Positions 1 to 64,000 of a stretch of 64,000 nucleotides of DNA are shown piece after piece. The stretch is from the sequence record NC_134263.1. The stretch is one strand, 5' to 3'. Position 1 is the first letter of the stretch, and every line of letters starts with the position of its first letter. The translations under genes were made by a program, and so were the position numbers. The DNA is from Escherichia phage T5_ev219. The notes under the pieces were generated by a model that worked only from the letters and a program-made list of their open reading frames with translations, was not told the origin of the DNA and did not search any database.

Positions 1-32
1 TACCCGTATTCTGCAAATTGAGAGGGAATTAG

Positions 33-350
33 ATGTTTAGTATTATAATTGCTTTTATTATCGGGGTACTTGCGGGAATTTTCGGAATGACTGCGGCTAT
101 TAACAAGCATCGTAAGTATACTGCGGAAGTATCGCGGGAGATTGCGGAAAGAGAGCGAAGGTTTGACGAGAAACGTGCGGAGTTTGAGCGGGAGTGGTCG
201 GATGGATCTCTTCCGCGACGCGGAAGAGATTCCGTGAGTTCAGACCAGAACACAGGTTTGATGATCCTTCTATGCGCTAATTGGGAAATCTCGAAATTTC
301 ATAAGATTACACATGGAGGTGTGCTCACTGCCCCGGGCGAAAATACTTAG
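33..350 (+). CDS. hypothetical small protein with hydrophobic N-terminus
   Basis: ORF track; N-terminal hydrophobic segment then charged region; followed by hairpin at 402-436. Confidence 0.4.
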   Translation: MFSIIIAFIIGVLAGIFGMTAAINKHRKYTAEVSREIAERERRFDEKRAEFEREWSDGSLPRRGRDSVSSDQNTGLMILLCANWEISKFHKITHGGVLTAPGENT

Positions 351-401
351 TCTGCTAACCGCCACCCCCGTTACTATTACCCTGCTAACTGTTTCACCCT
401 G

Positions 402-436
402 CAACCATTTTAATTGCAGGGTGAAACAATTTCAAC
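402..436. terminator. 13-bp-stem hairpin between convergent genes (possible bidirectional terminator)
   Basis: tttcaccctgcaa / ttgcagggtgaaa inverted repeat; flanking U-run weak. Confidence 0.4.
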
Positions 437-444
437 CTTAATTA

Positions 445-1179
445 TTATGCGACTTTTAGTTTCTCAATATATTGTTGCGGGCTGCAACTATATTCTGCGC
501 GTTCTTCCTCGGTCATACTTTCCCAACATAATTGCAGGCGGTCGGCTAGAAATTGATAATCATTATCATCCTCAAGAGATTCATCAATAAAGGTTTCACC
601 TATCAATGTAACCCCAATCGATAGAATATCGTTAATAGCTTGCGCGTCCAGCGTTTTAAATCCGTATGATGCCGCCGCTGATAGCACGCCTTTATGATCA
701 TCAATCATTGTAAAATCAGCGTTTGGATATAACTGTTTAAATAACTCAAAGTAATGGCTTTTATAAATAGCGTCTTTACTGTGGTATATCTCGCTAACTT
801 TATCAGCCTCAAAATATTTGTGTAGTGTATCGCGGGAAAACACGCGGATATTGCTTTTATCACGACCGCGCAGACCTTGTTTACGCAAATAATAATAGTC
901 CGACTTGCTCATTAGTCGAGCGGTACAAATAATGTTTAAAGTATTTGCGTCATTCATGCACTGGCGCATATATGTAACAAGGGGCAATAGTGTATCTTGC
1001 ATTATTAAATCATGTTTGCAGGCTTCATTTTTATACTTATTTAAATCTAAATTGCCCTCGCTATCAAAGCAAGGCGCTACACGATGAAACGAATTAATGA
1101 TAGTGCCGTCCAGATCCCAAATCATGACGCGGGAAATATGCGGGAAATTACGGGTAATATTCATTTTAACTTGATTCAT
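445..1179 (-). CDS. dmp: 5'-deoxyribonucleotidase (HAD-superfamily), T5 dmp-like
   Basis: 244 aa; HAD motif I DLDGTI near N-terminus; left-end position followed by A1-like gene as in T5. Confidence 0.8.
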   Translation of the reverse strand: MNQVKMNITRNFPHISRVMIWDLDGTIINSFHRVAPCFDSEGNLDLNKYKNEACKHDLIMQDTLLPLVTYMRQCMNDANTLNIICTARLMSKSDYYYLRKQGLRGRDKSNIRVFSRDTLHKYFEADKVSEIYHSKDAIYKSHYFELFKQLYPNADFTMIDDHKGVLSAAASYGFKTLDAQAINDILSIGVTLIGETFIDESLEDDNDYQFLADRLQLCWESMTEEERAEYSCSPQQYIEKLKVA

Positions 1180-1253
1180 TTTGTTACGTTCTCCATTAAA
1201 GGGATTAAATTAAATTAATCCAGCCCACTGGATGGGCTGGACTATTTCAGCTA

Positions 1254-1646
1254 TTAAAGACCATAAGCCAACGCATCAGCGATAAAACTAACATCTTCAC
1301 CCGATACACTGGAACGAATCCCCGCACAAGTATATACTTTTGCGCTGATCAATTGATCATCAAGACAAGCGGGGCAAGGCGCGACAACTGCAAAGGCTAG
1401 GCCGGATTTTACGGCGTCGATGATAATCGTTTCTTGTTTCACCGTGTCAACATAAACACCTTTTGCTTTAATATGGCTTGTCAGTTTGCCCTGCATATAT
1501 GCAAACGTTGTAACCTGCAAAGCGTCATTGAAATCTAATAATTCATCAATAACGTGCCCCGCCTCGACGTGGTAACGTTCGCCATTAGAATAAACCAGAA
1601 CAATGGAAGATTGAGCGCGATCGAATGGAATATTTTGCTTTTTCAT
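1254..1646 (-). CDS. hypothetical protein
   Basis: 130-aa ORF in pre-early block, same strand as neighbours. Confidence 0.5.
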   Translation of the reverse strand: MKKQNIPFDRAQSSIVLVYSNGERYHVEAGHVIDELLDFNDALQVTTFAYMQGKLTSHIKAKGVYVDTVKQETIIIDAVKSGLAFAVVAPCPACLDDQLISAKVYTCAGIRSSVSGEDVSFIADALAYGL

Positions 1647-1684
1647 ATTTATAAAACCCCAATTAGTTTAATAATGGATTTAAT

Positions 1685-1942
1685 TTATTTGATAATAATC
1701 TGCATCTGGTACGGCGTTAATTCACCGTTTACGGGTAAATTATTATCGCTTAGCCACTCATAAAAAGCGCCATCGTCATCAAAAGGAACAACATCATTAT
1801 CACGGGAATCGACGGAAATAATACCATCAGTATTAGTTTTAGCGGCTAGGATAGGCCCGAAGCTGTAAACTTTATCAGATTCCATTTCATCCGGTGAAAT
1901 GAATACTTTTTCGTCCAATGTTTTGGGTAATGTAACTTTCAT
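1685..1942 (-). CDS. hypothetical protein
   Basis: 85-aa ORF, compact spacing with neighbours. Confidence 0.5.
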   Translation of the reverse strand: MKVTLPKTLDEKVFISPDEMESDKVYSFGPILAAKTNTDGIISVDSRDNDVVPFDDDGAFYEWLSDNNLPVNGELTPYQMQIIIK

Positions 1943-1998
1943 TTTTTGTGACTCCTGTAATAGCGGCTATATTTCAAGCCGCTAGGGAAATAATTTAA

Positions 1999-3669
1999 TT
2001 ACGCAAAGAATTTACCGTTTTTAAAGTCGATCAAAGTGCGTTGACCGTTTGCATAGGTAATTAAATGCGTCTGCGTCCAACTTGACGCGCCAACGTTGTA
2101 GCCCATATCCAGACTACCAGCTACGCCAGCGGTATATACGCCGCCATAAATGCTGGCGGTATGGGTATGCCCCGTGTTTAACTTGCCCAATTTTTTAAAT
2201 TGTTTAGGATTGCCACGACTGCCGTTAATGCCATTGTGACCGTGTACGCCGCATTCAATGCCTGCAATCTTGAAAGATTGATCAGTGGTCAGGAAAATGG
2301 CGTTAAATTCACAACCTGCAACCTTGCGCAACGCATAATCTAGCACGTTAAACGTTTCGTCGTGTTCACCGATTGCCGCGTAAATTGCAGCATTCAGGCG
2401 GTGATATAACTCGGCGTTTGCTGGATCGTCTTTGATGTTAGCATTACGATCATCAAGCCAACGGGATAGCGCCAAATCGTGATTAGATTCAACAATGATT
2501 GTTTGACTAAAATCACGTTCCATTGATTCCAGCACGCGCCCCGTATCGATAAGATCATCCAGAACTTTATCACGTCCGGCGGCGTATTGTTTAGCTAGGA
2601 ATACACCGGATGCGCGGTTATGATGATTGCGGGATGTAAAATCGTGAACGTCATGCACAAACTGATATTTTGGTTTAAGAATATCTACTAGCCCATAAGT
2701 ATCACCATGCCCCCAAGATGCGGCGGCGCACTCCTCATCTAATTTTTCGGCGTGAATATCGCCATACTGCAAGCCTAAAACATGCCCCGATGTCTCATAG
2801 CATCCGGCAGGAGTAGCGCAAACGTTCAGATCATAAAACACCCCGCTTTCGTCCATTGTTTCAAGCTGGCGAACAAAAAATTCCCCGTCCTCATCGAACT
2901 CAACAATCAGCGCACCGAAGTTATGCAGCGCCTCGGCCTTTTGTCCTGCTTTCTGCTGAATGTAGTTTTTTAACGTTGCCGTTCCGGTTGAATACATACG
3001 GCGCACTACTTCACCTTTTAAAGCTGGCACGCTTTCAGCGGTAATTTTAGCGTGACCAATTGCCAGCCCCTCAATATTTAAAGCCGTTGCAGTCTCGGCG
3101 AATCCAGAAAGCGGATAATCTGCGGTTGGCAAAACATTAATTTCAGCCATGAAAGCAAAACGGCGATTATTCAAAAACACGTTTTTGCTGCAAATATATT
3201 TATCGAACGCGGAATCATATTTGATTCCATCCGCACCTTCCCCATTTTGGAATCCGTTTTTATTATAAATATACTTAGAAACAAGCAAATCAGCGCCGAT
3301 ATATTTAGCAAATTGCTCCAGTGAGGCTAAAAAGTTTTTATGCGGGAAAGTATTATTCTGAATCGAGGTAATAATAAAGCGTTTACCTTGTTTTACTTCC
3401 CATTGCTCCACCGTACTAGAAACAATCCCCGCCGCTTCTGGGCGTTCATCGTTTTTAATGGCTTTTGCTACTTTCGCCGCTTTCGGTTTCGCTGGTTTAT
3501 TTGCTTCCAGCCAGTCGCAGATAGCGGTCGAGTGTTTTGTAGTATCATAGACCGCTTTTGATATATCGTCGCAGACTTCCAGTTTAGTAGCGCGCAGACG
3601 TTTACCGTAGAAATTGAAGTCAGCGGCCATTTTCAGGATAACGGTTTGTTTTTCTGCGGAAATAATCAT
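1999..3669 (-). CDS. A1: pre-early A1 protein (calcineurin-like metallophosphoesterase motifs)
   Basis: Track ORF 561 aa; start at Met6 gives 556 aa with GGAG RBS 9 nt upstream; motifs GDIHAE, GHGD, SNHD. Confidence 0.8.
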   Translation of the reverse strand: MIISAEKQTVILKMAADFNFYGKRLRATKLEVCDDISKAVYDTTKHSTAICDWLEANKPAKPKAAKVAKAIKNDERPEAAGIVSSTVEQWEVKQGKRFIITSIQNNTFPHKNFLASLEQFAKYIGADLLVSKYIYNKNGFQNGEGADGIKYDSAFDKYICSKNVFLNNRRFAFMAEINVLPTADYPLSGFAETATALNIEGLAIGHAKITAESVPALKGEVVRRMYSTGTATLKNYIQQKAGQKAEALHNFGALIVEFDEDGEFFVRQLETMDESGVFYDLNVCATPAGCYETSGHVLGLQYGDIHAEKLDEECAAASWGHGDTYGLVDILKPKYQFVHDVHDFTSRNHHNRASGVFLAKQYAAGRDKVLDDLIDTGRVLESMERDFSQTIIVESNHDLALSRWLDDRNANIKDDPANAELYHRLNAAIYAAIGEHDETFNVLDYALRKVAGCEFNAIFLTTDQSFKIAGIECGVHGHNGINGSRGNPKQFKKLGKLNTGHTHTASIYGGVYTAGVAGSLDMGYNVGASSWTQTHLITYANGQRTLIDFKNGKFFA

Positions 3670-3758
3670 AGTATAAAACTCCATTAAAGGGATTAAGTTA
3701 ATAACGGCAATATTGCCAAATATAACGCCTATTATTCAAGGCGTTATAATTTGCAACA

Positions 3759-3956
3759 TTAATTTAAAGGCATAAGGCTAGAACTAACACCACAAGCAAC
3801 GGCAGCGATAAAACAAAGCAGACCTAAACGTTTTGCTAATTTAGATTTACGTTTAAAATAATATGAATCTAAATCATTTTGAAAATAAGCGAATAATAGG
3901 GAGGCCGCCATAATAAATAAGCCTAGAATTAAAGATTCAGTAGGGAAGAAAACCAT
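3759..3956 (-). CDS. small membrane protein
   Basis: 65-aa ORF, two hydrophobic segments. Confidence 0.4.
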   Translation of the reverse strand: MVFFPTESLILGLFIMAASLLFAYFQNDLDSYYFKRKSKLAKRLGLLCFIAAVACGVSSSLMPLN

Positions 3957-4046
3957 TTTTAAAACTCCTGATTTAAGGGAAGAAAATAACTATCGCTAAA
4001 CAGTTATATTATTGCCCCCTCACTAAAAGGGGGCAAGATATAACTA

Positions 4047-4454
4047 TTATTCGCCTGCGGCCTGTTTTACTTCATCGGCAACGCCTAACAATTGCGCTAC
4101 TGCGTCCAGCGTTTCAAGTTTTGCACTTTCAAGGCTTGCCAAATCATCGGCGTCTTTGATAATGCCGGAATCAATAGCATGTTTAGCGATAACGCGCACA
4201 TAGTGAGCTTTACGCACAGAGCTACCGCCGCCAACTTTACGCGGCTTATCGCTTTTTTGATAGGCTTTTGCACTGGTCAATTTTGAGCGAACGGATACGG
4301 GGGAGGCCGCGCCTACTGCTTTTGCAATCTCTTTCAGGCCGTCGCTATTTGCAAAATCTAAACCGTTTTCGTTGATTAACTGCTGGTACATGGTAACAGC
4401 TTTCTGAGTGTTTTCTTCATTCCATGCGAATTTTGCGGTTTTTGCGTTAGTCAT
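4047..4454 (-). CDS. pre-early protein, candidate A2 (small DNA-binding protein)
   Basis: 135-aa ORF immediately downstream of A1, Lys/Ala-rich; assignment by position only. Confidence 0.5.
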   Translation of the reverse strand: MTNAKTAKFAWNEENTQKAVTMYQQLINENGLDFANSDGLKEIAKAVGAASPVSVRSKLTSAKAYQKSDKPRKVGGGSSVRKAHYVRVIAKHAIDSGIIKDADDLASLESAKLETLDAVAQLLGVADEVKQAAGE

Positions 4455-4553
4455 GGTAAAAACTCCTATTAGTTTAATTTAAGGGATTTAATGATTAACC
4501 TAATGTTAATCGTTATATCCCCTTATTTCAGGGGATATAAAGTTAACACTAAT

Positions 4554-4805
4554 TTATAGTACAGCTTCCCATTTTTCGTTGCGTTGAACAACTTTTACAA
4601 CGTCGCCGGATTTAACGCGAACGCTAAAAACGGTTTTGCCGTTGTTACTACGTTCATTTTCAGCGTATACCGCGTCGATTGTATCAAACGGCATAAGCGC
4701 CGCACCTTTAATACGTTCGGCTTTTCCGGTTAGTTCATCCGTTTTAGTAACGAAAGGAATAAAAACGGATTGACCAATTTTAGGCGCGGTAATAACGTTT
4801 TTCAT
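4554..4805 (-). CDS. hypothetical protein
   Basis: 83-aa ORF. Confidence 0.45.
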   Translation of the reverse strand: MKNVITAPKIGQSVFIPFVTKTDELTGKAERIKGAALMPFDTIDAVYAENERSNNGKTVFSVRVKSGDVVKVVQRNEKWEAVL

Positions 4806-5032
4806 AATATAAACTCCTAGTTATTTGGGGATTGTTCCGCATTACCTGCTAGAAAGTAGCAGGTAATAAGCAACAATCCGCTCACCGCTATAATCAATTT
4901 AAAGAACTCCATGCAGGCCGCTATATCCCAGTTAGGGGGCGGGACACATTATGGTAAGTGCCGACCGTCAGATTTTATCAAGTTATCGCTCTTATCGAAC
5001 TGAGTACATCTTAAAGCCTATCGGCTAGGTTG

Positions 5033-5236
5033 TCAAACAATTTTTTGAGATTTTTTATGATTTTCTTTCAGGTCAATCATAATATTCCGCCAGATCATTT
5101 CTAAACCTTGCTGGCGACCTTTCTTGTACTGCGTGAATCGGTATTTTACCGATCTTTGCGCTATTGTCAACAATTTTTTAGTTTCGCTATCCAGTGCCTT
5201 GCTAGGTTTACCAGTGATCAATAAAGTTTGTTTCAT
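5033..5236 (-). CDS. hypothetical small basic protein flanked by 16-bp inverted repeats
   Basis: 67-aa ORF; perfect IR cttaaagcctatcggc at 5010-5025 and 5271-5286. Confidence 0.4.
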   Translation of the reverse strand: MKQTLLITGKPSKALDSETKKLLTIAQRSVKYRFTQYKKGRQQGLEMIWRNIMIDLKENHKKSQKIV

Positions 5237-5690
5237 ATCGTCGATTCCTTATATAATAGATAAGTTTATCGCCGATAGGCTTTAAGATATACCCAATTTT
5301 TAAAGAGCGCGGCGGTAAACTTTCCCGCCGTTGTAGTTCGTCATTGCCGCCCTACGAGATAAATAATAGCAAATGCCAAAAATGGCGCAACCTTATTTTT
5401 GTAAAGAAACGTAAAGACAAATGCCACCGGACACCGTGCGGCGACGGCCTAAAATTAAAAGAAACGGGCGCGCGAATACCACAAAACAAAGCAGATAGGC
5501 AAGTAATTTTTTCATTTATATTTGCTTCCCCTACTTGACAAAATCTAAAAAGCTCGTGGCAGCGATAAACGAGGGTAGGCAATGCAATGGCATGGCTAAA
5601 ACTTTCATCGCGTTCTAGGGCGTTTTAGGCGCCTTAAATTGGACTTAACAAATATTTAACAAAAGCAAAATTGAAAAATAGTTGAAAAAG

Positions 5691-5714
5691 GTCTTGACTT
5701 TTAAAAATCAAGAC
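5691..5714 (-). terminator. hairpin downstream of HNH gene
   Basis: gtcttga...tcaagac stem followed on minus strand by a T-run. Confidence 0.45.
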
Positions 5715-5739
5715 TAAATAAGTTAATTTAGTAAATAAA

Positions 5740-6258
5740 TTAATTGACAATTCCATATTCAGCTTTTTTAATTTCAAGCCATAATAATAACTCTTGTAAA
5801 TCATAACCAGACTTACTAACACGCTTGTTAGTAATAGGATTCTTAATTTGAGCAGTCAAATAGTCACGCCCGTAATTATCCCGGGGGCGAACTTTATTAA
5901 CGTAAATGTTTTTAGGGATACCATTAGCACGCTTACAGTTTTCATACTCACTAGGAGTGCGATTATAATTATTCTGCGAACTATCAACCGCGCGAAGATT
6001 CCAGATGTTATTATTACGAGTGTTACGATCAATATGGTCAATCATTAGCTCGCTATCTATACCGCCATTCATTATACAAAAGATAATTCTATGTACTTTG
6101 AATTGTCCCATGTCTAATAGTTCAACTTGCCAATAATTACCATTTAAACCACCTGCGATGGCGTGATCTTCTCGCCAACGTAAAAACGATAACGACGTTT
6201 CATCATAATAAAAGTAACTATTAAAAAGGTCATAATCTATATCTTTATATTTAGGCAT
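5740..6258 (-). CDS. HNH homing endonuclease
   Basis: 172 aa; HNH-like motif HRIIFCIMNG...DHIDRNTRNNNIWNLR. Confidence 0.65.
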   Translation of the reverse strand: MPKYKDIDYDLFNSYFYYDETSLSFLRWREDHAIAGGLNGNYWQVELLDMGQFKVHRIIFCIMNGGIDSELMIDHIDRNTRNNNIWNLRAVDSSQNNYNRTPSEYENCKRANGIPKNIYVNKVRPRDNYGRDYLTAQIKNPITNKRVSKSGYDLQELLLWLEIKKAEYGIVN

Positions 6259-6448
6259 CTAATTGTTTCCTTATGTTATTACTTTAATCTCTATTATATT
6301 ATATCAAAATGATTAGCAGACTAGCTAATGAGTTTTTCAGGTTTAATTAGCTGACTCATAATCACTATAAAAACCTATTAGCCAACTAACTATATTTTAC
6401 GATATAATAACTACATAAATTAGTTAGTGAGAATCACTATCATTTAAG

Positions 6449-6530
6449 TTATCCACAGACTTAATCACAGCACAAAATGATTTGACACGATAGGCGGCGA
6501 TATAAGCACTTATCCACAGACTTATCCACA
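6449..6530 (+). promoter_or_regulatory. cluster of three DnaA-box matches (TTATCCACA)
   Basis: Exact TTATCCACA at 6449-6457, 6510-6518, 6522-6530. Confidence 0.6.
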
Positions 6531-6536
6531 TGTTAT

Positions 6537-6556
6537 CCTACTGTATAAATATACAA
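6537..6556. promoter_or_regulatory. LexA-box-like palindrome, imperfect
   Basis: cctactgtataaatatacaa; CTGT-N8-ACAA, one mismatch from CTGT-N8-ACAG; inverted copy of 10066-10085. Confidence 0.4.
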
Positions 6557-6822
6557 GGTAGAAAGGTAGTGTTAACAACTGCAATCAATTTCAGGCGGCC
6601 TAAAACGCTTTCTAACGAGCTAAATGCGGTGGGGTAATATTAAAGTAAAGCCTTCACCCGTCGCCCTGGAGGCTCCGCCGTGTTTTGCTTTTTACTGCAC
6701 CGCTGCGCGGTTAGCATAAAACTAGGTGTTAGGCAAGGAAAATAAAAAGGTAAAATAATATTTGCCCCTAGAAAGAAAATACCTTTATCATTCTTCTACC
6801 GATTAACGAGGGAGGCCAACAA

Positions 6823-7815
6823 ATGAGGCTATATAAACCAGATAACGCAACCGTCTTAAAAGGTGCGCTGCGTAACCTGCTGGACGGTAGCAGAACAACC
6901 AGCATTAAACATTTTATTAACAAGGCTGAAACTATTCACCAAAACTTTTTTGATGATTATGATGCCTATGATATGGATAGTTTTCTACCATTATATAAGC
7001 AAGGGGCAACGCTAGTTTTATATAATCAGGAATCTCACTTGCTTACTAGTCGAGGGCCAGATACTGATTTTATTATAGTGAAAGGCAGTACAGTAAAAGC
7101 CTATGATGCGGGGGCGGGCTTAGAAGTTTTCTCGATAGAAAATTATGAGCCTTATGATAAGGATCTTTATGACGTAGAAAATTTTCTCGATTCATTTTGG
7201 CGTTATTTATCAATTGGGTGGAATCGGTCGGATTATGACGGGTATCGTTTTGCGGCTGTAATGGCTTTTGATGATAACGGTAATTTTTTGTTACCGTCGG
7301 AATTATACCCGTATGTATACAATGATTTAATAGAGGAGGCTGGTTTTACTTTCTGGAAAGATGAAGATCAGCCTATTGACAATATAGAAAACCATGCTGT
7401 AAATTCTAACACTCAAAGCGTTAACACTCAAATTACTGAAAACAAAGGAAAAAATACCATGACCAAGATCGCTAATATCGTTGCCGCTAATAAATCCGCT
7501 GTTGTAAATGCTGCAAAACTGGAGGCGGGTAAAATTGCATTAACTCAAATTACGAAAGTAGCGGCTAAAAAAGCACCATTCATGATCAAAGGTTATATCG
7601 ATACGCCTATTGGTCGAGTAGTGATTGCTAACCTGCTGAGTGTAGCGGTTGACCAATACGCCCCAAATAACCAAAAGGCGAAAGCGGTAGCAGGGGCGGC
7701 TATGGAAGCGGCAATGCTGGAAATGGTGCAAAGTTTTAACATCGCTGAAATGATTGATGAAATGGTGAAAGGTATTGATATTTCTACTTTTACCACTAGC
7801 ACCGAAATCGAGTAA
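6823..7815 (+). CDS. hypothetical protein
   Basis: 330-aa ORF with GGGAGG RBS; Ala/Lys-rich C-terminus. Confidence 0.6.
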   Translation: MRLYKPDNATVLKGALRNLLDGSRTTSIKHFINKAETIHQNFFDDYDAYDMDSFLPLYKQGATLVLYNQESHLLTSRGPDTDFIIVKGSTVKAYDAGAGLEVFSIENYEPYDKDLYDVENFLDSFWRYLSIGWNRSDYDGYRFAAVMAFDDNGNFLLPSELYPYVYNDLIEEAGFTFWKDEDQPIDNIENHAVNSNTQSVNTQITENKGKNTMTKIANIVAANKSAVVNAAKLEAGKIALTQITKVAAKKAPFMIKGYIDTPIGRVVIANLLSVAVDQYAPNNQKAKAVAGAAMEAAMLEMVQSFNIAEMIDEMVKGIDISTFTTSTEIE

Positions 7816-7880
7816 TAATATTTAGTGGGGATTATTTCCCCACTTTACTATTCCCTTGTTAATTAATAGGAGGATAATAA

Positions 7881-8375
7881 ATGGCTGAGGAAAAATACGG
7901 CTTCTCGCTAGGGGAAGTGAGCACGGCTAAACACGATATGATCATTTTGGTTGATTGTCATACGGGTTACTGCGGTGAAGGGAATACCGAAGAATATTTT
8001 GTTCCTGCTGGTACGGATCTCGACGCTTTCGCTCATGAAATGGCGGTTGATAATGCTTCTCGTTTTGGTAGCGATGGTTATGAAGATGAAGAAACTGGCG
8101 ATTGGTATGAGAATGATAATGTATATGCAAGCCTTTATCATTATCAATTAAGTAAATCCGGCACGTATGTAAACGGCGGCGATCCTATTAATTCCGTCAT
8201 GAAATTAATTATTAAATATGGTGGCGCTGAGATAATTGGTAACAAAGCGGTATTATACGCAAATCGATTAAAACAGCTTGTTTATATCCCTGATAGTACC
8301 CGATGGGAGGAATATGCTGTTTTGCATGACGAATTGAAACGATGTTTCAATATTGAATCCTTGCAGGTAGTCTAA
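7881..8375 (+). CDS. hypothetical protein
   Basis: 164-aa ORF with AGGAGG RBS. Confidence 0.6.
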   Translation: MAEEKYGFSLGEVSTAKHDMIILVDCHTGYCGEGNTEEYFVPAGTDLDAFAHEMAVDNASRFGSDGYEDEETGDWYENDNVYASLYHYQLSKSGTYVNGGDPINSVMKLIIKYGGAEIIGNKAVLYANRLKQLVYIPDSTRWEEYAVLHDELKRCFNIESLQVV

Positions 8376-8479
8376 TGTAAAGTTTTGTAAAGGTCGCCTT
8401 TTATGGTGGCCTTTTTTGTTATAATGCCTTTACACCAAAACGGTGGATTGAAAATTTCCCAAAAATTTGGAGGCTTAAA

Positions 8480-8710
8480 ATGGTTGCATACTCTTCTGCT
8501 AGTCATCTGTTCACCGCTCAAGGTTGGGTGTCTAATCGCGTAATCATTCATGAAATGGTGCAGGAGTTCGGCATTGCTAAAACTTATAACACCATCCAAG
8601 AACTATACAACGCCGATAAAATCGATCAGCAAACGGCGGGCTTTTTGCTGGACACGCTGAAAGCGGAACACTGTACTAAAAAACAAGCGGCAAAAATTGT
8701 TTTAATGTAA
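8480..8710 (+). CDS. hypothetical protein
   Basis: 76-aa ORF. Confidence 0.5.
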   Translation: MVAYSSASHLFTAQGWVSNRVIIHEMVQEFGIAKTYNTIQELYNADKIDQQTAGFLLDTLKAEHCTKKQAAKIVLM

Positions 8711-8910
8711 TTAATAACGGGGCGTTACTTTCGCCCCACTAACTAGGGGAGTATTACAAATGGTTATTTTTCGAGCTATTTTAGCTGGTATCTTGGGCGC
8801 TATTTTATCACTTTTTGCAATAGCTTTCGGCGTTCACGCGGTTATTATTGGTGCGGGTATCGCCGTTTTTTCTTATTTGCTGGGCTGCATGAGTAAAGGA
8901 GAATAAAAAA

Positions 8911-9123
8911 ATGATTCGTAACGTTTCCCTTGCACGTTCAAAGGGTTTTAAGCTGGTGGATGTAAACACGTTTGAGCGGGAGGATTGTAAAATTGAATAT
9001 GTAGCACGTAACAAAAATGCCTTTCGTGTTACCGAGAAAAAATTTGACAAGCGCGGCAACGTGGTCGCTGAAACAGTTAAACACTTTGCCACCTTTTACG
9101 CGGCTTTTCGTGGGGTGTTATAA
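8911..9123 (+). CDS. hypothetical protein
   Basis: 70-aa ORF with AGGAG RBS. Confidence 0.45.
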   Translation: MIRNVSLARSKGFKLVDVNTFEREDCKIEYVARNKNAFRVTEKKFDKRGNVVAETVKHFATFYAAFRGVL

Positions 9124-9124
9124 A

Positions 9125-9469
9125 ATGGTTATTTATGAGGGCAATCGTTTTGTTGCTAATTGCCGTCCGGCATTACTAGCAAACTATTTAAACCAGCTTT
9201 CCCCAGCTTACAAGGGCGTTATTAATATTTATGAGGGCAAGGCGCATTATAAAATTAATGCGGTCGTTGCCCGTGAACTAGCGTTTCAATTTTTGACCTT
9301 TGCATCTTGTGACGTTCAGGTTATGGGTGAAGCATTAATTGCGGAAAATGAAGATGATTTTATTAATATTTTCCGCAAGGTATGTACCGAGCGCCTGATA
9401 ATGAAAGGCGCATATATTCAATCCACTGCGGATAGTATTGAAACAGCGTTTCGAAAGGTGGCGCAATGA
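9125..9469 (+). CDS. hypothetical protein
   Basis: Track ORF 9017..9469 trimmed to Met at 9125, which abuts the stop of the upstream gene. Confidence 0.5.
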   Translation: MVIYEGNRFVANCRPALLANYLNQLSPAYKGVINIYEGKAHYKINAVVARELAFQFLTFASCDVQVMGEALIAENEDDFINIFRKVCTERLIMKGAYIQSTADSIETAFRKVAQ

Positions 9470-9494
9470 GATTATATAATAACGGAGCGTTATT

Positions 9495-9698
9495 ATGAGC
9501 AATAAAATTGTTGTAACCAAAATCAGTACAATGGTTGACGTTTTTTATGTGCCCGATACGCCGGAAAACCGACAAGCGGTCGAGCGGGGCGAATATGATA
9601 GCGTTATTTATGATGCCGATGGTTATTATCATCATTTGGTCGATTCCTATGGGGAAGAGGAGAAGATCACGCATCGACTACCCGAGGGGGATTTATGA
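9495..9698 (+). CDS. hypothetical protein
   Basis: 67-aa ORF. Confidence 0.45.
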   Translation: MSNKIVVTKISTMVDVFYVPDTPENRQAVERGEYDSVIYDADGYYHHLVDSYGEEEKITHRLPEGDL

Positions 9699-9849
9699 AA
9701 CGATGGTTTAATCACTGGTATAAGCGGTTTTTAGTACGCCGTCGCAAGTCTAGACAACAAGATGAGTGGCGGGAGTGGGCAAAGCGTAACGGTTGCCCAC
9801 TACTATAATAATAACGGGGCGCAACTATCAGGGAGTGCCCCCAATTCTC

Positions 9850-9870
9850 AAATGAGAATCATTCTCATTT
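9850..9870. repeat. 21-bp perfect palindrome
   Basis: aaatgagaatcattctcattt. Confidence 0.7.
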
Positions 9871-10065
9871 GACCGCGCCCGCGATGGTTAGCCTGCTAAT
9901 GATTAGGGTGTTACGTGTCGCCTTGTGTGATCGTTAGCGAGCTAACTAATTTTCAAGCCTCCTCCAATTTTGCCCTTGTTTTAGTATCCCCACCAAAATT
10001 AAACGCGTTAGAATGCGATCTAGGACGTTTTAACGCTATATTAGAACTATTCACTGCATAGGAAT

Positions 10066-10085
10066 ACTGTATATTTATACAGTAG
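10066..10085. promoter_or_regulatory. LexA (SOS) box consensus palindrome
   Basis: tactgtatatttatacagta contains CTGT-N8-ACAG; adjacent TTATCAACA-like motifs and a perfect DnaA box (ctgtggataa) at 10166-10175. Confidence 0.5.
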
Positions 10086-10189
10086 GATAAGCTGTTGATA
10101 AGTCTGTTGATAACGCTTCAAAATGGCTAGGATTCTGTCAAGTCAAATCGTGCTGTTAATAAGCCTGTGGATAACTTAAATAACAGTGT

Positions 10190-10370
10190 TTCTCATTCCC
10201 GTTTTTAAACGAGAATCATTATCATTCGCATTCCACTATCTAACTGATAATCATTCCACTTTTTAAATGAGAATCATTTCACTTCCTGAATAATTTTCAT
10301 TTCACTTTCTAAATGCAAATCATTATCATTCGCATTCCGCTTTTTAAATGCGAATGATTCTCATTTGTAT
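10190..10370. repeat. array of degenerate ~20-35-bp repeats
   Basis: tttttaaa(c/t)g(a/c)gaatcatt units at 10202, 10260, 10340; atcattatcattcgcattcc twice. Confidence 0.65.
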
Positions 10371-10408
10371 TAGCATTCAGGCGAGCAGGGCAATTGCCCT
10401 GCGCTTTT

Positions 10409-11010
10409 GTGCAAATCCGACATTTGCCCCCATGGATTACACGTGGGCGTGTATGTGCAAATCCGACAATTTTTGGTAGTGTGCAAATCCGACCCGAAAA
10501 ATTTTTATAGTGTGCGAATCCGACAATGAATTTTCCCAAAAACTCCAGCAATCACGAACTGCGTTCGAATCCTGTGGAATTAGCTAGAGTATGTGCAGAT
10601 CCGACATGAGTTTATTTGTGCGAATCCGACAAGATTTTTGTGACTTCGATTGGAGGGTGTGTGATTGTATAGGTTTGAGGAGAAGGTGAGAGAGCGAGAA
10701 AAATTTGGGAGGCTAGAAGGATGTGGGCGCAGGATTGGTGCGGAGCACCTGATTTGCGGGGATTTTGGGGAATAGTTGAGATAATTTGGGAAGATTTGAG
10801 ATAGGTGCAGAAAAAGTGAAATTTTATTAGCTAAACGGGGTAAAATAGCTTGACAAGTGAAAATTCTTGTGGCTCTAAAAACTCAGGCAATCATGGGCCT
10901 TCGGCCCGAAATAATGCTGCCATTTTCAGGGTTCCTAAAAACTTAGGAGACTCCTGTCATTGTGCAAATCCGACCATAAATTTCTAGAAACACAATGTGC
11001 AAATCCGACA
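10409..11010 (+). repeat. eight same-orientation copies of 14-bp motif GTGC(A/G)(A/G)ATCCGAC(A/C)
   Basis: Copies at 10409, 10455, 10480, 10512, 10593, 10618, 10962, 10997; ninth copy at 12851 inside an ORF. Confidence 0.7.
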
Positions 11011-11518
11011 GTAATTTCTGGAAATGTGTTTTCAAAAAATGTCTTCTAGAAATAACCGCCCTCCCTATAACCGCCCTGTATTAACCGCCTATTGCTGGAG
11101 TTTCTAGGAACATGAAAACCGCCTGAGTTGACTAGAGAAACAGATTTAAAGTTTAATGTAAACTCTAGAGTTAGTGCTCAACTATTCCTAGAAACTTAGG
11201 AATCTAGAAGAAAGTGTTGTGCCATCCTAGCAGATGAGCGGCAACAGGTGTATCATCTTGAACACAGATATTGCCTTTAAATATTTTTTAGTTATTTAAA
11301 AGTAAATATACCCCCATTTCATGAGAGCTTACTCGTGGGGCGCGTGAGTATTACGGAAGACTTAGTAATTAGATCTATACTCGTGCTGTCGCAACGTATA
11401 GACGTAATACTAAGTGTAATAATCATCGCCCCTAGAGTTCAAAACAAGAGTTGTTTTTAATCTATGAGATTATTATAACATGTGCCGCAATGAGTTGTCA
11501 AGAAGATTTTGTTAATGT

Positions 11519-11875
11519 TTATACATCTCCTTCGAAATTGGTATTGGGATCGTAAATCTTTTTGGCTCCTGTATTTAATAGGAATCGTTCTGCAAGTTGT
11601 GGGTGAATATCAAAGAACTCTGTACATCCTTCGAATCCCTTTAAATTACAGCGGTATTTCTTAAAGTAGATATGAGCAGCGGCTTCTAGATCTCTAGGGT
11701 TATGGGTTTCATAGATTCCATACACATATAAATCGTCAAAACCTCGATAGACTATCTTATCTAAGTTTAGAGTTTGAATCCTATTATGTGGATTCATGCT
11801 AATACCGATCTTTGTTCTCTTAGGGATCTTTGTCAGATCCCTGTTCGCAAGAATATATACTTTATATAGTGACAT
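11519..11875 (-). CDS. GIY-YIG-like domain protein
   Basis: 118 aa; YKVYILAN...KIGIS.NP..R motif pattern. Confidence 0.5.
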   Translation of the reverse strand: MSLYKVYILANRDLTKIPKRTKIGISMNPHNRIQTLNLDKIVYRGFDDLYVYGIYETHNPRDLEAAAHIYFKKYRCNLKGFEGCTEFFDIHPQLAERFLLNTGAKKIYDPNTNFEGDV

Positions 11876-12593
11876 TCTTTCTAGCCTTTAGATAGATTCC
11901 TTTAGATGCTAAATAAATATATGTAGCAAGGAATGAAGATGTAGATCCTGTTTCTTCAAGAGTAATAGATCCCTTTGCATAACGCTTGGTTCTAGGAGCC
12001 TGGTTAAGCACAAGCGCAGTGAGACTGCCTAATCCTAGAGCATCCATTAGACGTTTGAAGGAGTCCTTTTCATCATGGATAGCGTATAGAATATAATCTT
12101 CCGCTGTAGTAAGTTCTATGCCACGATGATGTGCCACTGCAATCCGTGCTACTACAGCTCCAATCGTTCTATAAATATCTTCAAACGTGATACTAGTTTC
12201 AAATGCTAACGCTGGAAGATGATCGAACTTACATTTCTTAGGCGGAATGTATAATTGTTCTGGATATGCTTCTAATGCTTCTCTAGCAGATGTTTCTCTA
12301 TAAGCCGGGAGAGGTTCATCAATGATAACATGAATATAGTTTCCCATGTGACCTTTAGCAGTGGGGTCTAAAGACTTGAGGAGTTTATTCATATCAACGT
12401 AAGAATAAGCAAGGTCAGCTTTTGCTGCTTTGTTATCATACTTAATCTTACCCCCCTCCCATCTAGCTGGGAACATTTCGCAAACAAACATTACTGCATG
12501 TTTCTCTTCAGTGGTTAAATCAGAGAAACAGCGATGATCAGCCCCCTTAGCGAGGGCTAGAATATTCTTAAACTTTACAGCCAAATCTTTCAT
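11862..12593 (-). CDS. hypothetical protein
   Basis: 243-aa ORF. Confidence 0.6.
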   Translation of the reverse strand: MKDLAVKFKNILALAKGADHRCFSDLTTEEKHAVMFVCEMFPARWEGGKIKYDNKAAKADLAYSYVDMNKLLKSLDPTAKGHMGNYIHVIIDEPLPAYRETSAREALEAYPEQLYIPPKKCKFDHLPALAFETSITFEDIYRTIGAVVARIAVAHHRGIELTTAEDYILYAIHDEKDSFKRLMDALGLGSLTALVLNQAPRTKRYAKGSITLEETGSTSSFLATYIYLASKGIYLKARKNVTI

Positions 12594-13207
12594 TAACTAC
12601 CTCTCTTATTCTCGTCAATAACAGCTCCCAATGCCTCCATAATAGTATCTTCTAAGCTTCCATGTTTACTAGGATTATTAAAATGAATAGTATAAACAGA
12701 GTTCCTAGAAACTCCAGCATCCGCAGGTGCTACGCTTCGCATATCAGATTCAAAAGCTTCTTGAGTATGTTTCAATTGCACAGAAGGGCCGTAATCTTCC
12801 CCAAACTTATATGACTTCGTACTACTTACCACACCCCCACAAGGAACATTGTGCAAATCCGACATTAATCTTTTATCGGAGTTATTCAGCATTGGGATTG
12901 TCCCTGACTGCCACGGATCTCTAATAGTCACTGGAGTACTGGGACGATTTACCTCAGTCTTCACAAGTTTGTATCCTGCATCGATCAGTGCATTAATCAG
13001 GTTATCAGCCGGGATGCGAGCCGTACCAAAAATCTTACGAGCATCTTCGAGCTTACCTTCAAGATCTTTGCAGGCTTTAAGGTCAGTGTGTGCAAATGTT
13101 AGCTTCATAGATTTGAATTGTACAGTAGCAGTTAAATCTTTAAAGCTATAATCCCATGTGTTCAGTTCATGGTCTGGTACTACTTGAATAGGTTGTTGTG
13201 TAAACAT
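12593..13207 (-). CDS. hypothetical protein
   Basis: 204-aa ORF; contains one copy of the 14-bp GTGCAAATCCGACA motif. Confidence 0.6.
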   Translation of the reverse strand: MFTQQPIQVVPDHELNTWDYSFKDLTATVQFKSMKLTFAHTDLKACKDLEGKLEDARKIFGTARIPADNLINALIDAGYKLVKTEVNRPSTPVTIRDPWQSGTIPMLNNSDKRLMSDLHNVPCGGVVSSTKSYKFGEDYGPSVQLKHTQEAFESDMRSVAPADAGVSRNSVYTIHFNNPSKHGSLEDTIMEALGAVIDENKRGS

Positions 13208-13392
13208 TATTTATTCTCCAGTTTGTCTAACAGTTTATGGGCTGCTAGGTTATATTGCTCAAGTTCACGATTAAGGATTTGGTTTTCACACTTTAGCTCT
13301 AGATTCTTATTATTAAGAATATTGCAGATCAGTAGAAGTGCTAATATAGCTAGCAAGGAACCTATGAGCATTAAAAGAAAAAGAGTTTCCAT
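13207..13392 (-). CDS. small membrane protein
   Basis: 61 aa, N-terminal TM helix; start/stop abut neighbours. Confidence 0.45.
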   Translation of the reverse strand: METLFLLMLIGSLLAILALLLICNILNNKNLELKCENQILNRELEQYNLAAHKLLDKLENK

Positions 13393-13625
13393 TATTTAAC
13401 TCCCATGTAACGTTTGAGATATATGATGAAGTCTTCTGCTGTATGCTCTACGCTACCTTGAGCTACAAATAGCTTGAGGGCTTCACGTTGTAGTTTAAGA
13501 GCAGCCAACTCACCACGTAATTTTATTAGATCTTCTGCTAGTTCTCTAGCTCTACGCATAATAGCAAAAGATACAAGTACTACGATGAATAACATAACTA
13601 CTAAAATAATTGCTATGATTTCCAT
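13392..13625 (-). CDS. small membrane protein
   Basis: 77 aa, N-terminal TM helix. Confidence 0.45.
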   Translation of the reverse strand: MEIIAIILVVMLFIVVLVSFAIMRRARELAEDLIKLRGELAALKLQREALKLFVAQGSVEHTAEDFIIYLKRYMGVK

Positions 13626-13903
13626 ATTAACATCCAGCTTTTATCCCACATTTGGGCATGATCTATCAGATCATTCATTGATGTATTGTTATCATAAATG
13701 CACTCTAGTATATACCTTCTGTCAAATTCGTCAACCAAATATTCTACATTATTTATTACTACTTTATACAGATCTGGGACTAGAGAGCATGTATTTGGTA
13801 TGGGTCGACTGCTTAAGTCTATTTCATTATAGCCCCATGTTGTTTTAAATAGTTTGTTACTAAGTGCTGCTAATGGATTTGACCATATAATATAGCTACT
13901 CAC
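13613..13903 (-). CDS. hypothetical protein
   Basis: 96-aa ORF. Confidence 0.5.
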   Translation of the reverse strand: MSSYIIWSNPLAALSNKLFKTTWGYNEIDLSSRPIPNTCSLVPDLYKVVINNVEYLVDEFDRRYILECIYDNNTSMNDLIDHAQMWDKSWMLIWKS

Positions 13904-14444
13904 TACTTATCTCCATTCTTAGCTTTGAAAACTTATTATACCAAACTATGTGATTATCGTCAATTACAAATTTATGATAACATGCTGGTACGGTATAAGT
14001 TCCATAATCCGTGACACGCTGCACAACCTTGTGTGCACACAGTCGACAACCGTGCCCTTCTAAATGAGATCTAGCAGTTTGCCAGTAATAACCATCATGG
14101 TCCGGGCAGTAGATCTCGACTTGCTGTTGCATTGTCTTATAATTTACACGTTCATACCCAAAGAAAGCTCCATGAACTGCAACAGCTTTCTTGATAAATA
14201 TAAGGTTTAGTGCTTCTTGTTGAAAGTCAGGATGTAGCTGCTTAATCTTAGTTCTATTAATAGATCCATCCGATTTAATGAATCTATTTATTGGAAAGTT
14301 GTTAGCTTCCTCGATTAATAATTCATTTACTTTTTCTCTCATATTAGATATTCTCACAGCTAAGGTAGAAACATTCGTAAGCATCACCAGTAAACTCTTT
14401 ATCTTGGAGTATACACTTAGCCTGGTCTTCTGGTACTCCAGCAT
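13896..14444 (-). CDS. hypothetical Cys/His-rich protein
   Basis: 182 aa; CPDHDG...HGCRLCAH...C cluster suggests metal binding. Confidence 0.5.
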   Translation of the reverse strand: MLEYQKTRLSVYSKIKSLLVMLTNVSTLAVRISNMREKVNELLIEEANNFPINRFIKSDGSINRTKIKQLHPDFQQEALNLIFIKKAVAVHGAFFGYERVNYKTMQQQVEIYCPDHDGYYWQTARSHLEGHGCRLCAHKVVQRVTDYGTYTVPACYHKFVIDDNHIVWYNKFSKLRMEISSE

Positions 14445-14603
14445 CTAATAATTGTTGTTTACTTGGCTTTTCAGCGAATACCTTTACAAAATATTCGCCA
14501 TCCTGATTATACTCATTTATATCTCTAGTAAGGACATACACTTGCATTTGAAGTTCCTTGAAAACATAAAAGGCCAGAACAATTAAGTCCTGGCCTCCTA
14601 AAA

Positions 14604-15041
14604 TTAATGAAGTTGTTTACCACTTCTTAACATAGTGGCCGTTTCCATAAGACCTAGTGTAGCATCACGCTTATTGATCTGTTTACCAAGTTCATCAGTA
14701 CGTTTACTGATGTAAGCATTAATAGCCATATTCATAGCTGTAGCGAGATCTTCTTTGGTTATCTCTTCATCGTCTAAAGCTAATTTAGCCAAAGAATCAA
14801 ATGTGCTAGAGAGTCCTATAAGATCTGAGGTTTCTCCAGCCAAAATAGGATTAATATTATCTACTGTTACTTCTAGCATGGAGTTAACAATATCTTCACC
14901 GTCTATTAGACCAAATTCAATATTACTCTCCCACTCCTTCATCTGTTCCAGCAATGGATTTTTCTTTTCTGTCATGGTAGAGGTTTCCTGTATCTGTGGG
15001 TAAGAAGGATGATTGCGTTTTAGGTGGATGTTGCTTAGCAA
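14604..15041 (-). CDS. hypothetical protein
   Basis: 145-aa ORF. Confidence 0.5.
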   Translation of the reverse strand: MLSNIHLKRNHPSYPQIQETSTMTEKKNPLLEQMKEWESNIEFGLIDGEDIVNSMLEVTVDNINPILAGETSDLIGLSSTFDSLAKLALDDEEITKEDLATAMNMAINAYISKRTDELGKQINKRDATLGLMETATMLRSGKQLH

Positions 15042-15384
15042 TCCAGTTAAGAATCAGCACGCGACTAGGAACAATATCGGTGTTATACCAAAAATCGTGA
15101 ACCCATTGACGAGCATCTTCAAACTTACCAAATTTATACGCTTTCTTAAACAATTCAAATCCAAAACAATCTGGTGTAAAGTCTACTTCGCGATACTGAA
15201 TTACTTTAGAACCTGTTAAGTCTTGAATCGCTGCATTAATTTCTGTATGTGAGAACTTTGTTTCATGAAACTTATTAAAGAATCGGTAATTGAAGCGTCC
15301 ATTCGTTTCGACAAATAACTGGATGAAGAGATCGTTAAATTGGTTATCAAACCAGTAATTCTGTAGTTGTTGTAGTGCTGTCAT
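14923..15384 (-). CDS. hypothetical protein
   Basis: 153-aa ORF; track N-terminus overlaps upstream gene, true start probably internal. Confidence 0.45.
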   Translation of the reverse strand: MTALQQLQNYWFDNQFNDLFIQLFVETNGRFNYRFFNKFHETKFSHTEINAAIQDLTGSKVIQYREVDFTPDCFGFELFKKAYKFGKFEDARQWVHDFWYNTDIVPSRVLILNWIAKQHPPKTQSSFLPTDTGNLYHDRKEKSIAGTDEGVGE

Positions 15385-15680
15385 TTACGAACCCCGTTAA
15401 TTGCCATAATGATGCCTTCGTACATAAAAGGAAGTAACCCAGAAGTATAGAATATATTTTCCGTTATTCCTAGATGTCGAAAAAGTATATTAAACAATGC
15501 TGTTAGAAATACAACCTGAGGCAGTAATACAAAATACTCAGTTACAATCTTTGGTGCCTGATAAACAAGACGTTTTACCATTGTTTTTAAGTCTCCTTAT
15601 TACTTTGGCCTGCTCCACAATAATGAAAACTGCGAGCACTAATAGTGCTATTAGCCCCGCAGTAATTGGTACTAAATCAA

Positions 15681-16025
15681 TCATGGGAGACGCCATACGT
15701 AATTAGCTGTCTGTAGAACTTCGGAAACATCATCATGTTGCATCACTACAGACGTTGGAGAGTAACTATTCGCCAGTTCTGTACGAACCATCTCACGTTC
15801 TTCTCCAGTTTCAATATTTTTAACAACCACCTTCATTTTGAGAGGTGTCAGTTCAGAGAGCGGTTTCCAAGAGCCCTCAATTTCAACCCCTACCTTTTTC
15901 TCGATTAACATGAGAACTTCTAGTGTATCATCTGGAATACTAATATTATTATTTACAAACTGTAACAGCTCATGCAAAGTATTTAATTCGTTAAAATTAA
16001 GTTTCATCTTTAAGAATATCCTCAA
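15681..16025 (-). CDS. hypothetical protein
   Basis: 114-aa ORF. Confidence 0.5.
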   Translation of the reverse strand: MRIFLKMKLNFNELNTLHELLQFVNNNISIPDDTLEVLMLIEKKVGVEIEGSWKPLSELTPLKMKVVVKNIETGEEREMVRTELANSYSPTSVVMQHDDVSEVLQTANYVWRLP

Positions 16026-16242
16026 TCATATTACAGGACTGTTGCAATTCGTCAGCAATGCGCTTAACATCTGTTTTTGTTACTTTACCGATTAACATCA
16101 CCAGTAACATAGAAAGTATAATAAGTGGAACTGGGATAACAAATAGTGCTACCTTAACTACATTCTTTGGTGCCCATGTATGGTACTTAGTAACTAGAAC
16201 TCCCACCACGATTAGATAAAATGCTAGAATAAACATCATCAT
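15997..16242 (-). CDS. small membrane protein
   Basis: 81 aa, two hydrophobic helices. Confidence 0.45.
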   Translation of the reverse strand: MMMFILAFYLIVVGVLVTKYHTWAPKNVVKVALFVIPVPLIILSMLLVMLIGKVTKTDVKRIADELQQSCNMIEDILKDET

Positions 16243-16520
16243 TTTTTAATCTCCGTGATTATCTGTGTACGCATTACTTTAGCGGGTAATTTATTATTCC
16301 CAATTATTGCTTCTATATTATTTAATTTTTCTTTAAGAATATCTGAGCGTCTTTGTGCTAATTCAATATCTTGCTCTTGCTCTAGCAAACGGTGGTGTAA
16401 TCCATCATTAGTAATGAGCATACTTTCCATGTTTTTTCGTGCGTTTACAATCCCAATAACTCCACCAATCGCTACTAGCGTAGTAAGAATTAGTAACCCA
16501 ATAAGAATTTCTGTAATCAT
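16239..16520 (-). CDS. small membrane-anchored protein
   Basis: 93 aa, N-terminal TM. Confidence 0.45.
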   Translation of the reverse strand: MITEILIGLLILTTLVAIGGVIGIVNARKNMESMLITNDGLHHRLLEQEQDIELAQRRSDILKEKLNNIEAIIGNNKLPAKVMRTQIITEIKK

Positions 16521-17053
16521 TTATTTAATTCCTCTAAAGTAGGTAAGGGTTTTGTATGATCAAAAGTTTCTATAACAGCGTTAGACCCATGTAGTTCTAA
16601 ACGTAGTTCATTAGCTCTTTGAACCGCTAATTCTAGATCTAAGAAATCAAAATACCCACCATGTACTAACTTTTTGTATGAATCTACAACCCTTACTTCC
16701 CATTTTTGCTTTTGTTTATGCCAAAAGATTCCCAAATACCCTGATTTGCTCCTTGCTGTTCTATTTCTAGAATTTTCTTGGTTGTTAGATTCTCTAAGGT
16801 TAGCCCACCTATTATCACTCCGTATACGATTTACGTGGTCTATTACTTCGGGAATATAACCTTCCATATAGAGGAAGGCTAGTCGATGTGCTTTGTAACC
16901 TACTTTATCTACTCTTATCTCTATATACCCAGTCTTTCTTAGACAGCCAGCAATACTACCAGCTTTTTGATTACCTATACTTACTAATCTAATAAACTCG
17001 CCCGTTTCCGGGCGGTATTCCAATAATTCTTTTAATCTTTCTTGTGTTATCAT
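16517..17053 (-). CDS. HNH homing endonuclease with AP2-like DNA-binding domain (paralog 1)
   Basis: 178 aa; HRLAFLYMEGY...DHVNRIRSDNRWANLRE plus SGYLGIFWHKQKQKWEVRV; paralog of 23957..24493 and 47203..47751. Confidence 0.75.
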   Translation of the reverse strand: MITQERLKELLEYRPETGEFIRLVSIGNQKAGSIAGCLRKTGYIEIRVDKVGYKAHRLAFLYMEGYIPEVIDHVNRIRSDNRWANLRESNNQENSRNRTARSKSGYLGIFWHKQKQKWEVRVVDSYKKLVHGGYFDFLDLELAVQRANELRLELHGSNAVIETFDHTKPLPTLEELNK

Positions 17054-17343
17054 TTTTTCTTTAATTGCTTAACTTCACGCTCAAAGCTAGCTGCTCGGCG
17101 TTCTGCCACTGCTTGATGCTCCTTAGCAAAGCGTGCCTCTTGTTTTGCTAAGTTAAAGGCCATAGCGTTCTTGTTAAGAGAATCGTACATCTTTTTCATT
17201 GCTGGGATGGACATTTTCATCAGTTGCCCCTCAAATCCTTGCATGTCGAGGAGAATTGCTAATACATTGGCCATTTCAGTCTTGGTAAGGTTAGAGGCGT
17301 CGAAGTCTTTAGTCATGTTTTCCATTAGAATTTCCTCTCTCAT
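17050..17343 (-). CDS. hypothetical protein
   Basis: 97-aa ORF. Confidence 0.5.
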   Translation of the reverse strand: MREEILMENMTKDFDASNLTKTEMANVLAILLDMQGFEGQLMKMSIPAMKKMYDSLNKNAMAFNLAKQEARFAKEHQAVAERRAASFEREVKQLKKK

Positions 17344-17403
17344 TAATTTATGAACTTATTATACGGAATTTTAAGGCTTAAAGCAACTGAATTTTTTAAT
17401 TAC

Positions 17404-17835
17404 TTACCAATCGTTAACAACGCCGGAGAACTCAGAAGCAAAAACTTTTTCAAATTTCTCTGCAATTTCAGGATGATCTTTGCAGATCAGCTCAATACAG
17501 GCTTCTGGAGCCATTCCTTCATCTTCAGGATCACCATAGTATTTATCCCAAAGATCATCAGGAATGATATGCTCCGCCAAATCTTGGAAAGATATTAACT
17601 GATAACGTTCTGCTTCCTCGGGGATAAGGATCTCACAAAGATCTTTATCTATATCGCTACGATAATCCGCAATTAATAAGGCATTGCAAGCATGACATTC
17701 CCAGACCATCAAACGTTCAGAGATAGGATTAGACTTATCCTGAACGTAGGACTGAAACAGGGTTCGGAAAGTAGCTTTAACTTGTTCAAACTTATCTGCT
17801 GCTGCGAAAACTAGGGCTTTATCAACTTTGTTCAT
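17404..17835 (-). CDS. hypothetical acidic protein
   Basis: 143-aa ORF behind a family promoter. Confidence 0.55.
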   Translation of the reverse strand: MNKVDKALVFAAADKFEQVKATFRTLFQSYVQDKSNPISERLMVWECHACNALLIADYRSDIDKDLCEILIPEEAERYQLISFQDLAEHIIPDDLWDKYYGDPEDEGMAPEACIELICKDHPEIAEKFEKVFASEFSGVVNDW

Positions 17836-17865
17836 TTTTATTCCTTCTCATCAATTTATAAAGTA

Positions 17866-17894
17866 ATTATACAGAAACTTAGGCATTTTAGCAA
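17866..17894 (-). promoter_or_regulatory. sigma70-type promoter of the conserved T5-early family
   Basis: Minus-strand TTGCTA -35, 17-bp spacer, TATAAT -10, AT-rich upstream. Confidence 0.6.
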
Positions 17895-18002
17895 ATAAAA
17901 CTTTTAATTAAAATGCCTAGTCCTGTACCAATAGCAATACAAATGATTATAAGTATTGCTATCGCCTGTATGATTCGTTTAATAATAACCTCAGCTATAT
18001 AC

Positions 18003-18596
18003 TTAGACATTTATATCGCCACGCAATACAGCAGCTACGTCTTCTCCTATTTGTAATACCTCGCCGGTAGTACAATTAACCACTCTATCGTAACTAGTAA
18101 ACTTACCAGACACAATATCCTCTAGTGGAATTGGAGTTCTACTCATTTCAAATGAGACATTAATATAACGTGGATCACGTAAAGAAGTAGTATGTACATG
18201 TCCGTGAATATTTAGTTTGCCACGAAGTTCATTAGGGTGCAAAGGGCAGTGAGATAGCCAAAACTTTTTGCCACCTCCAGTCTGTTTGCCTAGAGCTTGA
18301 ATACCGTCATAAACTTCCGCTAAGTCCCTAATACTCAGTCCTTGACGCTCCGCATCATGATTACCCATAATGAGTTGATTAGGGACATTGTGGATAACCG
18401 ACTTTAATTTGGCCAGACCTTCACGACCTACTGCAATATCTCCTAGCAAAATAAGTTTTGTTCGTTTACCAATATGCTTGGATAAAGTATCTAGAATATA
18501 CTCATCGTGCTCTTTCATGTTCTTAAACCACGGACGGAAACGTAGTGCTCCAGGGTGGTCTAAGTGCAAGTCTGACCAGAATTTAACCTTCATCAC
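18003..18596 (-). CDS. calcineurin-like metallophosphoesterase
   Basis: 197 aa; motifs DLHLDH, GDI, GNHD, GHVH. Confidence 0.65.
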   Translation of the reverse strand: MMKVKFWSDLHLDHPGALRFRPWFKNMKEHDEYILDTLSKHIGKRTKLILLGDIAVGREGLAKLKSVIHNVPNQLIMGNHDAERQGLSIRDLAEVYDGIQALGKQTGGGKKFWLSHCPLHPNELRGKLNIHGHVHTTSLRDPRYINVSFEMSRTPIPLEDIVSGKFTSYDRVVNCTTGEVLQIGEDVAAVLRGDINV

Positions 18597-18880
18597 TTAC
18601 TCCTTTTTTGTATTAAATTATCAATCCAGGTAGTTAATACTCTAGTTTTAAACTCCTCGGGAGTCTCTCCTTCCTTAAGGTCTACCTCATTAAGGTAGGT
18701 AGTAAGCCTTGTTTCTATCTCTATTTCAGCAGGAGAATTAAAACAAAAATTGACTGCTATTCCAGAATATATTACTCCGGTATCTCCTTTGACGAAAGCA
18801 TTAACTAATGCTCTCCAACGAAGGGCATCAATACGCATTGCTCGTAATTCTTCTTGTACTTCTTTCATTCTATCATTCAT
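18593..18880 (-). CDS. hypothetical protein
   Basis: 95-aa ORF. Confidence 0.5.
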   Translation of the reverse strand: MNDRMKEVQEELRAMRIDALRWRALVNAFVKGDTGVIYSGIAVNFCFNSPAEIEIETRLTTYLNEVDLKEGETPEEFKTRVLTTWIDNLIQKRSK

Positions 18881-19755
18881 TAAAGAATCCTCTGTACACC
18901 ACAGCTATCTTCTCGAAGCGTGGTAAATGTTGTGATTTTCCCAGTTTCATCATTAACTTGCGCAACCGTCAACCGCCCGTTGAAAACACCGCCAGTATCT
19001 AGGTAAACACGGTTTTTATAAAGAAGTGGGTAAGGTACTCCAGTATGCCCGTGAAACACGAAATCTACCCCTTTAACTTCTGGCACTTCTACCATGTATT
19101 TTTCTTTAAATCCTGCATAACGCTGGAAATACGGATGTTCCTCACCGTTTTTGGACAAGTAGAAACCTATTTCTTGGATTACATCTCGATCCCATAAGTA
19201 TGGTTCAACATGGTATCCAGGATGGTCGTGTGGGTCTTCCTTAGCTGCTTCTACTTGTGCAATAAGATTATCCCATACTGGGGTTTCTACTTCATTACCA
19301 CATTCTTTGTACGTAAAAGGTACACCACCATGAACAACACCAAACTTCTTACCACGATGTCTAACAGTTAGGAATACTGGCATTTTTTCAGCCATATCTT
19401 CGGCAATATTTTTAATGGTATCCGCGTCTAGCTCATTCATAGCCCACATACCGCCATTATACATCCAGTTAGCCCAATCTCCTACAATCATAAATTGGTC
19501 ATGATTACCACGAGCGCTACAGAAACGTGGATTATATAGGAATTTGGCTAGAACTTGTAGGTTCTGCGTGCCCCGATCAATTAAATCCCCCACGCATACA
19601 ACGCAATCTTTCTTGCCATTATAGCCAGCTAATTGTAGTGCATCTTCTAGTAAATCGTTGCATCCATGAATATCGCCAACAAAGAATAAGTTAACATCAT
19701 CAGGTACTACTAGTGTTTTATGCACATTAAATTCTTTTTTCATAATTATTCCCAA
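18880..19755 (-). CDS. Ser/Thr protein phosphatase (PPP family)
   Basis: 291 aa; motifs GDIHG, GDLIDRG, GNHD. Confidence 0.7.
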   Translation of the reverse strand: MGIIMKKEFNVHKTLVVPDDVNLFFVGDIHGCNDLLEDALQLAGYNGKKDCVVCVGDLIDRGTQNLQVLAKFLYNPRFCSARGNHDQFMIVGDWANWMYNGGMWAMNELDADTIKNIAEDMAEKMPVFLTVRHRGKKFGVVHGGVPFTYKECGNEVETPVWDNLIAQVEAAKEDPHDHPGYHVEPYLWDRDVIQEIGFYLSKNGEEHPYFQRYAGFKEKYMVEVPEVKGVDFVFHGHTGVPYPLLYKNRVYLDTGGVFNGRLTVAQVNDETGKITTFTTLREDSCGVQRIL

Positions 19756-19991
19756 ATAACATTTAAAATAGTTGTACCATAGTTATTAGATAGTTTGAGA
19801 GTATAACCCTCTTTATTGAGGGCTTTTATAGCTTCATAACTAATTTCGTCACGATTAAGCTGTACAAAAGAACCTCCAATCTCTACAGAAGATACTATCC
19901 TCCGCTTAACCCATCTATACGTTTTCTTTCGGCTCTTAAGGGACGCGGCTCTATTTATCCTAGCTAAACGTTTTGCTTGTTCTGCTAACAT
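19746..19991 (-). CDS. hypothetical protein
   Basis: 81-aa ORF. Confidence 0.45.
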   Translation of the reverse strand: MLAEQAKRLARINRAASLKSRKKTYRWVKRRIVSSVEIGGSFVQLNRDEISYEAIKALNKEGYTLKLSNNYGTTILNVIWE

Positions 19992-20018
19992 TTAATCCTC
20001 CTATCAATCTATACAAAT

Positions 20019-20047
20019 ATTATACCAAAATTTTTAGCAAAAAGCAA
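20019..20047 (-). promoter_or_regulatory. sigma70-type promoter of the conserved family
   Basis: Minus-strand TTGCTT, 17 bp, TATAAT. Confidence 0.55.
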
Positions 20048-20088
20048 GTAAAATAAAAGCCTGATCAGCTAAGATCAGGCTTTGTTTA

Positions 20089-20379
20089 TTAGTCTTCTGG
20101 ATTATCATCCAGGAAATTTTTAATAGCTTCGTGCATAGTTTCTTTACGAAGCTGACGTCCAATCAAAATATGGTTAGCTTCTACTCGACCATTAGGTAAG
20201 CGATCTGCCAGAACTACTACGGGAACTTGACGTACACCAAATTTCTGCATTAATTCTGTATTATCAGTCTCTTTATGGATTTCCAAATTATAGTCATTGA
20301 CTACTTTATCAAATACTGGCTCAAACATTTTGCAAGGATTGCAAGTAGAACCTTTCAATAGATATACTAATTTACTCAT
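20089..20379 (-). CDS. thioredoxin/glutaredoxin-like protein
   Basis: 96 aa; CNPC active-site-like motif near N-terminus. Confidence 0.5.
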   Translation of the reverse strand: MSKLVYLLKGSTCNPCKMFEPVFDKVVNDYNLEIHKETDNTELMQKFGVRQVPVVVLADRLPNGRVEANHILIGRQLRKETMHEAIKNFLDDNPED

Positions 20380-20803
20380 AGTTATTAATGGCCTCTAAGA
20401 AGTTTTTCATAGTTTTTACGGTTGCGGTGCTCAGATCAAGATTTACACCCAAACACTCGGTTAATGCTTCCTGATAAGGAGCCTTCAATCTGCCTTCCGG
20501 GACTTCTACCTTTTTATACTCTTTATTTTTGACCTTTTTAATCATAGTCTCTAGTACAAGAAGTGGTAATTTAGCACCTTCAATATCCGTACCCAAAAGT
20601 TCAGTTAAAATTTTATTAAGATCAAGACGAGTTAACTTTTTGCCCTTAGACATAGGTGCACCTACCTTTGTATCAATAGATTTTTCCGCTTTCTTTTCGA
20701 GCTTTTTGTACTCAGGAGAGTCATGATCACGGAGTGCAATGTTTAGCTCGTAATGTGGTATACGAAAATGTTCCGCCATTTGAGTGTAGAAACGATCAGA
20801 CAT
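20372..20803 (-). CDS. hypothetical protein
   Basis: 143-aa ORF. Confidence 0.5.
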   Translation of the reverse strand: MSDRFYTQMAEHFRIPHYELNIALRDHDSPEYKKLEKKAEKSIDTKVGAPMSKGKKLTRLDLNKILTELLGTDIEGAKLPLLVLETMIKKVKNKEYKKVEVPEGRLKAPYQEALTECLGVNLDLSTATVKTMKNFLEAINNYE

Positions 20804-20878
20804 AATATATACCTCTCTTAACTAATTTATGTATATATTATATAATAACTAGGGCTAAAAGTCAACTACTTTTTTATC

Positions 20879-21295
20879 TTAATCTACTGCATGTATAAAT
20901 CTTTTCCTAACTAGATACATAGTTATTGGATAAATTGAGTACATAAGTATCGGGGAGAAAAGGGTGAAATACGCTGTAACTCCCCCAGCTAACATCAAAG
21001 GTATTAATGCTAGAGTAAGGGCCATAAGAATCATACCGAATGAAACAGCCAAAGCTATGGATATAGGATTCTCTAGTTCCATCCATAACCAACAATATTT
21101 CGTATCTCTATGGCAATTGCATTTACAAACGCCGAATGAACCCATAATTATATACTCTAGTCCGTGAATAACCTTTATTAATAAGCTATTTCGGGTAGTT
21201 AATGCAAGGATAGTAAAGACTATCATTAAAACGAATACTACTAGACTTATTTTCCAGATACCTAGCAGCATCATAGTGAATAGTTCTGCAAACAT
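20879..21295 (-). CDS. integral membrane protein
   Basis: 138 aa, about four hydrophobic helices. Confidence 0.5.
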   Translation of the reverse strand: MFAELFTMMLLGIWKISLVVFVLMIVFTILALTTRNSLLIKVIHGLEYIIMGSFGVCKCNCHRDTKYCWLWMELENPISIALAVSFGMILMALTLALIPLMLAGGVTAYFTLFSPILMYSIYPITMYLVRKRFIHAVD

Positions 21296-21372
21296 GGCTT
21301 TCTCCTATCTTCAAAAATTATTAAAGCCCCCTTTGCCTAAAAAGGCGGGAATATTCCCGCCTCAGTTATTAA

Positions 21373-21786
21373 TTAAACTAGTTCGACATGACCGCCATCA
21401 TAGGTACCACGTTTTATTTCATCGTGATAATCTCCCGAAGCATTCCAATCAGCACCAAAGCGAAGTTTAATGCCTAGTTCTTTACCAGCTTGTTCAAAAG
21501 CCTTTTTAACTGCCCAAAATGCTTCTAAATCATTCCAATCAATTTTGCCATTAATGTATGGAGCAAAATCAAGGGCATCCCCAGTAATATGCTTGCTTTT
21601 ACTAGGATCTTTTAAAAATGAAGTACCATTAGCAATATTCTGGGCACTTTGTGCTACTGTACGAATACCCTGTACGATCGTGAAATCATATGGAGATAAT
21701 TCTAAAGCTCTACGAGCTACTTTTTGTAGCTCTGGCTTAACAGTAGCTAATTGTTTTTCGCTATTTTTACCAAATTTAAAACTCAT
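21373..21786 (-). CDS. lys: endolysin, L-alanyl-D-glutamate peptidase
   Basis: 137 aa; His/Asp metal ligands (H..D...GGH); directly downstream of holin-like gene. Confidence 0.8.
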   Translation of the reverse strand: MSFKFGKNSEKQLATVKPELQKVARRALELSPYDFTIVQGIRTVAQSAQNIANGTSFLKDPSKSKHITGDALDFAPYINGKIDWNDLEAFWAVKKAFEQAGKELGIKLRFGADWNASGDYHDEIKRGTYDGGHVELV

Positions 21787-22439
21787 ATTGATCTACCTAA
21801 AGATCTCTGTTGTGGGGAACAGAGCTTTGTTAAATACTCGTTAAATTTCTCAGAATCGGCTGCATCTACAGGATTATCTTTCCAAGCAATACCAATATAT
21901 CCAGCATAGATATTGTTTAGATTGAAATACGGACAAGTGTATATGTAATTAAAAGTAACGTTCTTAAACGCAGGTATATTTAACCCCATGTATTTATTTA
22001 CTTTTACACTTAAATCCGATGCGTAGTTAAAGCCTTCCAAGTGACGTCTATATAGCTCAGACGTTTTATTTACCGCTTTATCGGCCAAGTCAGCCCTATC
22101 TAATTGCGCATTGCTTTCCCATGCAATAATGTTAGAATAATCATTAATGGCATCGGGTTTATACTTGACGACAAAAACAGCATCCGCACCCGTTTGAGAA
22201 AAGAGTACCATGCTCTTCTCTCTAGCTACATTAGGAAAGTTATCTATCCTTTGAGTTTGAACATCCTGTAGAACCGCAGACGTGGAGAAAGTCTTTAAGA
22301 ATGACATCACCTCGCTAGTATTACTAACAAATAAGAAAATAATGACAGCAACTAAGATAGTTAGCAGACGTTTAAGAAGCGATGCTGGATCTTTCGCTTC
22401 TTGGAGCAGTACCGTTAATAATTGTAAGAACTTTTCCAA
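21783..22439 (-). CDS. hol: holin
   Basis: 218 aa, single N-terminal TM segment, overlaps endolysin start. Confidence 0.65.
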   Translation of the reverse strand: MEKFLQLLTVLLQEAKDPASLLKRLLTILVAVIIFLFVSNTSEVMSFLKTFSTSAVLQDVQTQRIDNFPNVAREKSMVLFSQTGADAVFVVKYKPDAINDYSNIIAWESNAQLDRADLADKAVNKTSELYRRHLEGFNYASDLSVKVNKYMGLNIPAFKNVTFNYIYTCPYFNLNNIYAGYIGIAWKDNPVDAADSEKFNEYLTKLCSPQQRSLGRSI

Positions 22440-22595
22440 TTGTAACCTCCTCTAACCAATACCATTATACTAATTTTGGAGGAAAATTACAATGTGTTTT
22501 TAAAGATCACTTCTGGAGCATAAAATTTTGTCGTTGTCAAGAAGAATTTTAGATAAAAGAAAAGCCAGGGTCGTTAAACCCTGGCTTAAAACTAC

Positions 22596-23195
22596 TTACT
22601 CTTCGTTGTGCTCCTCGAATTGAGGTAACTGGGCTTTATTATATTGCTCAGATCGATATTTTGCCAAGATTTCAATACGCTTATGGATTTCCTTGCTATC
22701 TAGATAGATATTTTTGTTGTCTTTTACCATCTCGTCGATTTCATCTATTGAGAAGAATGGATAGTAGACATCTAGCATCATATCTTCTACGAACTTGTTG
22801 TAAGATTCATAGGCTTTCTTGATTTCTTGACCTTTCTCACAGAATCCGCCAGAGAACGTGTGCCCCATTAGCGTAGCATGTGGATGTACTACCCATCCAT
22901 GACAAGATAGGAAAATTGTGCAGTAAGCAGAAGCACTAGGACCAATCAGGTGTCCTATAACTGTCCCACGGCAATTAGCAATTAAGTTAGATAACTGTGC
23001 GGCAGTATCAACATAACCACCAGGACCATTAATCATCAGATTAATTTCGTCGTCCTCATTTGCCTGCATAAGTACCATTGATAAATCACGGTATTCATCA
23101 GGTGGACCTAATTCTTCATCAAAGAAAAAGGTATACTCATTAGATTGGCGAATGGAGTGAAACAGGTTAGTCTTTTCTTCTTTTTTATTAGTCAT
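22596..23195 (-). CDS. ClpP-like serine protease
   Basis: 199 aa; INGPGG, GPSASAY (Ser) and HPHATLMGHTFSGG (His) align with ClpP catalytic motifs. Confidence 0.6.
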   Translation of the reverse strand: MTNKKEEKTNLFHSIRQSNEYTFFFDEELGPPDEYRDLSMVLMQANEDDEINLMINGPGGYVDTAAQLSNLIANCRGTVIGHLIGPSASAYCTIFLSCHGWVVHPHATLMGHTFSGGFCEKGQEIKKAYESYNKFVEDMMLDVYYPFFSIDEIDEMVKDNKNIYLDSKEIHKRIEILAKYRSEQYNKAQLPQFEEHNEE

Positions 23196-23207
23196 AGCGA
23201 TCCTTGA

Positions 23208-23960
23208 TTATCCAACTAGTGGTTCTAGCTCTAAGTCACAGAAGTTATAAACTTCTAGTTTAAGGTTATTGATACCATCGAATTTATTAACTAATTCGTG
23301 AGTAATATATTTTGCAGGAATACCACTTTCAGATGGATGATCTGATTTAATAGTGAACTTCTGCTCAGCGGGTACTACATTTACTATCAAAGAGTCCATA
23401 TCTAAATGGTTTGTTTCTCTGAGTAGCTCTCCTTCATTGGGGAATCTAACATCTGTTATTACGGCGACGTCTGGGTCGTCTTTAGCGATGGATTGCTCCA
23501 GAATTACGAGCCAAATGCGTTCATGCACCAGCTGCCTTCCTAGCTCTGTCCCTACGAGCTGTAACATTTTTCTCGGAGAAATAAATAAACTATAAAGTCC
23601 ATCTTCTTTAATCTCTGAGATAAGTTGTTGAGGATTAAGATATTTTTCCTCAAAAATAGGCCAAACGTACGAGAAGTCTTCAAACTTATCGATACCGTAC
23701 TTAAACCACACATCTCTGGCTCGCTCCAATTGAGATTGTGTGACCATAAACCATTGGTCAATCTCTTTTCCCTTGCGCTCTCCTAGAAACTCTGGAGTTA
23801 CACCGAGGATTACGGATGCAAGTTCATAAACGGGCTTAGCAAAACTATAACGACGGGGTAAACACGTTGGATACGTATCATTACACCAATCGATAATTAA
23901 TTTTGCAACGGTATCTTTTCCTGCACCTGCTTCGCCATGCAGACCCACTAGTACACTCAT
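23208..23960 (-). CDS. dnk: deoxynucleoside monophosphate kinase
   Basis: 250 aa; N-terminal P-loop GEAGAGKDT. Confidence 0.65.
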   Translation of the reverse strand: MSVLVGLHGEAGAGKDTVAKLIIDWCNDTYPTCLPRRYSFAKPVYELASVILGVTPEFLGERKGKEIDQWFMVTQSQLERARDVWFKYGIDKFEDFSYVWPIFEEKYLNPQQLISEIKEDGLYSLFISPRKMLQLVGTELGRQLVHERIWLVILEQSIAKDDPDVAVITDVRFPNEGELLRETNHLDMDSLIVNVVPAEQKFTIKSDHPSESGIPAKYITHELVNKFDGINNLKLEVYNFCDLELEPLVG

Positions 23961-24493
23961 TTATTAAGTTCCTCTAAAGTTGGTAAAGATTTTGTAGAAT
24001 CAAAAGTTTCTATAACAGCATTTTCACCGTGCAATTGTAAACGAAGTTCATTGGCTCTTTTAACGGCGGATCCTAGATATAGGTAATCAAAGTGACCTCC
24101 GTATATATTATTACCCTTAGAATTAGCAACGTTTACTTCCCACTTCTGGTCACGTTTCTTCCAGCTAACTCCTAGATAACCAGATTTACTTCTGGCAGCT
24201 TTATTTCTCTGGTTTTCTTGGTTATTGGACTCTCTAAGATTTAGCCAACGATTGTCACCACCTACGCGGTTTATGTGATCCACCATCTCAGGAAAATAGC
24301 CCTCCATATAAAGGAATGCTAGCTGATGTGCTAGGTAAGGTTTTCCATCTACCTTTATTTGTATATACCCATCTTTCCTAAGTGTACCTGCAATATTACC
24401 CGCTTTTTGATTACCAACACTCACTAATCTAGTAAATAATCCAGTATCAGGGGTATATTCAAGTAATTCCTTTAATCTTTCTTGTGTCACCAC
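23957..24493 (-). CDS. HNH homing endonuclease with AP2-like domain (paralog 2)
   Basis: 178 aa; near-identical termini to 16517..17053. Confidence 0.75.
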   Translation of the reverse strand: MVTQERLKELLEYTPDTGLFTRLVSVGNQKAGNIAGTLRKDGYIQIKVDGKPYLAHQLAFLYMEGYFPEMVDHINRVGGDNRWLNLRESNNQENQRNKAARSKSGYLGVSWKKRDQKWEVNVANSKGNNIYGGHFDYLYLGSAVKRANELRLQLHGENAVIETFDSTKSLPTLEELNK

Positions 24494-24494
24494 A

Positions 24495-24848
24495 TTAATC
24501 TTTCCTATTGTTAATTGGTGGATAATATACTAAACAACGTTTTTCTTGCAAATCTTGGCGATAGAAGCAAACCATACTTGTCAGTCGTGAAATATATGAA
24601 TATTCTGCCTCACGGCATTTTGCCAACATATTCCAATCTTTATATGGTACAACAACTACTACGCCATCTTCCCCATTTGTAGCTAATTTCTTTTCAAACT
24701 TAAAGTCAAAGCTACAAGGTTGAAGTCCTTTAGGCCAGTCTACATGAGCTGTTGGTAGCTCATGTGTGGGTTCTGACTCTATTTCTTGTGCACAGCCTGT
24801 GATTGTGATTGCGGCTGCGAGCAGTATTCCAAGTTTCCAGTTAAACAT
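24495..24848 (-). CDS. lipoprotein (possible o-spanin)
   Basis: 117 aa; signal peptide with lipobox ITGC; 5' end overlaps upstream TM/coiled-coil gene. Confidence 0.45.
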   Translation of the reverse strand: MFNWKLGILLAAAITITGCAQEIESEPTHELPTAHVDWPKGLQPCSFDFKFEKKLATNGEDGVVVVVPYKDWNMLAKCREAEYSYISRLTSMVCFYRQDLQEKRCLVYYPPINNRKD

Positions 24849-25228
24849 GCTAATCTTTCCTCGAACTCCTTACTCTGCTTTTTAGCAATTAATGTTACCA
24901 ATCCAGGCTTTGCGGCTATAATATCTTGGCGGTTAAGTGCTTTATCAAGCTGACCAATTTTCTTATCTAAGTCTGCTTGAGAAATATTGTTCATCGTGAA
25001 ATACTGATTCATTCTAGTCTCACGAAGTTCGCTTTCAGCTTTCACCTTGTTAAGGGAAGTCTCTAGAGAAGAGATCTTTTTAGTAGCTACCGCAAGATCT
25101 CCCGCCAAAGTCTCCACTTTATTTATTAAGTGATAAGCACCGAACCCGATGCCTATCGCTAGACCTGCTCCCAGGATATACCACTTACCGCGCCATATTC
25201 CTGAAAGAAGTTTTTGTATCAAATCCAT
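24779..25228 (-). CDS. membrane-anchored coiled-coil protein (possible i-spanin)
   Basis: 149 aa; N-terminal TM then coiled-coil region. Confidence 0.45.
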   Translation of the reverse strand: MDLIQKLLSGIWRGKWYILGAGLAIGIGFGAYHLINKVETLAGDLAVATKKISSLETSLNKVKAESELRETRMNQYFTMNNISQADLDKKIGQLDKALNRQDIIAAKPGLVTLIAKKQSKEFEERLACLTGNLEYCSQPQSQSQAVHKK

Positions 25229-25883
25229 GCGCTGCTAACCTGTCTTTATCTGATACTTTAATCATATCAGGCTCACCAGTTCCTAGTACACCGAAGATAT
25301 ACTGTTCGAGAACTTGGTGTAAACGGTATAAGTTACTTTCAATTTCCTGCCACGGAATACCTGACTGATGGAAACGAATGTTAGTCTGAATCACGAAGTT
25401 ACGAACATCATCGTTATCGTTCTTTTTAATACCTTTCACATATGCAATCGGTACACGCAGTTCGGATAAGATACGTTCTGCTTTAGGTTTTGCTTCAGCG
25501 AGCAAATCACGCATTGTTTCACGAACATCTCCGCGACTCTTATCCATTAAGTAAGAGCGAACATGCAATCCCATCTCTTCCATTTTATCGAACATAGTGT
25601 CGAGATTAAACGTTTTGAAGCTAAATGCTGGATGCCAGCAGTACAGCTCGTGTAACCAATAAACTTCACCTGCAACAAATAGTGGGTTTACAAAATATTC
25701 GAAATCACCACGGAAGGATAGCGAACCATCACGAAATACCTGGCGAGTATGCACAATGTTCTTTTCTGCATCATCGGTTACTTTGACCAGCAACTCTTCA
25801 GTTTTACGTTCCCAAACACGATCTGGGTCGAACAAACTGTTCTGCAAATCATAAACATCGGCGAACTTAGAAATAATCCTCAT
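25185..25883 (-). CDS. hypothetical protein
   Basis: 232-aa ORF behind a family promoter. Confidence 0.6.
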   Translation of the reverse strand: MRIISKFADVYDLQNSLFDPDRVWERKTEELLVKVTDDAEKNIVHTRQVFRDGSLSFRGDFEYFVNPLFVAGEVYWLHELYCWHPAFSFKTFNLDTMFDKMEEMGLHVRSYLMDKSRGDVRETMRDLLAEAKPKAERILSELRVPIAYVKGIKKNDNDDVRNFVIQTNIRFHQSGIPWQEIESNLYRLHQVLEQYIFGVLGTGEPDMIKVSDKDRLAAHGFDTKTSFRNMAR

Positions 25884-25914
25884 ATTTAATCCTCTTGCCT
25901 CAATCTATAAACAT

Positions 25915-25943
25915 ATTATACAAAAGTTTGGGCATCTAAGCAA
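25915..25943 (-). promoter_or_regulatory. sigma70-type promoter of the conserved family
   Basis: TTGCTT, 17 bp, TATAAT on minus strand. Confidence 0.55.
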
Positions 25944-26037
25944 CTAAAATTTTATTATAAAAATAGCCCAGTCGCAAAAGTGCAGGCTGGGCTTTGTCAT
26001 TATTTGCTTTTGCTAGTAAGTTGATTTAGTATCAATC

Positions 26038-26418
26038 TTATGTAATATTAGTTTCTCTGGCTTTGCGTAGTACCCCTGCATTTCTCCACAATTTGATGTC
26101 AGCAACTGTTTCTTTATATGGAGCAATGGTAGAACCAATTGGGCCAGCAACTAATAGTCCAAAGAACCCTACAATACGCATGTAGAACAAGCATTCTTTG
26201 GCTGTCATATTATTTACTGCTTTTTTCTGCTTTTCATCTTTAAACTTCTGTTCTTGATCATCAATACGTAGATACTTAACAAACCATTCAGCAGAGTATT
26301 CGTCCAAATGTCTAATAATAGCTATCGCATATACAGCACCGATTAAAAACCAAGTTGCAACAAGAATTAGTAATATAGTCATATTATCTCCAGTTAGGGC
26401 TAGCAGCCACCTCACCAC
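26038..26418 (-). CDS. membrane protein
   Basis: 126 aa, hydrophobic helices. Confidence 0.5.
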   Translation of the reverse strand: MVRWLLALTGDNMTILLILVATWFLIGAVYAIAIIRHLDEYSAEWFVKYLRIDDQEQKFKDEKQKKAVNNMTAKECLFYMRIVGFFGLLVAGPIGSTIAPYKETVADIKLWRNAGVLRKARETNIT

Positions 26419-26492
26419 TTACCGCACTAAGGGGCACGACTCCCTTATCCGTAACAGTTGCAGGTGACGCAACTCGGTCCTACGCGAGTTCT

Positions 26493-26777
26493 TTAGGTAT
26501 TCTGCATTTCAGCTTTAAATTTTTTCATATTACGAGTCTTTCTATAAAAGAAAAACACAGATGTTGGGCCTAGAAGAATATCCACAATAAATATCATAGA
26601 TCTAGCACATCTGAGTAATGTTTTATCATCAAGAGGAGGCAGATCTAACGGTCGAGTTTTATGTATAACGTATAATATTACATCTTTATTCTTAGAAATA
26701 TACAGATCATCAACCAAGCTGTAAATAGCTACTATAGATCCAATGACGAACCAAAGAGCAAATGGAGAGATAATCAT
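26493..26777 (-). CDS. small membrane protein
   Basis: 94 aa. Confidence 0.45.
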   Translation of the reverse strand: MIISPFALWFVIGSIVAIYSLVDDLYISKNKDVILYVIHKTRPLDLPPLDDKTLLRCARSMIFIVDILLGPTSVFFFYRKTRNMKKFKAEMQNT

Positions 26778-27112
26778 TTCAGATCCTTTTCATTAATTAG
26801 AATATTTGTAAACAGTGGAGTAAATCCTAGACTCATAGTAGGTCCAAACGTATTCATGGCTACCCACAATTGCATAGTGATCATCCCATCTTTAATCTCT
26901 GGATCTTTATATTCTTCGATACGTTTTTTGGCAAAGGCAACTACATCTGGGTTATTTTTATTTTTCTGGATATAGTCATGCCAAAACTGGGCATTCTCAC
27001 TACGTAGGAATGTTAAAATATCCTTAGTTGCTGGGATCTGCACTGTGCTATTAATATTTAGTCTTTTCACGTTCTTTTCCATGTTACTCTTCTCCTTCAA
27101 AGTCGCAATCAT
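26774..27112 (-). CDS. hypothetical protein
   Basis: 112-aa ORF. Confidence 0.5.
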   Translation of the reverse strand: MIATLKEKSNMEKNVKRLNINSTVQIPATKDILTFLRSENAQFWHDYIQKNKNNPDVVAFAKKRIEEYKDPEIKDGMITMQLWVAMNTFGPTMSLGFTPLFTNILINEKDLK

Positions 27113-27386
27113 AACGACAAGTAAAAGAATCAGAACTATTAGTACGTTGAGTGGTTATTTCACCGCGTTTGCTAATAGTAACGGCTGGAGTAGAGAAGTT
27201 TTTGTTAGTGTATATTTCTACTTTACCATTACGTTCCTTAACATCACGTACTTTACCATACTCGGTAATAATGCCGTTCTGTTGGACTTTAACATTACCA
27301 TTTTTCATAGAAACTTTGGTAGATGCCAGAGAACCGAAACTAACTGCGGAGATCATCAGTGCAATAATAAACTTATTCATCTTCAT
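27084..27386 (-). CDS. small secreted protein
   Basis: Track ORF trimmed to MKMNKF start, which overlaps the upstream stop; N-terminal signal-peptide-like segment. Confidence 0.45.
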   Translation of the reverse strand: MKMNKFIIALMISAVSFGSLASTKVSMKNGNVKVQQNGIITEYGKVRDVKERNGKVEIYTNKNFSTPAVTISKRGEITTQRTNSSDSFTCRYDCDFEGEE

Positions 27387-27654
27387 CCTCCCCACTACAA
27401 TCACGACATACATCATAATCGTTGAAAGAACGTTCGTGAGCTTCACCCCACCAAGAACAAGAATCGCAGAGGAACATTTCGGTTTTCTCAAGTGCTTGGC
27501 CTAAAAGATCATCAGCTTCCTCAGCAGTAATCTTCAATCCACATACATCTGCCACACGTTCTTTAATTAAGCGACCTGCCTCATGGTAAGACATACAGGT
27601 TCCAACAACACTATGCTCGACAACGTGAATAGCACAGTCTAGGCGATTTTTCAT
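27373..27654 (-). CDS. Cys-rich small protein (zinc-ribbon-like)
   Basis: 93 aa; CDSC...CRDC pairs. Confidence 0.5.
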   Translation of the reverse strand: MKNRLDCAIHVVEHSVVGTCMSYHEAGRLIKERVADVCGLKITAEEADDLLGQALEKTEMFLCDSCSWWGEAHERSFNDYDVCRDCSGEDEDE

Positions 27655-27683
27655 TTCAAACCTCTCTCATCAATTTATAAATA

Positions 27684-27712
27684 TATTATAGCAAGAAAAG
27701 AGAGGTTTAGCA
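27684..27712 (-). promoter_or_regulatory. sigma70-type promoter of the conserved family
   Basis: TTGCTA, 17 bp, TATAAT on minus strand. Confidence 0.55.
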
Positions 27713-27730
27713 AATGAATTATTTCAGAAT

Positions 27731-28078
27731 TTAGTCATAGCACCACCATAATCCACGCTTACGCATGTCATGATCGCGATTATAGTCGTAATTTTCTGGA
27801 TCTTTCATCACGCGGTGGAGTTCTTGACGATTCCCTTGACGAACCATTTTATTAGAGTGCCACTTAACATTCTTACTAATGGAATTCCAGTTATAACCAT
27901 CCTTTTTCTCATTACGAATGGTTGCTTCCTTCATTTCCTGTTCTACATCATCCCAGGATTTAGCATAAATAACACGAATCCAGTAGCCATTTTCTTTGAG
28001 GAAAGAATATTCTTGAGAGAATTGTTCTTTAGACTTCCACCACTGATCACCAGATTGTCTACGATAAGTACGGCTCAT
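27731..28078 (-). CDS. hypothetical protein
   Basis: 115-aa ORF, Trp-rich. Confidence 0.5.
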   Translation of the reverse strand: MSRTYRRQSGDQWWKSKEQFSQEYSFLKENGYWIRVIYAKSWDDVEQEMKEATIRNEKKDGYNWNSISKNVKWHSNKMVRQGNRQELHRVMKDPENYDYNRDHDMRKRGLWWCYD

Positions 28079-28199
28079 ATTACCTCCATTAAGTCTTTTA
28101 AATTAACCTAATGTGGATGAATTTTATTATACATAAACTATTTTCCTGTACACAGAAAAACCCCAGACTACTTATTCAATAGCTGGGGTTTGTTATTAA

Positions 28200-28514
28200 T
28201 TACAGATCGGGGCGTTCATCTTCGAAACAGCCTGAGCTAATTCCTTCTCCGAATCCTACAAAGCCATCAAATTCGTCATTTGAGATGCCCATAATCATTG
28301 CTTCCATTTTCCTAATTTCCGAGGTTTTCATACCTGCTTTACTATTCTTAAAGTGTTTGCGAGGGTTCCCACACATCCAACAAGAACAGATGCAAGGAGT
28401 AGTAGTGATAATACCTAACCGTTTAGGGCTTTCTTCATGTGGGAAGACTGTCCAATACTTCTTGCGGTTGTTCTTTACACGTTGCCGGTGATGGCGTCTT
28501 AATGCTCGATCCAC
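28200..28514 (-). CDS. hypothetical Cys-containing protein
   Basis: 104 aa; CICSCWMCGN cluster. Confidence 0.45.
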   Translation of the reverse strand: MDRALRRHHRQRVKNNRKKYWTVFPHEESPKRLGIITTTPCICSCWMCGNPRKHFKNSKAGMKTSEIRKMEAMIMGISNDEFDGFVGFGEGISSGCFEDERPDL

Positions 28515-28595
28515 ACATTTCTCCTAAAACTTGGGAGATAAATGGAGTTTGCTCGACTACCTTACGTAGTTCGTAGAAACCGTATCCAAGCCCCA

Positions 28596-28964
28596 TTACA
28601 TCGCCTGAGTAAATGTACGACTAATAACGTCGTTCTGCTGTTCACGCGTCAGTGAGTTAAAACGTACAGCATACCCTGAAACACGGATAGTTAATTGAGG
28701 GTATTTTTCAGGATGTTTCTGTGCATCCAAAAGCTGATCACGACTTAACACATTGACATTTAGGTGCTGACCACCTTCAATTTGAGGGGCGACTTCCACC
28801 TTGACTTCACGGAAGGATTCGGGGTCAAAATGGGGTGTGATACTTTCTAGATCCTCAACCAGAACTTTTTGTTTAAGTTCGCCATTTTTAGAGTACAGTT
28901 GAATAATCTGATTATCATGAACAAGATTAATTACGCCAGACTTAAGATTTTGATATGCTTTCAT
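28596..28964 (-). CDS. autonomous glycyl-radical cofactor, GrcA/YfiD-like
   Basis: 122 aa; C-terminal [11 protein letters not shown]...[23 protein letters not shown] matches the GrcA glycyl-radical domain as recalled. Confidence 0.7.
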
Positions 28965-29006
28965 TAGCTCTCCCCGATGTTAGAAATTGGCTCAGCTCTT
29001 TATTCT

Positions 29007-29201
29007 TTATAGTTTACCACGATATACAGAAACTGTCTTACCAGTTTGGTTCATAACGTATGCTACTTCATCTTCTTTTAAGAAGATTGCTTGATCTATT
29101 CCAGAAATAGCTATGCTTTTATTTCTGGGATTAAACCCTACGCTTTTACCAACATGAATCTGCTCACCACCATCAGTGGACATTATTTTAACTGTTAACA
29201 T
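29007..29201 (-). CDS. hypothetical protein
   Basis: 64-aa ORF. Confidence 0.4.
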   Translation of the reverse strand: MLTVKIMSTDGGEQIHVGKSVGFNPRNKSIAISGIDQAIFLKEDEVAYVMNQTGKTVSVYRGKL

Positions 29202-29238
29202 AATTGCTCCTATATTTAGCTATCTCTAGCTCTGTTAA

Positions 29239-29315
29239 TGGTAGTTAGTAGTGGATTTGAACCACTGTAGTCGCTCCGTATGAAGGAGGTGCATAACCAC
29301 TCTGCCAACTAACTA
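29239..29315 (-). tRNA. tRNA with CAT anticodon (Met, fMet or Ile-lysidine)
   Basis: Manual cloverleaf; loop TTCATAC; CCA encoded. Confidence 0.65.
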
Positions 29316-29409
29316 TTATGTTTTATTAGACTAAGTAAGTATTCTTTATACTCTATAGACCAATTAGCTTTTTTAAACTTTCCTGGACGCATAGTCTTAA
29401 TTCCTAAAT

Positions 29410-29486
29410 TTGGTACTCCGGGAGGGATTTAAACCCCCGATCTCTCGGTTATCAGCCGAGTGCTTTAGATCGCTAAGCTACCGAAG
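29410..29486 (-). tRNA. tRNA-Ile (GAT)
   Basis: Manual cloverleaf; anticodon loop CTGATAA; CCA encoded. Confidence 0.7.
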
Positions 29487-29502
29487 CATTAGAATATTTA
29501 CA

Positions 29503-29793
29503 TCATACACTGTCTAAATAAGAAGTATAATGGAATTTAGCTTCTCCAGTCTTATCTATTTCTACCTCAGTTCGTGGTACTTGACGAACTACACCATGAA
29601 TCATCTTATAGCGAATGCCTTTAGCTGGTTCATGATCTTTTGGAAATACCTGTTTAACCGTTACTACTTTATACTCTTCACGCGGTGTTAACACAACTAC
29701 TTGATCACCTTCTTTGATTTTCCAAGAAGATGGAAATTCATAGGTATATCTTTGACCACCAGTTTGGAATACTACAGAAAGATAACGCTTCAT
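29503..29793 (-). CDS. hypothetical protein
   Basis: 96-aa ORF between tRNA genes. Confidence 0.5.
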   Translation of the reverse strand: MKRYLSVVFQTGGQRYTYEFPSSWKIKEGDQVVVLTPREEYKVVTVKQVFPKDHEPAKGIRYKMIHGVVRQVPRTEVEIDKTGEAKFHYTSYLDSV

Positions 29794-29823
29794 TTGGTTT
29801 CCCTCTCATTAATTTATATAAAT

Positions 29824-29853
29824 ATTATAACAAGAAATAAGAGAGAAGGCAAA
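29824..29853 (-). promoter_or_regulatory. sigma70-type promoter of the conserved family
   Basis: TTGCCT, about 18 bp, TATAAT on minus strand. Confidence 0.5.
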
Positions 29854-29867
29854 TGAATTTTTAAATT

Positions 29868-29942
29868 TGGTGCTCCCACCAGGAATCGAACCCGGTTCAG
29901 ATGCTTACAAGGCAACTGCATCGCCAGCAATGCTTTAGGAGC
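29868..29942 (-). tRNA. tRNA-Thr (TGT)
   Basis: Manual cloverleaf; loop CTTGTAA. Confidence 0.65.
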
Positions 29943-29952
29943 GATAATCCCA

Positions 29953-30117
29953 TTATTTCAACGGGATTTCTTTTTCAATAACAGGAGACTTATCAGTCAT
30001 AACTGTCATTGCCATTTGTTGTAGAAATTCAAAGGTGAAGGCTACACGTTCTTCACCAATCTCTACTTCTACACGTTTCTTTTGTTTATCGATCTTGACT
30101 TTTAGGTTATCAGCCAT
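29953..30117 (-). CDS. small hypothetical protein
   Basis: 54-aa ORF below the track cutoff. Confidence 0.35.
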   Translation of the reverse strand: MADNLKVKIDKQKKRVEVEIGEERVAFTFEFLQQMAMTVMTDKSPVIEKEIPLK

Positions 30118-30361
30118 TAGAGAGTACAGTACTGGTAGTTGGCAATACTACAGATGAAGCAACAGTGTTTAAATGCTTTCTCCAGTCTAGGTTAAATTGT
30201 TTTCGAAACTCTTCATAAGGTTCTTCTGGATAAAAGCTAAAACCTCCTTTCTCGTCATTCAGGATAACAGAGCCGTCAGTTTGTTCGTATGCTCGGTATG
30301 TTTCTCCAATAACAATAATTCGTTTATCGGTACTTTTATTACGAAACTCAAAAACGTGCAT
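30110..30361 (-). CDS. hypothetical protein
   Basis: 83-aa ORF. Confidence 0.45.
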   Translation of the reverse strand: MHVFEFRNKSTDKRIIVIGETYRAYEQTDGSVILNDEKGGFSFYPEEPYEEFRKQFNLDWRKHLNTVASSVVLPTTSTVLSNG

Positions 30362-30377
30362 AATGTTTCCTTAAAGT

Positions 30378-30453
30378 TGGAGCGGCTAGAGGGAATCGAA
30401 CCCTACTCAGCGAGGCTTGGAAGGCCTGCGACACAACCCGTGTGCTTAACCGC
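30378..30453 (-). tRNA. tRNA-Gly (TCC), tentative
   Basis: Manual cloverleaf; good acceptor and T arm; anticodon assignment depends on stem register. Confidence 0.55.
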
Positions 30454-30461
30454 TTATTATT

Positions 30462-30537
30462 TGGCTGGAGAAGGAGGAATCGAACCTACCATTAACGGAG
30501 TCAAAGGCCGTTGTGCTAACCGTTACACTACTCTCCA
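30462..30537 (-). tRNA. tRNA-Gln (TTG)
   Basis: Manual cloverleaf; U1-A72; loop CTTTGAC. Confidence 0.65.
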
Positions 30538-30543
30538 ATAATT

Positions 30544-30619
30544 TGGCTGGGATGCCACGGATCGAACGTGGAACCTTCGGAGTCAGAGGCCGACGATCTG
30601 CCAATTGATCTACATCCCA
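30544..30619 (-). tRNA. tRNA-Gln (CTG)
   Basis: Manual cloverleaf with fully paired arms; loop CTCTGAC. Confidence 0.7.
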
Positions 30620-30632
30620 ATAATTCTTTACT

Positions 30633-30827
30633 CTATGGAAATAGAGTAACTGGCTCAGGTTCTTCAAGGCGCTTACCTTCATGATCTACTCGAATGACTC
30701 CGCATCCTTCGCAAACCACAACTGCACCATAACCTTCTTTGACTTCGGCTTCTGTAATCAGACCAGATAAGTCACCAGTATCTCTGCCCCACATATCAAT
30801 GGAGCATTGTTTGCAGAAATCAGCCAT
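30633..30827 (-). CDS. small Cys-rich protein (zinc-ribbon-like)
   Basis: 64 aa; CKQC...CEGC. Confidence 0.5.
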   Translation of the reverse strand: MADFCKQCSIDMWGRDTGDLSGLITEAEVKEGYGAVVVCEGCGVIRVDHEGKRLEEPEPVTLFP

Positions 30828-30852
30828 AGTTTATTTCCTATTTAAGTTAATT

Positions 30853-30929
30853 TGGGGTGGCTAGTGGAATTCGAATCCACATAGGCCTGATTCACAATCA
30901 GGATCATTAACCAATTATGATATAGCCAC
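30853..30929 (-). tRNA. tRNA-His (GTG)
   Basis: Manual cloverleaf, perfect stems; loop TTGTGAA. Confidence 0.75.
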
Positions 30930-31297
30930 AATTGAAAACTCGCAGGGTTAGCGAAACCATCCTCAATTAGCATGTTCTAGAATACTAATCAAGTTATCTC
31001 CTATTGCACGCAGCTCAAGACGAGTACGAATTTTCAATTGTGGCGGCTCTCAGAAACTCTTCTATTCTAGCCTCAGAAGCTTACCCCCGAACGCATGTCG
31101 GGAAAGTCTTTCCAAGAGCATCAAATAGCACCGTTACACTTTGAGCCATTGATGTATCAAGGAATAGAAGGGCTTGAACCTTCATGAGTTAGACCATTTA
31201 ACTCAACCGCTTTTAAGGTATATTTCTAGGAGTGGATGTTCCTAGTAAACCTATTCGGCAGTCCCGTCTACCAATTCCGGCATATTCCAAGAATTTT

Positions 31298-31471
31298 TTA
31301 TAAACCGGCAGAAGCCTCATTTAAAGCATCAACAATAGCTTCACGCTGGGTCATTCCATACCCGGTGGAGTCTAGGTGAGGCAAATAGGCTGCCCATCCA
31401 TTATCTGTTTCATGAAGGTATGCTTTAAATTTTTTACCATCCTTCATTGTTACAGTAACTGTTTTGCTCAT
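31298..31471 (-). CDS. small protein, HicB-antitoxin-like fold candidate
   Basis: 57-aa ORF with AGGAAT RBS; resemblance weak. Confidence 0.35.
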   Translation of the reverse strand: MSKTVTVTMKDGKKFKAYLHETDNGWAAYLPHLDSTGYGMTQREAIVDALNEASAGL

Positions 31472-31491
31472 AAGGATTCCTTATAGTTAAT

Positions 31492-31581
31492 TGGAGGAAG
31501 GTAATGGAGTCGAACCATCACCGTATCACTACAGCGGGCTAGTTTTCAAGACTAGTTGCGTACCACTACGCCCTACCTTCC
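31492..31581 (-). tRNA. tRNA-Ser (TGA), class II
   Basis: 90 nt; perfect acceptor; loop CTTGAAA; long variable arm. Confidence 0.75.
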
Positions 31582-31588
31582 ATTTGTT

Positions 31589-31679
31589 TGGCGGAAGAGG
31601 AGAGATTTGAACTCTCAAGCCGTTTTACCAGTCAGCCACTTTCCAAGCGGTTTTCGTCGCCAATTCGATTTGCTCTTCC
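31589..31679 (-). tRNA. class II tRNA, probably Ser (GGA)
   Basis: 91 nt; perfect acceptor and T arm; anticodon stem partly paired. Confidence 0.55.
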
Positions 31680-31791
31680 AATAATAAGATGATGCCTCTA
31701 TCATACCAGGCAGTTACGCCTCGCTGGGATTCGAACCCATTAAAACAGCTCAACCGAGATAGTAGGTTTAATTTACTCTGACCATCAAATT

Positions 31792-31868
31792 TGGTGCGTG
31801 ACAAGGGATTCGAACCCTCAAAACCCGACTTCTAAGGACGGTATGTATGCCAATTCCATCAATCACGC
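31792..31868 (-). tRNA. tRNA with TAG anticodon (Leu codon CUA) but short variable loop
   Basis: 77 nt; good acceptor, D, anticodon and T arms; 5-nt variable region. Confidence 0.55.
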
Positions 31869-31873
31869 GTATT

Positions 31874-31952
31874 TGGTGGAGGATAACGAATTCGAATCGT
31901 TCTGATGTCCTCGGTGCAAGCGAGGTGTCCACTCCCAGCAGACCCATCCCCC
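31874..31952 (-). tRNA. tRNA-Ala (TGC)
   Basis: Perfect anticodon stem; loop CTTGCAC. Confidence 0.7.
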
Positions 31953-32238
31953 AAATTCTTTAGTTTACTAAGGCTATTAGCTCGGCGTAACTACAGCACC
32001 TTCGCTTCGAGCGGAAGGAACTGCGTCATCTCGCAAACCCAATACACTATTCAGTTGCCGCTGAATCTAGTGGACTAATCTAGAACTTCTCCCAAATCGT
32101 AGGAATCGTGCTTTTTGGCAGCCAGTCCTAGGTCGAGCTAATACCTTAGTGAACTATGATGAGGATTTCTCCCCATCAATTTATATAAATATTATAACAA
32201 GAAATTAAGCATTAAGCAACTGCGTTTTTTCTTGAAAT

Positions 32239-32317
32239 TGGTAGATCGCCTGGGACTCGAACCCAGAACCTTCCGATTAAAAGTCGGATGCTACTAAACC
32301 TATTGAGCTAGCGACCT
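32239..32317 (-). tRNA. tRNA-Lys (TTT)
   Basis: Perfect anticodon stem; loop CTTTTAA. Confidence 0.7.
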
Positions 32318-32318
32318 A

Positions 32319-32486
32319 TTAGTAACCATTATATACTTCTTTAATAGAGTGGACTTTTAAATAGGGATGATTAGTATTAAACTCTACCATTACTTCATCC
32401 CAATTTTTACCATAATGGGCAAGTAAGGATTTTGATGTATTCTTACCTAAACGTTTGTCACTTACTACTAATCGAAATACTTTCAT
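32319..32486 (-). CDS. small hypothetical protein
   Basis: 55-aa ORF with GAGGAT RBS. Confidence 0.4.
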   Translation of the reverse strand: MKVFRLVVSDKRLGKNTSKSLLAHYGKNWDEVMVEFNTNHPYLKVHSIKEVYNGY

Positions 32487-32506
32487 TTCGAAATCCTCTA
32501 TTAAAA

Positions 32507-32584
32507 TGGAAGCGGGTGCAGGAATCGAACCTACCTCTTTCTAGCTTATGAGACTAGTGATCTCTACCAGAGATCTAACCCGCA
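32507..32584 (-). tRNA. tRNA with CAT anticodon, unpaired 1:72 (initiator-like)
   Basis: Loop CTCATAA; D stem GATC/GATC; U1-U72 mismatch. Confidence 0.6.
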
Positions 32585-32590
32585 ATTGTT

Positions 32591-32669
32591 TGGTCTCCGT
32601 GGGAGGATTTGAACCCCCGACCCTATCGCCCCAAACGAAACGCTCTGACCAAACTGAGCTACACGGAGA
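32591..32669 (-). tRNA. tRNA-Pro (TGG)
   Basis: Perfect acceptor; loop TTTGGGG. Confidence 0.65.
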
Positions 32670-32672
32670 ATA

Positions 32673-32831
32673 TTATTTCTTCAACCACAACAAAGATAAG
32701 CCCAGCATACTAAAGCCGCTAACTAATCCGATACCTTTTTCTTCTATAGTAAAAGTATCTAGATTAAATGCTGTTATAGCTATTGGCATACACCATAATG
32801 CCATAAAAACTTGAGCTATCTTGTGTTTCAT
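32673..32831 (-). CDS. small hydrophobic protein
   Basis: 52-aa ORF with GGAAGG RBS behind a family promoter. Confidence 0.4.
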   Translation of the reverse strand: MKHKIAQVFMALWCMPIAITAFNLDTFTIEEKGIGLVSGFSMLGLSLLWLKK

Positions 32832-33042
32832 TTTGCTTTCCTTCCCTTCACTTTATAAGATATATTATACAGAGAATTAAGCAGAATAGCAAATGAATTT
32901 TTAATAAATTTACTTATTGTGTAGGCCACCTGGAGGCTATGAACCCCACGGCTGACAAAGAAGTTTGCGAGACCTCTCTTAAATGCCAGAATAGACCCGC
33001 CGATCTATCGGAACCTACATAATAAGTAAACTTTATAGTGTC

Positions 33043-33162
33043 ATTCTAGACAGGATTCGAACCTGTTATCACTTGTGCGGACTTACGAGAACCATTCTTT
33101 CACTCGAATCGAACGAGCTTCTGCCCTCGCCAAGTTGGTTTCCCCATCAACCACGCTAGAAT
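33043..33162 (-). other. 120-nt tRNA-like structured element (two T-arm-like hairpins inside a 7-bp closing stem)
   Basis: CTAGAAT/ATTCTAG pair at the ends; internal GGTTCGAATCC-like and TTCGATT hairpins. Confidence 0.3.
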
Positions 33163-33284
33163 GTTTGATTGTTTTCAGTGCAAGAGTCCGAGTCTTGGAC
33201 ACGACCGCTTCGCAAGTACATAGGCAGCTTATCATGAGTCAGCACTTCCGAATTGCTAGCTCCGTGTTCTGCACTGAAATTTTA

Positions 33285-33641
33285 TTAGTTTAACCGTAAA
33301 GTATTATCTACTTCACCATTAATTGTTCGGCATTCCTCTGGGATTGCCGGGGTGGCCTTGTATTCCCACCACTCAGCACCATCATATTCCCCACGTTCTA
33401 GCCAAGTTCCATCGGCAAACCATACATTACCATAAAGTAATTGTCCACCGTATCCAGAATCATATTCAAAGTCTAGGTTATTAAGAAAATCCTCAATATC
33501 TTCTTCTGCATAACCTAAAGGTAATACCCAAACTTTTTTATCCCCATAATACCCGAATTCTATTTTAATACACTTAACTTCAGAATTAGTATTTTTTAAG
33601 GCAAGTAACAGCTCTTCTTTAGCATTACGCATATTACGCAT
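33285..33641 (-). CDS. hypothetical protein
   Basis: Track ORF 33285..33728 trimmed to Met30 because the N-terminal extension runs into tRNA-Asp. Confidence 0.5.
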   Translation of the reverse strand: MRNMRNAKEELLLALKNTNSEVKCIKIEFGYYGDKKVWVLPLGYAEEDIEDFLNNLDFEYDSGYGGQLLYGNVWFADGTWLERGEYDGAEWWEYKATPAIPEECRTINGEVDNTLRLN

Positions 33642-33666
33642 AATATATTCCCATACTGGATTAATT

Positions 33667-33743
33667 TGGCGCGACCGATGGGATTTGAACCCACATTCTC
33701 TCCCGTGACAGGGGAGTACCATTACCAAGCCAGCCCCGGTCGC
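33667..33743 (-). tRNA. tRNA-Asp (GTC)
   Basis: Perfect acceptor; loop CTGTCAC. Confidence 0.75.
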
Positions 33744-33752
33744 ATAATTTAT

Positions 33753-33938
33753 TTACTCAGCTTTGAGTTTTTCAATAGCTGCATTAAGTTCTTTAAGAAA
33801 CTCTTTTCGTACATTAAGACGATTGAGACTTACTAGTATATCATGTTTAAGTTCTTCGATGTATTTCTTTTCAACTTCAATATTGTTGATAGTGCTATCA
33901 CGATGAACTTCTAACTGTGCAATTACATTCTTGGACAT
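33753..33938 (-). CDS. hypothetical coiled-coil protein
   Basis: 61-aa ORF. Confidence 0.4.
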   Translation of the reverse strand: MSKNVIAQLEVHRDSTINNIEVEKKYIEELKHDILVSLNRLNVRKEFLKELNAAIEKLKAE

Positions 33939-34040
33939 GCTTGTTTCCTCAGTTATTAATGAAAATGGTATCTGTGGCTGAATTCGATGTCAGCAATGAT
34001 AGCTGGTTGGCTACCGGTTTACTTAACTCTACACAGAATT

Positions 34041-34118
34041 TGGCGGTTCCTGCTGGATTCGAACCAGCAACCCTCAACTTAACAAGATGCCGCTCTAACC
34101 AATTAGAGCTAAGGAACC
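34041..34118 (-). tRNA. tRNA-Asn (GTT), tentative
   Basis: Perfect acceptor, D and T arms; weak anticodon stem; loop TTGTTAA. Confidence 0.55.
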
Positions 34119-34613
34119 ATATAAGTCAGAACTAGAGTTAATACGTTCTAGATATTTACTAAGATCCCTAGAATTTATACTAAACCACTCATGTTCTTTT
34201 AAATCTTTGAAATACTGGTGAATTAGTTTTTCACCTTTTCGTTTGTCAAACCAAAAAGACCAATGCTCTAACTTATAATCCCTATAAGGGGAATAAGTCT
34301 GATATTGAGCTAATCTCTCTTTTGGATTTTGACTCATACCTATTTTATACTGATTTTTCCATGCAGGATTACTAATACAGTATACAAAACCTTCAGAAAT
34401 AGGAAGTTTATTTTCCTGCTTAAACTTTATAAAGGAAAGTGCAGCAAGTTTTCTCGAATACATAGTATTTGTATTCTTTTTGGTATTACCATTGGTTCCT
34501 GAAAGATTTATATATTCTTCCATAAATCTCTGGATTAGTTCTGCGGTTATATAGAAGGGCTCATTAGTAACAACGCCTTTCTTTACCAAACTATCAAAAA
34601 CTTTTGTATGCAC
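34095..34613 (-). CDS. GIY-YIG-like domain protein
   Basis: 172 aa; GFVYCISNP...YKIGMSQNP..R pattern; last 7 codons and stop overlap the 5' end of tRNA-Asn. Confidence 0.55.
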   Translation of the reverse strand: MHTKVFDSLVKKGVVTNEPFYITAELIQRFMEEYINLSGTNGNTKKNTNTMYSRKLAALSFIKFKQENKLPISEGFVYCISNPAWKNQYKIGMSQNPKERLAQYQTYSPYRDYKLEHWSFWFDKRKGEKLIHQYFKDLKEHEWFSINSRDLSKYLERINSSSDLYGSLALIG

Positions 34614-34633
34614 TACTTCTTTCCTTTAGTAAT

Positions 34634-34709
34634 TTGGACGACCGCATGAGATTTGAACTCACATAAAAAGGATTTGCAATCCTTCGCCTAAGCCATTCAG
34701 CCAACGGTC
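34634..34709 (-). tRNA. tRNA-Cys (GCA)
   Basis: Loop TGCAAAT. Confidence 0.65.
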
Positions 34710-34897
34710 GATTTATCTTGTTTTTCGAGATCTTCAAATTCTAAATCATTGAAGTTCCCTAGAGTACGGGAGTAGAACCCGTCTCCTGCGTCATAGCCTG
34801 ATTTGCCACAATCACACATTTTAAATTCACGAAGATGTGTGAAAATATGCTCAGAACCACAACACTTAAATCTAACTAATCGTTTCATTAGTTTCAT
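34697..34897 (-). CDS. small zinc-ribbon-like protein
   Basis: 66 aa; CCGSEH...CDCG; 3' end overlaps tRNA-Cys 5' end. Confidence 0.45.
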   Translation of the reverse strand: MKLMKRLVRFKCCGSEHIFTHLREFKMCDCGKSGYDAGDGFYSRTLGNFNDLEFEDLEKQDKSTVG

Positions 34898-34946
34898 TAG
34901 CTTCTCCAGTTCAATTTATATAATTATTATATAGAACTTTTGGAAA

Positions 34947-35231
34947 CTAAGCAACTACATTTTTTAAGAATTTGATGTCTTTCTTCTTCTTATATTTCCA
35001 CGTTAATGGATTCTGTCGATTGTGAACGCTTGAGATCTTCGTCTCGTCAAAGTTCTTCAATATCATGTAATCACAAGATAATTGTTCTAATGGAATGTGA
35101 TCACCGTCAAAAGCATATACATAAGGCTGTTGACTAGCACGATAATGATAGACTTTGTTAATTCTACGTTTCAGCGACTTATCAGCGCAGTAAATAAAGA
35201 AGTTTTCAGGATGCATCAGCATCTCCTTCAA
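34947..35231 (-). CDS. hypothetical protein
   Basis: 94-aa ORF. Confidence 0.45.
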   Translation of the reverse strand: MKEMLMHPENFFIYCADKSLKRRINKVYHYRASQQPYVYAFDGDHIPLEQLSCDYMILKNFDETKISSVHNRQNPLTWKYKKKKDIKFLKNVVA

Positions 35232-35233
35232 TT

Positions 35234-35308
35234 TGGTGCACCCTGTTCGTATCGAACGAACCTCTCAAGCTCTTCAGGCAAGCGCTAATCCATCTCAGCT
35301 AAAGGTGC
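35234..35308 (-). tRNA. tRNA-Phe (GAA), tentative
   Basis: Good acceptor and T arm; loop CTGAAGA; partial anticodon stem. Confidence 0.55.
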
Positions 35309-35315
35309 AAATTTT

Positions 35316-35391
35316 GGCAAACCTACTAGGACTCGAACCTAGACCGTACGGTTTTGGAGACCGACATGCTGTCCAGTAACACTCTAGGAAT
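35316..35391 (-). tRNA. tRNA-like, Trp (CCA) anticodon arm but unpaired acceptor stem (possible pseudogene)
   Basis: Good D, anticodon and T arms and 3' CCA; 5' and 3' acceptor strands not complementary. Confidence 0.35.
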
Positions 35392-35399
35392 GCAGAAAT

Positions 35400-35476
35400 T
35401 GGCGTCCTGTGCGGGGATCGAACCCGCAAATCCTACCTTGAAAGGGTAGTGACTTTACCAGTTTGTCTAACAGGAC
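35400..35476 (-). tRNA. tRNA-Glu (TTC)
   Basis: Perfect acceptor and anticodon stems; loop CTTTCAA. Confidence 0.7.
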
Positions 35477-35483
35477 TTAAATT

Positions 35484-35574
35484 TGGTGTTGGATGATGGA
35501 GTCGAACCACCCGAGACCCTTCCGAGTCGGCAGATTTACAGTCTGCTTCGCTACCTCTACGATACTAATCCAAC
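35484..35574 (-). tRNA. tRNA-Tyr (GTA), class II
   Basis: 91 nt; perfect acceptor; anticodon stem GCAGA/TCTGC; loop CTGTAAA. Confidence 0.7.
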
Positions 35575-35702
35575 ATATTTAAAAGTATTCAAATACTAGT
35601 TTAAACACTTTTAAATATGTTTCCGAATTAGATAACTATTATACCAAGTTTTAAGGCACTGAGCAAGTCAAATTTTAAAGAACTTGCTCAGTGCTGTATT
35701 AG

Positions 35703-35978
35703 TTAGTCGAACTTAGGAGTGACAGTTAAGGAGAACGGAAGTTCGAAAACTTCTTCGCCCTCATTACTAACGGTAACTACACGACCTTTAAGTTCAGACA
35801 TTAAAATATCAATATCAGCTTTTGCATCTGGAGCCATGCCAGCTTCAATACATTTAGCTTTAACTTCCGGTAAAAGCTCTACGTTATAGAGATAGAGCCA
35901 CTCAATCTCACCTTCCCAGTCTTCCCAGGATTTGCAGATTGCACTTTCAATACCAGTTGCTACAACACGATTTTGCAT
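35703..35978 (-). CDS. hypothetical protein
   Basis: 91-aa ORF behind a family promoter. Confidence 0.5.
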   Translation of the reverse strand: MQNRVVATGIESAICKSWEDWEGEIEWLYLYNVELLPEVKAKCIEAGMAPDAKADIDILMSELKGRVVTVSNEGEEVFELPFSLTVTPKFD

Positions 35979-36068
35979 TAATTAACTCCTTCATCAATTT
36001 ATATAACTATTATACCAGAAATTTAAAGTAAAAGGCAAGTACATTTTTAAAAATTCTGTTTGGAGGAG

Positions 36069-36275
36069 CTAAACTCCAGATTTTTCGGCCAAGTCTAGAC
36101 TAATAAGAGTTATAGCCATAATTGCTGCACCGTGTTCTTTTTCTCCGGTGTTTTTAGCAGAGTCTATAATATCCTTAATCTGTTCGTAATAACTTTTTAC
36201 TTCTTGTTCAATGCCTGCCTCGGCTATCATGCCTTTAGCCATGAATCGTTGCATGGTAATTTCAGGATTAGCCAT
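36069..36275 (-). CDS. hypothetical protein
   Basis: 68-aa ORF. Confidence 0.45.
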   Translation of the reverse strand: MANPEITMQRFMAKGMIAEAGIEQEVKSYYEQIKDIIDSAKNTGEKEHGAAIMAITLISLDLAEKSGV

Positions 36276-36450
36276 GTTGTTTCTCCAGTTTCATTTTTAA
36301 TAGTTTACAGATGAAATCAACGTCTTCATCTGTGCCTAAGTCTCTATCCTCAAGGGTCGCCTTGAAGTTTTTCGTCAATTCCATGAGGATGATTTCCCTA
36401 GAACGACGTGTTGGCGGAGGTGGATGTCTATACATCTTATTTCCTTAATT

Positions 36451-36527
36451 TGGTAGGGGTGGTGGGATTCGAACCCACAAAACCTGAATTTTAAGTCCAG
36501 TACCTATGCCAATTCGATTACACCCCC
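36451..36527 (-). tRNA. tRNA with TAA anticodon (Leu codon UUA) but short variable loop
   Basis: 77 nt; good acceptor, anticodon and T arms; D-loop AATTGGCATA shared with 31792..31868. Confidence 0.55.
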
Positions 36528-36628
36528 GTGTAATCAGTTTATTAGTTGATACATATTATAGCCTAAAGAAAACCCTACTACTAATCCTACTAACCAACCA
36601 ATATAATAATCTTTTAATTTCACGGGTG

Positions 36629-36814
36629 TCAACCTCGTTCAATATCTAGAGAAATACCACAGGTAGGATTAATGCCTGTGCCTTTGCACGTCGGACAAAC
36701 CCAGATATTACAGAATGTATCCCCTGCTTCTGCATCAGAACTTTCTCCAACTCCTAGACAGTCAGGACAGGCACATTCTTCTAGCTCTTGCTTGAGTTCT
36801 TGAAACTTAGACAT
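36629..36814 (-). CDS. small zinc-ribbon protein
   Basis: 61 aa; CACPDC...CPTCKG. Confidence 0.5.
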   Translation of the reverse strand: MSKFQELKQELEECACPDCLGVGESSDAEAGDTFCNIWVCPTCKGTGINPTCGISLDIERG

Positions 36815-36823
36815 ATAGTTTCC

Positions 36824-37012
36824 TTATTCAATTACTTTTGAGGCTTCAAGGGAGTCGATATAGTGTACGTTTTCTACCATAATCATATAATCTGCCACTT
36901 TATCCATAGCCTGAGCTTCAGAGGTAGCCCTGGCTAACCTATATCCTTTTTTATATTCATCCGGGTATTCCCTATCTGGAATAAACACAACATAAACTAG
37001 GTATAGTTCCAC
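36824..37012 (-). CDS. hypothetical protein
   Basis: 62-aa ORF. Confidence 0.4.
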   Translation of the reverse strand: MELYLVYVVFIPDREYPDEYKKGYRLARATSEAQAMDKVADYMIMVENVHYIDSLEASKVIE

Positions 37013-37033
37013 TTGTAACCCCTCTAATTAAAC

Positions 37034-37111
37034 TGGTGGCTCCCCGAGGATTCGAACCTACGTACCTTCCGGTTATGAGCCGGGTGCTCATACCATATGA
37101 GCTTGAGAACC
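37034..37111 (-). tRNA. tRNA with CAT anticodon, E. coli fMet-like anticodon arm
   Basis: Anticodon arm CCGG-CTCATAA-CCGG; D stem GCTC/GAGC; weak T stem. Confidence 0.5.
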
Positions 37112-37117
37112 AGAATT

Positions 37118-37206
37118 TGGCGGAAGAAGTGGGAATCGAACCCACAAGGCTATATTTCAAACCGACAGATTAGCAATCTGCTGCAATACCGTTATGCTAT
37201 TCTTCC
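37118..37206 (-). tRNA. tRNA-Ser (GCT), class II
   Basis: 89 nt; perfect acceptor; loop TTGCTAA. Confidence 0.65.
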
Positions 37207-37310
37207 GAATTTATAAGATATATTATATTAGAAATTTAGCTTCATAGCAAGAAAATTTTTCAAGTTTTCGGTAGACATCTCATCCACATCTACAGGAGAA
37301 ACAAATCCAT

Positions 37311-37745
37311 TTAATTGTCTAGCAAATTTTCACCAGCAGGATCATTATCCCCAACAGCTACCAATTTAAAAGGTAATAATTTCAGTTGCTTTAATAACGC
37401 TTTTCCTGGAGAAGAACCCAACATTGCTAGGGCTGGATAACCAGCGTTATGTAACGCAACTGCCTTAAATACAGATTCAGCGATCAATACTACTTTTTCA
37501 TCTCCATTGAGAGTTTCTAGTCCCCATACACACTGGGTAGTAGAATAAGTAAAATATTTAGCTTCAAAGGGACACTTACCATGACCTTTTGGAGCAGAAG
37601 GATTATAAGTTTGATAGCCCCTCAACATCCCAGAGAAGTCATACAACGGGACTGTTAGCCATCCTTCCGGACTTAACCAGCAATGATATTTTTCTGTATC
37701 AAATCCTCTAGATAAGAGGTGCTGTGTTAGCTCATCAACATTCAT
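37311..37745 (-). CDS. Toprim-domain protein (primase-like C-terminal fragment)
   Basis: Track ORF trimmed to Met18 because Met1 lies inside the promoter; LIAESV...ALHNAG...AMLGSS...VGDNDPAG resembles DnaG Toprim motifs. Confidence 0.45.
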   Translation of the reverse strand: MNVDELTQHLLSRGFDTEKYHCWLSPEGWLTVPLYDFSGMLRGYQTYNPSAPKGHGKCPFEAKYFTYSTTQCVWGLETLNGDEKVVLIAESVFKAVALHNAGYPALAMLGSSPGKALLKQLKLLPFKLVAVGDNDPAGENLLDN

Positions 37746-37920
37746 ATCTGGTTCCTCTCTCAAATTTATAGATATATTATACAGAGAATTTAGCATTCAA
37801 GCAATCAAATTTTTTAACTTTTTAGAGGAAAATCATAGGGCACTTAAGGGCAGCAGATAAGTGGTGAGGACCAAAATTTGTGACCCCACTAAAAATCCGG
37901 GGGCAATTTTTAAAGACCCT

Positions 37921-37949
37921 TTGACATTTTCGCCGGGGTAGTGTAAAGT
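37921..37949 (+). promoter_or_regulatory. sigma70-like promoter for the plus-strand cassette
   Basis: TTGACA, 17-bp spacer, TAAAGT. Confidence 0.45.
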
Positions 37950-38011
37950 ATATGTTATGGATGAGTGATCAAAGAGACACACATTTTCTATATACTAGGA
38001 GGTGTCAAAAA

Positions 38012-38992
38012 ATGACAGAAGAAGTAGCTAAGAGTCCTGAGACCGTCGCTAGCGTAGCAGCAGAACTGCATCGTCACGAGGAATCAGATAAGAAAAAGTG
38101 GGAGAAGGTCAGAGCCTACGAAGAAGAACATCGTGAACACGATGATAAAGATGAAGAAGATGACGATGATGTACGTTGTCATAAATATGGAAAATATAAA
38201 ATGCAAGAACCAGTAAACGTATTTACTAACGGCTTCCCTGGCATGGGTGCATTCCCAGCTAACGCAAGTGCTTTCGGTGGAGAAGGTATGGGTCTATTCG
38301 GAGCTATCCTAATCGGTGCTCTATTAACCGGCGGATTTGGTGGTTTTGGTGGTTTTGGTCGTGGTGCTGGCGTTGCCGCTGAAGGAACCGCTGTGGACGC
38401 GATCCTTTCTAACCAGGATACTGCAAGTATTCTAGCTGCAATCAATACTACTCGTACAGAAGCTAACCAGGGCACTGGGGCTGTTCTAAGTGCAGTAAAC
38501 GGTGTGGGAGCTGCTCAAGCTGCTAGCACTCAGCAAGTTCTGACTACTATCTACGGTACAGGTGCTAATCTGTCAAACCAGATCTGTGCTGAAACTCGTA
38601 ACGTTATTCAGGGTCAGTTCGATCTTTCTCGTCAGATGGATCAATCTTTCGCTGCTAACCAGATAGCACGTGCTCAAGATAAGTTTGACTCTGCTCAGAT
38701 TGCTTTCCAGCAGTCTATTCAGACCAACAACCAGTTTGCCGCTGTTCAGGCTCAGATGTGCGCTAACCAGAACGCTATCGAACGTCAGCTTGCTGAATGT
38801 TGCTGTGAGCTTCAGACTGCGATCGCTGGTGTAACTACTGCACGTATCCAGGACGAACTGAATGAATGCCGTCTGCGCGAAGCAATCGCTGCAGGTAGCG
38901 GTGCAAATGGTCAGGTAATCAACCAAATCGCTGTAAGTCTTGGTGCTATCACTCAGACTCTGGCTGGTCTGCAGGCTAAACTGCCGGCTTAA
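38012..38992 (+). CDS. Gly/Ala/Gln/Asn-rich low-complexity protein with central hydrophobic Gly-rich segment
   Basis: Track ORF trimmed to MTEEVAK with AGGAGG RBS; acidic N-terminus, GMGLFGAILIGALLTGGFGGFGGFG segment, Q/A/N-rich C-terminus with ECCCEL. Confidence 0.6.
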   Translation: MTEEVAKSPETVASVAAELHRHEESDKKKWEKVRAYEEEHREHDDKDEEDDDDVRCHKYGKYKMQEPVNVFTNGFPGMGAFPANASAFGGEGMGLFGAILIGALLTGGFGGFGGFGRGAGVAAEGTAVDAILSNQDTASILAAINTTRTEANQGTGAVLSAVNGVGAAQAASTQQVLTTIYGTGANLSNQICAETRNVIQGQFDLSRQMDQSFAANQIARAQDKFDSAQIAFQQSIQTNNQFAAVQAQMCANQNAIERQLAECCCELQTAIAGVTTARIQDELNECRLREAIAAGSGANGQVINQIAVSLGAITQTLAGLQAKLPA

Positions 38993-39013
38993 AATTAAGG
39001 GGAGGAGCCCATT

Positions 39014-39430
39014 ATGAGTAAATATGGTTTTGTGAACAACGGATTTAATCAACCAATGGGCTCCCAGCAGCCCGTTCCGGGTCTGGATAATCCTTACCTA
39101 CAACAGTTGCAACAGCGTTTAGCAGAAGCGCAACAGATGCAGCAACAACTCCAGCAAAACCCTGGAAGTGTGAGTCCTATGCAAATGATGCAGCAAATGA
39201 GCGGGCAGTCGCAAATGCCTCAACAAATGCATCAACAGGTGACTCAGCAGCAAGTTCAGCAGCAAACCCAACAACCGCAGGTTTCTGCGGAAGGACAGGC
39301 AGTACTAGCCCTTTTCGAAGACTTCGCAAAGACAGAGGATGGGAAGCAGCTTGTATCACTTATGGGTAAGTTTAATAGCTTCTGCCAAAGCCAAATTGCA
39401 AAAGCTCAAAATAGCGGTAATAACTCCTAA
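39014..39430 (+). CDS. glutamine-rich low-complexity protein
   Basis: 138 aa; GGGAGG RBS; poly-Q/QQ-rich middle. Confidence 0.55.
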   Translation: MSKYGFVNNGFNQPMGSQQPVPGLDNPYLQQLQQRLAEAQQMQQQLQQNPGSVSPMQMMQQMSGQSQMPQQMHQQVTQQQVQQQTQQPQVSAEGQAVLALFEDFAKTEDGKQLVSLMGKFNSFCQSQIAKAQNSGNNS

Positions 39431-39439
39431 GGAGGAATT

Positions 39440-39634
39440 ATGTGTTGCAGAAAATCTGTTTCGTGCTGCCCAATGCCTGTAGCACGTTGTTGCTCTCCAG
39501 CAATGTTTACGCAAATACCGGCGTTCAATCCGTTTGCCTTTAAGCCTACTCTTATCCTGCCCCCTAGAGTAGATTTTCAGTCAAGATTGGCCTCCCGTAT
39601 GGGTGGTTGCTGTAACAAGAGTATATGGTTCTAA
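39440..39634 (+). CDS. Cys-rich small protein with four CC doublets
   Basis: 64 aa; AAGGAGG RBS; MCCRK..SCCP..RCCSP...GGCCNK. Confidence 0.5.
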   Translation: MCCRKSVSCCPMPVARCCSPAMFTQIPAFNPFAFKPTLILPPRVDFQSRLASRMGGCCNKSIWF

Positions 39635-39649
39635 GGAACCAAACAATAA

Positions 39650-39686
39650 AGCCCCTAGTCGAAAGACTTAGGGGCTTTTCTTTTAT
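39650..39686 (+). terminator. rho-independent terminator of the plus-strand cassette
   Basis: GC-rich hairpin followed by TTTTCTTTT. Confidence 0.7.
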
Positions 39687-39687
39687 C

Positions 39688-39735
39688 TTAAATACAGAAA
39701 AGCCCTGCGCTCTCCAGGGAACGCAGGGCTTACTT
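39688..39735 (-). terminator. rho-independent terminator downstream of SPFH gene
   Basis: 8-bp stem gccctgcg/cgcagggc then U-run on minus strand. Confidence 0.65.
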
Positions 39736-39754
39736 CGAATATTACGTGTGGGTA

Positions 39755-40702
39755 TTACTTGTTACGCATATCCATAATCATCTGGCCATCGTAACCAGTG
39801 CCAACCACAGTCTGCGGTACGCCACCTTGATATTTCTGAGCACGAATCATCTCAACTTCCAGTTGTTTCCAACGAATCATCTCAGGAGTAATGGTACGTT
39901 GCAGTGCGGCGTTAGCTTCAGCTTCTTTCTTAGCTGCGTACAGTTTAGCATCTGCGTCACGTTCATTAGCGATAGCTTGGTTGTTGCGAGCTTCACGATC
40001 TGCTTCTGCTTGTTTAACTTTTTGCTGTGCTTCCTGTTCAACACGAGCTAATTCAGCTTTAGCAGCATTAACCTGTTCTTCACGAACTTTGGTATTCTGT
40101 ACCTGTTCCATGATTACCGGTGGCAAAGTAATATCCTGAAGGAATACCTGCTTAACTGTGTAACCATATGGGCGTGCATACTCTTCAACTTCCTGTTGAA
40201 TTGCAGTTTGCAATTGAGCCTGAATTTTAGCATCAAACAAATCTTGTGCTTTAGGTACAGACTTACCAAACTCACGAATAGTAGACAGTAATTTTTCAGT
40301 TACATACTTGTCTAGTGCCTGATCCTGAGTACCTGCATTAATACGGTTAATCGGTGCCTTAGAACCATCAAACTGCAACATAACAGTCAGGTCAACAGTG
40401 GATTTAAACTTATCCTGACTAGGAACCTGAAGTTTATCTAATTTTACAGCAATATCTTTTGTACTGAAAGTATCGAAAGATGCAAACGGGTTTACAATAT
40501 GGAAACCAGGTAATACTGGATTAGGGTCTACTTTACCCAGGAATGTTTGAGTTTTAACCGTACCATCAGAAACAATAGTATATGAATTAAAAGCTAGGAT
40601 TAAACCTGCTAAACCAACTACAGCACCAATCCCCCAACGTTTAATAGTACGAATTACTTTCTGCTCAGAAGTTAGTTCTTTCATATTTTTAGTATTAAAC
40701 AT
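39755..40702 (-). CDS. SPFH/band-7 (prohibitin/HflC-like) membrane protein
   Basis: 315 aa; N-terminal TM, SPFH-like core, long Ala/Glu/Gln-rich coiled-coil tail; AAGGAA RBS. Confidence 0.65.
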   Translation of the reverse strand: MFNTKNMKELTSEQKVIRTIKRWGIGAVVGLAGLILAFNSYTIVSDGTVKTQTFLGKVDPNPVLPGFHIVNPFASFDTFSTKDIAVKLDKLQVPSQDKFKSTVDLTVMLQFDGSKAPINRINAGTQDQALDKYVTEKLLSTIREFGKSVPKAQDLFDAKIQAQLQTAIQQEVEEYARPYGYTVKQVFLQDITLPPVIMEQVQNTKVREEQVNAAKAELARVEQEAQQKVKQAEADREARNNQAIANERDADAKLYAAKKEAEANAALQRTITPEMIRWKQLEVEMIRAQKYQGGVPQTVVGTGYDGQMIMDMRNK

Positions 40703-40736
40703 ATATTTCCTTTGTTTTAGTTACAGTTAATAAAAT

Positions 40737-40811
40737 TGGCCGAGGTGACAGGATTCGAACCTGCATAAAGGAATTTAGAAGACTCCTGCCTCTCCCTTAG
40801 ACTACACCCCG
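40737..40811 (-). tRNA. tRNA-Arg (TCT)
   Basis: Anticodon stem GGAGT/ATTCC; loop CTTCTAA; CCA encoded. Confidence 0.65.
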
Positions 40812-41313
40812 TTTAAGTATTTTTAAGAACTCTCGTAAAAACTCTTAAAAATACAGACGATACCGGGAGAGTCATAAGTCTCACTCATTAAGTATTTCAA
40901 GACAAAATACAGTAACGTCTATTATTTTCCAGTTTAAGTCAGGGTGACTTAGTGGTTATGTCCTGCGGTATATTGAGGACTCGGTTAGGCTTGGGGTCAT
41001 GACTTCCCGCCTTTTGCTGCTACTCAACAGGAGTTATCGCGAATTACCTGTGCTATTGTGCACCATTAGTGACATCTCTCATGTCAGCATTTCCCACTTT
41101 GTGGATAGCTTGAAAAACTACTCCGATATGGAGAAAGAACTTCACTATCCTAGAATACCTTCTAAAGTTCTTCTTTAGCCTGGACATAGTTAAATCGTAA
41201 TAAAACTATTCAGCAGACTGGTTGGTTAGTCTGGAACCAACTACCGCGTGGTTTAGGCAGTGCGCAACTAACCTCGGAAGCTTTTACGTTAAAAGCATCA
41301 GTTATCCAGTTCT

Positions 41314-41385
41314 TACCGACCGTAGGATTCGAACCTACATCTTCCACCAGTTACGGCTTGGTAATACCAATTATACTAGGACGGC
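41314..41385 (-). tRNA. tRNA-like element (no encoded CCA; possible pseudogene)
   Basis: T arm GTAGG-TTCGAAT-CCTAC; acceptor with one mismatch; non-canonical anticodon loop. Confidence 0.3.
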
Positions 41386-41645
41386 AGTGTTACTACATAA
41401 GTGATTTCCACACCCCACTATTTATAAATTAGAGAAGAGTTTAGGGGAGAGGTTTCAGACGCCCCATTTTACACGTTCTAGCCACTAACCGGGATTGCCG
41501 CCCCCTGTGTACTAGTTTTCCAACTAACCCACCGACTCTATTCAATGCGCTCCGGTTGGGATTCTGCACTCAGCGTAATCGGCTCGCTGTTCTCTAATTT
41601 ATGAATATATTATACAGAATTTATAGGCATTTAGCAAATAAATTT

Positions 41646-42089
41646 TTAATTAAATTCGCCAGCAATCTGAGCAGCAGTACCACCATCATAACGCCCAGGA
41701 AATTCTTCCTTAATCGCTTTCATCAGCATACCTTTTGTAATTCCAGGGTTTAGCTTAACTAATTCTGCAAAGTATTTACGAATCTCAGTATCAGATAACT
41801 GAGGAGGCAGATACTCCTGCAACCACTTATTTAGAATGTATTCATACTGAGCGGACTGCAAGCTATAACTATCAAGATCTTGACCATGAAGTTTAGCTTT
41901 CATCTGGTTAATGCTTTTTAGTTGAGCTTTGAGATAAGACACAAATTGTTCAGAAGTGATGAAATCTTTATCAATACGCTGAAGATCCCCGATTATGGTC
42001 TGATAGCTTTTAGCGACTTCTTTATCAGAACCATTAAACTTAGAATCCTGCAAAGCTCTACGCAAAACATCTAAAATATTCTCTTCCAT
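41646..42089 (-). CDS. GatB/YqeY-domain protein
   Basis: 147 aa; C-terminal GITKGMLMKAIKEEFPGRYDGGTAAQIAGEF resembles YqeY C-terminus. Confidence 0.5.
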   Translation of the reverse strand: MEENILDVLRRALQDSKFNGSDKEVAKSYQTIIGDLQRIDKDFITSEQFVSYLKAQLKSINQMKAKLHGQDLDSYSLQSAQYEYILNKWLQEYLPPQLSDTEIRKYFAELVKLNPGITKGMLMKAIKEEFPGRYDGGTAAQIAGEFN

Positions 42090-42260
42090 TATTTCATTCC
42101 TAACGCTTGGTTAAAAGATTGTTCTGTCATAACTGCTGAGACTTTGGCGAAATCAAACTTTTTAGGGTTCGTAGTGATCTCAGCAACGTTGGAAGTTTTA
42201 ACAGTTTTCGTAGTACGAATACCGCGAGTATTAACACCAATAATTACAACTGATTTCATA
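42090..42260 (-). CDS. small hypothetical protein
   Basis: 56-aa ORF; stop overlaps downstream start (TAATG). Confidence 0.4.
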
Positions 42261-42327
42261 TTTCGCTTCCTCTCATTAATTTATGAAAGTATTATACAGA
42301 AGTTTAAGTATTTAAGCAAATAAATTT

Positions 42328-42795
42328 TTAAGTTTTAGTGACAACAGGCTTATAAAATGTATGTCCCTTAATCTTAGTTGTTTTCTTAAACTTCTTTGTC
42401 CAGTATGGTTTATCTTTACCACTATGGAAGTATAAAGCTCCATGTGTAGGATCTTGTGGTAAATCAACGTAGTATATCACTCTAGCTAAATTCTTGGCGG
42501 TTTGCCAAGCCTCATCAGTTTTATCAACTTTTGGTCTCTTAGATACCCAAGAGAACTGGTTAGACTGATATACTACTTTACAGTAGGAATCTGGGAATTT
42601 ACCGGAGTTTACACGGTTTTTAGTAACATGTGCAATCGCCGTCATTCCCTTTATGCCCTCACCACGACTTTCGAAATAGATATTTTTAGCAATGCAATCT
42701 ATTTCTTTTGCATCGTGCGATGCCTGACTACTAAAGCTGAAGGTAAGGGCAGCTACTAAAAGCAAAGCTGCCTTCATTCTTTTTACTCCTGCCAA
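42328..42795 (-). CDS. secreted cell-wall hydrolase, SleB/CwlJ-like
   Basis: 155 aa; N-terminal signal peptide; CIAKNIYFESRGE...AIAHVTKNR...GALYFH pattern. Confidence 0.6.
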   Translation of the reverse strand: MAGVKRMKAALLLVAALTFSFSSQASHDAKEIDCIAKNIYFESRGEGIKGMTAIAHVTKNRVNSGKFPDSYCKVVYQSNQFSWVSKRPKVDKTDEAWQTAKNLARVIYYVDLPQDPTHGALYFHSGKDKPYWTKKFKKTTKIKGHTFYKPVVTKT

Positions 42796-43100
42796 TCATA
42801 TTCAACACGATTGGGATTTTCTTTATACCCTAAGTCAAGCAAATCATTACGCATAGTTTGCTTAGCTACGGGATTCGAGGTTACTAGTACCACTTTCTTT
42901 GGTCTCTGCCCAAATTCTAAGAGTAAACGAAGAATTTGATAACCTTCCATACCATCTACAGCCAAGTCATTATCCATATAAACAAAGTGGCCTGTGGTAT
43001 CAGTTTTATTCAGAAACTCGACAGCGGCTTCTGGGGTTCGAATGATAATGTCCATTCCGTGAAGATTACGCACATCATCAATCAAAATATGAAAAGTCAT
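42783..43100 (-). CDS. stand-alone CheY-like receiver-domain protein
   Basis: 105 aa; ILIDDV acidic pair, YMDNDLAVDGMEG phospho-acceptor region, VVLVTS, downstream Lys. Confidence 0.5.
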   Translation of the reverse strand: MTFHILIDDVRNLHGMDIIIRTPEAAVEFLNKTDTTGHFVYMDNDLAVDGMEGYQILRLLLEFGQRPKKVVLVTSNPVAKQTMRNDLLDLGYKENPNRVEYDWQE

Positions 43101-43542
43101 AATAGCCTCGTTTCATCAATTTAAAAATATATTATACAGATAACTTAATAAATTAGCAAATACATTTTTAAATTGTGAAACTAGTAAACCGATAAACAGC
43201 CTAGAGGCGCCACAGGCCATATCTTATGAGCCATGTACCTTTGATCTAGGGTTTGAATCATCAACGAATACTTTGCATCTTTTAGCTTTAGAAGTTTAGA
43301 AGTTTGAGTTCTTTAAACTTTTCAGCTTTCATACTTAAATGTTGATCTTTGAAGTTGTGTCGGTAATATCAACGACGCTTTGTTCTTACGTGTCAGCTTA
43401 AAAGGCTGGTGTAATAAACATAATCTCCAATAGATTATACTTTATAGTATGGTCAGCGGTCTTATTTAACCTCGTATTTCAACCGCTGCTGCGAGGTAAG
43501 ATGCTTGGGCTTTCGTCTACCGATTTACTAGCTTTTAAATTA

Positions 43543-44181
43543 TTACTCTACTTCAATGAAGGTAGAGGCGTTAGACTCGGACAGAACAAAGTCAACATTT
43601 GTTGCAAAGTCCTGATATTCCTCGTCATGCTGCTTAATCAGCTTCTCCAGTTCCAGCGGATCAATCAAGAATGGAGTATTCTTGAGTTCCAGCAGGTTGA
43701 GCTGCATTTTAACTTCATCTTCGGAAGTTTTCTTATCGCGGGTAGCCATGCTATCCTGCAAACGCTCATATTTAGCATCAAACTGTGCTTTCTGCGTATT
43801 AAACTTAACCGTAGCGGCATGGAACTGCTTACGCATGTTAGCCAGTAGCTGAGCTTTAAGCTCCATAGAACGCTTAGCTTCAATTGCTTCCGCAACAGTC
43901 ATCTTACGAGAGCCAATCTCAACGATTGTTTCCGCATTGCTCTTAATCAGAGCAGCTTTGATACAATCACGCTGGGACATCATATCTAGGAGAGATTGGA
44001 AATCTGCCTTAATACGAGCAGATAGATCGTCTACTTCGATTGCAGCGCCAACTACAACCTTATTTTTATCCTTACCTTCACCAACAGCGATCAGAAGCTG
44101 TTGTTCAGTAGCTTTACGGATTTTAGCTTCCAGAGATTTGATAGTTGCCAGAGCGCGAGTTTTAGAAATACGAGTAGTCAT
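43543..44181 (-). CDS. hypothetical coiled-coil protein
   Basis: 212-aa ORF. Confidence 0.55.
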   Translation of the reverse strand: MTTRISKTRALATIKSLEAKIRKATEQQLLIAVGEGKDKNKVVVGAAIEVDDLSARIKADFQSLLDMMSQRDCIKAALIKSNAETIVEIGSRKMTVAEAIEAKRSMELKAQLLANMRKQFHAATVKFNTQKAQFDAKYERLQDSMATRDKKTSEDEVKMQLNLLELKNTPFLIDPLELEKLIKQHDEEYQDFATNVDFVLSESNASTFIEVE

Positions 44182-44234
44182 TATTTGCTTCCTTATATGA
44201 AGTTTGAGATTTGAATTTGTTTAAATTTGATCTA

Positions 44235-44417
44235 TTACAGACCAATTGCCAGCAGAGTGCGCAGAACAGTATCATTACTGTTATCAATTTTAGGATTAGC
44301 ACGATTTAACAGATCAAAGATTTTCTGGATACCTGATTGACGTTCAGCCATACGACGAATACCCAGATTACGAGTAGCTTTCTTAGCATTTTTACGAACA
44401 TTTTTAGATACTGGCAT
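44235..44417 (-). CDS. small basic protein
   Basis: 60 aa, Lys/Arg-rich. Confidence 0.4.
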   Translation of the reverse strand: MPVSKNVRKNAKKATRNLGIRRMAERQSGIQKIFDLLNRANPKIDNSNDTVLRTLLAIGL

Positions 44418-44487
44418 ATTTGTTTTCCTTTTATTGTTTTCTCAAATTTATGAATATATTATACAGAATTTTGGAGCCGGAAGCAAA

Positions 44488-45189
44488 TCAAATTTTGATT
44501 TTTTCGACCATAGCTGCAACACAATAGCTCTCAACTAAGGCATCAAATGCTGGGTCGTGCTTAACCGGATAGATCCCATAACGAATGGTGTCCATCTTCT
44601 CCATTTTAGCTATTGCCCAGCTAATACCTTCGGTCTCTAGAGCTTTATAACTATATCCAGCTTGCATCCAGAGATTACGAAGAGATCGAACATTACCCAA
44701 GTTCCAGAATTTCCACGGAACTATTTCTTCATTGGTTCCAGCATGGAAAGTGTTTGCAGAGTAGATAGTCATATCAAACTCTGGGCCGTTGCCATAATAC
44801 AAAGCATTCTCTCCTAGAGCCAACTCCATAATATTTTGAGCCATAGAGTAAGCAGCATAGTTAGAGCCGAGTTTATTAGTACAATGATGTTTACCGTTTT
44901 GGAATGCAATCAGCTTTGGATTACGATCGTTCATAGCTTCCATAATGTGGAGGGCAGACGGACTATTCTTAGCTTGACCCATCCAGAATGCTAGAGTAGA
45001 TGCTGTAACTTTAGCACCAGAGTTAAACTGATCTTGCACATCCAAAGTAACAAATACTAGATCAGGGTCTTTATCAATCCCATGCATAGCCACAAAAGCG
45101 AAAGAAGGCATTGCGATATGAGTAGTACCACAATCTCCTGGAGTTCCTAGAGATTCAATATCTAGCATACCAAATGGTTTTACTTTCAT
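44488..45189 (-). CDS. DnaQ-like 3'-5' exonuclease (DEDDh)
   Basis: 233 aa; motif I LDIESLG, C-terminal H-x4-D (KHDPAFDA). Confidence 0.6.
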   Translation of the reverse strand: MKVKPFGMLDIESLGTPGDCGTTHIAMPSFAFVAMHGIDKDPDLVFVTLDVQDQFNSGAKVTASTLAFWMGQAKNSPSALHIMEAMNDRNPKLIAFQNGKHHCTNKLGSNYAAYSMAQNIMELALGENALYYGNGPEFDMTIYSANTFHAGTNEEIVPWKFWNLGNVRSLRNLWMQAGYSYKALETEGISWAIAKMEKMDTIRYGIYPVKHDPAFDALVESYCVAAMVEKIKI

Positions 45190-45217
45190 AACTTATCCTT
45201 TATTGTGTAGAAAACTA

Positions 45218-45454
45218 TTAAAGAGCTGTCTCTTTAATAGACTCCCACTTCTTGGGGTCTTTAAAACCAGGAAGCATATCTTCACTAACATCCCAGTTTT
45301 CTTCCATAGAAAAGTCTGGCCATTCATTCCAGTTATCTTCCAGCTCTTCATAACAGGTATCCATTACCTCATGACTAGAAAGTCGTGTATAATCTCTAGC
45401 GGACTTATGAGTGCTAGCACGGTTAAAATCATTCTTTGCTACAAAATTACGCAT
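45218..45454 (-). CDS. hypothetical acidic protein
   Basis: 78-aa ORF. Confidence 0.4.
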   Translation of the reverse strand: MRNFVAKNDFNRASTHKSARDYTRLSSHEVMDTCYEELEDNWNEWPDFSMEENWDVSEDMLPGFKDPKKWESIKETAL

Positions 45455-45495
45455 AGTTTCTCCAAATAAGAGGGGCTTTCGCCCCCTGATTTAAA

Positions 45496-45711
45496 TTACT
45501 TGCCCAGCAGTTTAAGGATATTTTCCATAATAGTTTGGGCAGATTTTTCACTCTTGTTGGTTTCAGCCAACTTTAAAGCGAGTTCTTCCTGCTGTTTCTG
45601 AATATCCGCAGCAATTTTTTGATCAGCCTCAATACGAGCTTGAAGCTCATCAGTGATAATGGTAAAGGAAGCAACGATTTCAGTAACGGAACGTGGTTTC
45701 TTAGAGAACAT
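45496..45711 (-). CDS. hypothetical coiled-coil protein
   Basis: 71-aa ORF. Confidence 0.45.
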   Translation of the reverse strand: MFSKKPRSVTEIVASFTIITDELQARIEADQKIAADIQKQQEELALKLAETNKSEKSAQTIMENILKLLGK

Positions 45712-45775
45712 AAAAAATATCCTTGATTAGTTAGAGAATCAGTAGATTGTAGGGGCTCTCGCCCCTATTTATCTA

Positions 45776-46291
45776 TTACTTCGCTTTACGCTTGCGAGCT
45801 GGTTTAGCAGATTTACGAGCAGAATCACCCGTGAACTTAATACCTACACCGTAACACAGAGCACGAACATTATCTTTACTATACTCTACGCCAAAGATAT
45901 TTGGCTTAACAGAACCAAACTGTCCACGAGTATCACGCAATACATCTGCTGTTGGTTTACGCTTCTGGTTAACTGCCTTCTCATAGTCTTTCATAGACAT
46001 ACCATTACGAGAGAACAATTCAGCCCCAGCGTTGAAGCTCAGAGAAACTGGGACAGATTTGTGGCCATAACCCTGTACATAGGTCACAAGGCGGGCTACA
46101 GAACGAGTAGCATTCTTAGCCTTCGGCTTTTGACGAATCGGAGCCGGACGATTCAGTGCCTGTGCAGCTTGAGCATCAGTAGGGTGCTTGCGCAGGTGGC
46201 GTTCCAGACGAGCTTTGCGGTTAGCCTCAGTCTGCGGGAAAGTTTTAACTGTAGTAGCTGCTTGAGTTTTTGCGTTTTTCTGCTTAGCCAT
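45776..46291 (-). CDS. hypothetical basic protein
   Basis: 171 aa, Lys/Arg/Ala-rich. Confidence 0.55.
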   Translation of the reverse strand: MAKQKNAKTQAATTVKTFPQTEANRKARLERHLRKHPTDAQAAQALNRPAPIRQKPKAKNATRSVARLVTYVQGYGHKSVPVSLSFNAGAELFSRNGMSMKDYEKAVNQKRKPTADVLRDTRGQFGSVKPNIFGVEYSKDNVRALCYGVGIKFTGDSARKSAKPARKRKAK

Positions 46292-46374
46292 TATTTGTTT
46301 TCCTTTTTGTTTATCAATTTATGAAGTATATTATACGAGAATTTGAAGCGTTTAGCAAATGAATTTTTTAAAAA

Positions 46375-46653
46375 TTATCTACCAACCATCTTAGCTTGTT
46401 CGGCATCTGAGACATATTGATACGCCCCTTTATTATACGCTGGAGCAGTACACATTTTCTTACGCTCAATCTCTTCTTGAGCTTTTCTTTCGCGTTCAGC
46501 TAATTCTTCGTCCAGGTAAACTAAACGTTGTTCTGGGGGAGGTGGAAGACGTGTTTCTGGCTCACCAATATTAGCCTTTCTTATTTGACGAGGTGATTGT
46601 GCACGTTTTCTCAATGGTTTAAATCCTAATGAATTTGAGTTATAAATTCGCAT
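46375..46653 (-). CDS. hypothetical protein
   Basis: 92-aa ORF. Confidence 0.5.
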   Translation of the reverse strand: MRIYNSNSLGFKPLRKRAQSPRQIRKANIGEPETRLPPPPEQRLVYLDEELAERERKAQEEIERKKMCTAPAYNKGAYQYVSDAEQAKMVGR

Positions 46654-46729
46654 AAAGCCCTCCTCACTTTCAATACGAATATTATACTAAATTAGAGGGC
46701 TTTAAGCAAGAAAATTTTTAATTTATTTA

Positions 46730-47206
46730 TCACATCTCAGCCATTTCAGCTTCAGTAATAACTGTGTTACACAGTGCATCTACAGCTTCATTACCACTAA
46801 TACCAGAATGTCCTTTAACCTTAATAAAGGTAGGATTAGTATTATGAAAGTTGATATACTGCTGTGTTAATTTAAATGCTTCCTGCCAAAGTTCTAGATT
46901 AAGAGGAACTTCACCATCTGCTTTCTTCCAGCCTTTCCTTTGCCAAGAAAACATCCAACTTTCCATACCATTTTTGCAATAAGCAGAATCAGTATAGATA
47001 GCAATTGGTCTATTATCTTTTTTAACGGACCAACGTAGAGCTTCTACAATAGCTGTGAGTTCCATCTCATTATTTGTAGTTTTAGGATTATAACCAGATT
47101 TAGAACCTAAACGATCGTCGTTATCATCATAGACAATAAAACCCCAAGCACCTGGACCTGGATTAGATTTACAAGCACCATCTGTGTAAATGTGGAAAAC
47201 GCTCAC
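46730..47206 (-). CDS. rnhA: ribonuclease HI
   Basis: 158 aa; IYTDGACKSNPGPGAWG, NNEMEL, IYTDSAYC, KVKGHSG motifs. Confidence 0.8.
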   Translation of the reverse strand: MSVFHIYTDGACKSNPGPGAWGFIVYDDNDDRLGSKSGYNPKTTNNEMELTAIVEALRWSVKKDNRPIAIYTDSAYCKNGMESWMFSWQRKGWKKADGEVPLNLELWQEAFKLTQQYINFHNTNPTFIKVKGHSGISGNEAVDALCNTVITEAEMAEM

Positions 47207-47751
47207 TTATTAAGTTCCTCTATTGGTGGGTAATAGTTGGTATAGAAATCTTCTATAACTGCTTCGCTACCATGAAGTGTTTTTCTTAGTTTATTAGCCT
47301 TTATGACCGCACTTTCTAGGTCTAAGTAGTCAAAAACACCCCCGTAAATATTTTTACCATTATTATCAATCACCTGTACTTGCCATTTCTGTAGTTGTTT
47401 GTTCCAGTGTACACCTAGATATCCAGATTTACTCGATGTGGTACAATTTCTGTTATTAGACTGGCTTGTAGCTTCTCTTAGATTTATCCACCTATTATCT
47501 GACCTAATTCTATTTTTGTGGTCTATTAAATCAGGTATTGATCCTGTCATATATAGAAAGGCTAACCTATGCGCTAAATAATCTATTTTATCTATCTTAA
47601 TAGTTATATATCCGTCTTTTCTTAGGTATCCAGCTGGCGAACCTGCTTTTCCTCCCCTACCACGACTTACCTTATTAGTAAATATACCAGTATCTGGATC
47701 ATAGATTAGTAGTTCTTTTAATCTTTCTTGGCTAGGTAACTTTTTACTCAT
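47203..47751 (-). CDS. HNH homing endonuclease with AP2-like domain (paralog 3)
   Basis: 182 aa; shares ERLKELL...YLAHRLAFLYM...DH.NRIRSDNRW.NLRE...SGYLGV and C-terminal EELNK with the other two. Confidence 0.75.
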   Translation of the reverse strand: MSKKLPSQERLKELLIYDPDTGIFTNKVSRGRGGKAGSPAGYLRKDGYITIKIDKIDYLAHRLAFLYMTGSIPDLIDHKNRIRSDNRWINLREATSQSNNRNCTTSSKSGYLGVHWNKQLQKWQVQVIDNNGKNIYGGVFDYLDLESAVIKANKLRKTLHGSEAVIEDFYTNYYPPIEELNK

Positions 47752-48127
47752 CTAACCATCCTATGTCTATACTAAGTAATGCTTTTATTCCTGTAATACC
47801 TGTACCATAAGTATTATATCGAATAGCACTTCTGCTCTTTACTTCAAGTATATTTTCATGCTCTGTATTTTCTAGAATTTCTGTAGATATACCTAAATAT
47901 CCTAATTGATCTTCCTCGTCCCAACCCATATCTTCTAGAAGATTTAGACGTAACTCTACCTTCTCATCTCCATTGCCTACAGAGTAGTAGTCTTCTAAAG
48001 TCCTGAATTTAGAAGTGATAGAGTCTAGTATTAATAATACCTGTTCCTTAGTAACAGTTTCTTTATCACTCTGCAAGTAATTGGAGTAACTCAGAAGGGC
48101 TTGTTCTAATTCAATTTCTTTACTCAT
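47744..48127 (-). CDS. hypothetical acidic protein
   Basis: Track ORF trimmed to Met25 with AAAGGA RBS. Confidence 0.45.
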   Translation of the reverse strand: MSKEIELEQALLSYSNYLQSDKETVTKEQVLLILDSITSKFRTLEDYYSVGNGDEKVELRLNLLEDMGWDEEDQLGYLGISTEILENTEHENILEVKSRSAIRYNTYGTGITGIKALLSIDIGWLDE

Positions 48128-48227
48128 TTTATTATCCTTTTTGTACTTATTGAGTATATTATATTTGAAATTGTACTTAATAAGCAAATACAATTTCAAA
48201 TATAATAGCCCCGAAGGGCTATTTAAG

Positions 48228-49067
48228 TTAAGAGGACATTTTAGCTTTAAGAGCTGGGTGAGGATCGTACCCCTCTAAATGGAATGACCAAGCTGCCGTA
48301 TTATTTTCTAGTAAGTCGTAAAGATCTACAAACTCTGGCATTACTAGAGTTGGTAAAGCACGAGGTTTACGTTTTACCTGTTCTTCTACCTGTTCCATAT
48401 GGTCATTATAGATATGAGTATCACCACCACTAAAGATAAGATAACGAGGTTTTAATCCTGTCAGTTTTGCTAATATATGCGTTAATAAAGCATAACTAGC
48501 AATATTGAAAGGTAAACCGAGGAAACAATCTACAGAACGTTGTGTCCATTTAAGATCTAGGTATCCATCGTTACTTACATAACACTGGAAGCCGTAGTGA
48601 CAAGGTGGTAATGCCATTTTATCAAGTTCAGCTACGTTCCACGCAGAAACTAGATGTCTGCGGCCATGAGGATTATTCTTGAGTCCTTCAATAAGTTCTA
48701 GAATCTGATCTCGCCCACCAAAGTTACGCCACTGTTTACCATATACCGGTCCTAGATTACCCTTATCATACCCCATACTTATAGCTTGGTCTTCATAATT
48801 TGGAGTCCAGATGGTCCACTGTCCTTCGTCACGCCCAAATGTGAATACACGTAGATCATGAAGATTTGTGGAACCAGACAAGAACCATAAAAGTTCTCCT
48901 ACTACTGATTTCCAGGCCAGGCGTTTAGTAGTTACAGCCGGGAACCCTTCACGTAGATCGAACTTAGCATAGGAATCAAAAATTGAAACTGTGCCTGTTC
49001 CTGTACGGTCATTACGGGGTTCACCTAATAAAATTACATCTGTCAAAATTTTTAAGTATTGTTGCAT
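48228..49067 (-). CDS. thyA: thymidylate synthase
   Basis: 279 aa; N-terminal RNDRTGTGT..F, central LPPCH...Q, C-terminal region typical of ThyA. Confidence 0.85.
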   Translation of the reverse strand: MQQYLKILTDVILLGEPRNDRTGTGTVSIFDSYAKFDLREGFPAVTTKRLAWKSVVGELLWFLSGSTNLHDLRVFTFGRDEGQWTIWTPNYEDQAISMGYDKGNLGPVYGKQWRNFGGRDQILELIEGLKNNPHGRRHLVSAWNVAELDKMALPPCHYGFQCYVSNDGYLDLKWTQRSVDCFLGLPFNIASYALLTHILAKLTGLKPRYLIFSGGDTHIYNDHMEQVEEQVKRKPRALPTLVMPEFVDLYDLLENNTAAWSFHLEGYDPHPALKAKMSS

Positions 49068-49600
49068 TAATAAGTAACCAATTCCTGTACAAATCGCAGG
49101 CTGTTATCACTGTTTGCGCCAACTGCATAGACTAATCGAGTGGATTCATAGTTATAATCCAGTATCATACTATCTAGGTGTATATCTGCCTCTAGCTTCT
49201 GTTCGCTAAAGATTGTAGATACAAAAGCACTTTCTATATGCCCATGTTGGTACATTTCTAGAAGAAGATTAGCTCCACCTAGAACTACTGTTTGCTGATT
49301 TTTTAGAAAGGTAGGTAGTGTATCACCTATCATTGATATGGGAGTGTAAATATCATGTGTAATATCGTCTGGCAATGGACGATCAGCACGAATAAATAAG
49401 TCAGAAGCTCCAATCATACGTTCCCTAACGGCATATGGAAGAGCTAAATAAGTACCTGCCCCAATAATAATATTATCAGGATTTAGTACATCTAATTGTG
49501 AATAAAAAGCATCTAGTTCTTCTTTAAAAGAACCCCAGGGAAGCTTACCCTGGAGGCCGAACTCCCCATTCGGCCCAACTGCATACATTGCTGTAATCAT
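49067..49600 (-). CDS. frd: dihydrofolate reductase
   Basis: 177 aa; between thyA and nrdB; N-terminal MITAMYAVGPNGEFG...LPW pattern. Confidence 0.65.
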   Translation of the reverse strand: MITAMYAVGPNGEFGLQGKLPWGSFKEELDAFYSQLDVLNPDNIIIGAGTYLALPYAVRERMIGASDLFIRADRPLPDDITHDIYTPISMIGDTLPTFLKNQQTVVLGGANLLLEMYQHGHIESAFVSTIFSEQKLEADIHLDSMILDYNYESTRLVYAVGANSDNSLRFVQELVTY

Positions 49601-50742
49601 AGGAAATCTCCAAATTCATTGCCCAGATCTTTCAGAGTATCAGTAGAGGTCTCAGTTACCTGACCTACACGGTAGGCTGCACCAATCTGGATTTCTTGTG
49701 GAGCAGGCTGTAGAGAAGTAGTATCCAACCAGTTCATAATCCACGGAATAGGGTTTTTGGTGATTACTGGTAAATGACCAGGCCATTCTACACCGATGTG
49801 CATAAATGCATTACGCCCCACAAAGTATAGGTATTCTTCTAGAAGTTCTGCATTCAAGCCAATCAGACTACGACCTTTGAAAATGAAATGACCCCATTCA
49901 ATTTCAGTTTTCAGAGTTTTCAAGAGCTGTGCTGGTGCTTTAGCCACTGCTTCATCTACCAGATCTTTGTCAAACTGCTGGAACATGATCTGGATGATTG
50001 CTTTAGACATCTGGGTGTGTAGAGCTTCATCTTTAGCGATTAATTGCAGATTTTTAGCAATACCTTGCAGAATATCGTTCTCTGCTAATGCAAAGGTACA
50101 TGCAAAGGATGCGTAAAACTGCATTGCTTCCAGACCATAGATCGCAAAGTAAGCGTCTAATAGTTTAGCCTGAGTTTCACGTTTAACTTCAGGGAACTCA
50201 GTTTCTGGATATGTATTGTCGCCACGATGATCGCGTACTGCGATGAAATACTGACCTAACTGGTACAGTTCATCGAATAGTTCAACAGAATCAGCGATGC
50301 GCGCGAATGCTTCTTGGTTTTTGGTTACAGAATCAATAAATTCTGCTGGATCAGTCAGCACATTACGAATAATATTACTATATGCACGGCTATGCAGATC
50401 TTCGAAGTAGCTCCACTGCTTGAGCATACCTTCCAATTCTGGGCGACTTACAAGTGGCATAATAGCTGCTTCAGGAGCACGACTGATAAAGGAATCAGTT
50501 TGAGTTTGCCATGCTAAGTTCAGGAGTGTAATTTCCTGAATTTCTCGTGGGAGATTAGGCCATTGTTTCTTATCTGCTTCCAGACTGATTTCAGTTTCAG
50601 TCCAAAATTGAGAGCGTTGCAGAAGTGCCAGACGTTCTAGTTCTGGATGTGCTACACGTACATAATCTGCGATACCGAGAGAATCTCCCAGGAAAAGGTC
50701 AGCGTTAGTATGATCCCAATTCAGGTTTAATAAAGTAGTCAT
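49597..50742 (-). CDS. nrdB: ribonucleotide reductase class Ia beta subunit
   Basis: 381 aa; di-iron ligand region; directly downstream of nrdA. Confidence 0.8.
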   Translation of the reverse strand: MTTLLNLNWDHTNADLFLGDSLGIADYVRVAHPELERLALLQRSQFWTETEISLEADKKQWPNLPREIQEITLLNLAWQTQTDSFISRAPEAAIMPLVSRPELEGMLKQWSYFEDLHSRAYSNIIRNVLTDPAEFIDSVTKNQEAFARIADSVELFDELYQLGQYFIAVRDHRGDNTYPETEFPEVKRETQAKLLDAYFAIYGLEAMQFYASFACTFALAENDILQGIAKNLQLIAKDEALHTQMSKAIIQIMFQQFDKDLVDEAVAKAPAQLLKTLKTEIEWGHFIFKGRSLIGLNAELLEEYLYFVGRNAFMHIGVEWPGHLPVITKNPIPWIMNWLDTTSLQPAPQEIQIGAAYRVGQVTETSTDTLKDLGNEFGDFL

Positions 50743-50848
50743 TGATTTTCCTCTTTCTCACTATTTCAGGAATATTATAGCAAATCTGGTAGTGATTAGC
50801 AAGTAAAATTTCAAAGAAAAAGGAGACCCGAAGATCTCCTTGTTTTTA

Positions 50849-53179
50849 TTATAACTGGCAACCACCAGAAGCACAACCCGCTGCTTCTTCACCAGCTCCT
50901 CCACCATTCGCAGTGTTAAAGTTAGCATAATACCAAGTTTTTATACCGTACTTAACAGCAGTCATGAAATCACGAACTACTACTGGGCCAGGGATGATTT
51001 CATTCTCGAATTTAGAGTAATCATAATACATCTGGAAACTTGATGACTGATTCAAGAATTTTTGGTAAACGGCGTTCCACTTGATCCACTCAGTGCGATC
51101 AATATCATAGGCCAGTTTATAGCTCATGAGAGTATCCCAATCAGTTGCACCTGGAGCAATTGCAATTACTTTATTCACTGCACTACCCTTGATAGATACA
51201 ATCTTACGAGGTGGTTCAATAGAGTTAGTAACCCCTAACAGAACGGAAGAACTTTCTCCTGGCATCTGCGCAGTCAGAACAGAGTTACGCATACCGTATT
51301 TCAGAATATCTGCACGCAGAGATTCCCAATCCATTTCTAGACCTACGGATACCAGCTCATCAACAGTTTTCTTATACGTGTCGATTACCAGAGTTCCTTT
51401 AGATGGTTTAGTACGATCGAACCATTCACATGCACCTTGCTCTTTGGCTAGACGTACAGAGGCTTTATGCAGGAAGTAAGACAGTTTTTCAGCTTCACGA
51501 TGGATCCAGTTACGTGCTTCAATACCTTCGTAAGCCAGACCTTCTGCTGCCATTGCACCTGCTGCGTTCATAAGGCCAATACCAACGTTACGACGTTTCT
51601 TAGCTGTGTATTCCATAGTTGGGAACGGATAGTCCTGAATTTCAATGATGGTATCAACGAATTTCAGAAGAATATAGCAAGTCTTTTCCCACTCAGCCAG
51701 AGATTCCATGCGTCCAAGTACAACACCACCTAAGTTACACAGAGATACTTCACCAATATCCTCCGGCTTCATTTGATCAAGTTGTTCTTTCGTTTTATAC
51801 AGTTCCGTGATATGATGGAACGGGCGTGTAGGCTGAGTAATTTCAACACAAAGGTTTGTCATACGGATCGGATCAAGGAAGTTACCGTGACGATTAGATT
51901 CCCCGATGTGGTGAGCATACATACGTCCTGTTTCCATTCGGATACGTAGCCAAGTATCTAGGATTTCTTTTGCAGAGACTTTAGGAGCTGCTGGAACTGT
52001 TTTTCCTTCGTGGTCGATCTTTGTAAGAGATGCCACACGTTTCTCCGCTGCCACATAGATTTCTTCAAATTTAGCCTCGTCATCACTATAAAACGCTTCA
52101 TGAACTTCTGGAGCATAGAAGTATGACATTAGCGTAATATCTTCATTTTTCAGATAACGTTTTAACAAAAGATTGTTGAAGCTCAGAGAATAATCCATCT
52201 TATCGATTTTATTCTCATCTGTAGCACGTTGCTGCTTAACCTGCATCAATTGAATGATTTCAGGGTCAAAGTATGGATAAGACACTGTAGCAGAACCACC
52301 ACGAGTTTGCTGAGTATTGGCCTTTACTGAGCGGTCAATGTGTCGATAATATGGCAGTTTTCCGGAATGCGGGAATGCCCCATTTCGCACCGGATCAGCA
52401 ATTGATCGGCTTTCAAGATGATACCCGATTCCCGCTCTGGCTGCGACCATTTTGAAGACGATGTGCTCGGCTGTGTCGATTGAATCCAATGTGTCAGTGG
52501 AATCCACGAGGCAACAACTAGCAAATCCACGATCACTAGAGCGCAAGCCAACCAATGGCGGCGTAGGAATGTTGATTTTGTGTAGCGACATTGCGTTGTA
52601 GAGGTCGATTGCATCTAGAATTGTCCAATTAGGTTGAGATAACATCGCCATTGCCATACCCATATAGGCGAATTGCGGGGTTTCGTAAATTTCGCCAGTT
52701 GCGATATTACGACGGGAATACTTATCAAAGAATTGTTTCAATCCTCCGCTAGTGAAAAGACGGTCGCGATCATGGTCGATAACCTGATTCAGAGCTTCAA
52801 ATTGCTCATCGGTAATCCATGCACTCATGTCTTCCCATGCACCTACACTAACCATATGATCGTGGAAGAAGCGTAGAGAAGGTGGTTCGAAGGAATCATA
52901 AAGGCGTTTACGCATTTGCGCAAGACGTAATTCCTTTGCTGGCACGTCGTATGCTGGATTATCTTTGATAAGACTTTCAGCAGCCTTAATTAAAGCATCC
53001 ATCAGAGTGTCGGAATCTACAACCCCTTTAGGCAGAGTTTTTTGAGCAGCCATAGTAATGGCAGACCAACTTACATCAACTGTTTTGCAACCATACTCTG
53101 CCCAACCATTGAGTTTTTCAGGAGCAAAGTCTTCTACAGTACCGTCACGTTTAATTACTTTTTCAATGCGATGGCTCAT
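50849..53179 (-). CDS. nrdA: ribonucleotide reductase class Ia alpha subunit
   Basis: Track ORF trimmed to MSHRIEK (ATP cone) with AAGGAAAG RBS; NLCVEITQP active-site region. Confidence 0.85.
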   Translation of the reverse strand: MSHRIEKVIKRDGTVEDFAPEKLNGWAEYGCKTVDVSWSAITMAAQKTLPKGVVDSDTLMDALIKAAESLIKDNPAYDVPAKELRLAQMRKRLYDSFEPPSLRFFHDHMVSVGAWEDMSAWITDEQFEALNQVIDHDRDRLFTSGGLKQFFDKYSRRNIATGEIYETPQFAYMGMAMAMLSQPNWTILDAIDLYNAMSLHKINIPTPPLVGLRSSDRGFASCCLVDSTDTLDSIDTAEHIVFKMVAARAGIGYHLESRSIADPVRNGAFPHSGKLPYYRHIDRSVKANTQQTRGGSATVSYPYFDPEIIQLMQVKQQRATDENKIDKMDYSLSFNNLLLKRYLKNEDITLMSYFYAPEVHEAFYSDDEAKFEEIYVAAEKRVASLTKIDHEGKTVPAAPKVSAKEILDTWLRIRMETGRMYAHHIGESNRHGNFLDPIRMTNLCVEITQPTRPFHHITELYKTKEQLDQMKPEDIGEVSLCNLGGVVLGRMESLAEWEKTCYILLKFVDTIIEIQDYPFPTMEYTAKKRRNVGIGLMNAAGAMAAEGLAYEGIEARNWIHREAEKLSYFLHKASVRLAKEQGACEWFDRTKPSKGTLVIDTYKKTVDELVSVGLEMDWESLRADILKYGMRNSVLTAQMPGESSSVLLGVTNSIEPPRKIVSIKGSAVNKVIAIAPGATDWDTLMSYKLAYDIDRTEWIKWNAVYQKFLNQSSSFQMYYDYSKFENEIIPGPVVVRDFMTAVKYGIKTWYYANFNTANGGGAGEEAAGCASGGCQL

Positions 53180-53300
53180 TTGGCTTTCCTTTTTATAGTT
53201 ATCAGGATTTAAGGAATATTCTACTTTATTATTGGTCATTAGGCAAATAAAATTTTCTGATAGAAAAGGCCCGAGTATTTTCATACCCAGGCCTTATGTA

Positions 53301-53543
53301 TTACCAGTCTAGCTTTTTAGCTTGTTCAATTACTTTAGCTCTAGCTACTTCTTTTAATAGAATATCTATGGAAGTGCTTAACTCATTATAGTTGAACGGT
53401 TTATTTGGATTTGAGGTTATAATTTTCCACGCTAGGGTTGTCTTAGGACTTTCTTCCCCTTCCTTACGTGTAATCATATTAGCAGCACTCAGTGAAGTAC
53501 GATGTATTTTAGTTTTACGGTGTAGATGTACGACGTTTCCCAT
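53301..53543 (-). CDS. hypothetical protein
   Basis: Track ORF trimmed to Met at 53543, which overlaps the phoH stop. Confidence 0.4.
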   Translation of the reverse strand: MGNVVHLHRKTKIHRTSLSAANMITRKEGEESPKTTLAWKIITSNPNKPFNYNELSTSIDILLKEVARAKVIEQAKKLDW

Positions 53544-53544
53544 A

Positions 53545-54297
53545 TTACACCTTCCCCATGTCTTTAAAAATATCGTAGAATGCTTTAGACTCAACAGAAC
53601 GAACGTTATCAATTAATTCGATCATTGAGAACGGAGCATTTTCATATTTCTCATAGACTTCCATAAGGAGTGCTAGACCTGAGTCACCTTTAATGTCTTT
53701 CTGAGCTATATCTCCGCAGATAATTAAACGGCAGTCTTGTCCTACACGAGTTAGGAGACAAATCATTGCCTCAACGGAAATATTCTGAGCTTCATCGACA
53801 ATTACATAGGAGTTGTTGAAAGTTCTGCCACGAGCATGTTCTACAGCCAAAAATTTAATTTTCTGACGTTCGACATATCCCTTATAGGCATGATCACCGA
53901 TGGCCCATTTCATACCATCAGCTATTGGCTCTAACCAAGGCTCTAGCTTTTCCGCTAGATCACCAGGAAGCATACCAAGAGACTTACCTAGAGGTTCATT
54001 AGGACGTACGAGGATCACTTGCTCAATATCTGAGTGAATGTCTACGAGTTCCTGAGCTGCAAGAACAGACGGAATAAAGGTTTTACCTGTACCTGGCTCA
54101 CCAATACCCACAGTCACTGTGTTGTTCTTGATCATATTGATATATGATTTTTGCTCGCGGTTTTTACCTACTAGGGATTTAGCAACTGGGTTAGCGTAAT
54201 CATTAGAAAAATCAGCCTGAATTACGTTATTCTCATACTTGTTGCCACGCTTTCTTGAACCATTGCGGTTCTCTCTTTTTTGACGTGCTTTTCCCAT
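53545..54297 (-). CDS. phoH: PhoH-like ATPase
   Basis: P-loop GEPGTGKTF; start set at MGKARQ with GGAG RBS. Confidence 0.8.
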   Translation of the reverse strand: MGKARQKRENRNGSRKRGNKYENNVIQADFSNDYANPVAKSLVGKNREQKSYINMIKNNTVTVGIGEPGTGKTFIPSVLAAQELVDIHSDIEQVILVRPNEPLGKSLGMLPGDLAEKLEPWLEPIADGMKWAIGDHAYKGYVERQKIKFLAVEHARGRTFNNSYVIVDEAQNISVEAMICLLTRVGQDCRLIICGDIAQKDIKGDSGLALLMEVYEKYENAPFSMIELIDNVRSVESKAFYDIFKDMGKV

Positions 54298-54591
54298 AAA
54301 TAACACTCCTATAGTGTACTTCGCTAACAGAGGATCAACAAAAAGATCTTGTTTATCAACTTACAAATATATTATACCAATATATACAGTAAAAAGCAAC
54401 TACAATTTTAAATAAGCCTATGATATTGCATTTAAATAAAAAATTTGCTTGCTTTTAACGTGAGATGTGTGATACTAGATAATCATTTTATATCGCGTGC
54501 ACGAGTGCGTGATTATACAATTTTTAATAGAGATTGGCAAATAAAATTTTTTGACTCAGATCATGTTACAGAACTTTATAGTAAAATATTG

Positions 54592-54620
54592 TTGACATCC
54601 GCCCTCGAATGAGTTATAAT
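54592..54620 (+). promoter_or_regulatory. consensus sigma70 promoter for nrdD
   Basis: TTGACA, 17 bp, TATAAT; GAAGGAG RBS before ATG at 54650. Confidence 0.7.
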
Positions 54621-54649
54621 AGTAGTCTTAGTTAGAGAAGGAGAGTATA

Positions 54650-56524
54650 ATGAATCGCAATGAAGAACTAAAGTATAAAGAAATGCAGGCGTTAATTAGA
54701 AACTGCAAAGAGATTATCGAAGGGTCAGCAGATGAAGAGCTGCTGTTTAATAATGCCAATAAACCCTCAGAACGTTTCCCTACACAAAGGGATATGCTTG
54801 CAGGTGAATTGAGTAAGTATCTGATTCTAGAAGAAATGCCAATTCAGATTCGAAATGCTCATATGATTGGGGATATTCATTTCCATGATGCTGATTATGC
54901 TGCATTAGGTATGACTAACTGTTGTCTGGTAGCTTTGGAAGATATGTTGAAGAATGGTATGAAGGTTGGTAATGCTGAAATTAGCACTCCAAACTCTATC
55001 ACTACTGCGGCGGCTATTACTGCTCAGATTATCACTCAGGTTAGCTCCCACCAGTATGGTGGTACTTCTGTAGATCGTCTTGATGAAGTATTGGCTCCTT
55101 ATGTTCGTAAGTCTTATGATAAGAATCATGCGTTTGCAAAACGTTGGACTAAGGATGAAGCCAAAGCATCAGTAATGGCTACTGAGATGACTGAAAAAGA
55201 AGTCTATGATGCTTGTCAGGGTCTAGAGTATGAAATCAATACGATGTTCAACTCTAATGGTCAGAGTCCATTTATTACCTTTGGTTTTGGTCTAGGAACT
55301 TCTTGGGAAGCACGTCTAGTACAGAAAGCAATACTGAAAGTACGTATGGATGGTTTAGGTATCAATAAACGTACAGCTATCTTTCCGAAACTGGTGTTTG
55401 TTCTGCGTGATGGCGTAAATATGAAGCCAGGAGATGTTAATTATGACGTCAAGAAGTTAGCTATGAAATGTACTGCTGAACGTATGTATCCAGATTATAT
55501 CAGCTATGATAAGGTTGTGGAAGTTACTGGGGACTATAAAGTTTCTATGGGCTGCCGTTCATTCCTAGCTGCTACAGAAGATGGTGAAACTGCCGGTCGT
55601 AATAACTTAGGTGTTGTTTCTGTAAACTTGCCTAGAATTGCTATCGAAGCTGAAGGAAATATTGACCTATTCTTTGATTTGCTTGAGCTACGTGTAGATA
55701 CAGCATTAAAAGCGTTGGAGTGGAGAGTTGATCGCTTAAAATACATTCAAGCTAAAGCTGCACCCATCCTCTATATGTCAGGAGCCTTTGGGTTACGCTT
55801 GGAGCCTGATGAATATGTATTCGATCATTTCTATAACCGTGCTTCTGTATCTCTAGGGTATATTGGTTGCCATGAAATGCTACAGTTCATGTTTGGCAAA
55901 GATGTAGACACAATGTCCGAGACCTGCATCAAGTTTGTTCAGCGTGTATTGCAGTACATGCGGGATAGAGTCGATCAGAAGAAGGAAGAAACTAAGTTAG
56001 GTTATAGCCTGTATGCTACACCATCAGAATCCCTATGTGATCGTTTTTGTCGTCTAGACCGTGAATATTTCCCGGAGCATGAAGATATTCTGTCTAAAGG
56101 ATACTACACTAACTCGCACCACCTTGATGTAGAACGCAAAGTTGCTCCCAATGTGAAATTTGATTATGAATCTAATTTTACTCCGATTGCTTCTGGTGGG
56201 TGCATTTCCTATGTAGAACTACCAGATATGAAACGATTCCCAGATGCACTGGAATGGGTTATTAATTATGCTGCTAGTAAAGTTCATTACTTCGGTATTA
56301 ATACTCCAGTGGATTCTTGTAGTAAATGTGGATTCTTAGGTGAAACAATAGCATCCGAAGATGGATTTAAGTGCCCTATCTGTGGTAATCATGACCCCGA
56401 AACTCTTGAAGTAACTCGTCGAGTTTGTGGGTATCTTGGAAATCCGGGTGCTCGTCCATTTAACCCCGGCAAACAGCACGAGGTGATGGGCAGAGTGAAA
56501 CATCAGGATATTCGAGCTAAATAA
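54650..56524 (+). CDS. nrdD: anaerobic ribonucleoside-triphosphate reductase (class III)
   Basis: 624 aa; C-terminal glycyl-radical motif RVCGYLGNP; Cys pairs CSKCG...CPICG. Confidence 0.85.
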   Translation: MNRNEELKYKEMQALIRNCKEIIEGSADEELLFNNANKPSERFPTQRDMLAGELSKYLILEEMPIQIRNAHMIGDIHFHDADYAALGMTNCCLVALEDMLKNGMKVGNAEISTPNSITTAAAITAQIITQVSSHQYGGTSVDRLDEVLAPYVRKSYDKNHAFAKRWTKDEAKASVMATEMTEKEVYDACQGLEYEINTMFNSNGQSPFITFGFGLGTSWEARLVQKAILKVRMDGLGINKRTAIFPKLVFVLRDGVNMKPGDVNYDVKKLAMKCTAERMYPDYISYDKVVEVTGDYKVSMGCRSFLAATEDGETAGRNNLGVVSVNLPRIAIEAEGNIDLFFDLLELRVDTALKALEWRVDRLKYIQAKAAPILYMSGAFGLRLEPDEYVFDHFYNRASVSLGYIGCHEMLQFMFGKDVDTMSETCIKFVQRVLQYMRDRVDQKKEETKLGYSLYATPSESLCDRFCRLDREYFPEHEDILSKGYYTNSHHLDVERKVAPNVKFDYESNFTPIASGGCISYVELPDMKRFPDALEWVINYAASKVHYFGINTPVDSCSKCGFLGETIASEDGFKCPICGNHDPETLEVTRRVCGYLGNPGARPFNPGKQHEVMGRVKHQDIRAK

Positions 56525-56554
56525 GCTAATCAGCCGGGTTGCTAGTCGACCTGG

Positions 56555-56600
56555 CTTTTATTTTATTTGCTTTCAGCCAAAAATTTATATATAATAGATT
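56555..56600 (+). promoter_or_regulatory. T5 early promoter, PN25 family
   Basis: TTGCTT, 17 bp, TATAAT; near-identical architecture to the promoter at 63225-63270. Confidence 0.7.
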
Positions 56601-56623
56601 TATAAATTTGAGAGGAGAAAGCT

Positions 56624-56905
56624 ATGAGCGAGTTGCTTCCTAAAGTAGATGTCTCCCATCTTGGAGAGCCTAGTGAAGAACGTAAGGCTCTAGATTGGTT
56701 GGGTGGATTTGATTATCGTCGTGTTGTTGCAACATGGAATGTTAAGAAAGTTAAGAAGTTTCGGGTACATTATGTAGGTAAAGACAAGTGGCTCTGGATT
56801 GATTATGAAGAATCAAAGGGGTCTACTAAGGCTGTGAAAATTTATCGTATGTATGGGTATTATTATGCTCACTGTGACAAGAATGAATTTACAGTACAGA
56901 ACTAA
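56624..56905 (+). CDS. hypothetical protein
   Basis: 93-aa ORF with GAGAGGAG RBS. Confidence 0.6.
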   Translation: MSELLPKVDVSHLGEPSEERKALDWLGGFDYRRVVATWNVKKVKKFRVHYVGKDKWLWIDYEESKGSTKAVKIYRMYGYYYAHCDKNEFTVQN

Positions 56906-56914
56906 GGAACAAGA

Positions 56915-57118
56915 ATGAAAAACGTAAAACATCTTAAATATCGCTTAATTTACAACGGACGTATGGAAACAGAAGACCTGGCCCAGTTAGCTATTAATTC
57001 TAATGAGGTTACAGTGCGTGCGCTGGCAATTGAAAAGTTGCGTGCTTCTTATGAAAATCGTGTTATGGAACTAGAGGAGAAACTTTATGGACTTCTTGAA
57101 TCAGAATCTAAAAAGTAA
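56915..57118 (+). CDS. hypothetical protein
   Basis: 67-aa ORF. Confidence 0.45.
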   Translation: MKNVKHLKYRLIYNGRMETEDLAQLAINSNEVTVRALAIEKLRASYENRVMELEEKLYGLLESESKK

Positions 57119-57281
57119 TCCAGAAAACATACTTATTGAGCAATGGAACTTTGGTTATAATGCTGGTGTAGCTACTTGTATTGCTAGATTGGATATGCTT
57201 ATTAAGCAAGAAAAGGTGCGTCCGGAGGAAGCAATTTTACTCCGAAATATTATCGAAGGATTTAAGCAAGGAATCGTATAG
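57087..57281 (+). CDS. hypothetical protein
   Basis: 64-aa ORF. Confidence 0.45.
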   Translation: MDFLNQNLKSNPENILIEQWNFGYNAGVATCIARLDMLIKQEKVRPEEAILLRNIIEGFKQGIV

Positions 57282-58105
57282 TGCGTAGATTAATTATTAT
57301 TAGCGGTGCGGGTTTGAGTGTTGAAAGTGGTGTACGAGCTTTTCGTACTGATACTGCTAGTGGTAAAGCATTGTGGGATGATTATGATCTAGAAGAAGTA
57401 TGTAATATTCATGCCTTTCGTGGTAATTTTTACCATAAAACCCATATGTTTTACAACAAGCGACGTGAAGAGCTAGAAACTGTTGAACCTAACCTTGCGC
57501 ATCTTCGTATTGGTGAGTGGTATAAGAAATATCCGGGTCAAGTAGTAAATTTGACTACTAATGTTGATGACCTTATTGAGCGTGCTGGTGTTCCTCATAA
57601 TGATATTCTCCACATTCATGGATACTTAAAGGAGGTTGTTGTAGCTGATAGCTACAATAGTAGTAATAAACGAATTATTGATGTTGGGTATAACTCTATT
57701 GACCCAGATGATTATAAATGGGCTAAACCTAATGTAATCTTCTTTGGTGAGCATGCTCCAGCGTACGCAGAAATGTACAATATTTTTGATGGTATTACTA
57801 GTCAAGATATGATCGTTGTAGTTGGTTGCTCTAATCAAGTAATTAATTTCTACTGGGAATTATTTCCTGTTCTTAATTTGACTGCTGCTAAACTTATGGT
57901 TGTTAACTACTACGATAGTGCCCTAGCGGCAGAACCAGGCTATCAAGGTATGACTCGTAGTGATATGTACCAGTTGGAAGAACGGGGTATTCCTTACTGG
58001 AGTAAAGGTGCGGTAGATGCTTTCAGTGATCCTGGTTTTATCGCTCGTATAGAAGCTCATCTAGAGGGTAGACCTTATATGCAGGGGGAACAGACATGTC
58101 CATAG
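57281..58105 (+). CDS. Sir2-family (sirtuin-like) protein lacking the zinc ribbon
   Basis: 274 aa; GAGLSVESGVRAFR, TTNVDDL, LHIHG motifs; no CxxC...CxxC. Confidence 0.6.
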   Translation: MRRLIIISGAGLSVESGVRAFRTDTASGKALWDDYDLEEVCNIHAFRGNFYHKTHMFYNKRREELETVEPNLAHLRIGEWYKKYPGQVVNLTTNVDDLIERAGVPHNDILHIHGYLKEVVVADSYNSSNKRIIDVGYNSIDPDDYKWAKPNVIFFGEHAPAYAEMYNIFDGITSQDMIVVVGCSNQVINFYWELFPVLNLTAAKLMVVNYYDSALAAEPGYQGMTRSDMYQLEERGIPYWSKGAVDAFSDPGFIARIEAHLEGRPYMQGEQTCP

Positions 58106-58278
58106 TTAAATCTGTGTATACACATCCAGATGATATATTTGTATGGGCGGATGGTAGTTGGTGCTATCGATGTGAGTTATGGGAAATGGACTATAAATCT
58201 GAGGACTATGGTGTCATATATGTTGATACGGTTGAGTATGATACGTTCTTAGAAAGGGACAAAAATGGAAATAAGTAA
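58096..58278 (+). CDS. hypothetical protein
   Basis: 60-aa ORF overlapping both neighbours. Confidence 0.4.
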   Translation: MSIVKSVYTHPDDIFVWADGSWCYRCELWEMDYKSEDYGVIYVDTVEYDTFLERDKNGNK

Positions 58279-58771
58279 TACTCCAATTATTTTTCTAGAC
58301 ATTGATGGGGTGCTTAATTCTAGCATCTCCCACCATCATGCACCTGATGATGAAAAGATTTTCTTTGGAAGTGACTGGGTTTTTAAACCGCTTCTCAAGG
58401 CTTTTCAGGACTTTATTCGTCCTTCTCCAATAATGATTGTTGGGGTATCTTCATGGTTCTCTGTCAGGAATGAGATGGAGAACGTTCAGATTATGACCGG
58501 ATTAGATCTTATCGATCGTTTTCTTGGTACAACGGATTTTACTGGTGGTGGGCTATCTAGGGGTAATTCTGTTCTTCGCTTCGTTGAAAAGCATAAGCTC
58601 AAACATTGGTGTGTGCTGGATGATGCTGGTGCTATGATGTATCAGTATCCAACGGTTATAGTCAACGGTAGAACCGGAATAAATCTTCAAGATTTAAGAG
58701 CTGTTAGCTATATGTTAGAATTTAGTCCAGATCTTGAAATGTGTAAAGCCCTACAAAAATTTAAGGTGTAA
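58265..58771 (+). CDS. HAD-superfamily phosphatase
   Basis: 168 aa; motif I FLDIDGVL, later VLDDAG. Confidence 0.55.
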   Translation: MEISNTPIIFLDIDGVLNSSISHHHAPDDEKIFFGSDWVFKPLLKAFQDFIRPSPIMIVGVSSWFSVRNEMENVQIMTGLDLIDRFLGTTDFTGGGLSRGNSVLRFVEKHKLKHWCVLDDAGAMMYQYPTVIVNGRTGINLQDLRAVSYMLEFSPDLEMCKALQKFKV

Positions 58772-58773
58772 AT

Positions 58774-59202
58774 ATGTTCAATAATATACTCTCTAAAGAG
58801 GCTAACCCGATATTGGTTAATTTTTGGCGTACTCTTCCAGCCAACCTGTACAATGAGGCTATTAATGATCTGAAAATATGGTGTGAGAATAATGAAATCT
58901 CCTTTGCTTTTAAGGGTGAGATTGAAGAAGCTCCCTGTATTGGTTTAATTGTGCAGGTAGAGGATGGTCTGGAAGAGATTGTCGGCTGGAAAGAGTTGGA
59001 TGAAATGGGGTTGGTTTTTGCATTAAACTATAAGCTATTTATGCCCAATAAACACCGTATTGTTGTTAATTATAAAACCAGTGAATCTCCTGGTTTTCAA
59101 GTTAATGAACACTACGGTTGGTCTTACTCACCGGAAGAAGTAAATGATGGTATCCAAAAACTTCGTCGTTTTGGTTATCAAATTCCCGGTTTAACTGCCT
59201 AA
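58774..59202 (+). CDS. hypothetical protein, paralog A of a tandem pair
   Basis: 142 aa; shares motifs with 59212..59604 (C[IV]G, W.EL, GL[IV].ALN..LF.P, GY.[IV]PGL). Confidence 0.55.
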   Translation: MFNNILSKEANPILVNFWRTLPANLYNEAINDLKIWCENNEISFAFKGEIEEAPCIGLIVQVEDGLEEIVGWKELDEMGLVFALNYKLFMPNKHRIVVNYKTSESPGFQVNEHYGWSYSPEEVNDGIQKLRRFGYQIPGLTA

Positions 59203-59211
59203 GGGGGCACA

Positions 59212-59604
59212 ATGGAACAAGTATATTGGCGTCAGATTGATCCTAGTTTGGTGAAGCGTGCTGAGAAGCTGCTACAACGTTGGTTGGGGGTAAGACAAGC
59301 CTCCTTCACTTTTCCGGAGCAGCAAATAGACGATCCCTGTGTTGGTGTTTTTCTATCAGGCTACGCTGGGGAATGGGAATTGGATTGGAATGAATTGTCT
59401 GCTATAGGTCTAATTGTTGCCCTAAATTTCTCTTTGTTCCATCCACGTGGTTTGGCCATATGTCGTGTGCCTGATGACGGTTGTTCGCCCTATCTTTTAC
59501 AGGTGGAAGATGATATTTGGGAGTACACTCCAGATATTCTCAAAGAAGCCAAAGAACAATTAAACCGTGTTGGGATCTATGTTCCGGGGCTAAATGATAA
59601 ATGA
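59212..59604 (+). CDS. hypothetical protein, paralog B of a tandem pair
   Basis: 130 aa; see paralog A. Confidence 0.55.
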   Translation: MEQVYWRQIDPSLVKRAEKLLQRWLGVRQASFTFPEQQIDDPCVGVFLSGYAGEWELDWNELSAIGLIVALNFSLFHPRGLAICRVPDDGCSPYLLQVEDDIWEYTPDILKEAKEQLNRVGIYVPGLNDK

Positions 59605-59625
59605 TTTTTATTAGTTGACCTCTGA

Positions 59626-59655
59626 TTACCGAGTCATTTTGGCTCGGTTTTCTCT
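59626..59655 (+). terminator. candidate rho-independent terminator
   Basis: accgag...ctcggt hairpin then TTTTCTC. Confidence 0.45.
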
Positions 59656-59695
59656 ATGCTCAAAGACACTGATAGCACCATCCGGAAAATTTTAC

Positions 59696-59724
59696 TTGCA
59701 GGATGCCCAAAATCTTGATATAAT
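59696..59724 (+). promoter_or_regulatory. sigma70 promoter with extended -10
   Basis: TTGCAG, 17 bp, TGaTATAAT. Confidence 0.55.
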
Positions 59725-60221
59725 ATTTATATTGAATTGAGAGACATTAGTAAAAATTGATTTTGCTAATTTTTCTTGTTTACAATCCGCGATACGGAAC
59801 AGTTAGGCTGCCCCATTAAGGGTTGTTTTAACTATTACTAGTGTTTATATTGCATTAGTTAATCTTCAATTAAGTGATCTGTGTACCCTGAATTCGGAAA
59901 GGTAAATCCAAACCGTGCATATTTAGCTCGTTATATAGGCAGAGTTTTATATGGGGGTGCGAACGAAAAGAGCAGCGAATGGCGGCACGTACAGTAGTCA
60001 CCTACCAATAGGATAGTGAGGACAAATAGAATCGGCTTAGCGGCCAATGACCTAGGTTCTATTCTGTATATGAGCGAAGAGAGCACAGCACTGAGATATG
60101 ATAACTTATTCATATTGTTTGATGATAATTGATGTTTACGTAAATAGTAGTAATAGTTGTTCTATTCTTTCTGAATAGTCCTAAAGAAAAGATTTCGATT
60201 AACCAACACAGGAGTATTGTT

Positions 60222-63011
60222 GTGTTTTCTATCCTCCAAGGTCACGCCGGATTTTCTCGTGATTTAGCAACAGGTATTTGGCGAGAAATCAAAGCGGAAG
60301 ATTATACCTTTGCCAAGCGATTCTCGAAAGAGCATCCAGAAGGTAAACCAGCTTCTATGCCCTTCAAATTTGATGTAATAGAAGAGCACGACCCACAAAG
60401 CCTTGCCGAAATGTTACCCCTTATGAGACGTTTAACGTCTGACCCTCATATCGTTGCGGTACGAGGTCGATGTCTTGCACCTAAAAATAATGTGCGACGT
60501 AAGAAAGGTAACTTTAATGTATCTAATCCTAGTAATATTATTGCTATGGACGTGGATGGTATCCTAGATACCGGTGGGTATGACAAATTTAATCTTGTTG
60601 GTATGGCCCGCCACATTATTAAGATGTTGAATAGTATTAGTGAGGACATGTTCCCTCTTGATGCAGGCTTTATAGCTCATGCATCGTCTTCGGCTGGGCT
60701 TAAACCAGGTATCCGAATGCACTTAATGCTAGAATCTAACGTCAAGGTAACTCAGGGTCAGCTAAAGTTCTTATTTACATCTATCAACGATAGTAGTAAG
60801 CAAAAATTTGGTTTTGATATTGCCGACCTAGCTTATTATTCATCTGTCCAGCTCCACTATTTTGCCGACCCCTTATTTAGCGATGGTATTGTTGATCCGT
60901 TTAAAGCGGAGAGTAAGCCACGTCTGGTGTATGTTAAAGGTTCGAAAGTAAATTTGCCCAATAATCTAGTTGACTATGAAACAACTAGAGGGGAGTTTAA
61001 GGAAGAGTTTTATTCTTTACTTGATCAAATTAAAGGCAAAAAGATTGCTTCTGATAAAGTAGAAGAAACCATCAGCGAGTTAGAAGAGGCTGATGATGGA
61101 GTGTATTTGCGTATTATCCCCAAACTATACCATAGAGCATTAGAGGATGGTGTTGATTTTGCATGGCTAGAACGTGAGATTAAACCAGCTTTATCCGAAT
61201 ATATTGCAACTAAAGATAACAGTCGTAATATTCAAGATTACTTTAATAACGGTCGTAAGCAGGCTCTCAAAGCGTTTGTTAATAATTCTAAACGTGAGAT
61301 TCCATTAAATCTGAAAGGTGTTCCACTTAAGAAATTAGAAGTGGATTCTCCACCAGAAGTTCCATACCTGAAGATTAACATTGTGCCCCCAAAAGGCCAT
61401 ATAACATTTGTTAAGGCAAGTCTTGGTACGGGTAAAACTACGGCAGTAACTAAATGGCTGGACGCAGGTGTTCTTCCGGGCAACTTTTTAGCAGTTACAA
61501 ATACTAGAGCACTGGTATCTTCAAATGCCAAGAAATTTAGTGCAGGACAATACGATAAGTCTGTAGATATGCTCAACTTTAAACGTGGGGCTATTGATCG
61601 TATGTCCACAACTATTCACTCTTTGCATAAGTTCAAAAGTTTTATTGGTCAAATAGACACCATTTTTATTGACGAATGTGACGCTGTAATGAATGACCTA
61701 TTATTCGCCCCTGTTGTTAAACAACGTCGCGAGTGTATTCAAGTTCTACGTGACATCCTCATGACAGCTAAAACTGTAATCTTATCCGATGGTGATATTA
61801 GTGCTGAGACTATTGAAGCATATGGTTCTCTAATTGATTTTGATAAACCGGTTGCATTTTATAATCATCATCGTAAGATGCTGTCAAAAGCTCATGCTTA
61901 TGAGTTCCCTGATGAGTCCAGTATTTGGGTTGCACTTCAAACATCTCTAGAGATGGGTGAAAAATCTATTCTAGTATCTGATTGTGGCCCTGATGAGCTG
62001 AATGAGAAGGGTATGGCACTACGTCGTAATACTGGTGCATTAGTTAAGGAAATCCATTCAAACTCCACATCTGATGTGGATATTAGACGTATTCTGGATT
62101 ACACAACTAATGAGCTAATTGATCAACAAATTGATTGCTTATTATGTAGTCCATCCGTAACGAGTGGAGTTGACTTCAACTACTTCGATAACGTATTTGT
62201 TATTACGAGAACTAGTAATCAAGCGCCAAACATGCGTTTTCAAGCAATCAGGCGCGACCGTGGTGCTCAGAATATCTATTATTTTATTGATAAATCCACT
62301 AGTGGGTTCTCCGCAGGTTCTGAACAATATAATATTGATGAAGGTTGGCTGGAGTTAGCACAGCAATTATACGCACGTCGCAGGGAGCTGGAATCTAGGA
62401 ACTATACTAGTACTTTACGTTATTACTTGCTTGATCAAGGTGCAACTATTGATATTTTCAGCGAAAGCTGGGGAACTATTGAAGGTGCTGGTAAAGAGTA
62501 CACAGAAGAGCGAATCAAAGCTATTCTACATTCAACTCCTGATTATTGTGCCCCACGTCATGCGGATGCGTATGAAGCTAAGCTACTTCTTGTTCGCTAT
62601 TATCATCTTGAGTCTATTAAAGATGTAACAGTTGAGCATGTTGAACAATATATCAAAGATAAGCCAAATGATCGAGCTGCATTCTTCCATAAGATGCACG
62701 AGATGTTCTGGGAGGATATTAAGAAGTGTTCAAATGTGACCATTAAACCATTCATAGAGGCTCTGAAAGGTAAGAAAAAGGACTTCTTCCTTAAAACAGG
62801 CCAGAGTGCGAACCCAAAATATGCAAGAATGTACCTCGGTATGATGGGTATTGGTAAGGATATGAACACTGAAAATATCGTAGACTGGTATAGAACCTAT
62901 TGTAAAATCGAGTGTATGCCAATTCCTTATAAGTTTATGACTGATGAGGAGAAACATATGCATGATGAAGCAATGTCAGAACTAGGTGCTAGAAATGACA
63001 GTGAAGAATAA
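60222..63011 (+). CDS. SF2 helicase-like P-loop NTPase, putative replication-origin-binding protein
   Basis: 929 aa; GTG start with ACAGGAG RBS; Walker A SLGTGKTT, Walker B FIDECDAV. Confidence 0.65.
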   Translation: MFSILQGHAGFSRDLATGIWREIKAEDYTFAKRFSKEHPEGKPASMPFKFDVIEEHDPQSLAEMLPLMRRLTSDPHIVAVRGRCLAPKNNVRRKKGNFNVSNPSNIIAMDVDGILDTGGYDKFNLVGMARHIIKMLNSISEDMFPLDAGFIAHASSSAGLKPGIRMHLMLESNVKVTQGQLKFLFTSINDSSKQKFGFDIADLAYYSSVQLHYFADPLFSDGIVDPFKAESKPRLVYVKGSKVNLPNNLVDYETTRGEFKEEFYSLLDQIKGKKIASDKVEETISELEEADDGVYLRIIPKLYHRALEDGVDFAWLEREIKPALSEYIATKDNSRNIQDYFNNGRKQALKAFVNNSKREIPLNLKGVPLKKLEVDSPPEVPYLKINIVPPKGHITFVKASLGTGKTTAVTKWLDAGVLPGNFLAVTNTRALVSSNAKKFSAGQYDKSVDMLNFKRGAIDRMSTTIHSLHKFKSFIGQIDTIFIDECDAVMNDLLFAPVVKQRRECIQVLRDILMTAKTVILSDGDISAETIEAYGSLIDFDKPVAFYNHHRKMLSKAHAYEFPDESSIWVALQTSLEMGEKSILVSDCGPDELNEKGMALRRNTGALVKEIHSNSTSDVDIRRILDYTTNELIDQQIDCLLCSPSVTSGVDFNYFDNVFVITRTSNQAPNMRFQAIRRDRGAQNIYYFIDKSTSGFSAGSEQYNIDEGWLELAQQLYARRRELESRNYTSTLRYYLLDQGATIDIFSESWGTIEGAGKEYTEERIKAILHSTPDYCAPRHADAYEAKLLLVRYYHLESIKDVTVEHVEQYIKDKPNDRAAFFHKMHEMFWEDIKKCSNVTIKPFIEALKGKKKDFFLKTGQSANPKYARMYLGMMGIGKDMNTENIVDWYRTYCKIECMPIPYKFMTDEEKHMHDEAMSELGARNDSEE

Positions 63012-63224
63012 AAAATGGGAAACAAGGAAGTTTCCAGTAAAAGAACGTAAAGTTCCTGTTTATGATACTTCGGAAAAGCTATGTAGGGTGGTTCCGCACA
63101 GATTAGCTGGCATCCCTAACATATCCGAGTGGTTACTTAAACAACGGAGGACTAACGTATCTCTTCGCATAGGGTTTGAGTTAGATAAAGTATATGCTGA
63201 ACTTTCTTCTTTGCTCAAGGAATC

Positions 63225-63270
63225 GTAAAAATTTATTTGCTTTCAGGAAAATTTTTCTGTATAATAGATT
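63225..63270 (+). promoter_or_regulatory. T5 early promoter PN25
   Basis: aaatttatttgctttcaggaaaatttttctgtataatagattcataaatttgagagaggagtttaaat matches PN25 as recalled; TTGCTT, 17 bp, TATAAT. Confidence 0.8.
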
Positions 63271-63296
63271 CATAAATTTGAGAGAGGAGTTTAAAT

Positions 63297-64000
63297 ATGG
63301 CTGGTTCTCGCAGAAAGAAACATATCCATGAAATCCCTGATGAAGTCTTTAAAAAAGTTATAGAGCATCTGGAGAACGGTGGTACTAAGAAAGCAGCATG
63401 TGAGATGCTCGGCGTATCATCCAATCCGACTATGGAAAGGATGATAGAAGAGTGGCAAGATCGCCAAATTCAGGTTGCCGAGATGAAGAAAAAGAAACGT
63501 GGTACACTCATTGAAGGTATTGAGTTGGCCAACGTTATTGAACAGTATCTATCTGGTGATTCTTTTGAAGAGATTGCCGATCGTAACTACCGCTCTGTAG
63601 CAATGGTTAAATCTGTTCTAGAACGATATGGTGCTCTACTTCGTTTGAACGATATTGTAGACCCCTTGAATCCTCCAATTATTCCTGACGATGCTGTAGC
63701 AGAAGAATTTGAGGTTGGAGAACTTGTTTGGGTTCCTGGATACCAGTGTATCGGTGAAATCAAAAAAGCAATGGATAACCCTGTTGGTTGTTATCGAGTC
63801 TGGTTACTATCGGAAGGCAAACAACAGAACGTTCATTATATGAATTACGAGCTGGCTTCTGTTAAACATCTGGAAAAGTTAGGGGTTGACGTAAAATCTC
63901 TGGGGTACAAGTGGACTCGTGAAGAAGTTATTACGTTGATTAACGAAGCTGTTAAGGCTGCCTTGAAACTTGATAAAGAAAAAGGAAAACGCCGTGAGTA
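63297..64000 (+). CDS. hypothetical protein (3' partial at window end)
   Basis: Open frame from ATG at 63297 (MAGSRRKKHIHEIPDE...) to window end; driven by the PN25-like promoter. Confidence 0.6.
   Translation, partial: MAGSRRKKHIHEIPDEVFKKVIEHLENGGTKKAACEMLGVSSNPTMERMIEEWQDRQIQVAEMKKKKRGTLIEGIELANVIEQYLSGDSFEEIADRNYRSVAMVKSVLERYGALLRLNDIVDPLNPPIIPDDAVAEEFEVGELVWVPGYQCIGEIKKAMDNPVGCYRVWLLSEGKQQNVHYMNYELASVKHLEKLGVDVKSLGYKWTREEVITLINEAVKAALKLDKEKGKRRE

What the first reader, a model, noticed from the sequence alone, without database searches (positions are those of the whole stretch)
24495..25228. Spanin-like overlapping gene pair located 2 kb away from holin and endolysin
A TM-plus-coiled-coil protein (24779..25228) overlaps a lipoprotein with lipobox ITGC (24495..24848), the architecture of an i-spanin/o-spanin pair, but the pair is separated from the holin-endolysin pair by the ClpP-like, dNMP kinase and HNH genes. 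The lipoprotein is long (117 aa) for an o-spanin, so the call is tentative.
Basis: inference. Interest (0 to 1): 0.4.

Follow-up and report, generated by a model that had tools for sequence, protein, structure and literature searches.

The report
T5-type phage spanin gene pair
These two overlapping genes are the well-catalogued outer-membrane-breaking "spanin" pair of T5-like phages, sitting in their usual place, so the finding is correct but ordinary.

Summary
On the minus strand, a 149-aa ORF (25228..24779) has an N-terminal membrane helix followed by a helical, heptad-periodic domain. It overlaps by 70 nt a 117-aa lipoprotein ORF (24848..24495; lipobox ITGC, Cys19, Ala at +2).

The window is a T5-like phage (Demerecviridae). 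The pair is 93% and 98% identical to T5 ORF041 and ORF040. It has the same lengths and 70-nt overlap as the published "T5 family" of overlapped two-component spanins (Kongari et al. 2018, PMC6139136). It hits PHROG 739 and 812, "Rz-like spanin" (E 7e-37 and 6e-30).

T4 PseT.3 and PseT.2, an experimentally validated spanin, fall in the same two PHROGs. They align to profiles of this family at 97-98% hhalign probability.

The distance from holin-endolysin is not an anomaly. The order spanins, dNMP kinase, Clp protease, terminator/promoter, holin, endolysin is conserved in the six relatives whose loci reach the holin (T5, SCF, Sugarland, PR1, Kamaji, Eos). The extra 0.5 kb here is a mobile HNH endonuclease gene inserted between the o-spanin stop and the dnk start.

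The length of 117 aa is normal for this family (107-118 aa). Verdict: a real feature, interpreted correctly, already known, of low interest.

The parts
24779..25228 (-). i-spanin gene (149 aa). It encodes a short cytoplasmic N-terminus, a Gly-rich transmembrane helix at about residues 17-35, a periplasmic coiled-coil helix at about 36-79, a second helix at 84-98, and the conserved AAKPGLVT...KK...E..(L/F).C.(T/S)GN...C C-terminal module with Cys128 and Cys136.
   Evidence: - ORF confirmed.
- phrog_739 'Rz-like spanin', E 7.1e-37.
- 93% identical to T5 ORF041.
- Same length (149 aa) and start (MDLIQKLL...) as the SpaninDB entry for AKFV33.
- Hydropathy and heptad test; AlphaFold2 helices.
- Invariant K107, P108, L110, T112, K116, C128, G131, N132, C136 across six sequences representing five lineages.
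- hhalign to T4 PseT.3: probability 97%, E 1.2e-10.
24495..24848 (-). o-spanin gene (117 aa). It encodes a signal peptidase II signal with lipobox ITGC (lipidated Cys19, Ala at +2). The mature 98-aa domain carries a Pro-containing linker, a WP motif and four further Cys (45, 78, 94, 105).
   Evidence: - ORF confirmed.
- phrog_812 'Rz-like spanin', E 6.3e-30.
- 98% identical to T5 ORF040 and 100% identical to proteins named 'Rz-like spanin' or 'membrane lipoprotein' in NCBI.
- Invariant C19, W38, P39, C94, Y96, E102, R104, C105.
- hhalign to T4 PseT.2: probability 98.2%, E 3.7e-14.
24779..24848 (-). 70-nt region read in two frames. It encodes i-spanin residues 127-149, including the conserved Cys128-x7-Cys136, and o-spanin residues 1-23 (signal peptide and lipobox). 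The o-spanin ribosome-binding site lies just upstream, inside the i-spanin gene.
   Evidence: The overlap is 70 nt in T5, BB1 and SCF, and 49-88 nt in PR1, Eos, Kamaji and Sugarland. 'T5 spanins overlap by 70 bp' is stated in PMC6139136.
25949..25977 (-). Promoter-like site (TTGCGA-17-TAAAAT) upstream of the 232-aa ORF. It is the probable start of the transcription unit orf232, i-spanin, o-spanin, HNH, dnk, clp.
   Evidence: Consensus scan. Its position corresponds to the annotated putative early promoter T5P13 in T5. This is inference only; the number of promoter-like sites in the region is not above the shuffle expectation.
22562..22587 (-). Intrinsic terminator-like hairpin (11-bp stem followed by a T run) after the Clp-like protease gene. 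It ends the spanin-containing unit.
   Evidence: A terminator is annotated at the same place in T5, Sugarland, PR1 and BB1.
21373..22492 (-). Partner lysis genes in the next transcription unit: promoter-like site 22492..22464, class III T-type holin 22439..21783 and L-alanyl-D-glutamate peptidase-type endolysin 21786..21373.
   Evidence: - Pfam Phage_holin_T, E 8e-114.
- phrog_860 holin and phrog_465 endolysin.
- 96% and 99% identical to T5 holin and lysozyme.
- Promoter-like site, corresponding to T5P12.

Best explanation
The two genes encode the two-component spanin of a T5-like phage. This is the T5 family of the 'overlapped' class, and it is a remote homologue of T4 PseT.3/PseT.2.

The mechanism below is inferred by homology and from the lambda and T4 literature. 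It was not shown here.

1. The 149-aa protein inserts into the inner membrane through its N-terminal helix (N-in, C-out) and extends a mostly helical, partly coiled-coil domain into the periplasm.
2. The 117-aa protein is lipidated on Cys19 and cleaved by signal peptidase II. With Ala at +2, it is sorted by Lol to the inner leaflet of the outer membrane.
3. The C-terminal regions of the two subunits bind each other. The resulting complexes span the periplasm, threaded through the murein meshwork.
4. Conserved cysteines probably give disulfide-linked homodimers: i-spanin C128 and C136, and o-spanin C94 and C105.
5. Once the T-type holin has released the endolysin and the murein is degraded, the complexes are free to change conformation. 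They then fuse or disrupt the outer membrane, which is the last step of lysis.

The genes are transcribed with dnk and the Clp-like protease from a unit directly upstream of the separate holin-endolysin unit. That is the normal layout in this phage family.
For: - **Family assignment.** The pair hits phrog_739 and phrog_812, 'Rz-like spanin', at E 7e-37 and 6e-30.
- **Identity to T5.** 93% and 98% to T5 ORF041 and ORF040. T5, EPS7, SPC35, AKFV33 and others are listed as the T5 i- and o-spanin families, with an overlap of 70 bp. The AKFV33 gene models are 149 and 117 aa.
- **Public naming.** The exact o-spanin sequence is named 'Rz-like spanin' in NCBI records.
- **Link to experiment.** T4 PseT.3 and PseT.2 fall in the same two PHROGs at 1.3e-37 and 5e-42. 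They align to the family profiles at 97% and 98.2% probability. The T4 pair complements a lambda RzamRz1am lysis defect, and its o-spanin Cys87 and Cys98 are essential (PMC6139136). These align with C94 and C105 here, at the same 11-residue spacing.
- **Architecture conserved at low identity.** A TMD-bearing i-spanin, a lipobox o-spanin and a 49-88 nt overlap are kept in Sugarland, Eos, Kamaji and PR1, at 28-45% identity.
- **Sequence features.** Lipobox, Ala at +2, hydrophobic segment, heptad periodicity and helical model.
- **Context.** Synteny with a T-type holin and endolysin is conserved across the six relatives whose loci reach the holin.
Against: - I found no experiment on any T5-family spanin in the searchable literature. 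PMC6139136 states that essentially all experimental work was done on lambda Rz/Rz1. Function therefore rests on homology to T4 and on architecture.
- There is no Pfam or NCBIfam match and no solved homologue.
- The TMD is Gly-rich and only borderline by Kyte-Doolittle (1.57). Topology is inferred from a weak positive-inside bias.
- The o-spanin AlphaFold2 model has low confidence (pLDDT 49.7). Subunit contact could not be modelled.
Confidence: 0.93

Rival explanations
1. The lipoprotein is a superinfection-exclusion or receptor-blocking lipoprotein of the T5 Llp or Cor type, and the overlapping membrane protein is functionally unrelated to it.
For: T5-like phages are known to encode a small early lipoprotein, Llp, that blocks FhuA (cited in PMC4342426). 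The gene lies in the early region. The mature domain, about 98 aa with four Cys, looks like a small folded domain rather than the Pro-rich unstructured Rz1 type.
Against: - The only PHROG hit is the spanin family 812, which also contains T4 PseT.2.
- The gene is always paired and overlapped with a type II membrane, coiled-coil partner across genera.
- The C-terminal C..YR...E.RC motif is shared with the T4 o-spanin, whose two cysteines are essential for lysis.
- The pair is kept in phages of different hosts, hence different receptors.
Confidence: 0.03
2. The 149-aa membrane protein is a periplasmic regulator (RI-like antiholin) of the T-type holin rather than a spanin subunit.
For: The holin is a homologue of T4 T (Pfam Phage_holin_T, 8e-114). 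According to PMC12894885, T4 T is controlled by a periplasmic antiholin, gprI. The 149-aa protein has a single N-terminal membrane segment and a periplasmic domain.
Against: - It is homologous to T4 PseT.3, the i-spanin: phrog_739, and hhalign 97%.
- No other PHROG family matched at E up to 0.01.
- Its conserved C-terminal module is encoded in the same DNA as the o-spanin start.
Confidence: 0.02
3. The overlap is a chance pair of ORFs, and one or both are not expressed.
For: The i-spanin start has only a weak Shine-Dalgarno sequence (AGG). No Pfam family matches.
Against: - Both ORFs are intact in more than 500 phage records, down to 28-45% identity in other genera, with start, lipobox and cysteines conserved.
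- This is the only lipoprotein-like start in the 64-kb window, and none appeared in shuffles.
- The o-spanin has a strong Shine-Dalgarno sequence.
Confidence: 0.01

Closest known systems
T5 family of overlapped two-component spanins: T5 ORF041/ORF040, AKFV33 orf046/orf045, EPS7, SPC35, Stitch, DT57C, FFH1, My1 (Kongari et al. 2018, PMC6139136)
   Same: - 93% and 98% amino-acid identity to the T5 proteins.
- Identical lengths to AKFV33 (149 and 117 aa).
- Identical 70-nt overlap, lipobox and cysteine pattern.
- Same genomic position upstream of dnk, clp, holin and endolysin.
   Different: Only local context differs. Here an HNH endonuclease gene sits between the o-spanin and dnk (also in BB1 and slur09). 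In T5 a different HNH gene sits just upstream of the i-spanin and changes its first 13 or so residues. Shivani and phiR201 carry a GIY-YIG gene between the two spanin genes.
[quoted passage not shown]
   Same: - Same PHROG families, 739 and 812.
- Profile alignment at 97-98% probability over about 90 residues of each subunit. [quoted passage not shown]
- In both phages the spanin genes are outside the holin-endolysin unit, although in T4 they are fully unlinked from it.
- Both phages use a class III T-type holin.
   Different: - Only 21-26% identity.
- The T4 genes overlap by 4 nt, against 70 nt here.
- T4 PseT.3 has no cysteine and ends where the T5-family i-spanin continues with a 22-residue tail bearing Cys128 and Cys136.
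- T5-family o-spanins, except PR1, carry an extra Cys pair (C45/C78) with no equivalent in T4.
Lambda Rz/Rz1, the 'embedded' class and prototype of the mechanism
   Same: The two-subunit logic is the same: a type II inner-membrane protein with periplasmic helices, plus an outer-membrane lipoprotein encoded out of frame in the same DNA. Periplasmic cysteines sit near the C-terminal interaction region.
   Different: - No detectable sequence homology; no Pfam family (so no Rz or Rz1 family) matches even at E up to 10.
- Rz1 is fully embedded in Rz, and its mature form is 40 aa and Pro-rich. Here the o-spanin is only partly overlapped, and its mature form is 98 aa with predicted strands and a helix (low-confidence model; Jpred figures for AKFV33).

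Membership tests
Two-component spanin (functional class, Summer 2007 / Kongari 2018 criteria) | The i-spanin has an N-terminal transmembrane domain followed by a periplasmic, largely alpha-helical or coiled-coil domain. | tested here: met
   - Hydrophobic segment 17-35, with a +2 N-terminal flank.
- AlphaFold2 helices at 2-79, 84-98, 108-116 and 120-129, at pLDDT 66.5.
- Heptad periodicity at 36-79, reached by 0.1% of shuffles.
- Pepcoil coiled coil at 33-76 listed for the AKFV33 orthologue.
- Caveat: the Kyte-Doolittle score of 1.57 is borderline, and no dedicated TM predictor was available.
Two-component spanin (functional class, Summer 2007 / Kongari 2018 criteria) | The o-spanin has a signal peptidase II signal with a lipobox, and lacks the inner-membrane retention signal (no Asp at +2). 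| tested here: met
   ITGC fits [LVI][ASTVI][GAS]C. K5 lies in the n-region, the h-region is uncharged and +2 is Ala. The Cys is invariant in all six sequences (five lineages). The Sugarland orthologue is annotated with LipoP SPII cleavage at residues 18-19. Actual processing was not tested.
Two-component spanin (functional class, Summer 2007 / Kongari 2018 criteria) | Adjacent genes in an embedded, overlapped or separated architecture. | tested here: met
   Overlapped class. The o-spanin starts 70 nt before the i-spanin stop, in the -1 frame, and extends 284 nt (stop codon included) beyond it.
Two-component spanin (functional class, Summer 2007 / Kongari 2018 criteria) | At least one periplasmic cysteine available for homotypic disulfide linkage (found in 507 of 528 systems). 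| tested here: met
   The i-spanin has C128 and C136. The o-spanin has C45, C78, C94 and C105. C128, C136, C94 and C105 are invariant. Disulfide formation itself was not tested.
Two-component spanin (functional class, Summer 2007 / Kongari 2018 criteria) | Required for outer-membrane disruption, seen as a lysis defect in Mg2+ medium or complementation of lambda RzamRz1am. | not testable with these tools
   I found no experiment on a T5-family pair in the held literature. The homologous T4 pair complements lambda RzamRz1am.
Two-component spanin (functional class, Summer 2007 / Kongari 2018 criteria) | Physical complex between the C-terminal regions of the two subunits. | not testable with these tools
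   No multimer prediction was available, and the o-spanin monomer model is unreliable (pLDDT 49.7).
T5 spanin family (Kongari 2018: at least 40% identity over at least 40% of the periplasmic domain) | Sequence identity to T5 i- and o-spanins above the family threshold. | tested here: met
   92.8% over residues 11-149 and 98.3% over residues 1-117, against the T5 locus.
PHROG 739 / 812 (T4 PseT.3 / PseT.2-type spanins) | Significant match to both family profiles, with the validated T4 proteins belonging to the same profiles. | tested here: met
   Window pair 7.1e-37 and 6.3e-30. T4 PseT.3 and PseT.2 1.3e-37 and 5e-42. hhalign 97% and 98.2%.
Lambda Rz / Rz1 sequence families (Pfam) | Match to a Pfam Rz or Rz1 model. 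| tested here: not met
   No Pfam family at E up to 0.01. At E up to 10 there are only coiled-coil or TM noise hits for the i-spanin and nothing for the o-spanin. The pair works like Rz/Rz1 but is not a sequence-family member.

The most novel reading that the evidence does not exclude
The most novel reading not excluded is that the T5-family spanin is a mechanistic variant of the T4 type, and that the locus is a preferred landing site for homing endonucleases.

**Variant of the T4 type.** The i-spanin has gained a 22-residue Cys-x7-Cys tail, encoded in the same DNA as the o-spanin signal peptide. The o-spanin has gained a second cysteine pair, C45/C78. Both of these are lost together in PR1, which suggests an intramolecular disulfide. 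Covalent linkage may therefore have shifted from the o-spanin-only scheme of T4 to both subunits.

**Endonuclease hotspot.** Insertions are seen at three different positions: upstream of the i-spanin in T5, between the two genes in Shivani, and at the o-spanin/dnk stop-start junction here. These insertions could convert the locus between overlapped and separated architectures.
Probability: 0.15. Interest if true: 0.25.

Novelty: already known. Interest (0 to 1): 0.08.

Why it matters
It matters little beyond correct annotation. Many T5-like genome records still label one or both genes 'hypothetical protein', or mislabel the lipoprotein as the 'i-spanin'. A clean assignment is therefore useful for annotation and for engineering lysis in therapeutic T5-like phages.

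The tested link to T4 PseT.3/PseT.2 gives the T5 family an experimental anchor. It also shows how an overlapped architecture can arise from a separated one, by a C-terminal extension of the i-spanin. That is a modest evolutionary point, not a new system.

Tried and rejected
- **Curated family searches.** Pfam and NCBIfam gave no family for either protein. Membership in the lambda Rz/Rz1 sequence families is rejected.
- **Solved structures.** A profile search of the PDB found no significant homologue. For the i-spanin there were only sub-threshold coiled-coil proteins such as Lpp, M protein and sigma-1.
- **o-spanin structure.** The single-sequence AlphaFold2 model had pLDDT 49.7. I judged it too poor for a fold search, so none was run.
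- **Large homology searches.** I did not run the large protein database searches. The phage collection, PHROGs and the literature had already settled identity.
- **Summer et al. 2007.** The original Rz/Rz1-equivalents paper could not be read because it is not held.
- **Experimental work on T5 spanins.** Literature searches found nothing beyond the bioinformatic catalogue.
- **Exact-sequence look-up.** The i-spanin is not in the protein collection; its closest relative is 99.3% identical, in Salmonella phage SCF.
- **Rejected readings.** I considered and rejected Llp-like exclusion lipoprotein, RI-like antiholin and chance ORFs. The reasons are given under the rival explanations.

Full report
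**1. Observation.**
The ORF listing and the raw sequence show two minus-strand ORFs at exactly the reported coordinates. One is 25228..24779 (ATG, 149 aa) and the other 24848..24495 (ATG, 117 aa).
- They share 70 nt. The second starts 380 nt into the first, so it is in the -1 frame.
- The 117-aa product begins MFNWKLGILLAAAITITGC. It has a basic residue, an uncharged hydrophobic stretch and the lipobox ITGC (Cys19), with Ala at +2.
- Its start is preceded by AAGGAG...GAGGAAAG.
- The 149-aa product has a Gly-rich hydrophobic segment (17-35; KD19 maximum 1.57). A region at 36-79 has heptad hydrophobic periodicity reached by 0.1% of shuffles.
- A single-sequence AlphaFold2 model (pLDDT 66.5) is helical over 2-79, 84-98, 108-116 and 120-129.
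- With a simple lipoprotein filter, this is the only hit among 386 ATG-initiated frames of at least 60 aa in the window. None was found in 20 shuffles.

**2. What the window is.**
Megablast of the region and of 24 kb around it finds hundreds of T5-like phages of Salmonella and Escherichia (Demerecviridae) at 90-98% identity. Salmonella phage VSe12 is the best long match. A run of 23 tRNA genes lies downstream, as expected for a T5-like phage.

In T5 itself (AY587007) the order is ORF041, ORF040, dnk, putative Clp protease, terminator, early promoter T5P12, holin, lysozyme. The window proteins match these as follows:

| Window protein | T5 counterpart | Identity |
|---|---|---|
| i-spanin | ORF041 | 93% |
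| o-spanin | ORF040 | 98% |
| dNMP kinase | dnk | 97% |
| Clp-like protease | putative Clp protease | 96% |
| holin | holin | 96% |
| endolysin | lysozyme | 99% |

**3. Identity of the pair.**
- The two proteins hit phrog_739 (E 7.1e-37) and phrog_812 (E 6.3e-30), both 'Rz-like spanin'.
- Many GenBank records annotate the orthologues as i-spanin, o-spanin or Rz-like spanin. The exact 117-aa sequence is in NCBI as 'Rz-like spanin' / 'membrane lipoprotein' of Shigella phage SSP1.
- Kongari et al. 2018 (PMC6139136) list a 'T5' i-spanin family and a 'T5' o-spanin family in the overlapped class: T5, EPS7, Stitch, SPC35, AKFV33, FFH1, DT57C and My1, plus the separated variants Shivani and phiR201. 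They state that 'the T5 spanins overlap by 70 bp'.
- Their supplement gives the AKFV33 i-spanin as a 149-aa protein starting MDLIQKLL..., the o-spanin as 117 aa, the overlap as 70, and a predicted coiled coil at residues 33-76.
- Genome papers on Shivani, Sugarland and OSYSP describe the same 'T5-like lysis cassette'.

The pair is therefore already known.

**4. Conservation beyond close relatives.**
I extracted the locus from T5, BB1, SCF, Sugarland (Klebsiella), PR1 (Providencia), Kamaji (Serratia) and Eos. I re-derived the two ORFs from sequence. Every locus has three features:
- an i-spanin of 147-164 aa with an N-terminal hydrophobic segment (the PR1 annotation starts too late; the full ORF is 150 aa);
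- a lipobox-bearing o-spanin of 107-118 aa (ITGC, ASGC, ISAC, LSGC, IVGC);
- an overlap of 49-88 nt.

At 28-45% identity the invariant residues are as follows:
- o-spanin: C19, W38, P39, C94, Y96, E102, R104, C105;
- i-spanin: K107, P108, L110, T112, K116, C128, G131, N132, C136.

O-spanin C45 and C78 are present in all lineages except PR1, where both are replaced (Y and G). This is consistent with an intramolecular C45-C78 disulfide, though that is an inference.

The length of 117 aa is thus typical of the family. The combined periplasmic length (115 + 98 = 213) lies within the published 62-300 range.

**5. Link to an experimentally validated spanin.**
A T4-family o-spanin sequence in the supplement (phage Bp7) looked similar, so I tested the relationship.
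- hhalign of the family profile against Bp7 gave 98.4% probability (o-spanin). Against the Bp7 i-spanin periplasmic domain, which I reconstructed by reversing the sequence as printed in the supplement, it gave 96.4%.
- Against T4 PseT.2 and PseT.3, taken from NC_000866, it gave 98.2% (E 3.7e-14) and 97.0% (E 1.2e-10).
- T4 PseT.2 and PseT.3 hit the same PHROGs, 812 and 739, at 5e-42 and 1.3e-37.
- The T4 pair complements lambda RzamRz1am. Its o-spanin Cys87 and Cys98 are both essential and form disulfide-linked dimers (PMC6139136). They align with C94 and C105 here, at the same spacing.

Two differences stand out:
- T4 PseT.3 has no cysteine and ends at the position of residue 127 or so of the window protein.
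- The extra 22-residue tail of the T5 family carries C128 and C136. It is exactly the segment that overlaps the o-spanin signal sequence.

The 'overlapped' T5 architecture therefore looks like a T4-type 'separated' pair whose i-spanin was extended. This too is an inference.

**6. Position relative to holin and endolysin.**
The order i-spanin/o-spanin, dnk, Clp protease, holin, endolysin is conserved in T5, SCF, Sugarland, PR1, Kamaji and Eos.
- In the window, a strong terminator-like hairpin (22587..22562) follows the Clp gene.
- A promoter-like site (22492..22464) precedes the holin. Both match the terminator and promoter annotated in T5.
- The spanins therefore sit in the transcription unit directly upstream of the holin-endolysin unit.
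- The gap is 1,520 nt in T5 and SCF and 2,055 nt here.
- In T4 the homologous genes are also unlinked to t and e.

**7. The HNH gene.**
The additional 535 nt of that gap are the HNH endonuclease ORF 23957..24493 (Pfam HNH_3, 7.8e-11; phrog_99, 8.6e-60).
- It is present in BB1 (99.8% identical) and slur09, but absent from most relatives.
- It is inserted precisely at the o-spanin TAA / dnk ATG overlap.
- The first 30 nt of dnk carry 8, mostly synonymous, differences from HNH-less alleles. The rest of dnk is 97-100% identical. This pattern is typical of homing-endonuclease target-site recoding.

**8. Mechanism.**
Shown here:
- the sequence features of a type II membrane, coiled-coil protein and an outer-membrane-type lipoprotein;
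- conserved paired architecture;
- homology to T4 PseT.3/PseT.2;
- conserved cysteines;
- synteny with holin and endolysin.

Inferred from the lambda and T4 literature:
- lipidation and Lol sorting;
- C-terminal heterotypic binding;
- disulfide-linked homodimers;
- a periplasm-spanning complex restrained by murein;
- outer-membrane fusion or disruption after endolysin action.

Not tested anywhere I could find: any experiment on a T5-family pair.

**9. Negative results.**
- No Pfam or NCBIfam family matched.
- There was no solved homologue.
- The o-spanin AlphaFold2 model was unusable.

**10. Verdict.**
The feature is real and correctly interpreted. Both stated doubts, distance and length, are explained by family-wide conservation. 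The system is already catalogued. Interest is low.

Noticed in passing
window 23957..24493 (-), junctions at 24493-24497 and 23957-23960: An HNH endonuclease gene (178 aa, GTG start) is inserted exactly between the o-spanin stop and the dnk start, which overlap as TAATG in T5 and SCF. It is 99.8% identical to the BB1 copy and absent from most relatives. The first 30 nt of dnk carry 8, mostly synonymous, changes relative to HNH-less alleles, which looks like homing-site recoding. Other endonuclease genes sit upstream of the i-spanin in T5 and between the two spanin genes in Shivani and phiR201, so the locus may be an insertion hotspot.
   Followed up: partly
window 25185..25883 (-): A 232-aa ORF of unknown function (phrog_4243, no Pfam) overlaps the i-spanin start by 44 nt. 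It lies directly upstream of the i-spanin in BB1, SCF, Sugarland, Eos and Kamaji. In T5 AY587007 the same reading frame is annotated as two ORFs (ORF044 and ORF043), and an HNH gene separates it from the i-spanin. Whether it has any role in lysis is unknown.
   Followed up: no
window 20879..21295 (-): A 138-aa ORF of unknown function (phrog_5944) lies immediately downstream of the endolysin; its sequence has several hydrophobic stretches, so it may be a multi-pass membrane protein (read by eye, not tested). ORFs of the same length and position are annotated in T5 (ORF035) and Sugarland. It could be lysis-associated, but this was not examined.
   Followed up: no
L001 (T5 AY587007) 4127..4570 and L003 (PR1) 4097..4549: The public annotations of the i-spanin start look too short in two records. 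T5 ORF041 is annotated from an internal Met, although the full ORF is 147 aa. PR1 gp051 is annotated without its transmembrane segment, although the full ORF is 150 aa. Several records also label the lipoprotein as the 'i-spanin'.
   Followed up: partly
window 29239..41386 (-): There is a cluster of 23 tRNA genes, as in T5-like phages. It includes one called tRNA-Ser with the unusual anticodon ACT at 41313..41386.
   Followed up: no
window 28596..28964 (-): A 122-aa ORF ends with ...[25 protein letters not shown]. From memory, this resembles the C-terminal glycyl-radical motif of GrcA/YfiD-type autonomous glycyl radical cofactors. PR1 has a gene annotated 'radical cofactor' in the equivalent region. 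This was not tested here.
   Followed up: no

Follow-up and report, generated by a model that had tools for sequence, protein, structure and literature searches.

Anti-TRAP is a stand-alone mini-protein of about 53 amino acids with one zinc site, and the CxxCxGxG fingers of DnaJ, Anti-TRAP and lambda Q serve mainly as a protein-contact surface. In T5, both dispensability and an anti-defence role have been reported for the tRNA-rich region (PMC11464382; PMC11555353; 10.1101/2023.03.15.532788). T5 mutants with 3–8 kb deleted here remain viable (PMC11464382), and the region encodes Rad as well as anti-defence tRNAs (PMC11555353; PMC10644984), with anti-PARIS and anti-retron tRNAs lying in the same block as Rad (PMC10644984; PMC11464382; 10.1101/2023.03.15.532788; PMC11555353). 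The block is a dispensable, recombination-prone early accessory region of T5-like phages, also called an anti-defence island.

The Locus and Its Five ORFs

The window analyzed here, a stretch of 64,000 nucleotides from Escherichia phage T5_ev219 (NC_134263.1), belongs to a T5-like phage (Tequintavirus) with about 96% identity to phage chee24, and its tRNA-rich block is syntenic with the counterparts in T5 and chee24. An earlier note had described at least five small ORFs in this block as one family of zinc-ribbon-like proteins with paired CxxC-type motifs, interspersed with tRNAs. The five ORFs are present, all on the minus strand and inside 9.5 kb: O1 (27373..27654, 93 aa), O2 (28200..28514, 104 aa, GTG start), O3 (30633..30827, 64 aa), O4 (34697..34897, 66 aa) and O5 (36629..36814, 61 aa). 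The tRNA array comprises 21 genes (29239–37206, minus strand; ARAGORN), and O3, O4 and O5 are embedded in it, so that interspersion holds for these three and not for O1 and O2, which lie upstream of the first tRNA. The Rad gene (37311–37796) lies in the same block. O1, O2 and O3 are the same genes as T5.053, T5.055 (ORF053) and T5.062 of T5, with identities of 90–94% (90% for O2), and are almost universal among T5-like phages. T5 itself lacks O4 and O5, which occur in 12 and 14, respectively, of about 27 T5-like loci. The smaller of the T5 deletions, 29191–32442 (PMC11464382), spans T5.062 (O3) at 29980–30180, if the T5 coordinate systems match.

Several features of these ORFs might suggest that they are spurious, either chance frames between tRNAs or decayed remnants of zinc-finger HNH homing endonucleases: they are very short, O4 overlaps a tRNA, O2 is annotated in chee24 as a mere 43-aa fragment, and in T5 several HNH homing endonuclease genes are scattered through the same block. 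However, an SD-like sequence lies 6–12 nt 5' of the start in all five, the core cysteines are invariant across 10–55 distinct homologues per ORF, and pN/pS ranges from 0.11 to 0.29 (0.106 for O2, 0.155 for O1), as estimated from 133–789 synonymous differences. Further, hundreds of phage records carry the ORFs, conserved at full length, no Pfam match to HNH or other endonucleases appears at E up to 1, and the O2 and O3 families are present in many unrelated phages. These selection and conservation data refute the idea of spurious or decayed ORFs, to which we give practically no credence, and the lack of conservation that the earlier note had considered is the opposite of what was found. Judging by the SD sequences, the invariant Cys cores and the pN/pS values, we therefore regard the five ORFs as real genes, which are probably translated.

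Relatedness of the Five Proteins

Paired CxxC motifs are strictly true for three of the five proteins, since O1, O3 and O5 have two CxxC each, O2 has a single cluster and O4 has no CxxC at all. Three small proteins with CxxC...CxxC are well above what chance would give, as shuffling residues across the window's small proteins yields an expectation of 0.01. The tRNA block is weakly enriched, with 3 of 28 small ORFs against none of 57 elsewhere in the window (Fisher p = 0.033, uncorrected, on a heuristic gene set).

Could the five be diverged paralogues of one zinc-ribbon family, duplicated within the tRNA region? All are small and Cys-bearing, encoded on one strand within a short distance, and three have the CxxC...CxxC pattern in common. 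However, BLASTP among the five found no similarity (lowest E 0.24, with the five sequences as database), and HHalign of family alignment against family alignment, a profile–profile comparison, gave a probability of at most 1.6% for all 10 pairs. Each of the five ORFs belongs to a different PHROG, a type of cluster itself built by remote homology, with full-length matches at E 1.6e-30 to 5e-41: 2855 for O1 (1.6e-30), 4499 for O2 (5e-41; in addition, its tail matches 6828), 2210 for O3 (1.7e-37), 7042 for O4 (4e-37) and 6060 for O5 (3e-33). The motif architectures differ, with spacers between the CxxC pairs of 16 (O1), 30 (O3) and 20 (O5) residues and the pattern missing from O2 and O4, as do the charges (net −13 to +6; pI 4.1 to 9.3) and the phage distributions. 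Taken together, the BLASTP, HHalign, PHROG, motif and distribution data largely refute a single family of paralogues, which we consider extremely unlikely, and the claim of a family has to be given up. By these comparisons, the five belong to unrelated families that are already catalogued and have independent histories. Four of the five PHROGs carry no function label and the fifth (6060) carries a doubtful "Q-like" label; the literature searched assigns no function to any of the five proteins.

Cysteine Modules of the Individual Proteins

The description as zinc-ribbon-like fits the motifs of O1 and O3, and does not fit O2 (Arg-rich, CxCxxC), O4 (DUF7695-like) or O5 (a DnaJ-type CxxCxGxG finger). 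O1 consists of a variable helical N-terminal part, a conserved C-terminal module FLCDSC-x16-CRDC (residues 61–86, nt 27397–27474, minus strand) and an acidic tail, with a net charge of −13. The cysteines of its module (C63xxC66...C83xxC86) are invariant in 23 homologues, and three further cysteines are variable, C7 and C38 being missing from the divergent L022 copy. O1 was found in 517 phage records, essentially of Demerecviridae only, and has no match in Pfam or NCBIfam.

In O3 (net charge −7), the module MADFCKQC...CEGCG stands at the N-terminus, with the Cys pairs C5xxC8 and C39xxC42 (nt 30804–30815 and 30702–30713, minus strand). The 34 diverse sequences compared all share M1, A2, D3, C5, K6, C8, C39, C42 and G51, and across the family (541 clusters at 50% identity) the module almost always starts at residue 1. 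The 834 phage records with O3 include Felixounavirus, rV5-like, Pseudomonas and Stenotrophomonas phages. Neither Pfam nor PDB contains a relative of O3, and its loci revealed no conserved neighbor and no informative fusion; a few family members match Pfam zinc ribbons weakly and sporadically (E 0.004–0.07). With their invariant cysteines, O1 (CxxC-x16-CxxC) and O3 (CxxC-x30-CxxC) resemble generic zinc ribbons such as Zn_ribbon_13, Zn_ribbon_LapB/rubredoxin-like and ribosomal eS27, but neither has a significant match to named zinc-ribbon families or solved structures, and known ribbons have no counterpart of the MADFCKQC N-terminus, which is invariant in O3, or of its conserved GDL motif.

O2, with a net charge of +6, has an Arg-rich N-terminus, RALRRHHRQRVKNNRKKYW (nt 28455–28508, minus strand), followed by one Cys cluster, CICSCWMCGNPRK (nt 28356–28394, minus strand), which contains CSCWMCGNPRK and has the form C41-x-C43-x-C45-xx-C48, and by a variable acidic tail. 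Of this cluster, the CxCxxC triplet alone occurs in all homologues, whereas C41 and a His pair vary in the distant ones. Since the fourth ligand is not conserved, a monomer of O2 may be unable to bind metal. Its AF2 model is helical and unusable (pLDDT 53). O2 is widespread in phages, with 144 relatives in viral contigs, including temperate-type ones.

The four cysteines of O4, C12C13...C28xC30 (nt 34808–34864, minus strand), are invariant in 12 homologues, and long isoforms of O4 have an additional CxxC...CxxC module. The last 14 nt of O4 overlap tRNA-Cys (34635–34710), which is directly downstream of O4 in every locus checked; many of the database hits of O4 likewise carry a tRNA-Cys annotation. 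O4 aligns to positions 1–50 of the 58 of the Pfam model DUF7695 (PF24749), with similar size and conserved Cys positions, and all nine O4-family members compared match this model (E about 2–5e-5; 4.5e-5 for O4). O4 scores 23.6 bits, short of the curated cut-off of 25, and is therefore formally just outside DUF7695, a family without known function that is not mentioned in the literature searched.

In O5 (net charge −7.5), a helix at the N-terminus precedes the motifs CPDCLGVG and CPTCKGTG, both of the form CxxCxGxG (nt 36674–36769, minus strand). C16, C19, G21, G23, C40, C43, G45 and G47 are invariant, and C14, C35 and C52 are variable; the family has 8 clusters only, all from T5-like phages. 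Among 11 family members, nine match Pfam Anti-TRAP (PF15777; best 5.7e-6) and eight match DnaJ_CXXCXGXG (PF00684, the DnaJ cysteine-rich domain; best 3e-5), whereas O5 itself scores 19.9 bits against a curated threshold of 32 for the former and 15.6 bits against 32.7 for the latter. The AF2 model (pLDDT 80; helix 3–13, strands 24–26 and 37–39) matches the DnaJ zinc-finger structures 1exk and 2ctt by Foldseek, and structure and profile searches (Foldseek, HMM) gave weak matches to the zinc fingers of UvrA, lambda Q and DnaJ. O5 is thus a stand-alone double CxxCxGxG finger of the DnaJ/Anti-TRAP/lambda-Q type, and, sharing this motif with Anti-TRAP and the DnaJ domain, it has two copies within about 60 residues, which suffice for a single Zn(Cys)4 centre. 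It differs from these in its N-terminal helix, in its enterobacterial phage origin and, from Anti-TRAP, in the spacer between its motifs, which at 20 residues is longer than that of Anti-TRAP; to our knowledge, enterobacteria have no TRAP.

In many GenBank records and in PHROG, O5 is labeled "anti-termination protein Q-like", which would make it a Q-type transcription antiterminator. Residues 15–47 do align with lambda Q 117–151 (RCRDCHGTG...ECGRCKGVG; profile E 0.055–0.07), 7ubm_Q ranks second in Foldseek (E 0.22, probability 0.84), and lambda Q (PDB 4mo1, 7ubm) shares both the double CxxCxGxG and a similar spacer length. However, all these matches are non-significant (E 0.055–0.22) and confined to one motif, and the other approximately 170 residues of Q have no counterpart in O5. 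Therefore, the label is an over-extension, and we reject a Q antiterminator role, which is very improbable.

Possible Roles of the Five Proteins

Each of the proteins is too small for a hydrophobic core, and one structural metal site would most likely hold the fold. A metal-stabilized mini-fold is plausible in O1, O3, O4 and O5, for which we propose a Zn(Cys)4 site, and O1 and O3 may alternatively have a rubredoxin-like Fe(Cys)4 site. For O2, a CxCxxC metal cluster is proposed, with an uncertain fourth ligand. Rather than enzymes, the five would be stoichiometric binders of macromolecules from the host or the phage, with proteins as the partners of the acidic O1, O3 and O5 (through the CxxCxGxG finger in O5) and nucleic acid as that of the basic O2. 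Metal binding, the binder function and these targets are what we infer as most likely. That the five inhibit host proteins, as the earlier note suggested for small zinc-ribbon proteins of phage early regions, is at this stage a guess.

Their position among tRNAs might instead reflect a functional tie to them, such as tRNA or RNA binding, processing or protection. O4 adjoins tRNA-Cys in every locus checked and O2 is basic and Arg-rich; a homologue of O2 lies inside the tRNA array of an unrelated Rhizobium phage, a tRNA lies 29–691 nt from the homologue in four other non-T5 loci, and in Erwinia phage MadMel a putative RNA 2'-phosphotransferase is encoded three genes from the O2 homologue. However, 40 of 48 non-T5 O2 loci and 25 of 35 non-T5 O3 loci have no tRNA in the fetched flanks (up to 10 kb), O1 and O2 precede the array in this window, and RNA binding is hardly to be expected of the acidic O1, O3 and O5. 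Accessory regions bring tRNA arrays and small accessory genes together anyway, and we consider a tie to tRNAs quite unlikely. Somewhat less unlikely, though still doubtful, is that the five include at least one dedicated anti-defence protein that inhibits bacterial immune systems. The five share a block with Rad and the anti-PARIS and anti-retron tRNAs, O4 and O5 are patchy, as arms-race genes typically are, and O1, O3 and O5 resemble the T5 PARIS triggers Ptr1 and Ptr2 (PMC11464382) in their small size and acidity. By contrast, in the SP15 fragment screen only Rad and tRNA-Tyr were active against retrons, tRNA-region fragments without them giving no rescue from Eco2 and Eco7 (PMC11555353), and an 8-kb deletion sensitized the phage to only 2 of 33 defence systems tested (PMC11555353). 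These results therefore lend no positive support to an anti-defence role of the ORFs that the deletion covers. The near-universal presence of O1–O3 in T5-like phages, under strong purifying selection, is a pattern closer to housekeeping host takeover than to arms-race turnover.

The reading that we favor, with somewhat better than even confidence, is that five independent, unrelated mini-protein genes accumulated in the accessory block, their products having metal-held folds and acting as stoichiometric binders. The common Cys-rich look would then be convergence imposed by small size rather than shared descent, and the closeness of the five ORFs would reflect where this genome accumulates accessory genes. 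Because the ORFs belong to five unrelated catalogued families, this is an ordinary accessory-gene region of a T5-like phage, not the site of a new zinc-ribbon family.

Small Cys-bearing genes of the tRNA-rich block

The tRNA-rich block of the window has the same gene order as the early tRNA region of T5, and its 10.3-kb region matched 631 phage records, with T5-like phages giving the best matches (e.g., chee24, 96% identity at 95% query coverage). ARAGORN placed 21 minus-strand tRNA genes between 29239 and 37206. All five small Cys-bearing ORFs listed in an earlier note were found on the minus strand, and are referred to here as O1 (27373–27654, with C63xxC66 ... C83xxC86), O2 (28200–28514, with the single cluster C41xC43xC45xxC48), O3 (30633–30827, with C5xxC8 ... 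C39xxC42), O4 (34697–34897, with C12C13 ... C28xC30) and O5 (36629–36814, with C16xxC19 ... C40xxC43). That note described the ORFs as interspersed with tRNAs and as carrying paired CxxC motifs. The first description holds for O3–O5, which lie inside the array, but not for O1 and O2, which lie just upstream of its first tRNA; the second fits O1, O3 and O5, but neither O2, with its one CxCxCxxC cluster, nor O4, whose pattern is CC...CxC.

The CxxC motifs are not due to chance: in a crude gene set of the window, 1.35% of all residues are Cys, and three small CxxC...CxxC proteins were observed vs. 0.01 after residues were shuffled among the window's small proteins. A concentration of the motif in the tRNA block is weakly supported (3/28 proteins in the block vs. 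0/57 elsewhere, p = 0.033, a value that is indicative, the heuristic gene set having mishandled the GTG start of O2). A further Cys-rich small ORF, absent from the list in the earlier note, is located on the opposite strand to O1–O5 at 39440–39634 (+), within a small plus-strand operon of higher GC (47%). Eight of its 64 amino acids are Cys, which form four CC doublets (MCCRKSVSCCPMPVARCC...GGCCNK), and it is identical (100%) to T5.079, with no match among the PHROGs, a catalogue of phage protein families.

Taken from 64 related loci, 10–55 distinct homologues per ORF keep the core Cys residues unchanged. We also found pooled pN/pS ratios (0.155 for O1, 0.106 for O2, 0.289 for O3, 0.293 for O4, and 0.194 for O5), a GGAG/AGGA-type Shine-Dalgarno sequence 6–12 nt before the start codon in all five ORFs, and 293–834 annotated phage records per ORF. 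Based on this combination of invariant Cys, pN/pS, Shine-Dalgarno sequences and hundreds of records, O1–O5 are real and conserved genes. They are also already known as uncharacterised genes, sharing 90–100% identity with proteins annotated in public T5-like phages; hundreds of T5-like genomes list them as hypothetical, and their families are already present in PHROGs and Pfam. Our search of the literature on the T5 homologues, on DUF7695, and on a zinc or anti-defence role of O1–O5 found no functional data.

Five genes rather than one family

The earlier note had read the five ORFs as one family of small zinc-ribbon-like proteins, perhaps inhibitors of host proteins. Shared ancestry is rejected by three comparisons: all-against-all BLASTP of O1–O5 gave a best E-value of 0.24 (in a five-sequence database), HHalign of the five family alignments gave probabilities of at most 1.6% in all 10 pairs, and the PHROG assignments, in a catalogue constructed via remote-homology clustering, are all different (2855 for O1, 4499 together with 6828 for O2, 2210 for O3, 7042 for O4, and 6060 for O5). 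Two CxxC motifs are present in only three of the five proteins, and net charge ranges from −13 (O1), −7.5 (O5) and −7 (O3) through 0 (O4) to +6 (O2). Nor do the distributions agree with local gene expansion. O5 is confined to T5-like phages and O1 essentially to Demerecviridae, whereas O2 is widespread, also on temperate-type contigs, and O3 occurs in many lineages; among T5-like loci, O1–O3 are almost universal, while O4 is present in 12 and O5 in 14 of about 27, with both missing from T5 itself. O1–O5 are therefore mutually unrelated and do not make up a family as proposed. The Cys clusters of small phage ORFs serve as structural devices that arose by convergence, and thus a common motif of this kind should not be taken as evidence of homology.

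Searches of O1–O4 against PDB, Pfam and NCBIfam returned no match apart from DUF7695 for O4; likewise, relatives of O1 were not found in any of the three, nor relatives of O3 in Pfam or PDB.

O1 and O3

O1 (T5.053) and O3 (T5.062) each have two conserved CxxC knuckles with a spacer of tens of residues, the arrangement by which a zinc ribbon is recognized in sequence, and may be classed as putative zinc ribbons, whose beta-hairpin knuckles would bind one Zn. In O1, whose range is essentially Demerecviridae only, all 23 sequences keep C63, C66, C83 and C86, which belong to a conserved C-terminal module, FLCDSCxWW-AHE-S-NDYD-CRDC; an acidic tail comes after it, and the first 60 residues of the protein, C7 and C38 among them, are divergent in the most distant copy.

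None of the other four is as widespread as O3, which forms 541 clusters at 50% identity and is present in Felixounavirus, rV5-like, Pseudomonas and Stenotrophomonas phages. The N-terminal module of O3 (MADFCKQC ... GDL ... CEGCG) hardly varies and begins at residue 1 in almost all clusters, with M1, A2, D3, C5, K6, C8, C39, C42 and G51 fixed and the four Cys unchanged in 34 diverse sequences. Non-T5 homologues (loci L031–L064 of our comparison) carry an additional C-terminal G-x-C-x4-C-x2-H-G, possibly a second metal site; the T5 lineage has lost this element and has GKRLEEPEP in its place. Some long members of the family have highly acidic, Cys-rich tails. Domain fusions in the long homologues were not informative (one involves DUF3846), and no conserved neighbour genes of O3 were found.

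O5

The invariant residues of O5, as judged from 11 sequences, are exactly those of two CxxCxGxG motifs (C16, C19, G21 and G23; C40, C43, G45 and G47), a signature shared with DnaJ and Anti-TRAP. The Pfam Anti-TRAP model matches nine of the 11 family members (best E-value 5.7e-6) and DnaJ_CXXCXGXG eight of the 11 (best 3e-5), and two relatives have a precomputed PF15777 match, but O5 itself scores below the curated cut-offs for both Anti-TRAP (PF15777, 19.9 vs. 32 bits) and DnaJ_CXXCXGXG (PF00684, 15.6 vs. 32.7 bits). Anti-TRAP proper is defined by oligomeric assembly and TRAP binding; the likeness of O5 to it concerns the finger. The AF2 model of O5 (pLDDT 80) has a helix at the N-terminus and, between the knuckles, a short hairpin; its search against predicted viral structures returned its own family first, followed by many small phage proteins with DnaJ/Anti-TRAP-type fingers. 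The family comprises eight clusters, all from T5-like phages.

In GenBank, O5 is commonly labelled “antitermination protein Q-like”. The label is explained by the CxxCxGxG finger, but is not justified by it, since the finger is the only part of Q that O5 possesses: the remaining ~170 residues and the full-length architecture are absent, and with them the body through which Q binds DNA and RNA polymerase. O5 is a stand-alone DnaJ/Anti-TRAP-type finger, and “Q-like” is a propagated mis-annotation.

O2 and its surroundings

Judged by its motif, O2 (T5.055, or ORF053) is not a zinc ribbon. The signature common to 48 non-T5 homologues is RA-x-RR(HH)-x-RLK-x-KR ... CSCWMCGNPRK ... T-[IL]-QE, in which only the CxCxxC triplet is always kept, C41 and the His pair being variable; the AF2 model is helical, with a pLDDT of 53, and is unreliable. 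The family has 144 viral-contig relatives, including those in Erwinia jumbo and Rhizobium phages. On temperate-type contigs the homologue is found near lysis and terminase genes, a loose neighbourhood, while in Rhizobium phage RHph_TM61 it is surrounded by a tRNA array, and in four other loci a tRNA lies 29–691 nt away. Outside T5-like phages, an association with tRNAs is nevertheless not general for either O2 or O3: fetched flanks contained a tRNA in eight of the 48 non-T5 O2 loci and 10 of the 35 non-T5 O3 loci, and none in the other 40 and 25, respectively.

The gene directly upstream of O2, at 28596–28964 (−), encodes a 122-aa protein with a GrcA/YfiD-like glycyl-radical domain, variously annotated as “pyruvate formate-lyase”, “autonomous glycyl radical cofactor” or “acetyltransferase-related”. 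A tie between O2 and this gene was considered and rejected, as the adjacency is not kept in Erwinia, Rhizobium and Pantoea phages. Between them, at 28435–28596 (−), a 53-aa ORF overlaps the start of O2 (28514), and its ATG overlaps the stop codon of the GrcA-like gene (TAATG). Residues 1–22 of this ORF match the N-terminus of 121-aa O2 homologues in Yersinia phage phiR2-01 and Salmonella phage UTK0009 (E = 2e-7), and in the window this leader ORF and the O2 core are one base out of frame; either an ancestral longer protein may have been split, or the two parts may be joined via frameshifting. Between O1 and O2, at 27731–28078 (−), lies a 115-aa ORF rich in Trp and Arg that belongs over its full length to Pfam DUF7295 (E = 6e-54), an uncharacterised phage family.

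O4 and tRNA-Cys

O4 matches positions 1–50 of the 58-position DUF7695 model at 23.6 bits (E = 4.5e-5), slightly below the cut-off of 25, and the model is matched by all nine members of the O4 family. tRNA-Cys immediately follows O4 in all loci checked; in the window, the final 14 nt of O4, including the stop codon (34697–34710), are inside the tRNA gene (34635–34710). Homologues in two related phages (loci L020 and L002) are about 30 residues longer and have a further CxxC...CxxC module ahead of tRNA-Cys; because of these longer isoforms, the short form in the window looks like the product of a deletion that fused the end of the ORF to tRNA-Cys.

Between tRNA-Asn and tRNA-Cys, a 172-aa ORF at 34095–34613 (−) matches PHROG 5032 and is called a T5orf172 domain protein in relatives. 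Its 3′ end overlaps tRNA-Asn (34041–34118) by 24 nt. Some relatives lack this ORF, and in them only a few nt separate the two tRNAs; the ORF may have entered the tRNA array as a mobile-element-type gene.

Anti-defence setting and probable roles

The tRNA-rich region of T5 is dispensable, as deletions of 30661–38625 (T5Mos) and 29191–32442 (T5-123) demonstrate (PMC11464382); the latter covers the position of T5.062, assuming the same coordinate system, and hence O3 is dispensable in the laboratory. The region has known anti-defence functions. Its tRNA-Lys counters PARIS (PMC11464382), its tRNA-Tyr counters retron Eco7, and Rad, annotated as a primase, counters Eco2 and Eco7 (PMC10644984, PMC11555353, 10.1101/2023.03.15.532788); the T5 TOPRIM “primase” ORF071 is experimentally this anti-retron protein (PMC10644984, PMC11555353). 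The window encodes a Rad homologue at 37311–37796 (−), a 161-aa TOPRIM-type ORF called “DNA primase” in relatives and occupying the position of T5.076, which is likewise annotated, and O3–O5 lie 0.5–6.5 kb from it. Beyond the array, at 41313–41386 (−), ARAGORN called a 74-nt “tRNA-Ser” with anticodon ACT, unusually short for tRNA-Ser and with an unusual anticodon; a tRNA-Ser(act), of 90 nt, is also annotated in RHph_TM61.

This neighbourhood might suggest that the small ORFs are themselves anti-defence genes. However, in a fragment screen of SP15, the Rad and tRNA-Tyr fragments alone rescued infection from retrons Eco2 and Eco7, and deletion of the 8-kb region sensitised the phage to only two of 33 defence systems tested (PMC11555353), so that these data lend no positive support to such a role. 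We think it rather improbable that any of the five mini-proteins specifically inhibits or modulates a defined partner early in infection; O5 and O3 would be the candidates. O5, possibly a lambda-Q/Anti-TRAP-type finger copied as a separate protein, might contact RNA polymerase or another protein of the host, and so tune transcription or defence in those T5-like phages that have it. O3, whose MADFCKQC...CEGCG module is near-invariant in 541 sequence clusters across many virulent phage lineages, would then have one conserved bacterial target that matters to phage infection in general. The explanation that we favour is that five unrelated mini-proteins, presumably stabilised by metal, accumulated in an accessory, recombination-prone block. 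Stoichiometric binding is their most likely mode of action, with proteins as the probable partners of the acidic O1, O3 and O5, and nucleic acid as that of the Arg-rich O2.

As it stands, the finding is of little weight, since the genes are annotated and catalogued and the proposed family is nonexistent. The analysis is useful in that it dismisses the family reading, corrects the “Q-like” label of O5, and singles out O3 (PHROG 2210) and O2 (PHROG 4499, CSCWMCGNPRK), which represent large, sharply conserved uncharacterised families and are reasonable targets for functional screens.

What the first reader, a model, noticed from the sequence alone, without database searches (positions are those of the whole stretch)
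28596..28964. Phage-encoded GrcA-like glycyl-radical spare-part protein, with nrdD but no nrdG in the window
The C-terminal 60 residues match the glycyl-radical domain of E. coli GrcA almost motif for motif. The phage also encodes a class III RNR (54650-56524) with its own glycyl-radical C-terminus. I see no radical-SAM activase (CxxxCxxC protein) anywhere in the window, so both proteins would depend on host activases; the GrcA-like protein could repair oxygen-cleaved host pyruvate formate-lyase or even NrdD.
Basis: partly seen in the sequence, partly recalled or inferred. Interest (0 to 1): 0.55.

Follow-up and report, generated by a model that had tools for sequence, protein, structure and literature searches.

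The report
Phage T5-type GrcA spare-part protein
This T5-like phage carries a small copy of the radical-bearing tail of the host enzyme pyruvate formate-lyase, a "spare part" gene already annotated in T5-like phages and shown to work for the phage T4 version in 2001, so the finding is real but ordinary.

Summary
The ORF at 28596-28964 (minus strand, 122 aa) is a genuine GrcA/YfiD-type autonomous glycyl-radical cofactor. Its last 62 residues are 79-81% identical to E. coli GrcA, T4 Y06I (vs.6) and the PflB C-terminus, and the RVSGYAV radical loop is identical. The window is a Tequintavirus (T5-like; 97.6% to Salmonella phage VSe12). The gene is 96% identical in T5 itself and is already annotated there and in about 440 T5-like records. 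T4 Y06I and E. coli YfiD were shown in 2001 to rebuild oxygen-cleaved pyruvate formate-lyase after activation by host PFL-AE.

nrdD (54650-56524) is confirmed. No NrdG or PflA homologue exists in the window or in the complete genome of the closest relative. nrdD-only phages were already noted in 2013.

A 104-aa ORF two genes downstream (28200-28514) has the motif, but its first Cys is not conserved, it is too short, and it has no radical-SAM similarity.

Repair of NrdD is not supported: the protein has no similarity to the phage NrdD C-terminus.

Verdict: a known auxiliary metabolic gene, low interest.

The parts
28596..28964 (-). grcA-like CDS, 122 aa (autonomous glycyl-radical cofactor, T5 type)
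   Evidence: ORF. Pfam Gly_radical 3.5e-18. TIGR04365 GrcA 8.7e-36, 123 bits, below the 170 cutoff. PDB 6owr 5.7e-31. Annotated 'autonomous glycyl radical cofactor' in VSe12.
28599..28784 (-). Glycyl-radical domain, residues 61-122; equivalent to PflB 698-759 and GrcA 66-127
   Evidence: HMMER alignments to PflB and GrcA. 79-81% identity. 41 invariant columns across 39 phage and bacterial homologues. The AF2 model's beta-hairpin plus C-terminal helix hits 6owr and 2pfl.
28665..28685 (-). RVSGYAV radical loop (residues 94-100); predicted radical site Gly97 at 28674-28676
   Evidence: Identical heptamer in GrcA, T4 vs.6 and PflB (G734).
28785..28964 (-). N-terminal half (residues 1-60): phage-type 'MKAYQ' start with a T5-lineage insertion
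   Evidence: Alignments A1 and A3. Predicted beta-strands at pLDDT about 67-77. Only the phage family phrog_1209 covers the full length.
28970..28973 (-). Shine-Dalgarno GGAG, 5 nt upstream of the ATG
   Evidence: Minus-strand sequence GGGGAGAGCTAATG.
28435..28596 (-). Downstream 53-aa ORF whose start overlaps the grcA-like stop (TAATG); same transcription unit, function unknown
   Evidence: phrog_31464.
28200..28514 (-). 104-aa basic Cys-motif protein (PCICSCWMCGNPRK); the only real gene in the window with CxxxCxxC; not an activase
   Evidence: Regex scan. No Pfam hit. Found in T5-like phages only. C41 is not conserved; the invariant residues are C43, C45 and C48.
54650..56524 (+). nrdD, class III ribonucleotide reductase, 624 aa, no ATP-cone; radical Gly594 (56429-56431); Zn-ribbon CSKC and CPIC
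   Evidence: Pfam NRDD 1.5e-172. 54% identity to E. coli NrdD starting at its residue 113. Motif positions.

Best explanation
The ORF encodes a phage version of the autonomous glycyl-radical cofactor GrcA/YfiD. It is a free-standing copy of the last ~60 residues of host pyruvate formate-lyase (PflB).

Proposed mechanism (inferred here from homology; shown experimentally for E. coli YfiD and T4 Y06I):
1. In a host growing with little oxygen, O2 cleaves active PflB at Gly734.
2. The phage protein binds the truncated PflB and supplies a replacement beta-strand, Gly loop and C-terminal helix.
3. Host PFL-activating enzyme (PflA) converts its Gly97 to a glycyl radical.
4. The complex resumes converting pyruvate and CoA to acetyl-CoA and formate.

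This would keep fermentative ATP and acetyl-CoA supply running during infection. I infer that it matters because T5 shuts off host gene expression, so the host could no longer replace PflB or GrcA.

The gene is an early-region auxiliary metabolic gene. It is conserved across T5-like phages and shared with T4-like, jumbo and Vibrio phages. Separately, the phage's NrdD relies on the host's NrdG, because the phage has no activase of its own.
For: - Sequence: Gly_radical domain; best PDB hits GrcA 6owr and PflB; 76% identity to GrcA over 74 aa; 81% to PflB 698-759, with RVSGYAV identical.
- Conservation: all 41 invariant family columns are present.
- Fold: the model's C-terminal hairpin and helix match 6owr and 2pfl.
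- Orthology with the validated phage protein: T4 vs.6 (Y06I) is 53.5% identical over the full length and shares the MKAYQ N-terminus. Both fall in phrog_1209 territory.
- Literature: YfiD and T4 Y06I restore activity to O2-cleaved PFL after radical installation by PFL-AE (PMC8683613, citing Wagner 2001).
- Selection: the gene is kept at 80% identity or more in about 440 phage records, including T5.
- Expression signals: it has an SD and a translationally coupled downstream ORF.
- No phage activase; regex scans.
- Established knowledge (not tested here): the RVSGYAV heptapeptide alone is a substrate of PFL-AE.
Against: - No biochemical data exist for the T5-type protein.
- It scores below NCBIfam's GrcA equivalog cutoff (123 against 170 bits) because its N-terminal half differs from bacterial GrcA. 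In YfiD that half matters for binding cleaved PFL and for activation. However, the validated T4 Y06I is also below the cutoff (153 bits).
- Nine of the 62 C-terminal positions are unique to the T5 type.
- The benefit to the phage is inference only.
Confidence: 0.85

Rival explanations
1. The protein is a spare part for the phage's (or host's) class III ribonucleotide reductase NrdD. It would replace the NrdD C-terminus lost after O2 cleavage, or relay a radical to NrdD in the absence of NrdG.
For: The phage has nrdD but no nrdG. PMC8683613 speculates that spare parts might exist for other glycyl-radical enzymes.
Against: - There is no detectable similarity to the phage NrdD C-terminus (E=6).
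- The protein lacks the NrdD CxxC...CxxC Zn-ribbon and the RVCGYLG loop.
- It is 81% identical to PflB's C-terminus.
- T4 has the same gene alongside nrdD and nrdG, so its presence is not tied to the absence of nrdG.
Confidence: 0.03
2. The protein is a decoy or modulator. It would soak up host PFL-AE, or bind intact PflB or TdcE to redirect or inhibit host fermentation rather than repair it. Alternatively, it is a drifting relic with no function.
For: The N-terminal half differs from bacterial GrcA and is predicted to be partly folded. It scores below the GrcA equivalog cutoff. No direct assay exists.
Against: - Strong purifying conservation of every catalytic-domain column, including the radical Gly, across hundreds of phages, argues against a relic.
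- The closest phage homologue tested (T4 Y06I) repairs PFL rather than inhibiting it.
Confidence: 0.08
3. The neighbouring 104-aa CxxxCxxC protein (28200-28514) is a miniature phage activase for the GrcA-like protein and/or NrdD.
For: It carries C-x3-C-x2-C and lies two genes downstream on the same strand.
Against: - The first Cys (C41) is replaced in distant family members. The conserved motif is CSCxMC, that is C43, C45 and C48.
- Only about 55 residues follow the motif, whereas the smallest known activase, NrdG, is about 154 aa.
- There is no Pfam radical-SAM hit at E<0.1.
- There is no tblastn similarity to NrdG or PflA.
Confidence: 0.01

Closest known systems
Bacteriophage T4 Y06I (gene vs.6), autonomous glycyl-radical cofactor
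   Same: A phage-encoded protein of about 120 aa. It is 53.5% identical over the full length and 81% in the last 62 aa, with the same MKAYQ N-terminus and an identical RVSGYAV loop. It was shown to reconstitute O2-fragmented PFL (Wagner 2001).
   Different: - The T5 type has a lineage-specific N-terminal insertion ([13 protein letters not shown]) and nine unique substitutions in the C-terminal domain.
- The T4 C-terminal domain is almost the same as E. coli GrcA.
- T4 also encodes NrdG; T5-like phages do not.
E. coli GrcA (YfiD), PDB 6owr
   Same: Same size and two-part layout. The C-terminal domain is 79% identical, with the same radical loop and fold.
   Different: The N-terminal 50-60 residues are not alignable by BLAST. 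In the phage protein they are predicted to be beta-rich, whereas they are disordered by NMR in YfiD. The phage protein is below the TIGR04365 cutoff.
C-terminal glycyl-radical domain of pyruvate formate-lyase PflB (residues 698-759; PDB 2pfl, 1h16)
   Same: 81% identity, including the TFTQxM end and the LLDA motif, which match PflB better than GrcA. The fold also matches.
   Different: It is a free-standing 122-aa protein without the 690-residue catalytic barrel.
nrdD-only phages (class III RNR without an nrdG activase)
   Same: The window has nrdB-nrdA, phoH, then nrdD, and no nrdG. This is the layout described for T5, SPC35 and EPS7.
   Different: None. It is the same lineage.

Membership tests
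GrcA/YfiD autonomous glycyl-radical cofactor (InterPro IPR011140 / TIGR04365) | Small (~14 kDa) stand-alone protein | tested here: met
   122 aa, with its own SD and stop.
GrcA/YfiD autonomous glycyl-radical cofactor (InterPro IPR011140 / TIGR04365) | C-terminal glycyl-radical domain with an RVSGYAV loop and the radical Gly in context | tested here: met
   Pfam Gly_radical 3.5e-18. RVSGYAV at residues 94-100, identical to GrcA and PflB.
GrcA/YfiD autonomous glycyl-radical cofactor (InterPro IPR011140 / TIGR04365) | Close mimicry of the PflB C-terminus (the part lost on O2 cleavage, plus beta10) | tested here: met
   50/62 residues identical to PflB 698-759. HMMER E=2e-27. Fold hit to 2pfl.
GrcA/YfiD autonomous glycyl-radical cofactor (InterPro IPR011140 / TIGR04365) | Score above the curated NCBIfam equivalog cutoff (170 bits) | tested here: not met
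   123 bits. The shortfall comes from the divergent N-terminal half. The experimentally validated T4 Y06I also fails at 153 bits, while E. coli GrcA scores 234. The cutoff therefore defines bacterial GrcA, not the function.
GrcA/YfiD autonomous glycyl-radical cofactor (InterPro IPR011140 / TIGR04365) | Radical installation by PFL-AE and rescue of O2-cleaved PFL | not testable with these tools
   Shown only for YfiD and T4 Y06I. Here it is inferred from sequence identity of the loop.
Phage GrcA-like family (phrog_1209) | Full-length match to the phage family profile | tested here: met
   E=2.4e-48, residues 1-122 against profile positions 1-121 of 121.
Glycyl-radical-enzyme activase (radical SAM: NrdG/PflA) - sought in the window and genome | Homology to NrdG or PflA, and a conserved CX3CX2C motif near the N-terminus of a protein of 150 aa or more | tested here: not met
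   tblastn best E is 0.24 or worse in the window and in the complete VSe12 genome. The only real gene with the motif is 104 aa, its C41 is not conserved, and it has no Pfam hit.
Class III ribonucleotide reductase NrdD (54650-56524) | NRDD catalytic domain, C-terminal Zn-ribbon and RVCGYLG glycyl loop | tested here: met
   Pfam NRDD 1.5e-172. 54% identity to E. coli NrdD. CSKC, CPIC and G594.

The most novel reading that the evidence does not exclude
The T5-type protein may not be a simple YfiD copy. Its distinct N-terminal half, possibly folded and beta-rich, could give it a different recognition specificity. For example, it might dock onto intact or differently damaged PflB or TdcE. It might also serve as a pre-charged radical reservoir that lets a host-shut-off cell keep several glycyl-radical enzymes, conceivably including the activase-less phage NrdD, running through oxygen pulses.
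Probability: 0.05. Interest if true: 0.55.

Novelty: already known. Interest (0 to 1): 0.1.

Why it matters
The finding adds little. It illustrates a known theme: lytic enterobacterial phages carry auxiliary genes (GrcA-like, NrdD, NrdAB, PhoH) that keep anaerobic or microaerobic host metabolism and dNTP supply running in the gut, while relying on host radical-SAM activases. The one open point is biochemical. No T5-type protein has been assayed, and its N-terminal half differs from both validated spare parts, so it could help show how the N-terminal region recognises damaged PFL.

Tried and rejected
1. Search for a phage activase.
- tblastn with E. coli NrdG, E. coli PflA and T4 NrdG against the window and the complete VSe12 genome found nothing.
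- A six-frame CX3CX2C regex gave three ORFs in the window. Two lie antisense to, or inside, real genes at 38-39 kb.
- The third, 28200-28514, was followed up with Pfam, PHROGs, a homologue search and an alignment, and rejected as an activase.

2. NrdD spare-part idea. BLASTP of the GrcA-like protein against the phage NrdD found no similarity.

3. Promoter and terminator scan of 27-30.5 kb. Counts were no different from shuffles, so it was uninformative.

4. Literature search for T5-specific work on this protein or on T5 nrdD/nrdG. The search for nrdD, nrdG and 'bacteriophage T5' together returned no papers, and the search for 'autonomous glycyl radical cofactor' with 'phage' listed no title about T5.

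5. Housekeeping. re-fetched loci that were already available, because I misread how files are stored. They had no scientific content.

Full report
**What is there**

The finding's coordinates coincide exactly with a 122-aa ORF on the minus strand: ATG at 28962-28964 and TAA at 28596-28598. A GGAG Shine-Dalgarno lies 5 nt upstream. The stop overlaps the start of the next small ORF (TAATG), which points to a co-translated early operon. The gene sits at the downstream end of a cluster of 23 tRNA genes on the same strand.

**Where the window comes from**

The window is a T5-like phage (Demerecviridae, Tequintavirus).
- The 4-kb surroundings are 97.6% identical to Salmonella phage VSe12, and 479 phage records match.
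- In VSe12 the orthologous CDS is annotated 'autonomous glycyl radical cofactor GrcA'.
- A neighbouring protein is 100% identical to one from Escherichia phage T5_ev219.

**Checking the observation**

The protein matches the glycyl-radical family at every level tested.
- Pfam Gly_radical, E=3.5e-18.
- Best NCBIfam hit TIGR04365 GrcA, E=8.7e-36.
- Best PDB sequence hits are E. coli GrcA 6owr (5.7e-31) and PflB (2e-27), aligned to the very C-terminus of each.
- BLASTP against E. coli GrcA gives 76% identity over 74 residues.
- The last 62 residues are 79% identical to GrcA and 81% to both T4 vs.6 and PflB 698-759. The radical loop RVSGYAV (residues 94-100, Gly97 at 28674-28676) is identical in all four.
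- In an alignment of 39 phage and bacterial homologues, 41 columns of this domain are invariant.
- An AlphaFold2 model (mean pLDDT 71) places Gly97 at the tip of a beta-hairpin followed by a C-terminal helix. Its only significant PDB fold matches are YfiD (6owr) and PFL (2pfl, 1cm5).

**The second half of the observation**

nrdD at 54650-56524 is real.
- Pfam NRDD scores 1.5e-172.
- It is 54% identical to E. coli NrdD, but without the N-terminal ATP-cone.
- It has the Zn-ribbon cysteines CSKC and CPIC, and RRVCGYLG with Gly594.

No activase is encoded.
- tblastn with E. coli NrdG, E. coli PflA and T4 NrdG finds nothing better than E=0.24 in the window or in the complete 109.6-kb genome of VSe12. 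That covers the part of the genome outside the window.
- No nrdG is annotated in VSe12.

A six-frame scan finds the motif in one genuine gene, 28200-28514 (minus strand, 104 aa, 'PCICSCWMCGNPRK'), two ORFs downstream of the grcA-like gene. Two other hits are antisense artefacts. This protein is not a radical-SAM enzyme, for four reasons.
- It has no Pfam hit.
- It is confined to T5-like phages.
- Only about 55 residues follow the motif.
- In its family alignment the first Cys (C41) is replaced in distant members, and the invariant set is C43, C45 and C48, i.e. CSCxMC.

**How it most likely works**

The protein is a free-standing copy of the part of PflB that is lost or displaced when oxygen cleaves the active enzyme at Gly734.

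For E. coli YfiD and the T4 homologue Y06I, Knappe's group showed that the small protein is radicalised by host PFL-AE and that it restores activity to cleaved PFL (Wagner et al. 2001, as summarised in PMC8683613). Later work showed that YfiD residues 61-127 duplicate PFL 693-759, and that the N-terminal half helps binding and activation.

The T5-type protein keeps the entire C-terminal module, so the same mechanism is the best-supported reading. This step is inferred from homology; it was not shown for this protein.

Why a phage would carry it is also inference. A phage-supplied spare part would sustain fermentative energy and acetyl-CoA supply in microaerobic gut conditions. The anaerobic RNR would similarly sustain dNTP supply.

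**NrdD and the host activase**

Lacking nrdG, the phage NrdD must use host NrdG. This fits the sequence of its 25-residue glycyl loop, which is 21/25 identical to E. coli NrdD. T4 NrdD, which travels with its own NrdG, is only 14/25 identical.

**Rivals**

- Repair of NrdD is not supported. There is no similarity between the GrcA-like protein and the phage NrdD C-terminus (E=6), and it has no Zn-ribbon and no RVCGYLG loop. T4 carries the same gene together with nrdD and nrdG, so the gene does not compensate for a missing activase.
- A decoy, inhibitor or relic role cannot be excluded without biochemistry. It is disfavoured by strict conservation of the catalytic module in about 440 T5-like records at 80% identity or more, and by the behaviour of T4 Y06I.
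- The mini-activase idea for the 104-aa neighbour is rejected, as set out above.

**Comparison with what is known, and membership**

The protein meets the structural definition of a GrcA-type spare part: a small stand-alone protein that mimics the PflB C-terminus, with the radical Gly in context. It matches the phage family phrog_1209 end to end.

It fails NCBIfam's curated equivalog cutoff for bacterial GrcA (123 against 170 bits). So does the experimentally validated T4 Y06I (153 bits), while E. coli GrcA scores 234. The shortfall lies in the N-terminal half, which BLAST cannot align to bacterial GrcA.

That N-terminal half shares the MKAYQ start with T4 and other phage versions, carries a T5-lineage insertion, and is predicted with moderate confidence to be beta-structured. 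The YfiD N-terminus is disordered by NMR.

**Novelty**

None of substance.
- The T5 orthologue (95.9% identical) is annotated 'pyruvate formate-lyase related protein'. Many relatives are annotated 'autonomous glycyl radical cofactor'.
- Homologues occur in 1583 phage records (T5-like, T4-like, jumbo and Vibrio phages) and in thousands of bacterial clusters.
- The nrdAB-phoH-nrdD layout of T5, SPC35 and EPS7, and the existence of many nrdD-only phages, were described in 2013 (PMC3653736).
- What remains untested is the biochemistry of the T5-type protein itself.

**Verdict**

The NrdD-repair speculation is not supported. Interest is low.

Noticed in passing
window 28200-28514 (-): A 104-aa basic, Cys-motif protein (RALRRHHRQRVKNNRKKYW...PCICSCWMCGNPRK) with its own SD and a GTG start. 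It is confined to T5-like phages and has no Pfam family. Invariant residues are C43, C45 and C48 plus the basic N-terminus. It may be a small zinc- or nucleic-acid-binding protein; function unknown.
   Followed up: partly
window 28435-28596 (-) and 28200-28514 (-); P0077 (Yersinia phage phiR2-01): The 53-aa ORF overlaps the 104-aa ORF by 80 nt in another frame. In phiR2-01 the first ~26 residues of the 53-aa ORF are fused in frame to the 104-aa family, giving a 121-aa protein. The pair may therefore be a single unit differing by a frameshift, or the 53-aa ORF may be over-called.
   Followed up: partly
window 29239-41386 (-): A cluster of 23 tRNA genes interspersed with tiny ORFs, typical of T5. 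It includes an odd tRNA called Ser with anticodon ACT at 41313-41386; VSe12 annotates a 'tRNA-OTHER' in this part of the cluster.
   Followed up: no
window 57281-58105 (+): A Sir2-family protein (Pfam SIR2, 9e-24) encoded about 750 nt downstream of nrdD on the same strand. VSe12 annotates it only as hypothetical.
   Followed up: no
window 54650-56524 (+): The phage NrdD lacks the N-terminal ATP-cone; its alignment to E. coli NrdD starts at residue 113. Its glycyl loop is more host-like (21/25) than that of T4 NrdD (14/25).
   Followed up: partly
window 28785-28964 (-), residues 1-60 of the GrcA-like protein: AlphaFold2 predicts a four- to five-strand beta-meander (pLDDT ~67-77) for the N-terminal half, which carries a T5-lineage insertion. 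The corresponding half of E. coli YfiD is disordered by NMR. No significant fold match was found for this part.
   Followed up: partly
window 27731-28078 (-): A DUF7295 protein (Pfam, 6.3e-54) in the same early gene block; function unknown.
   Followed up: no
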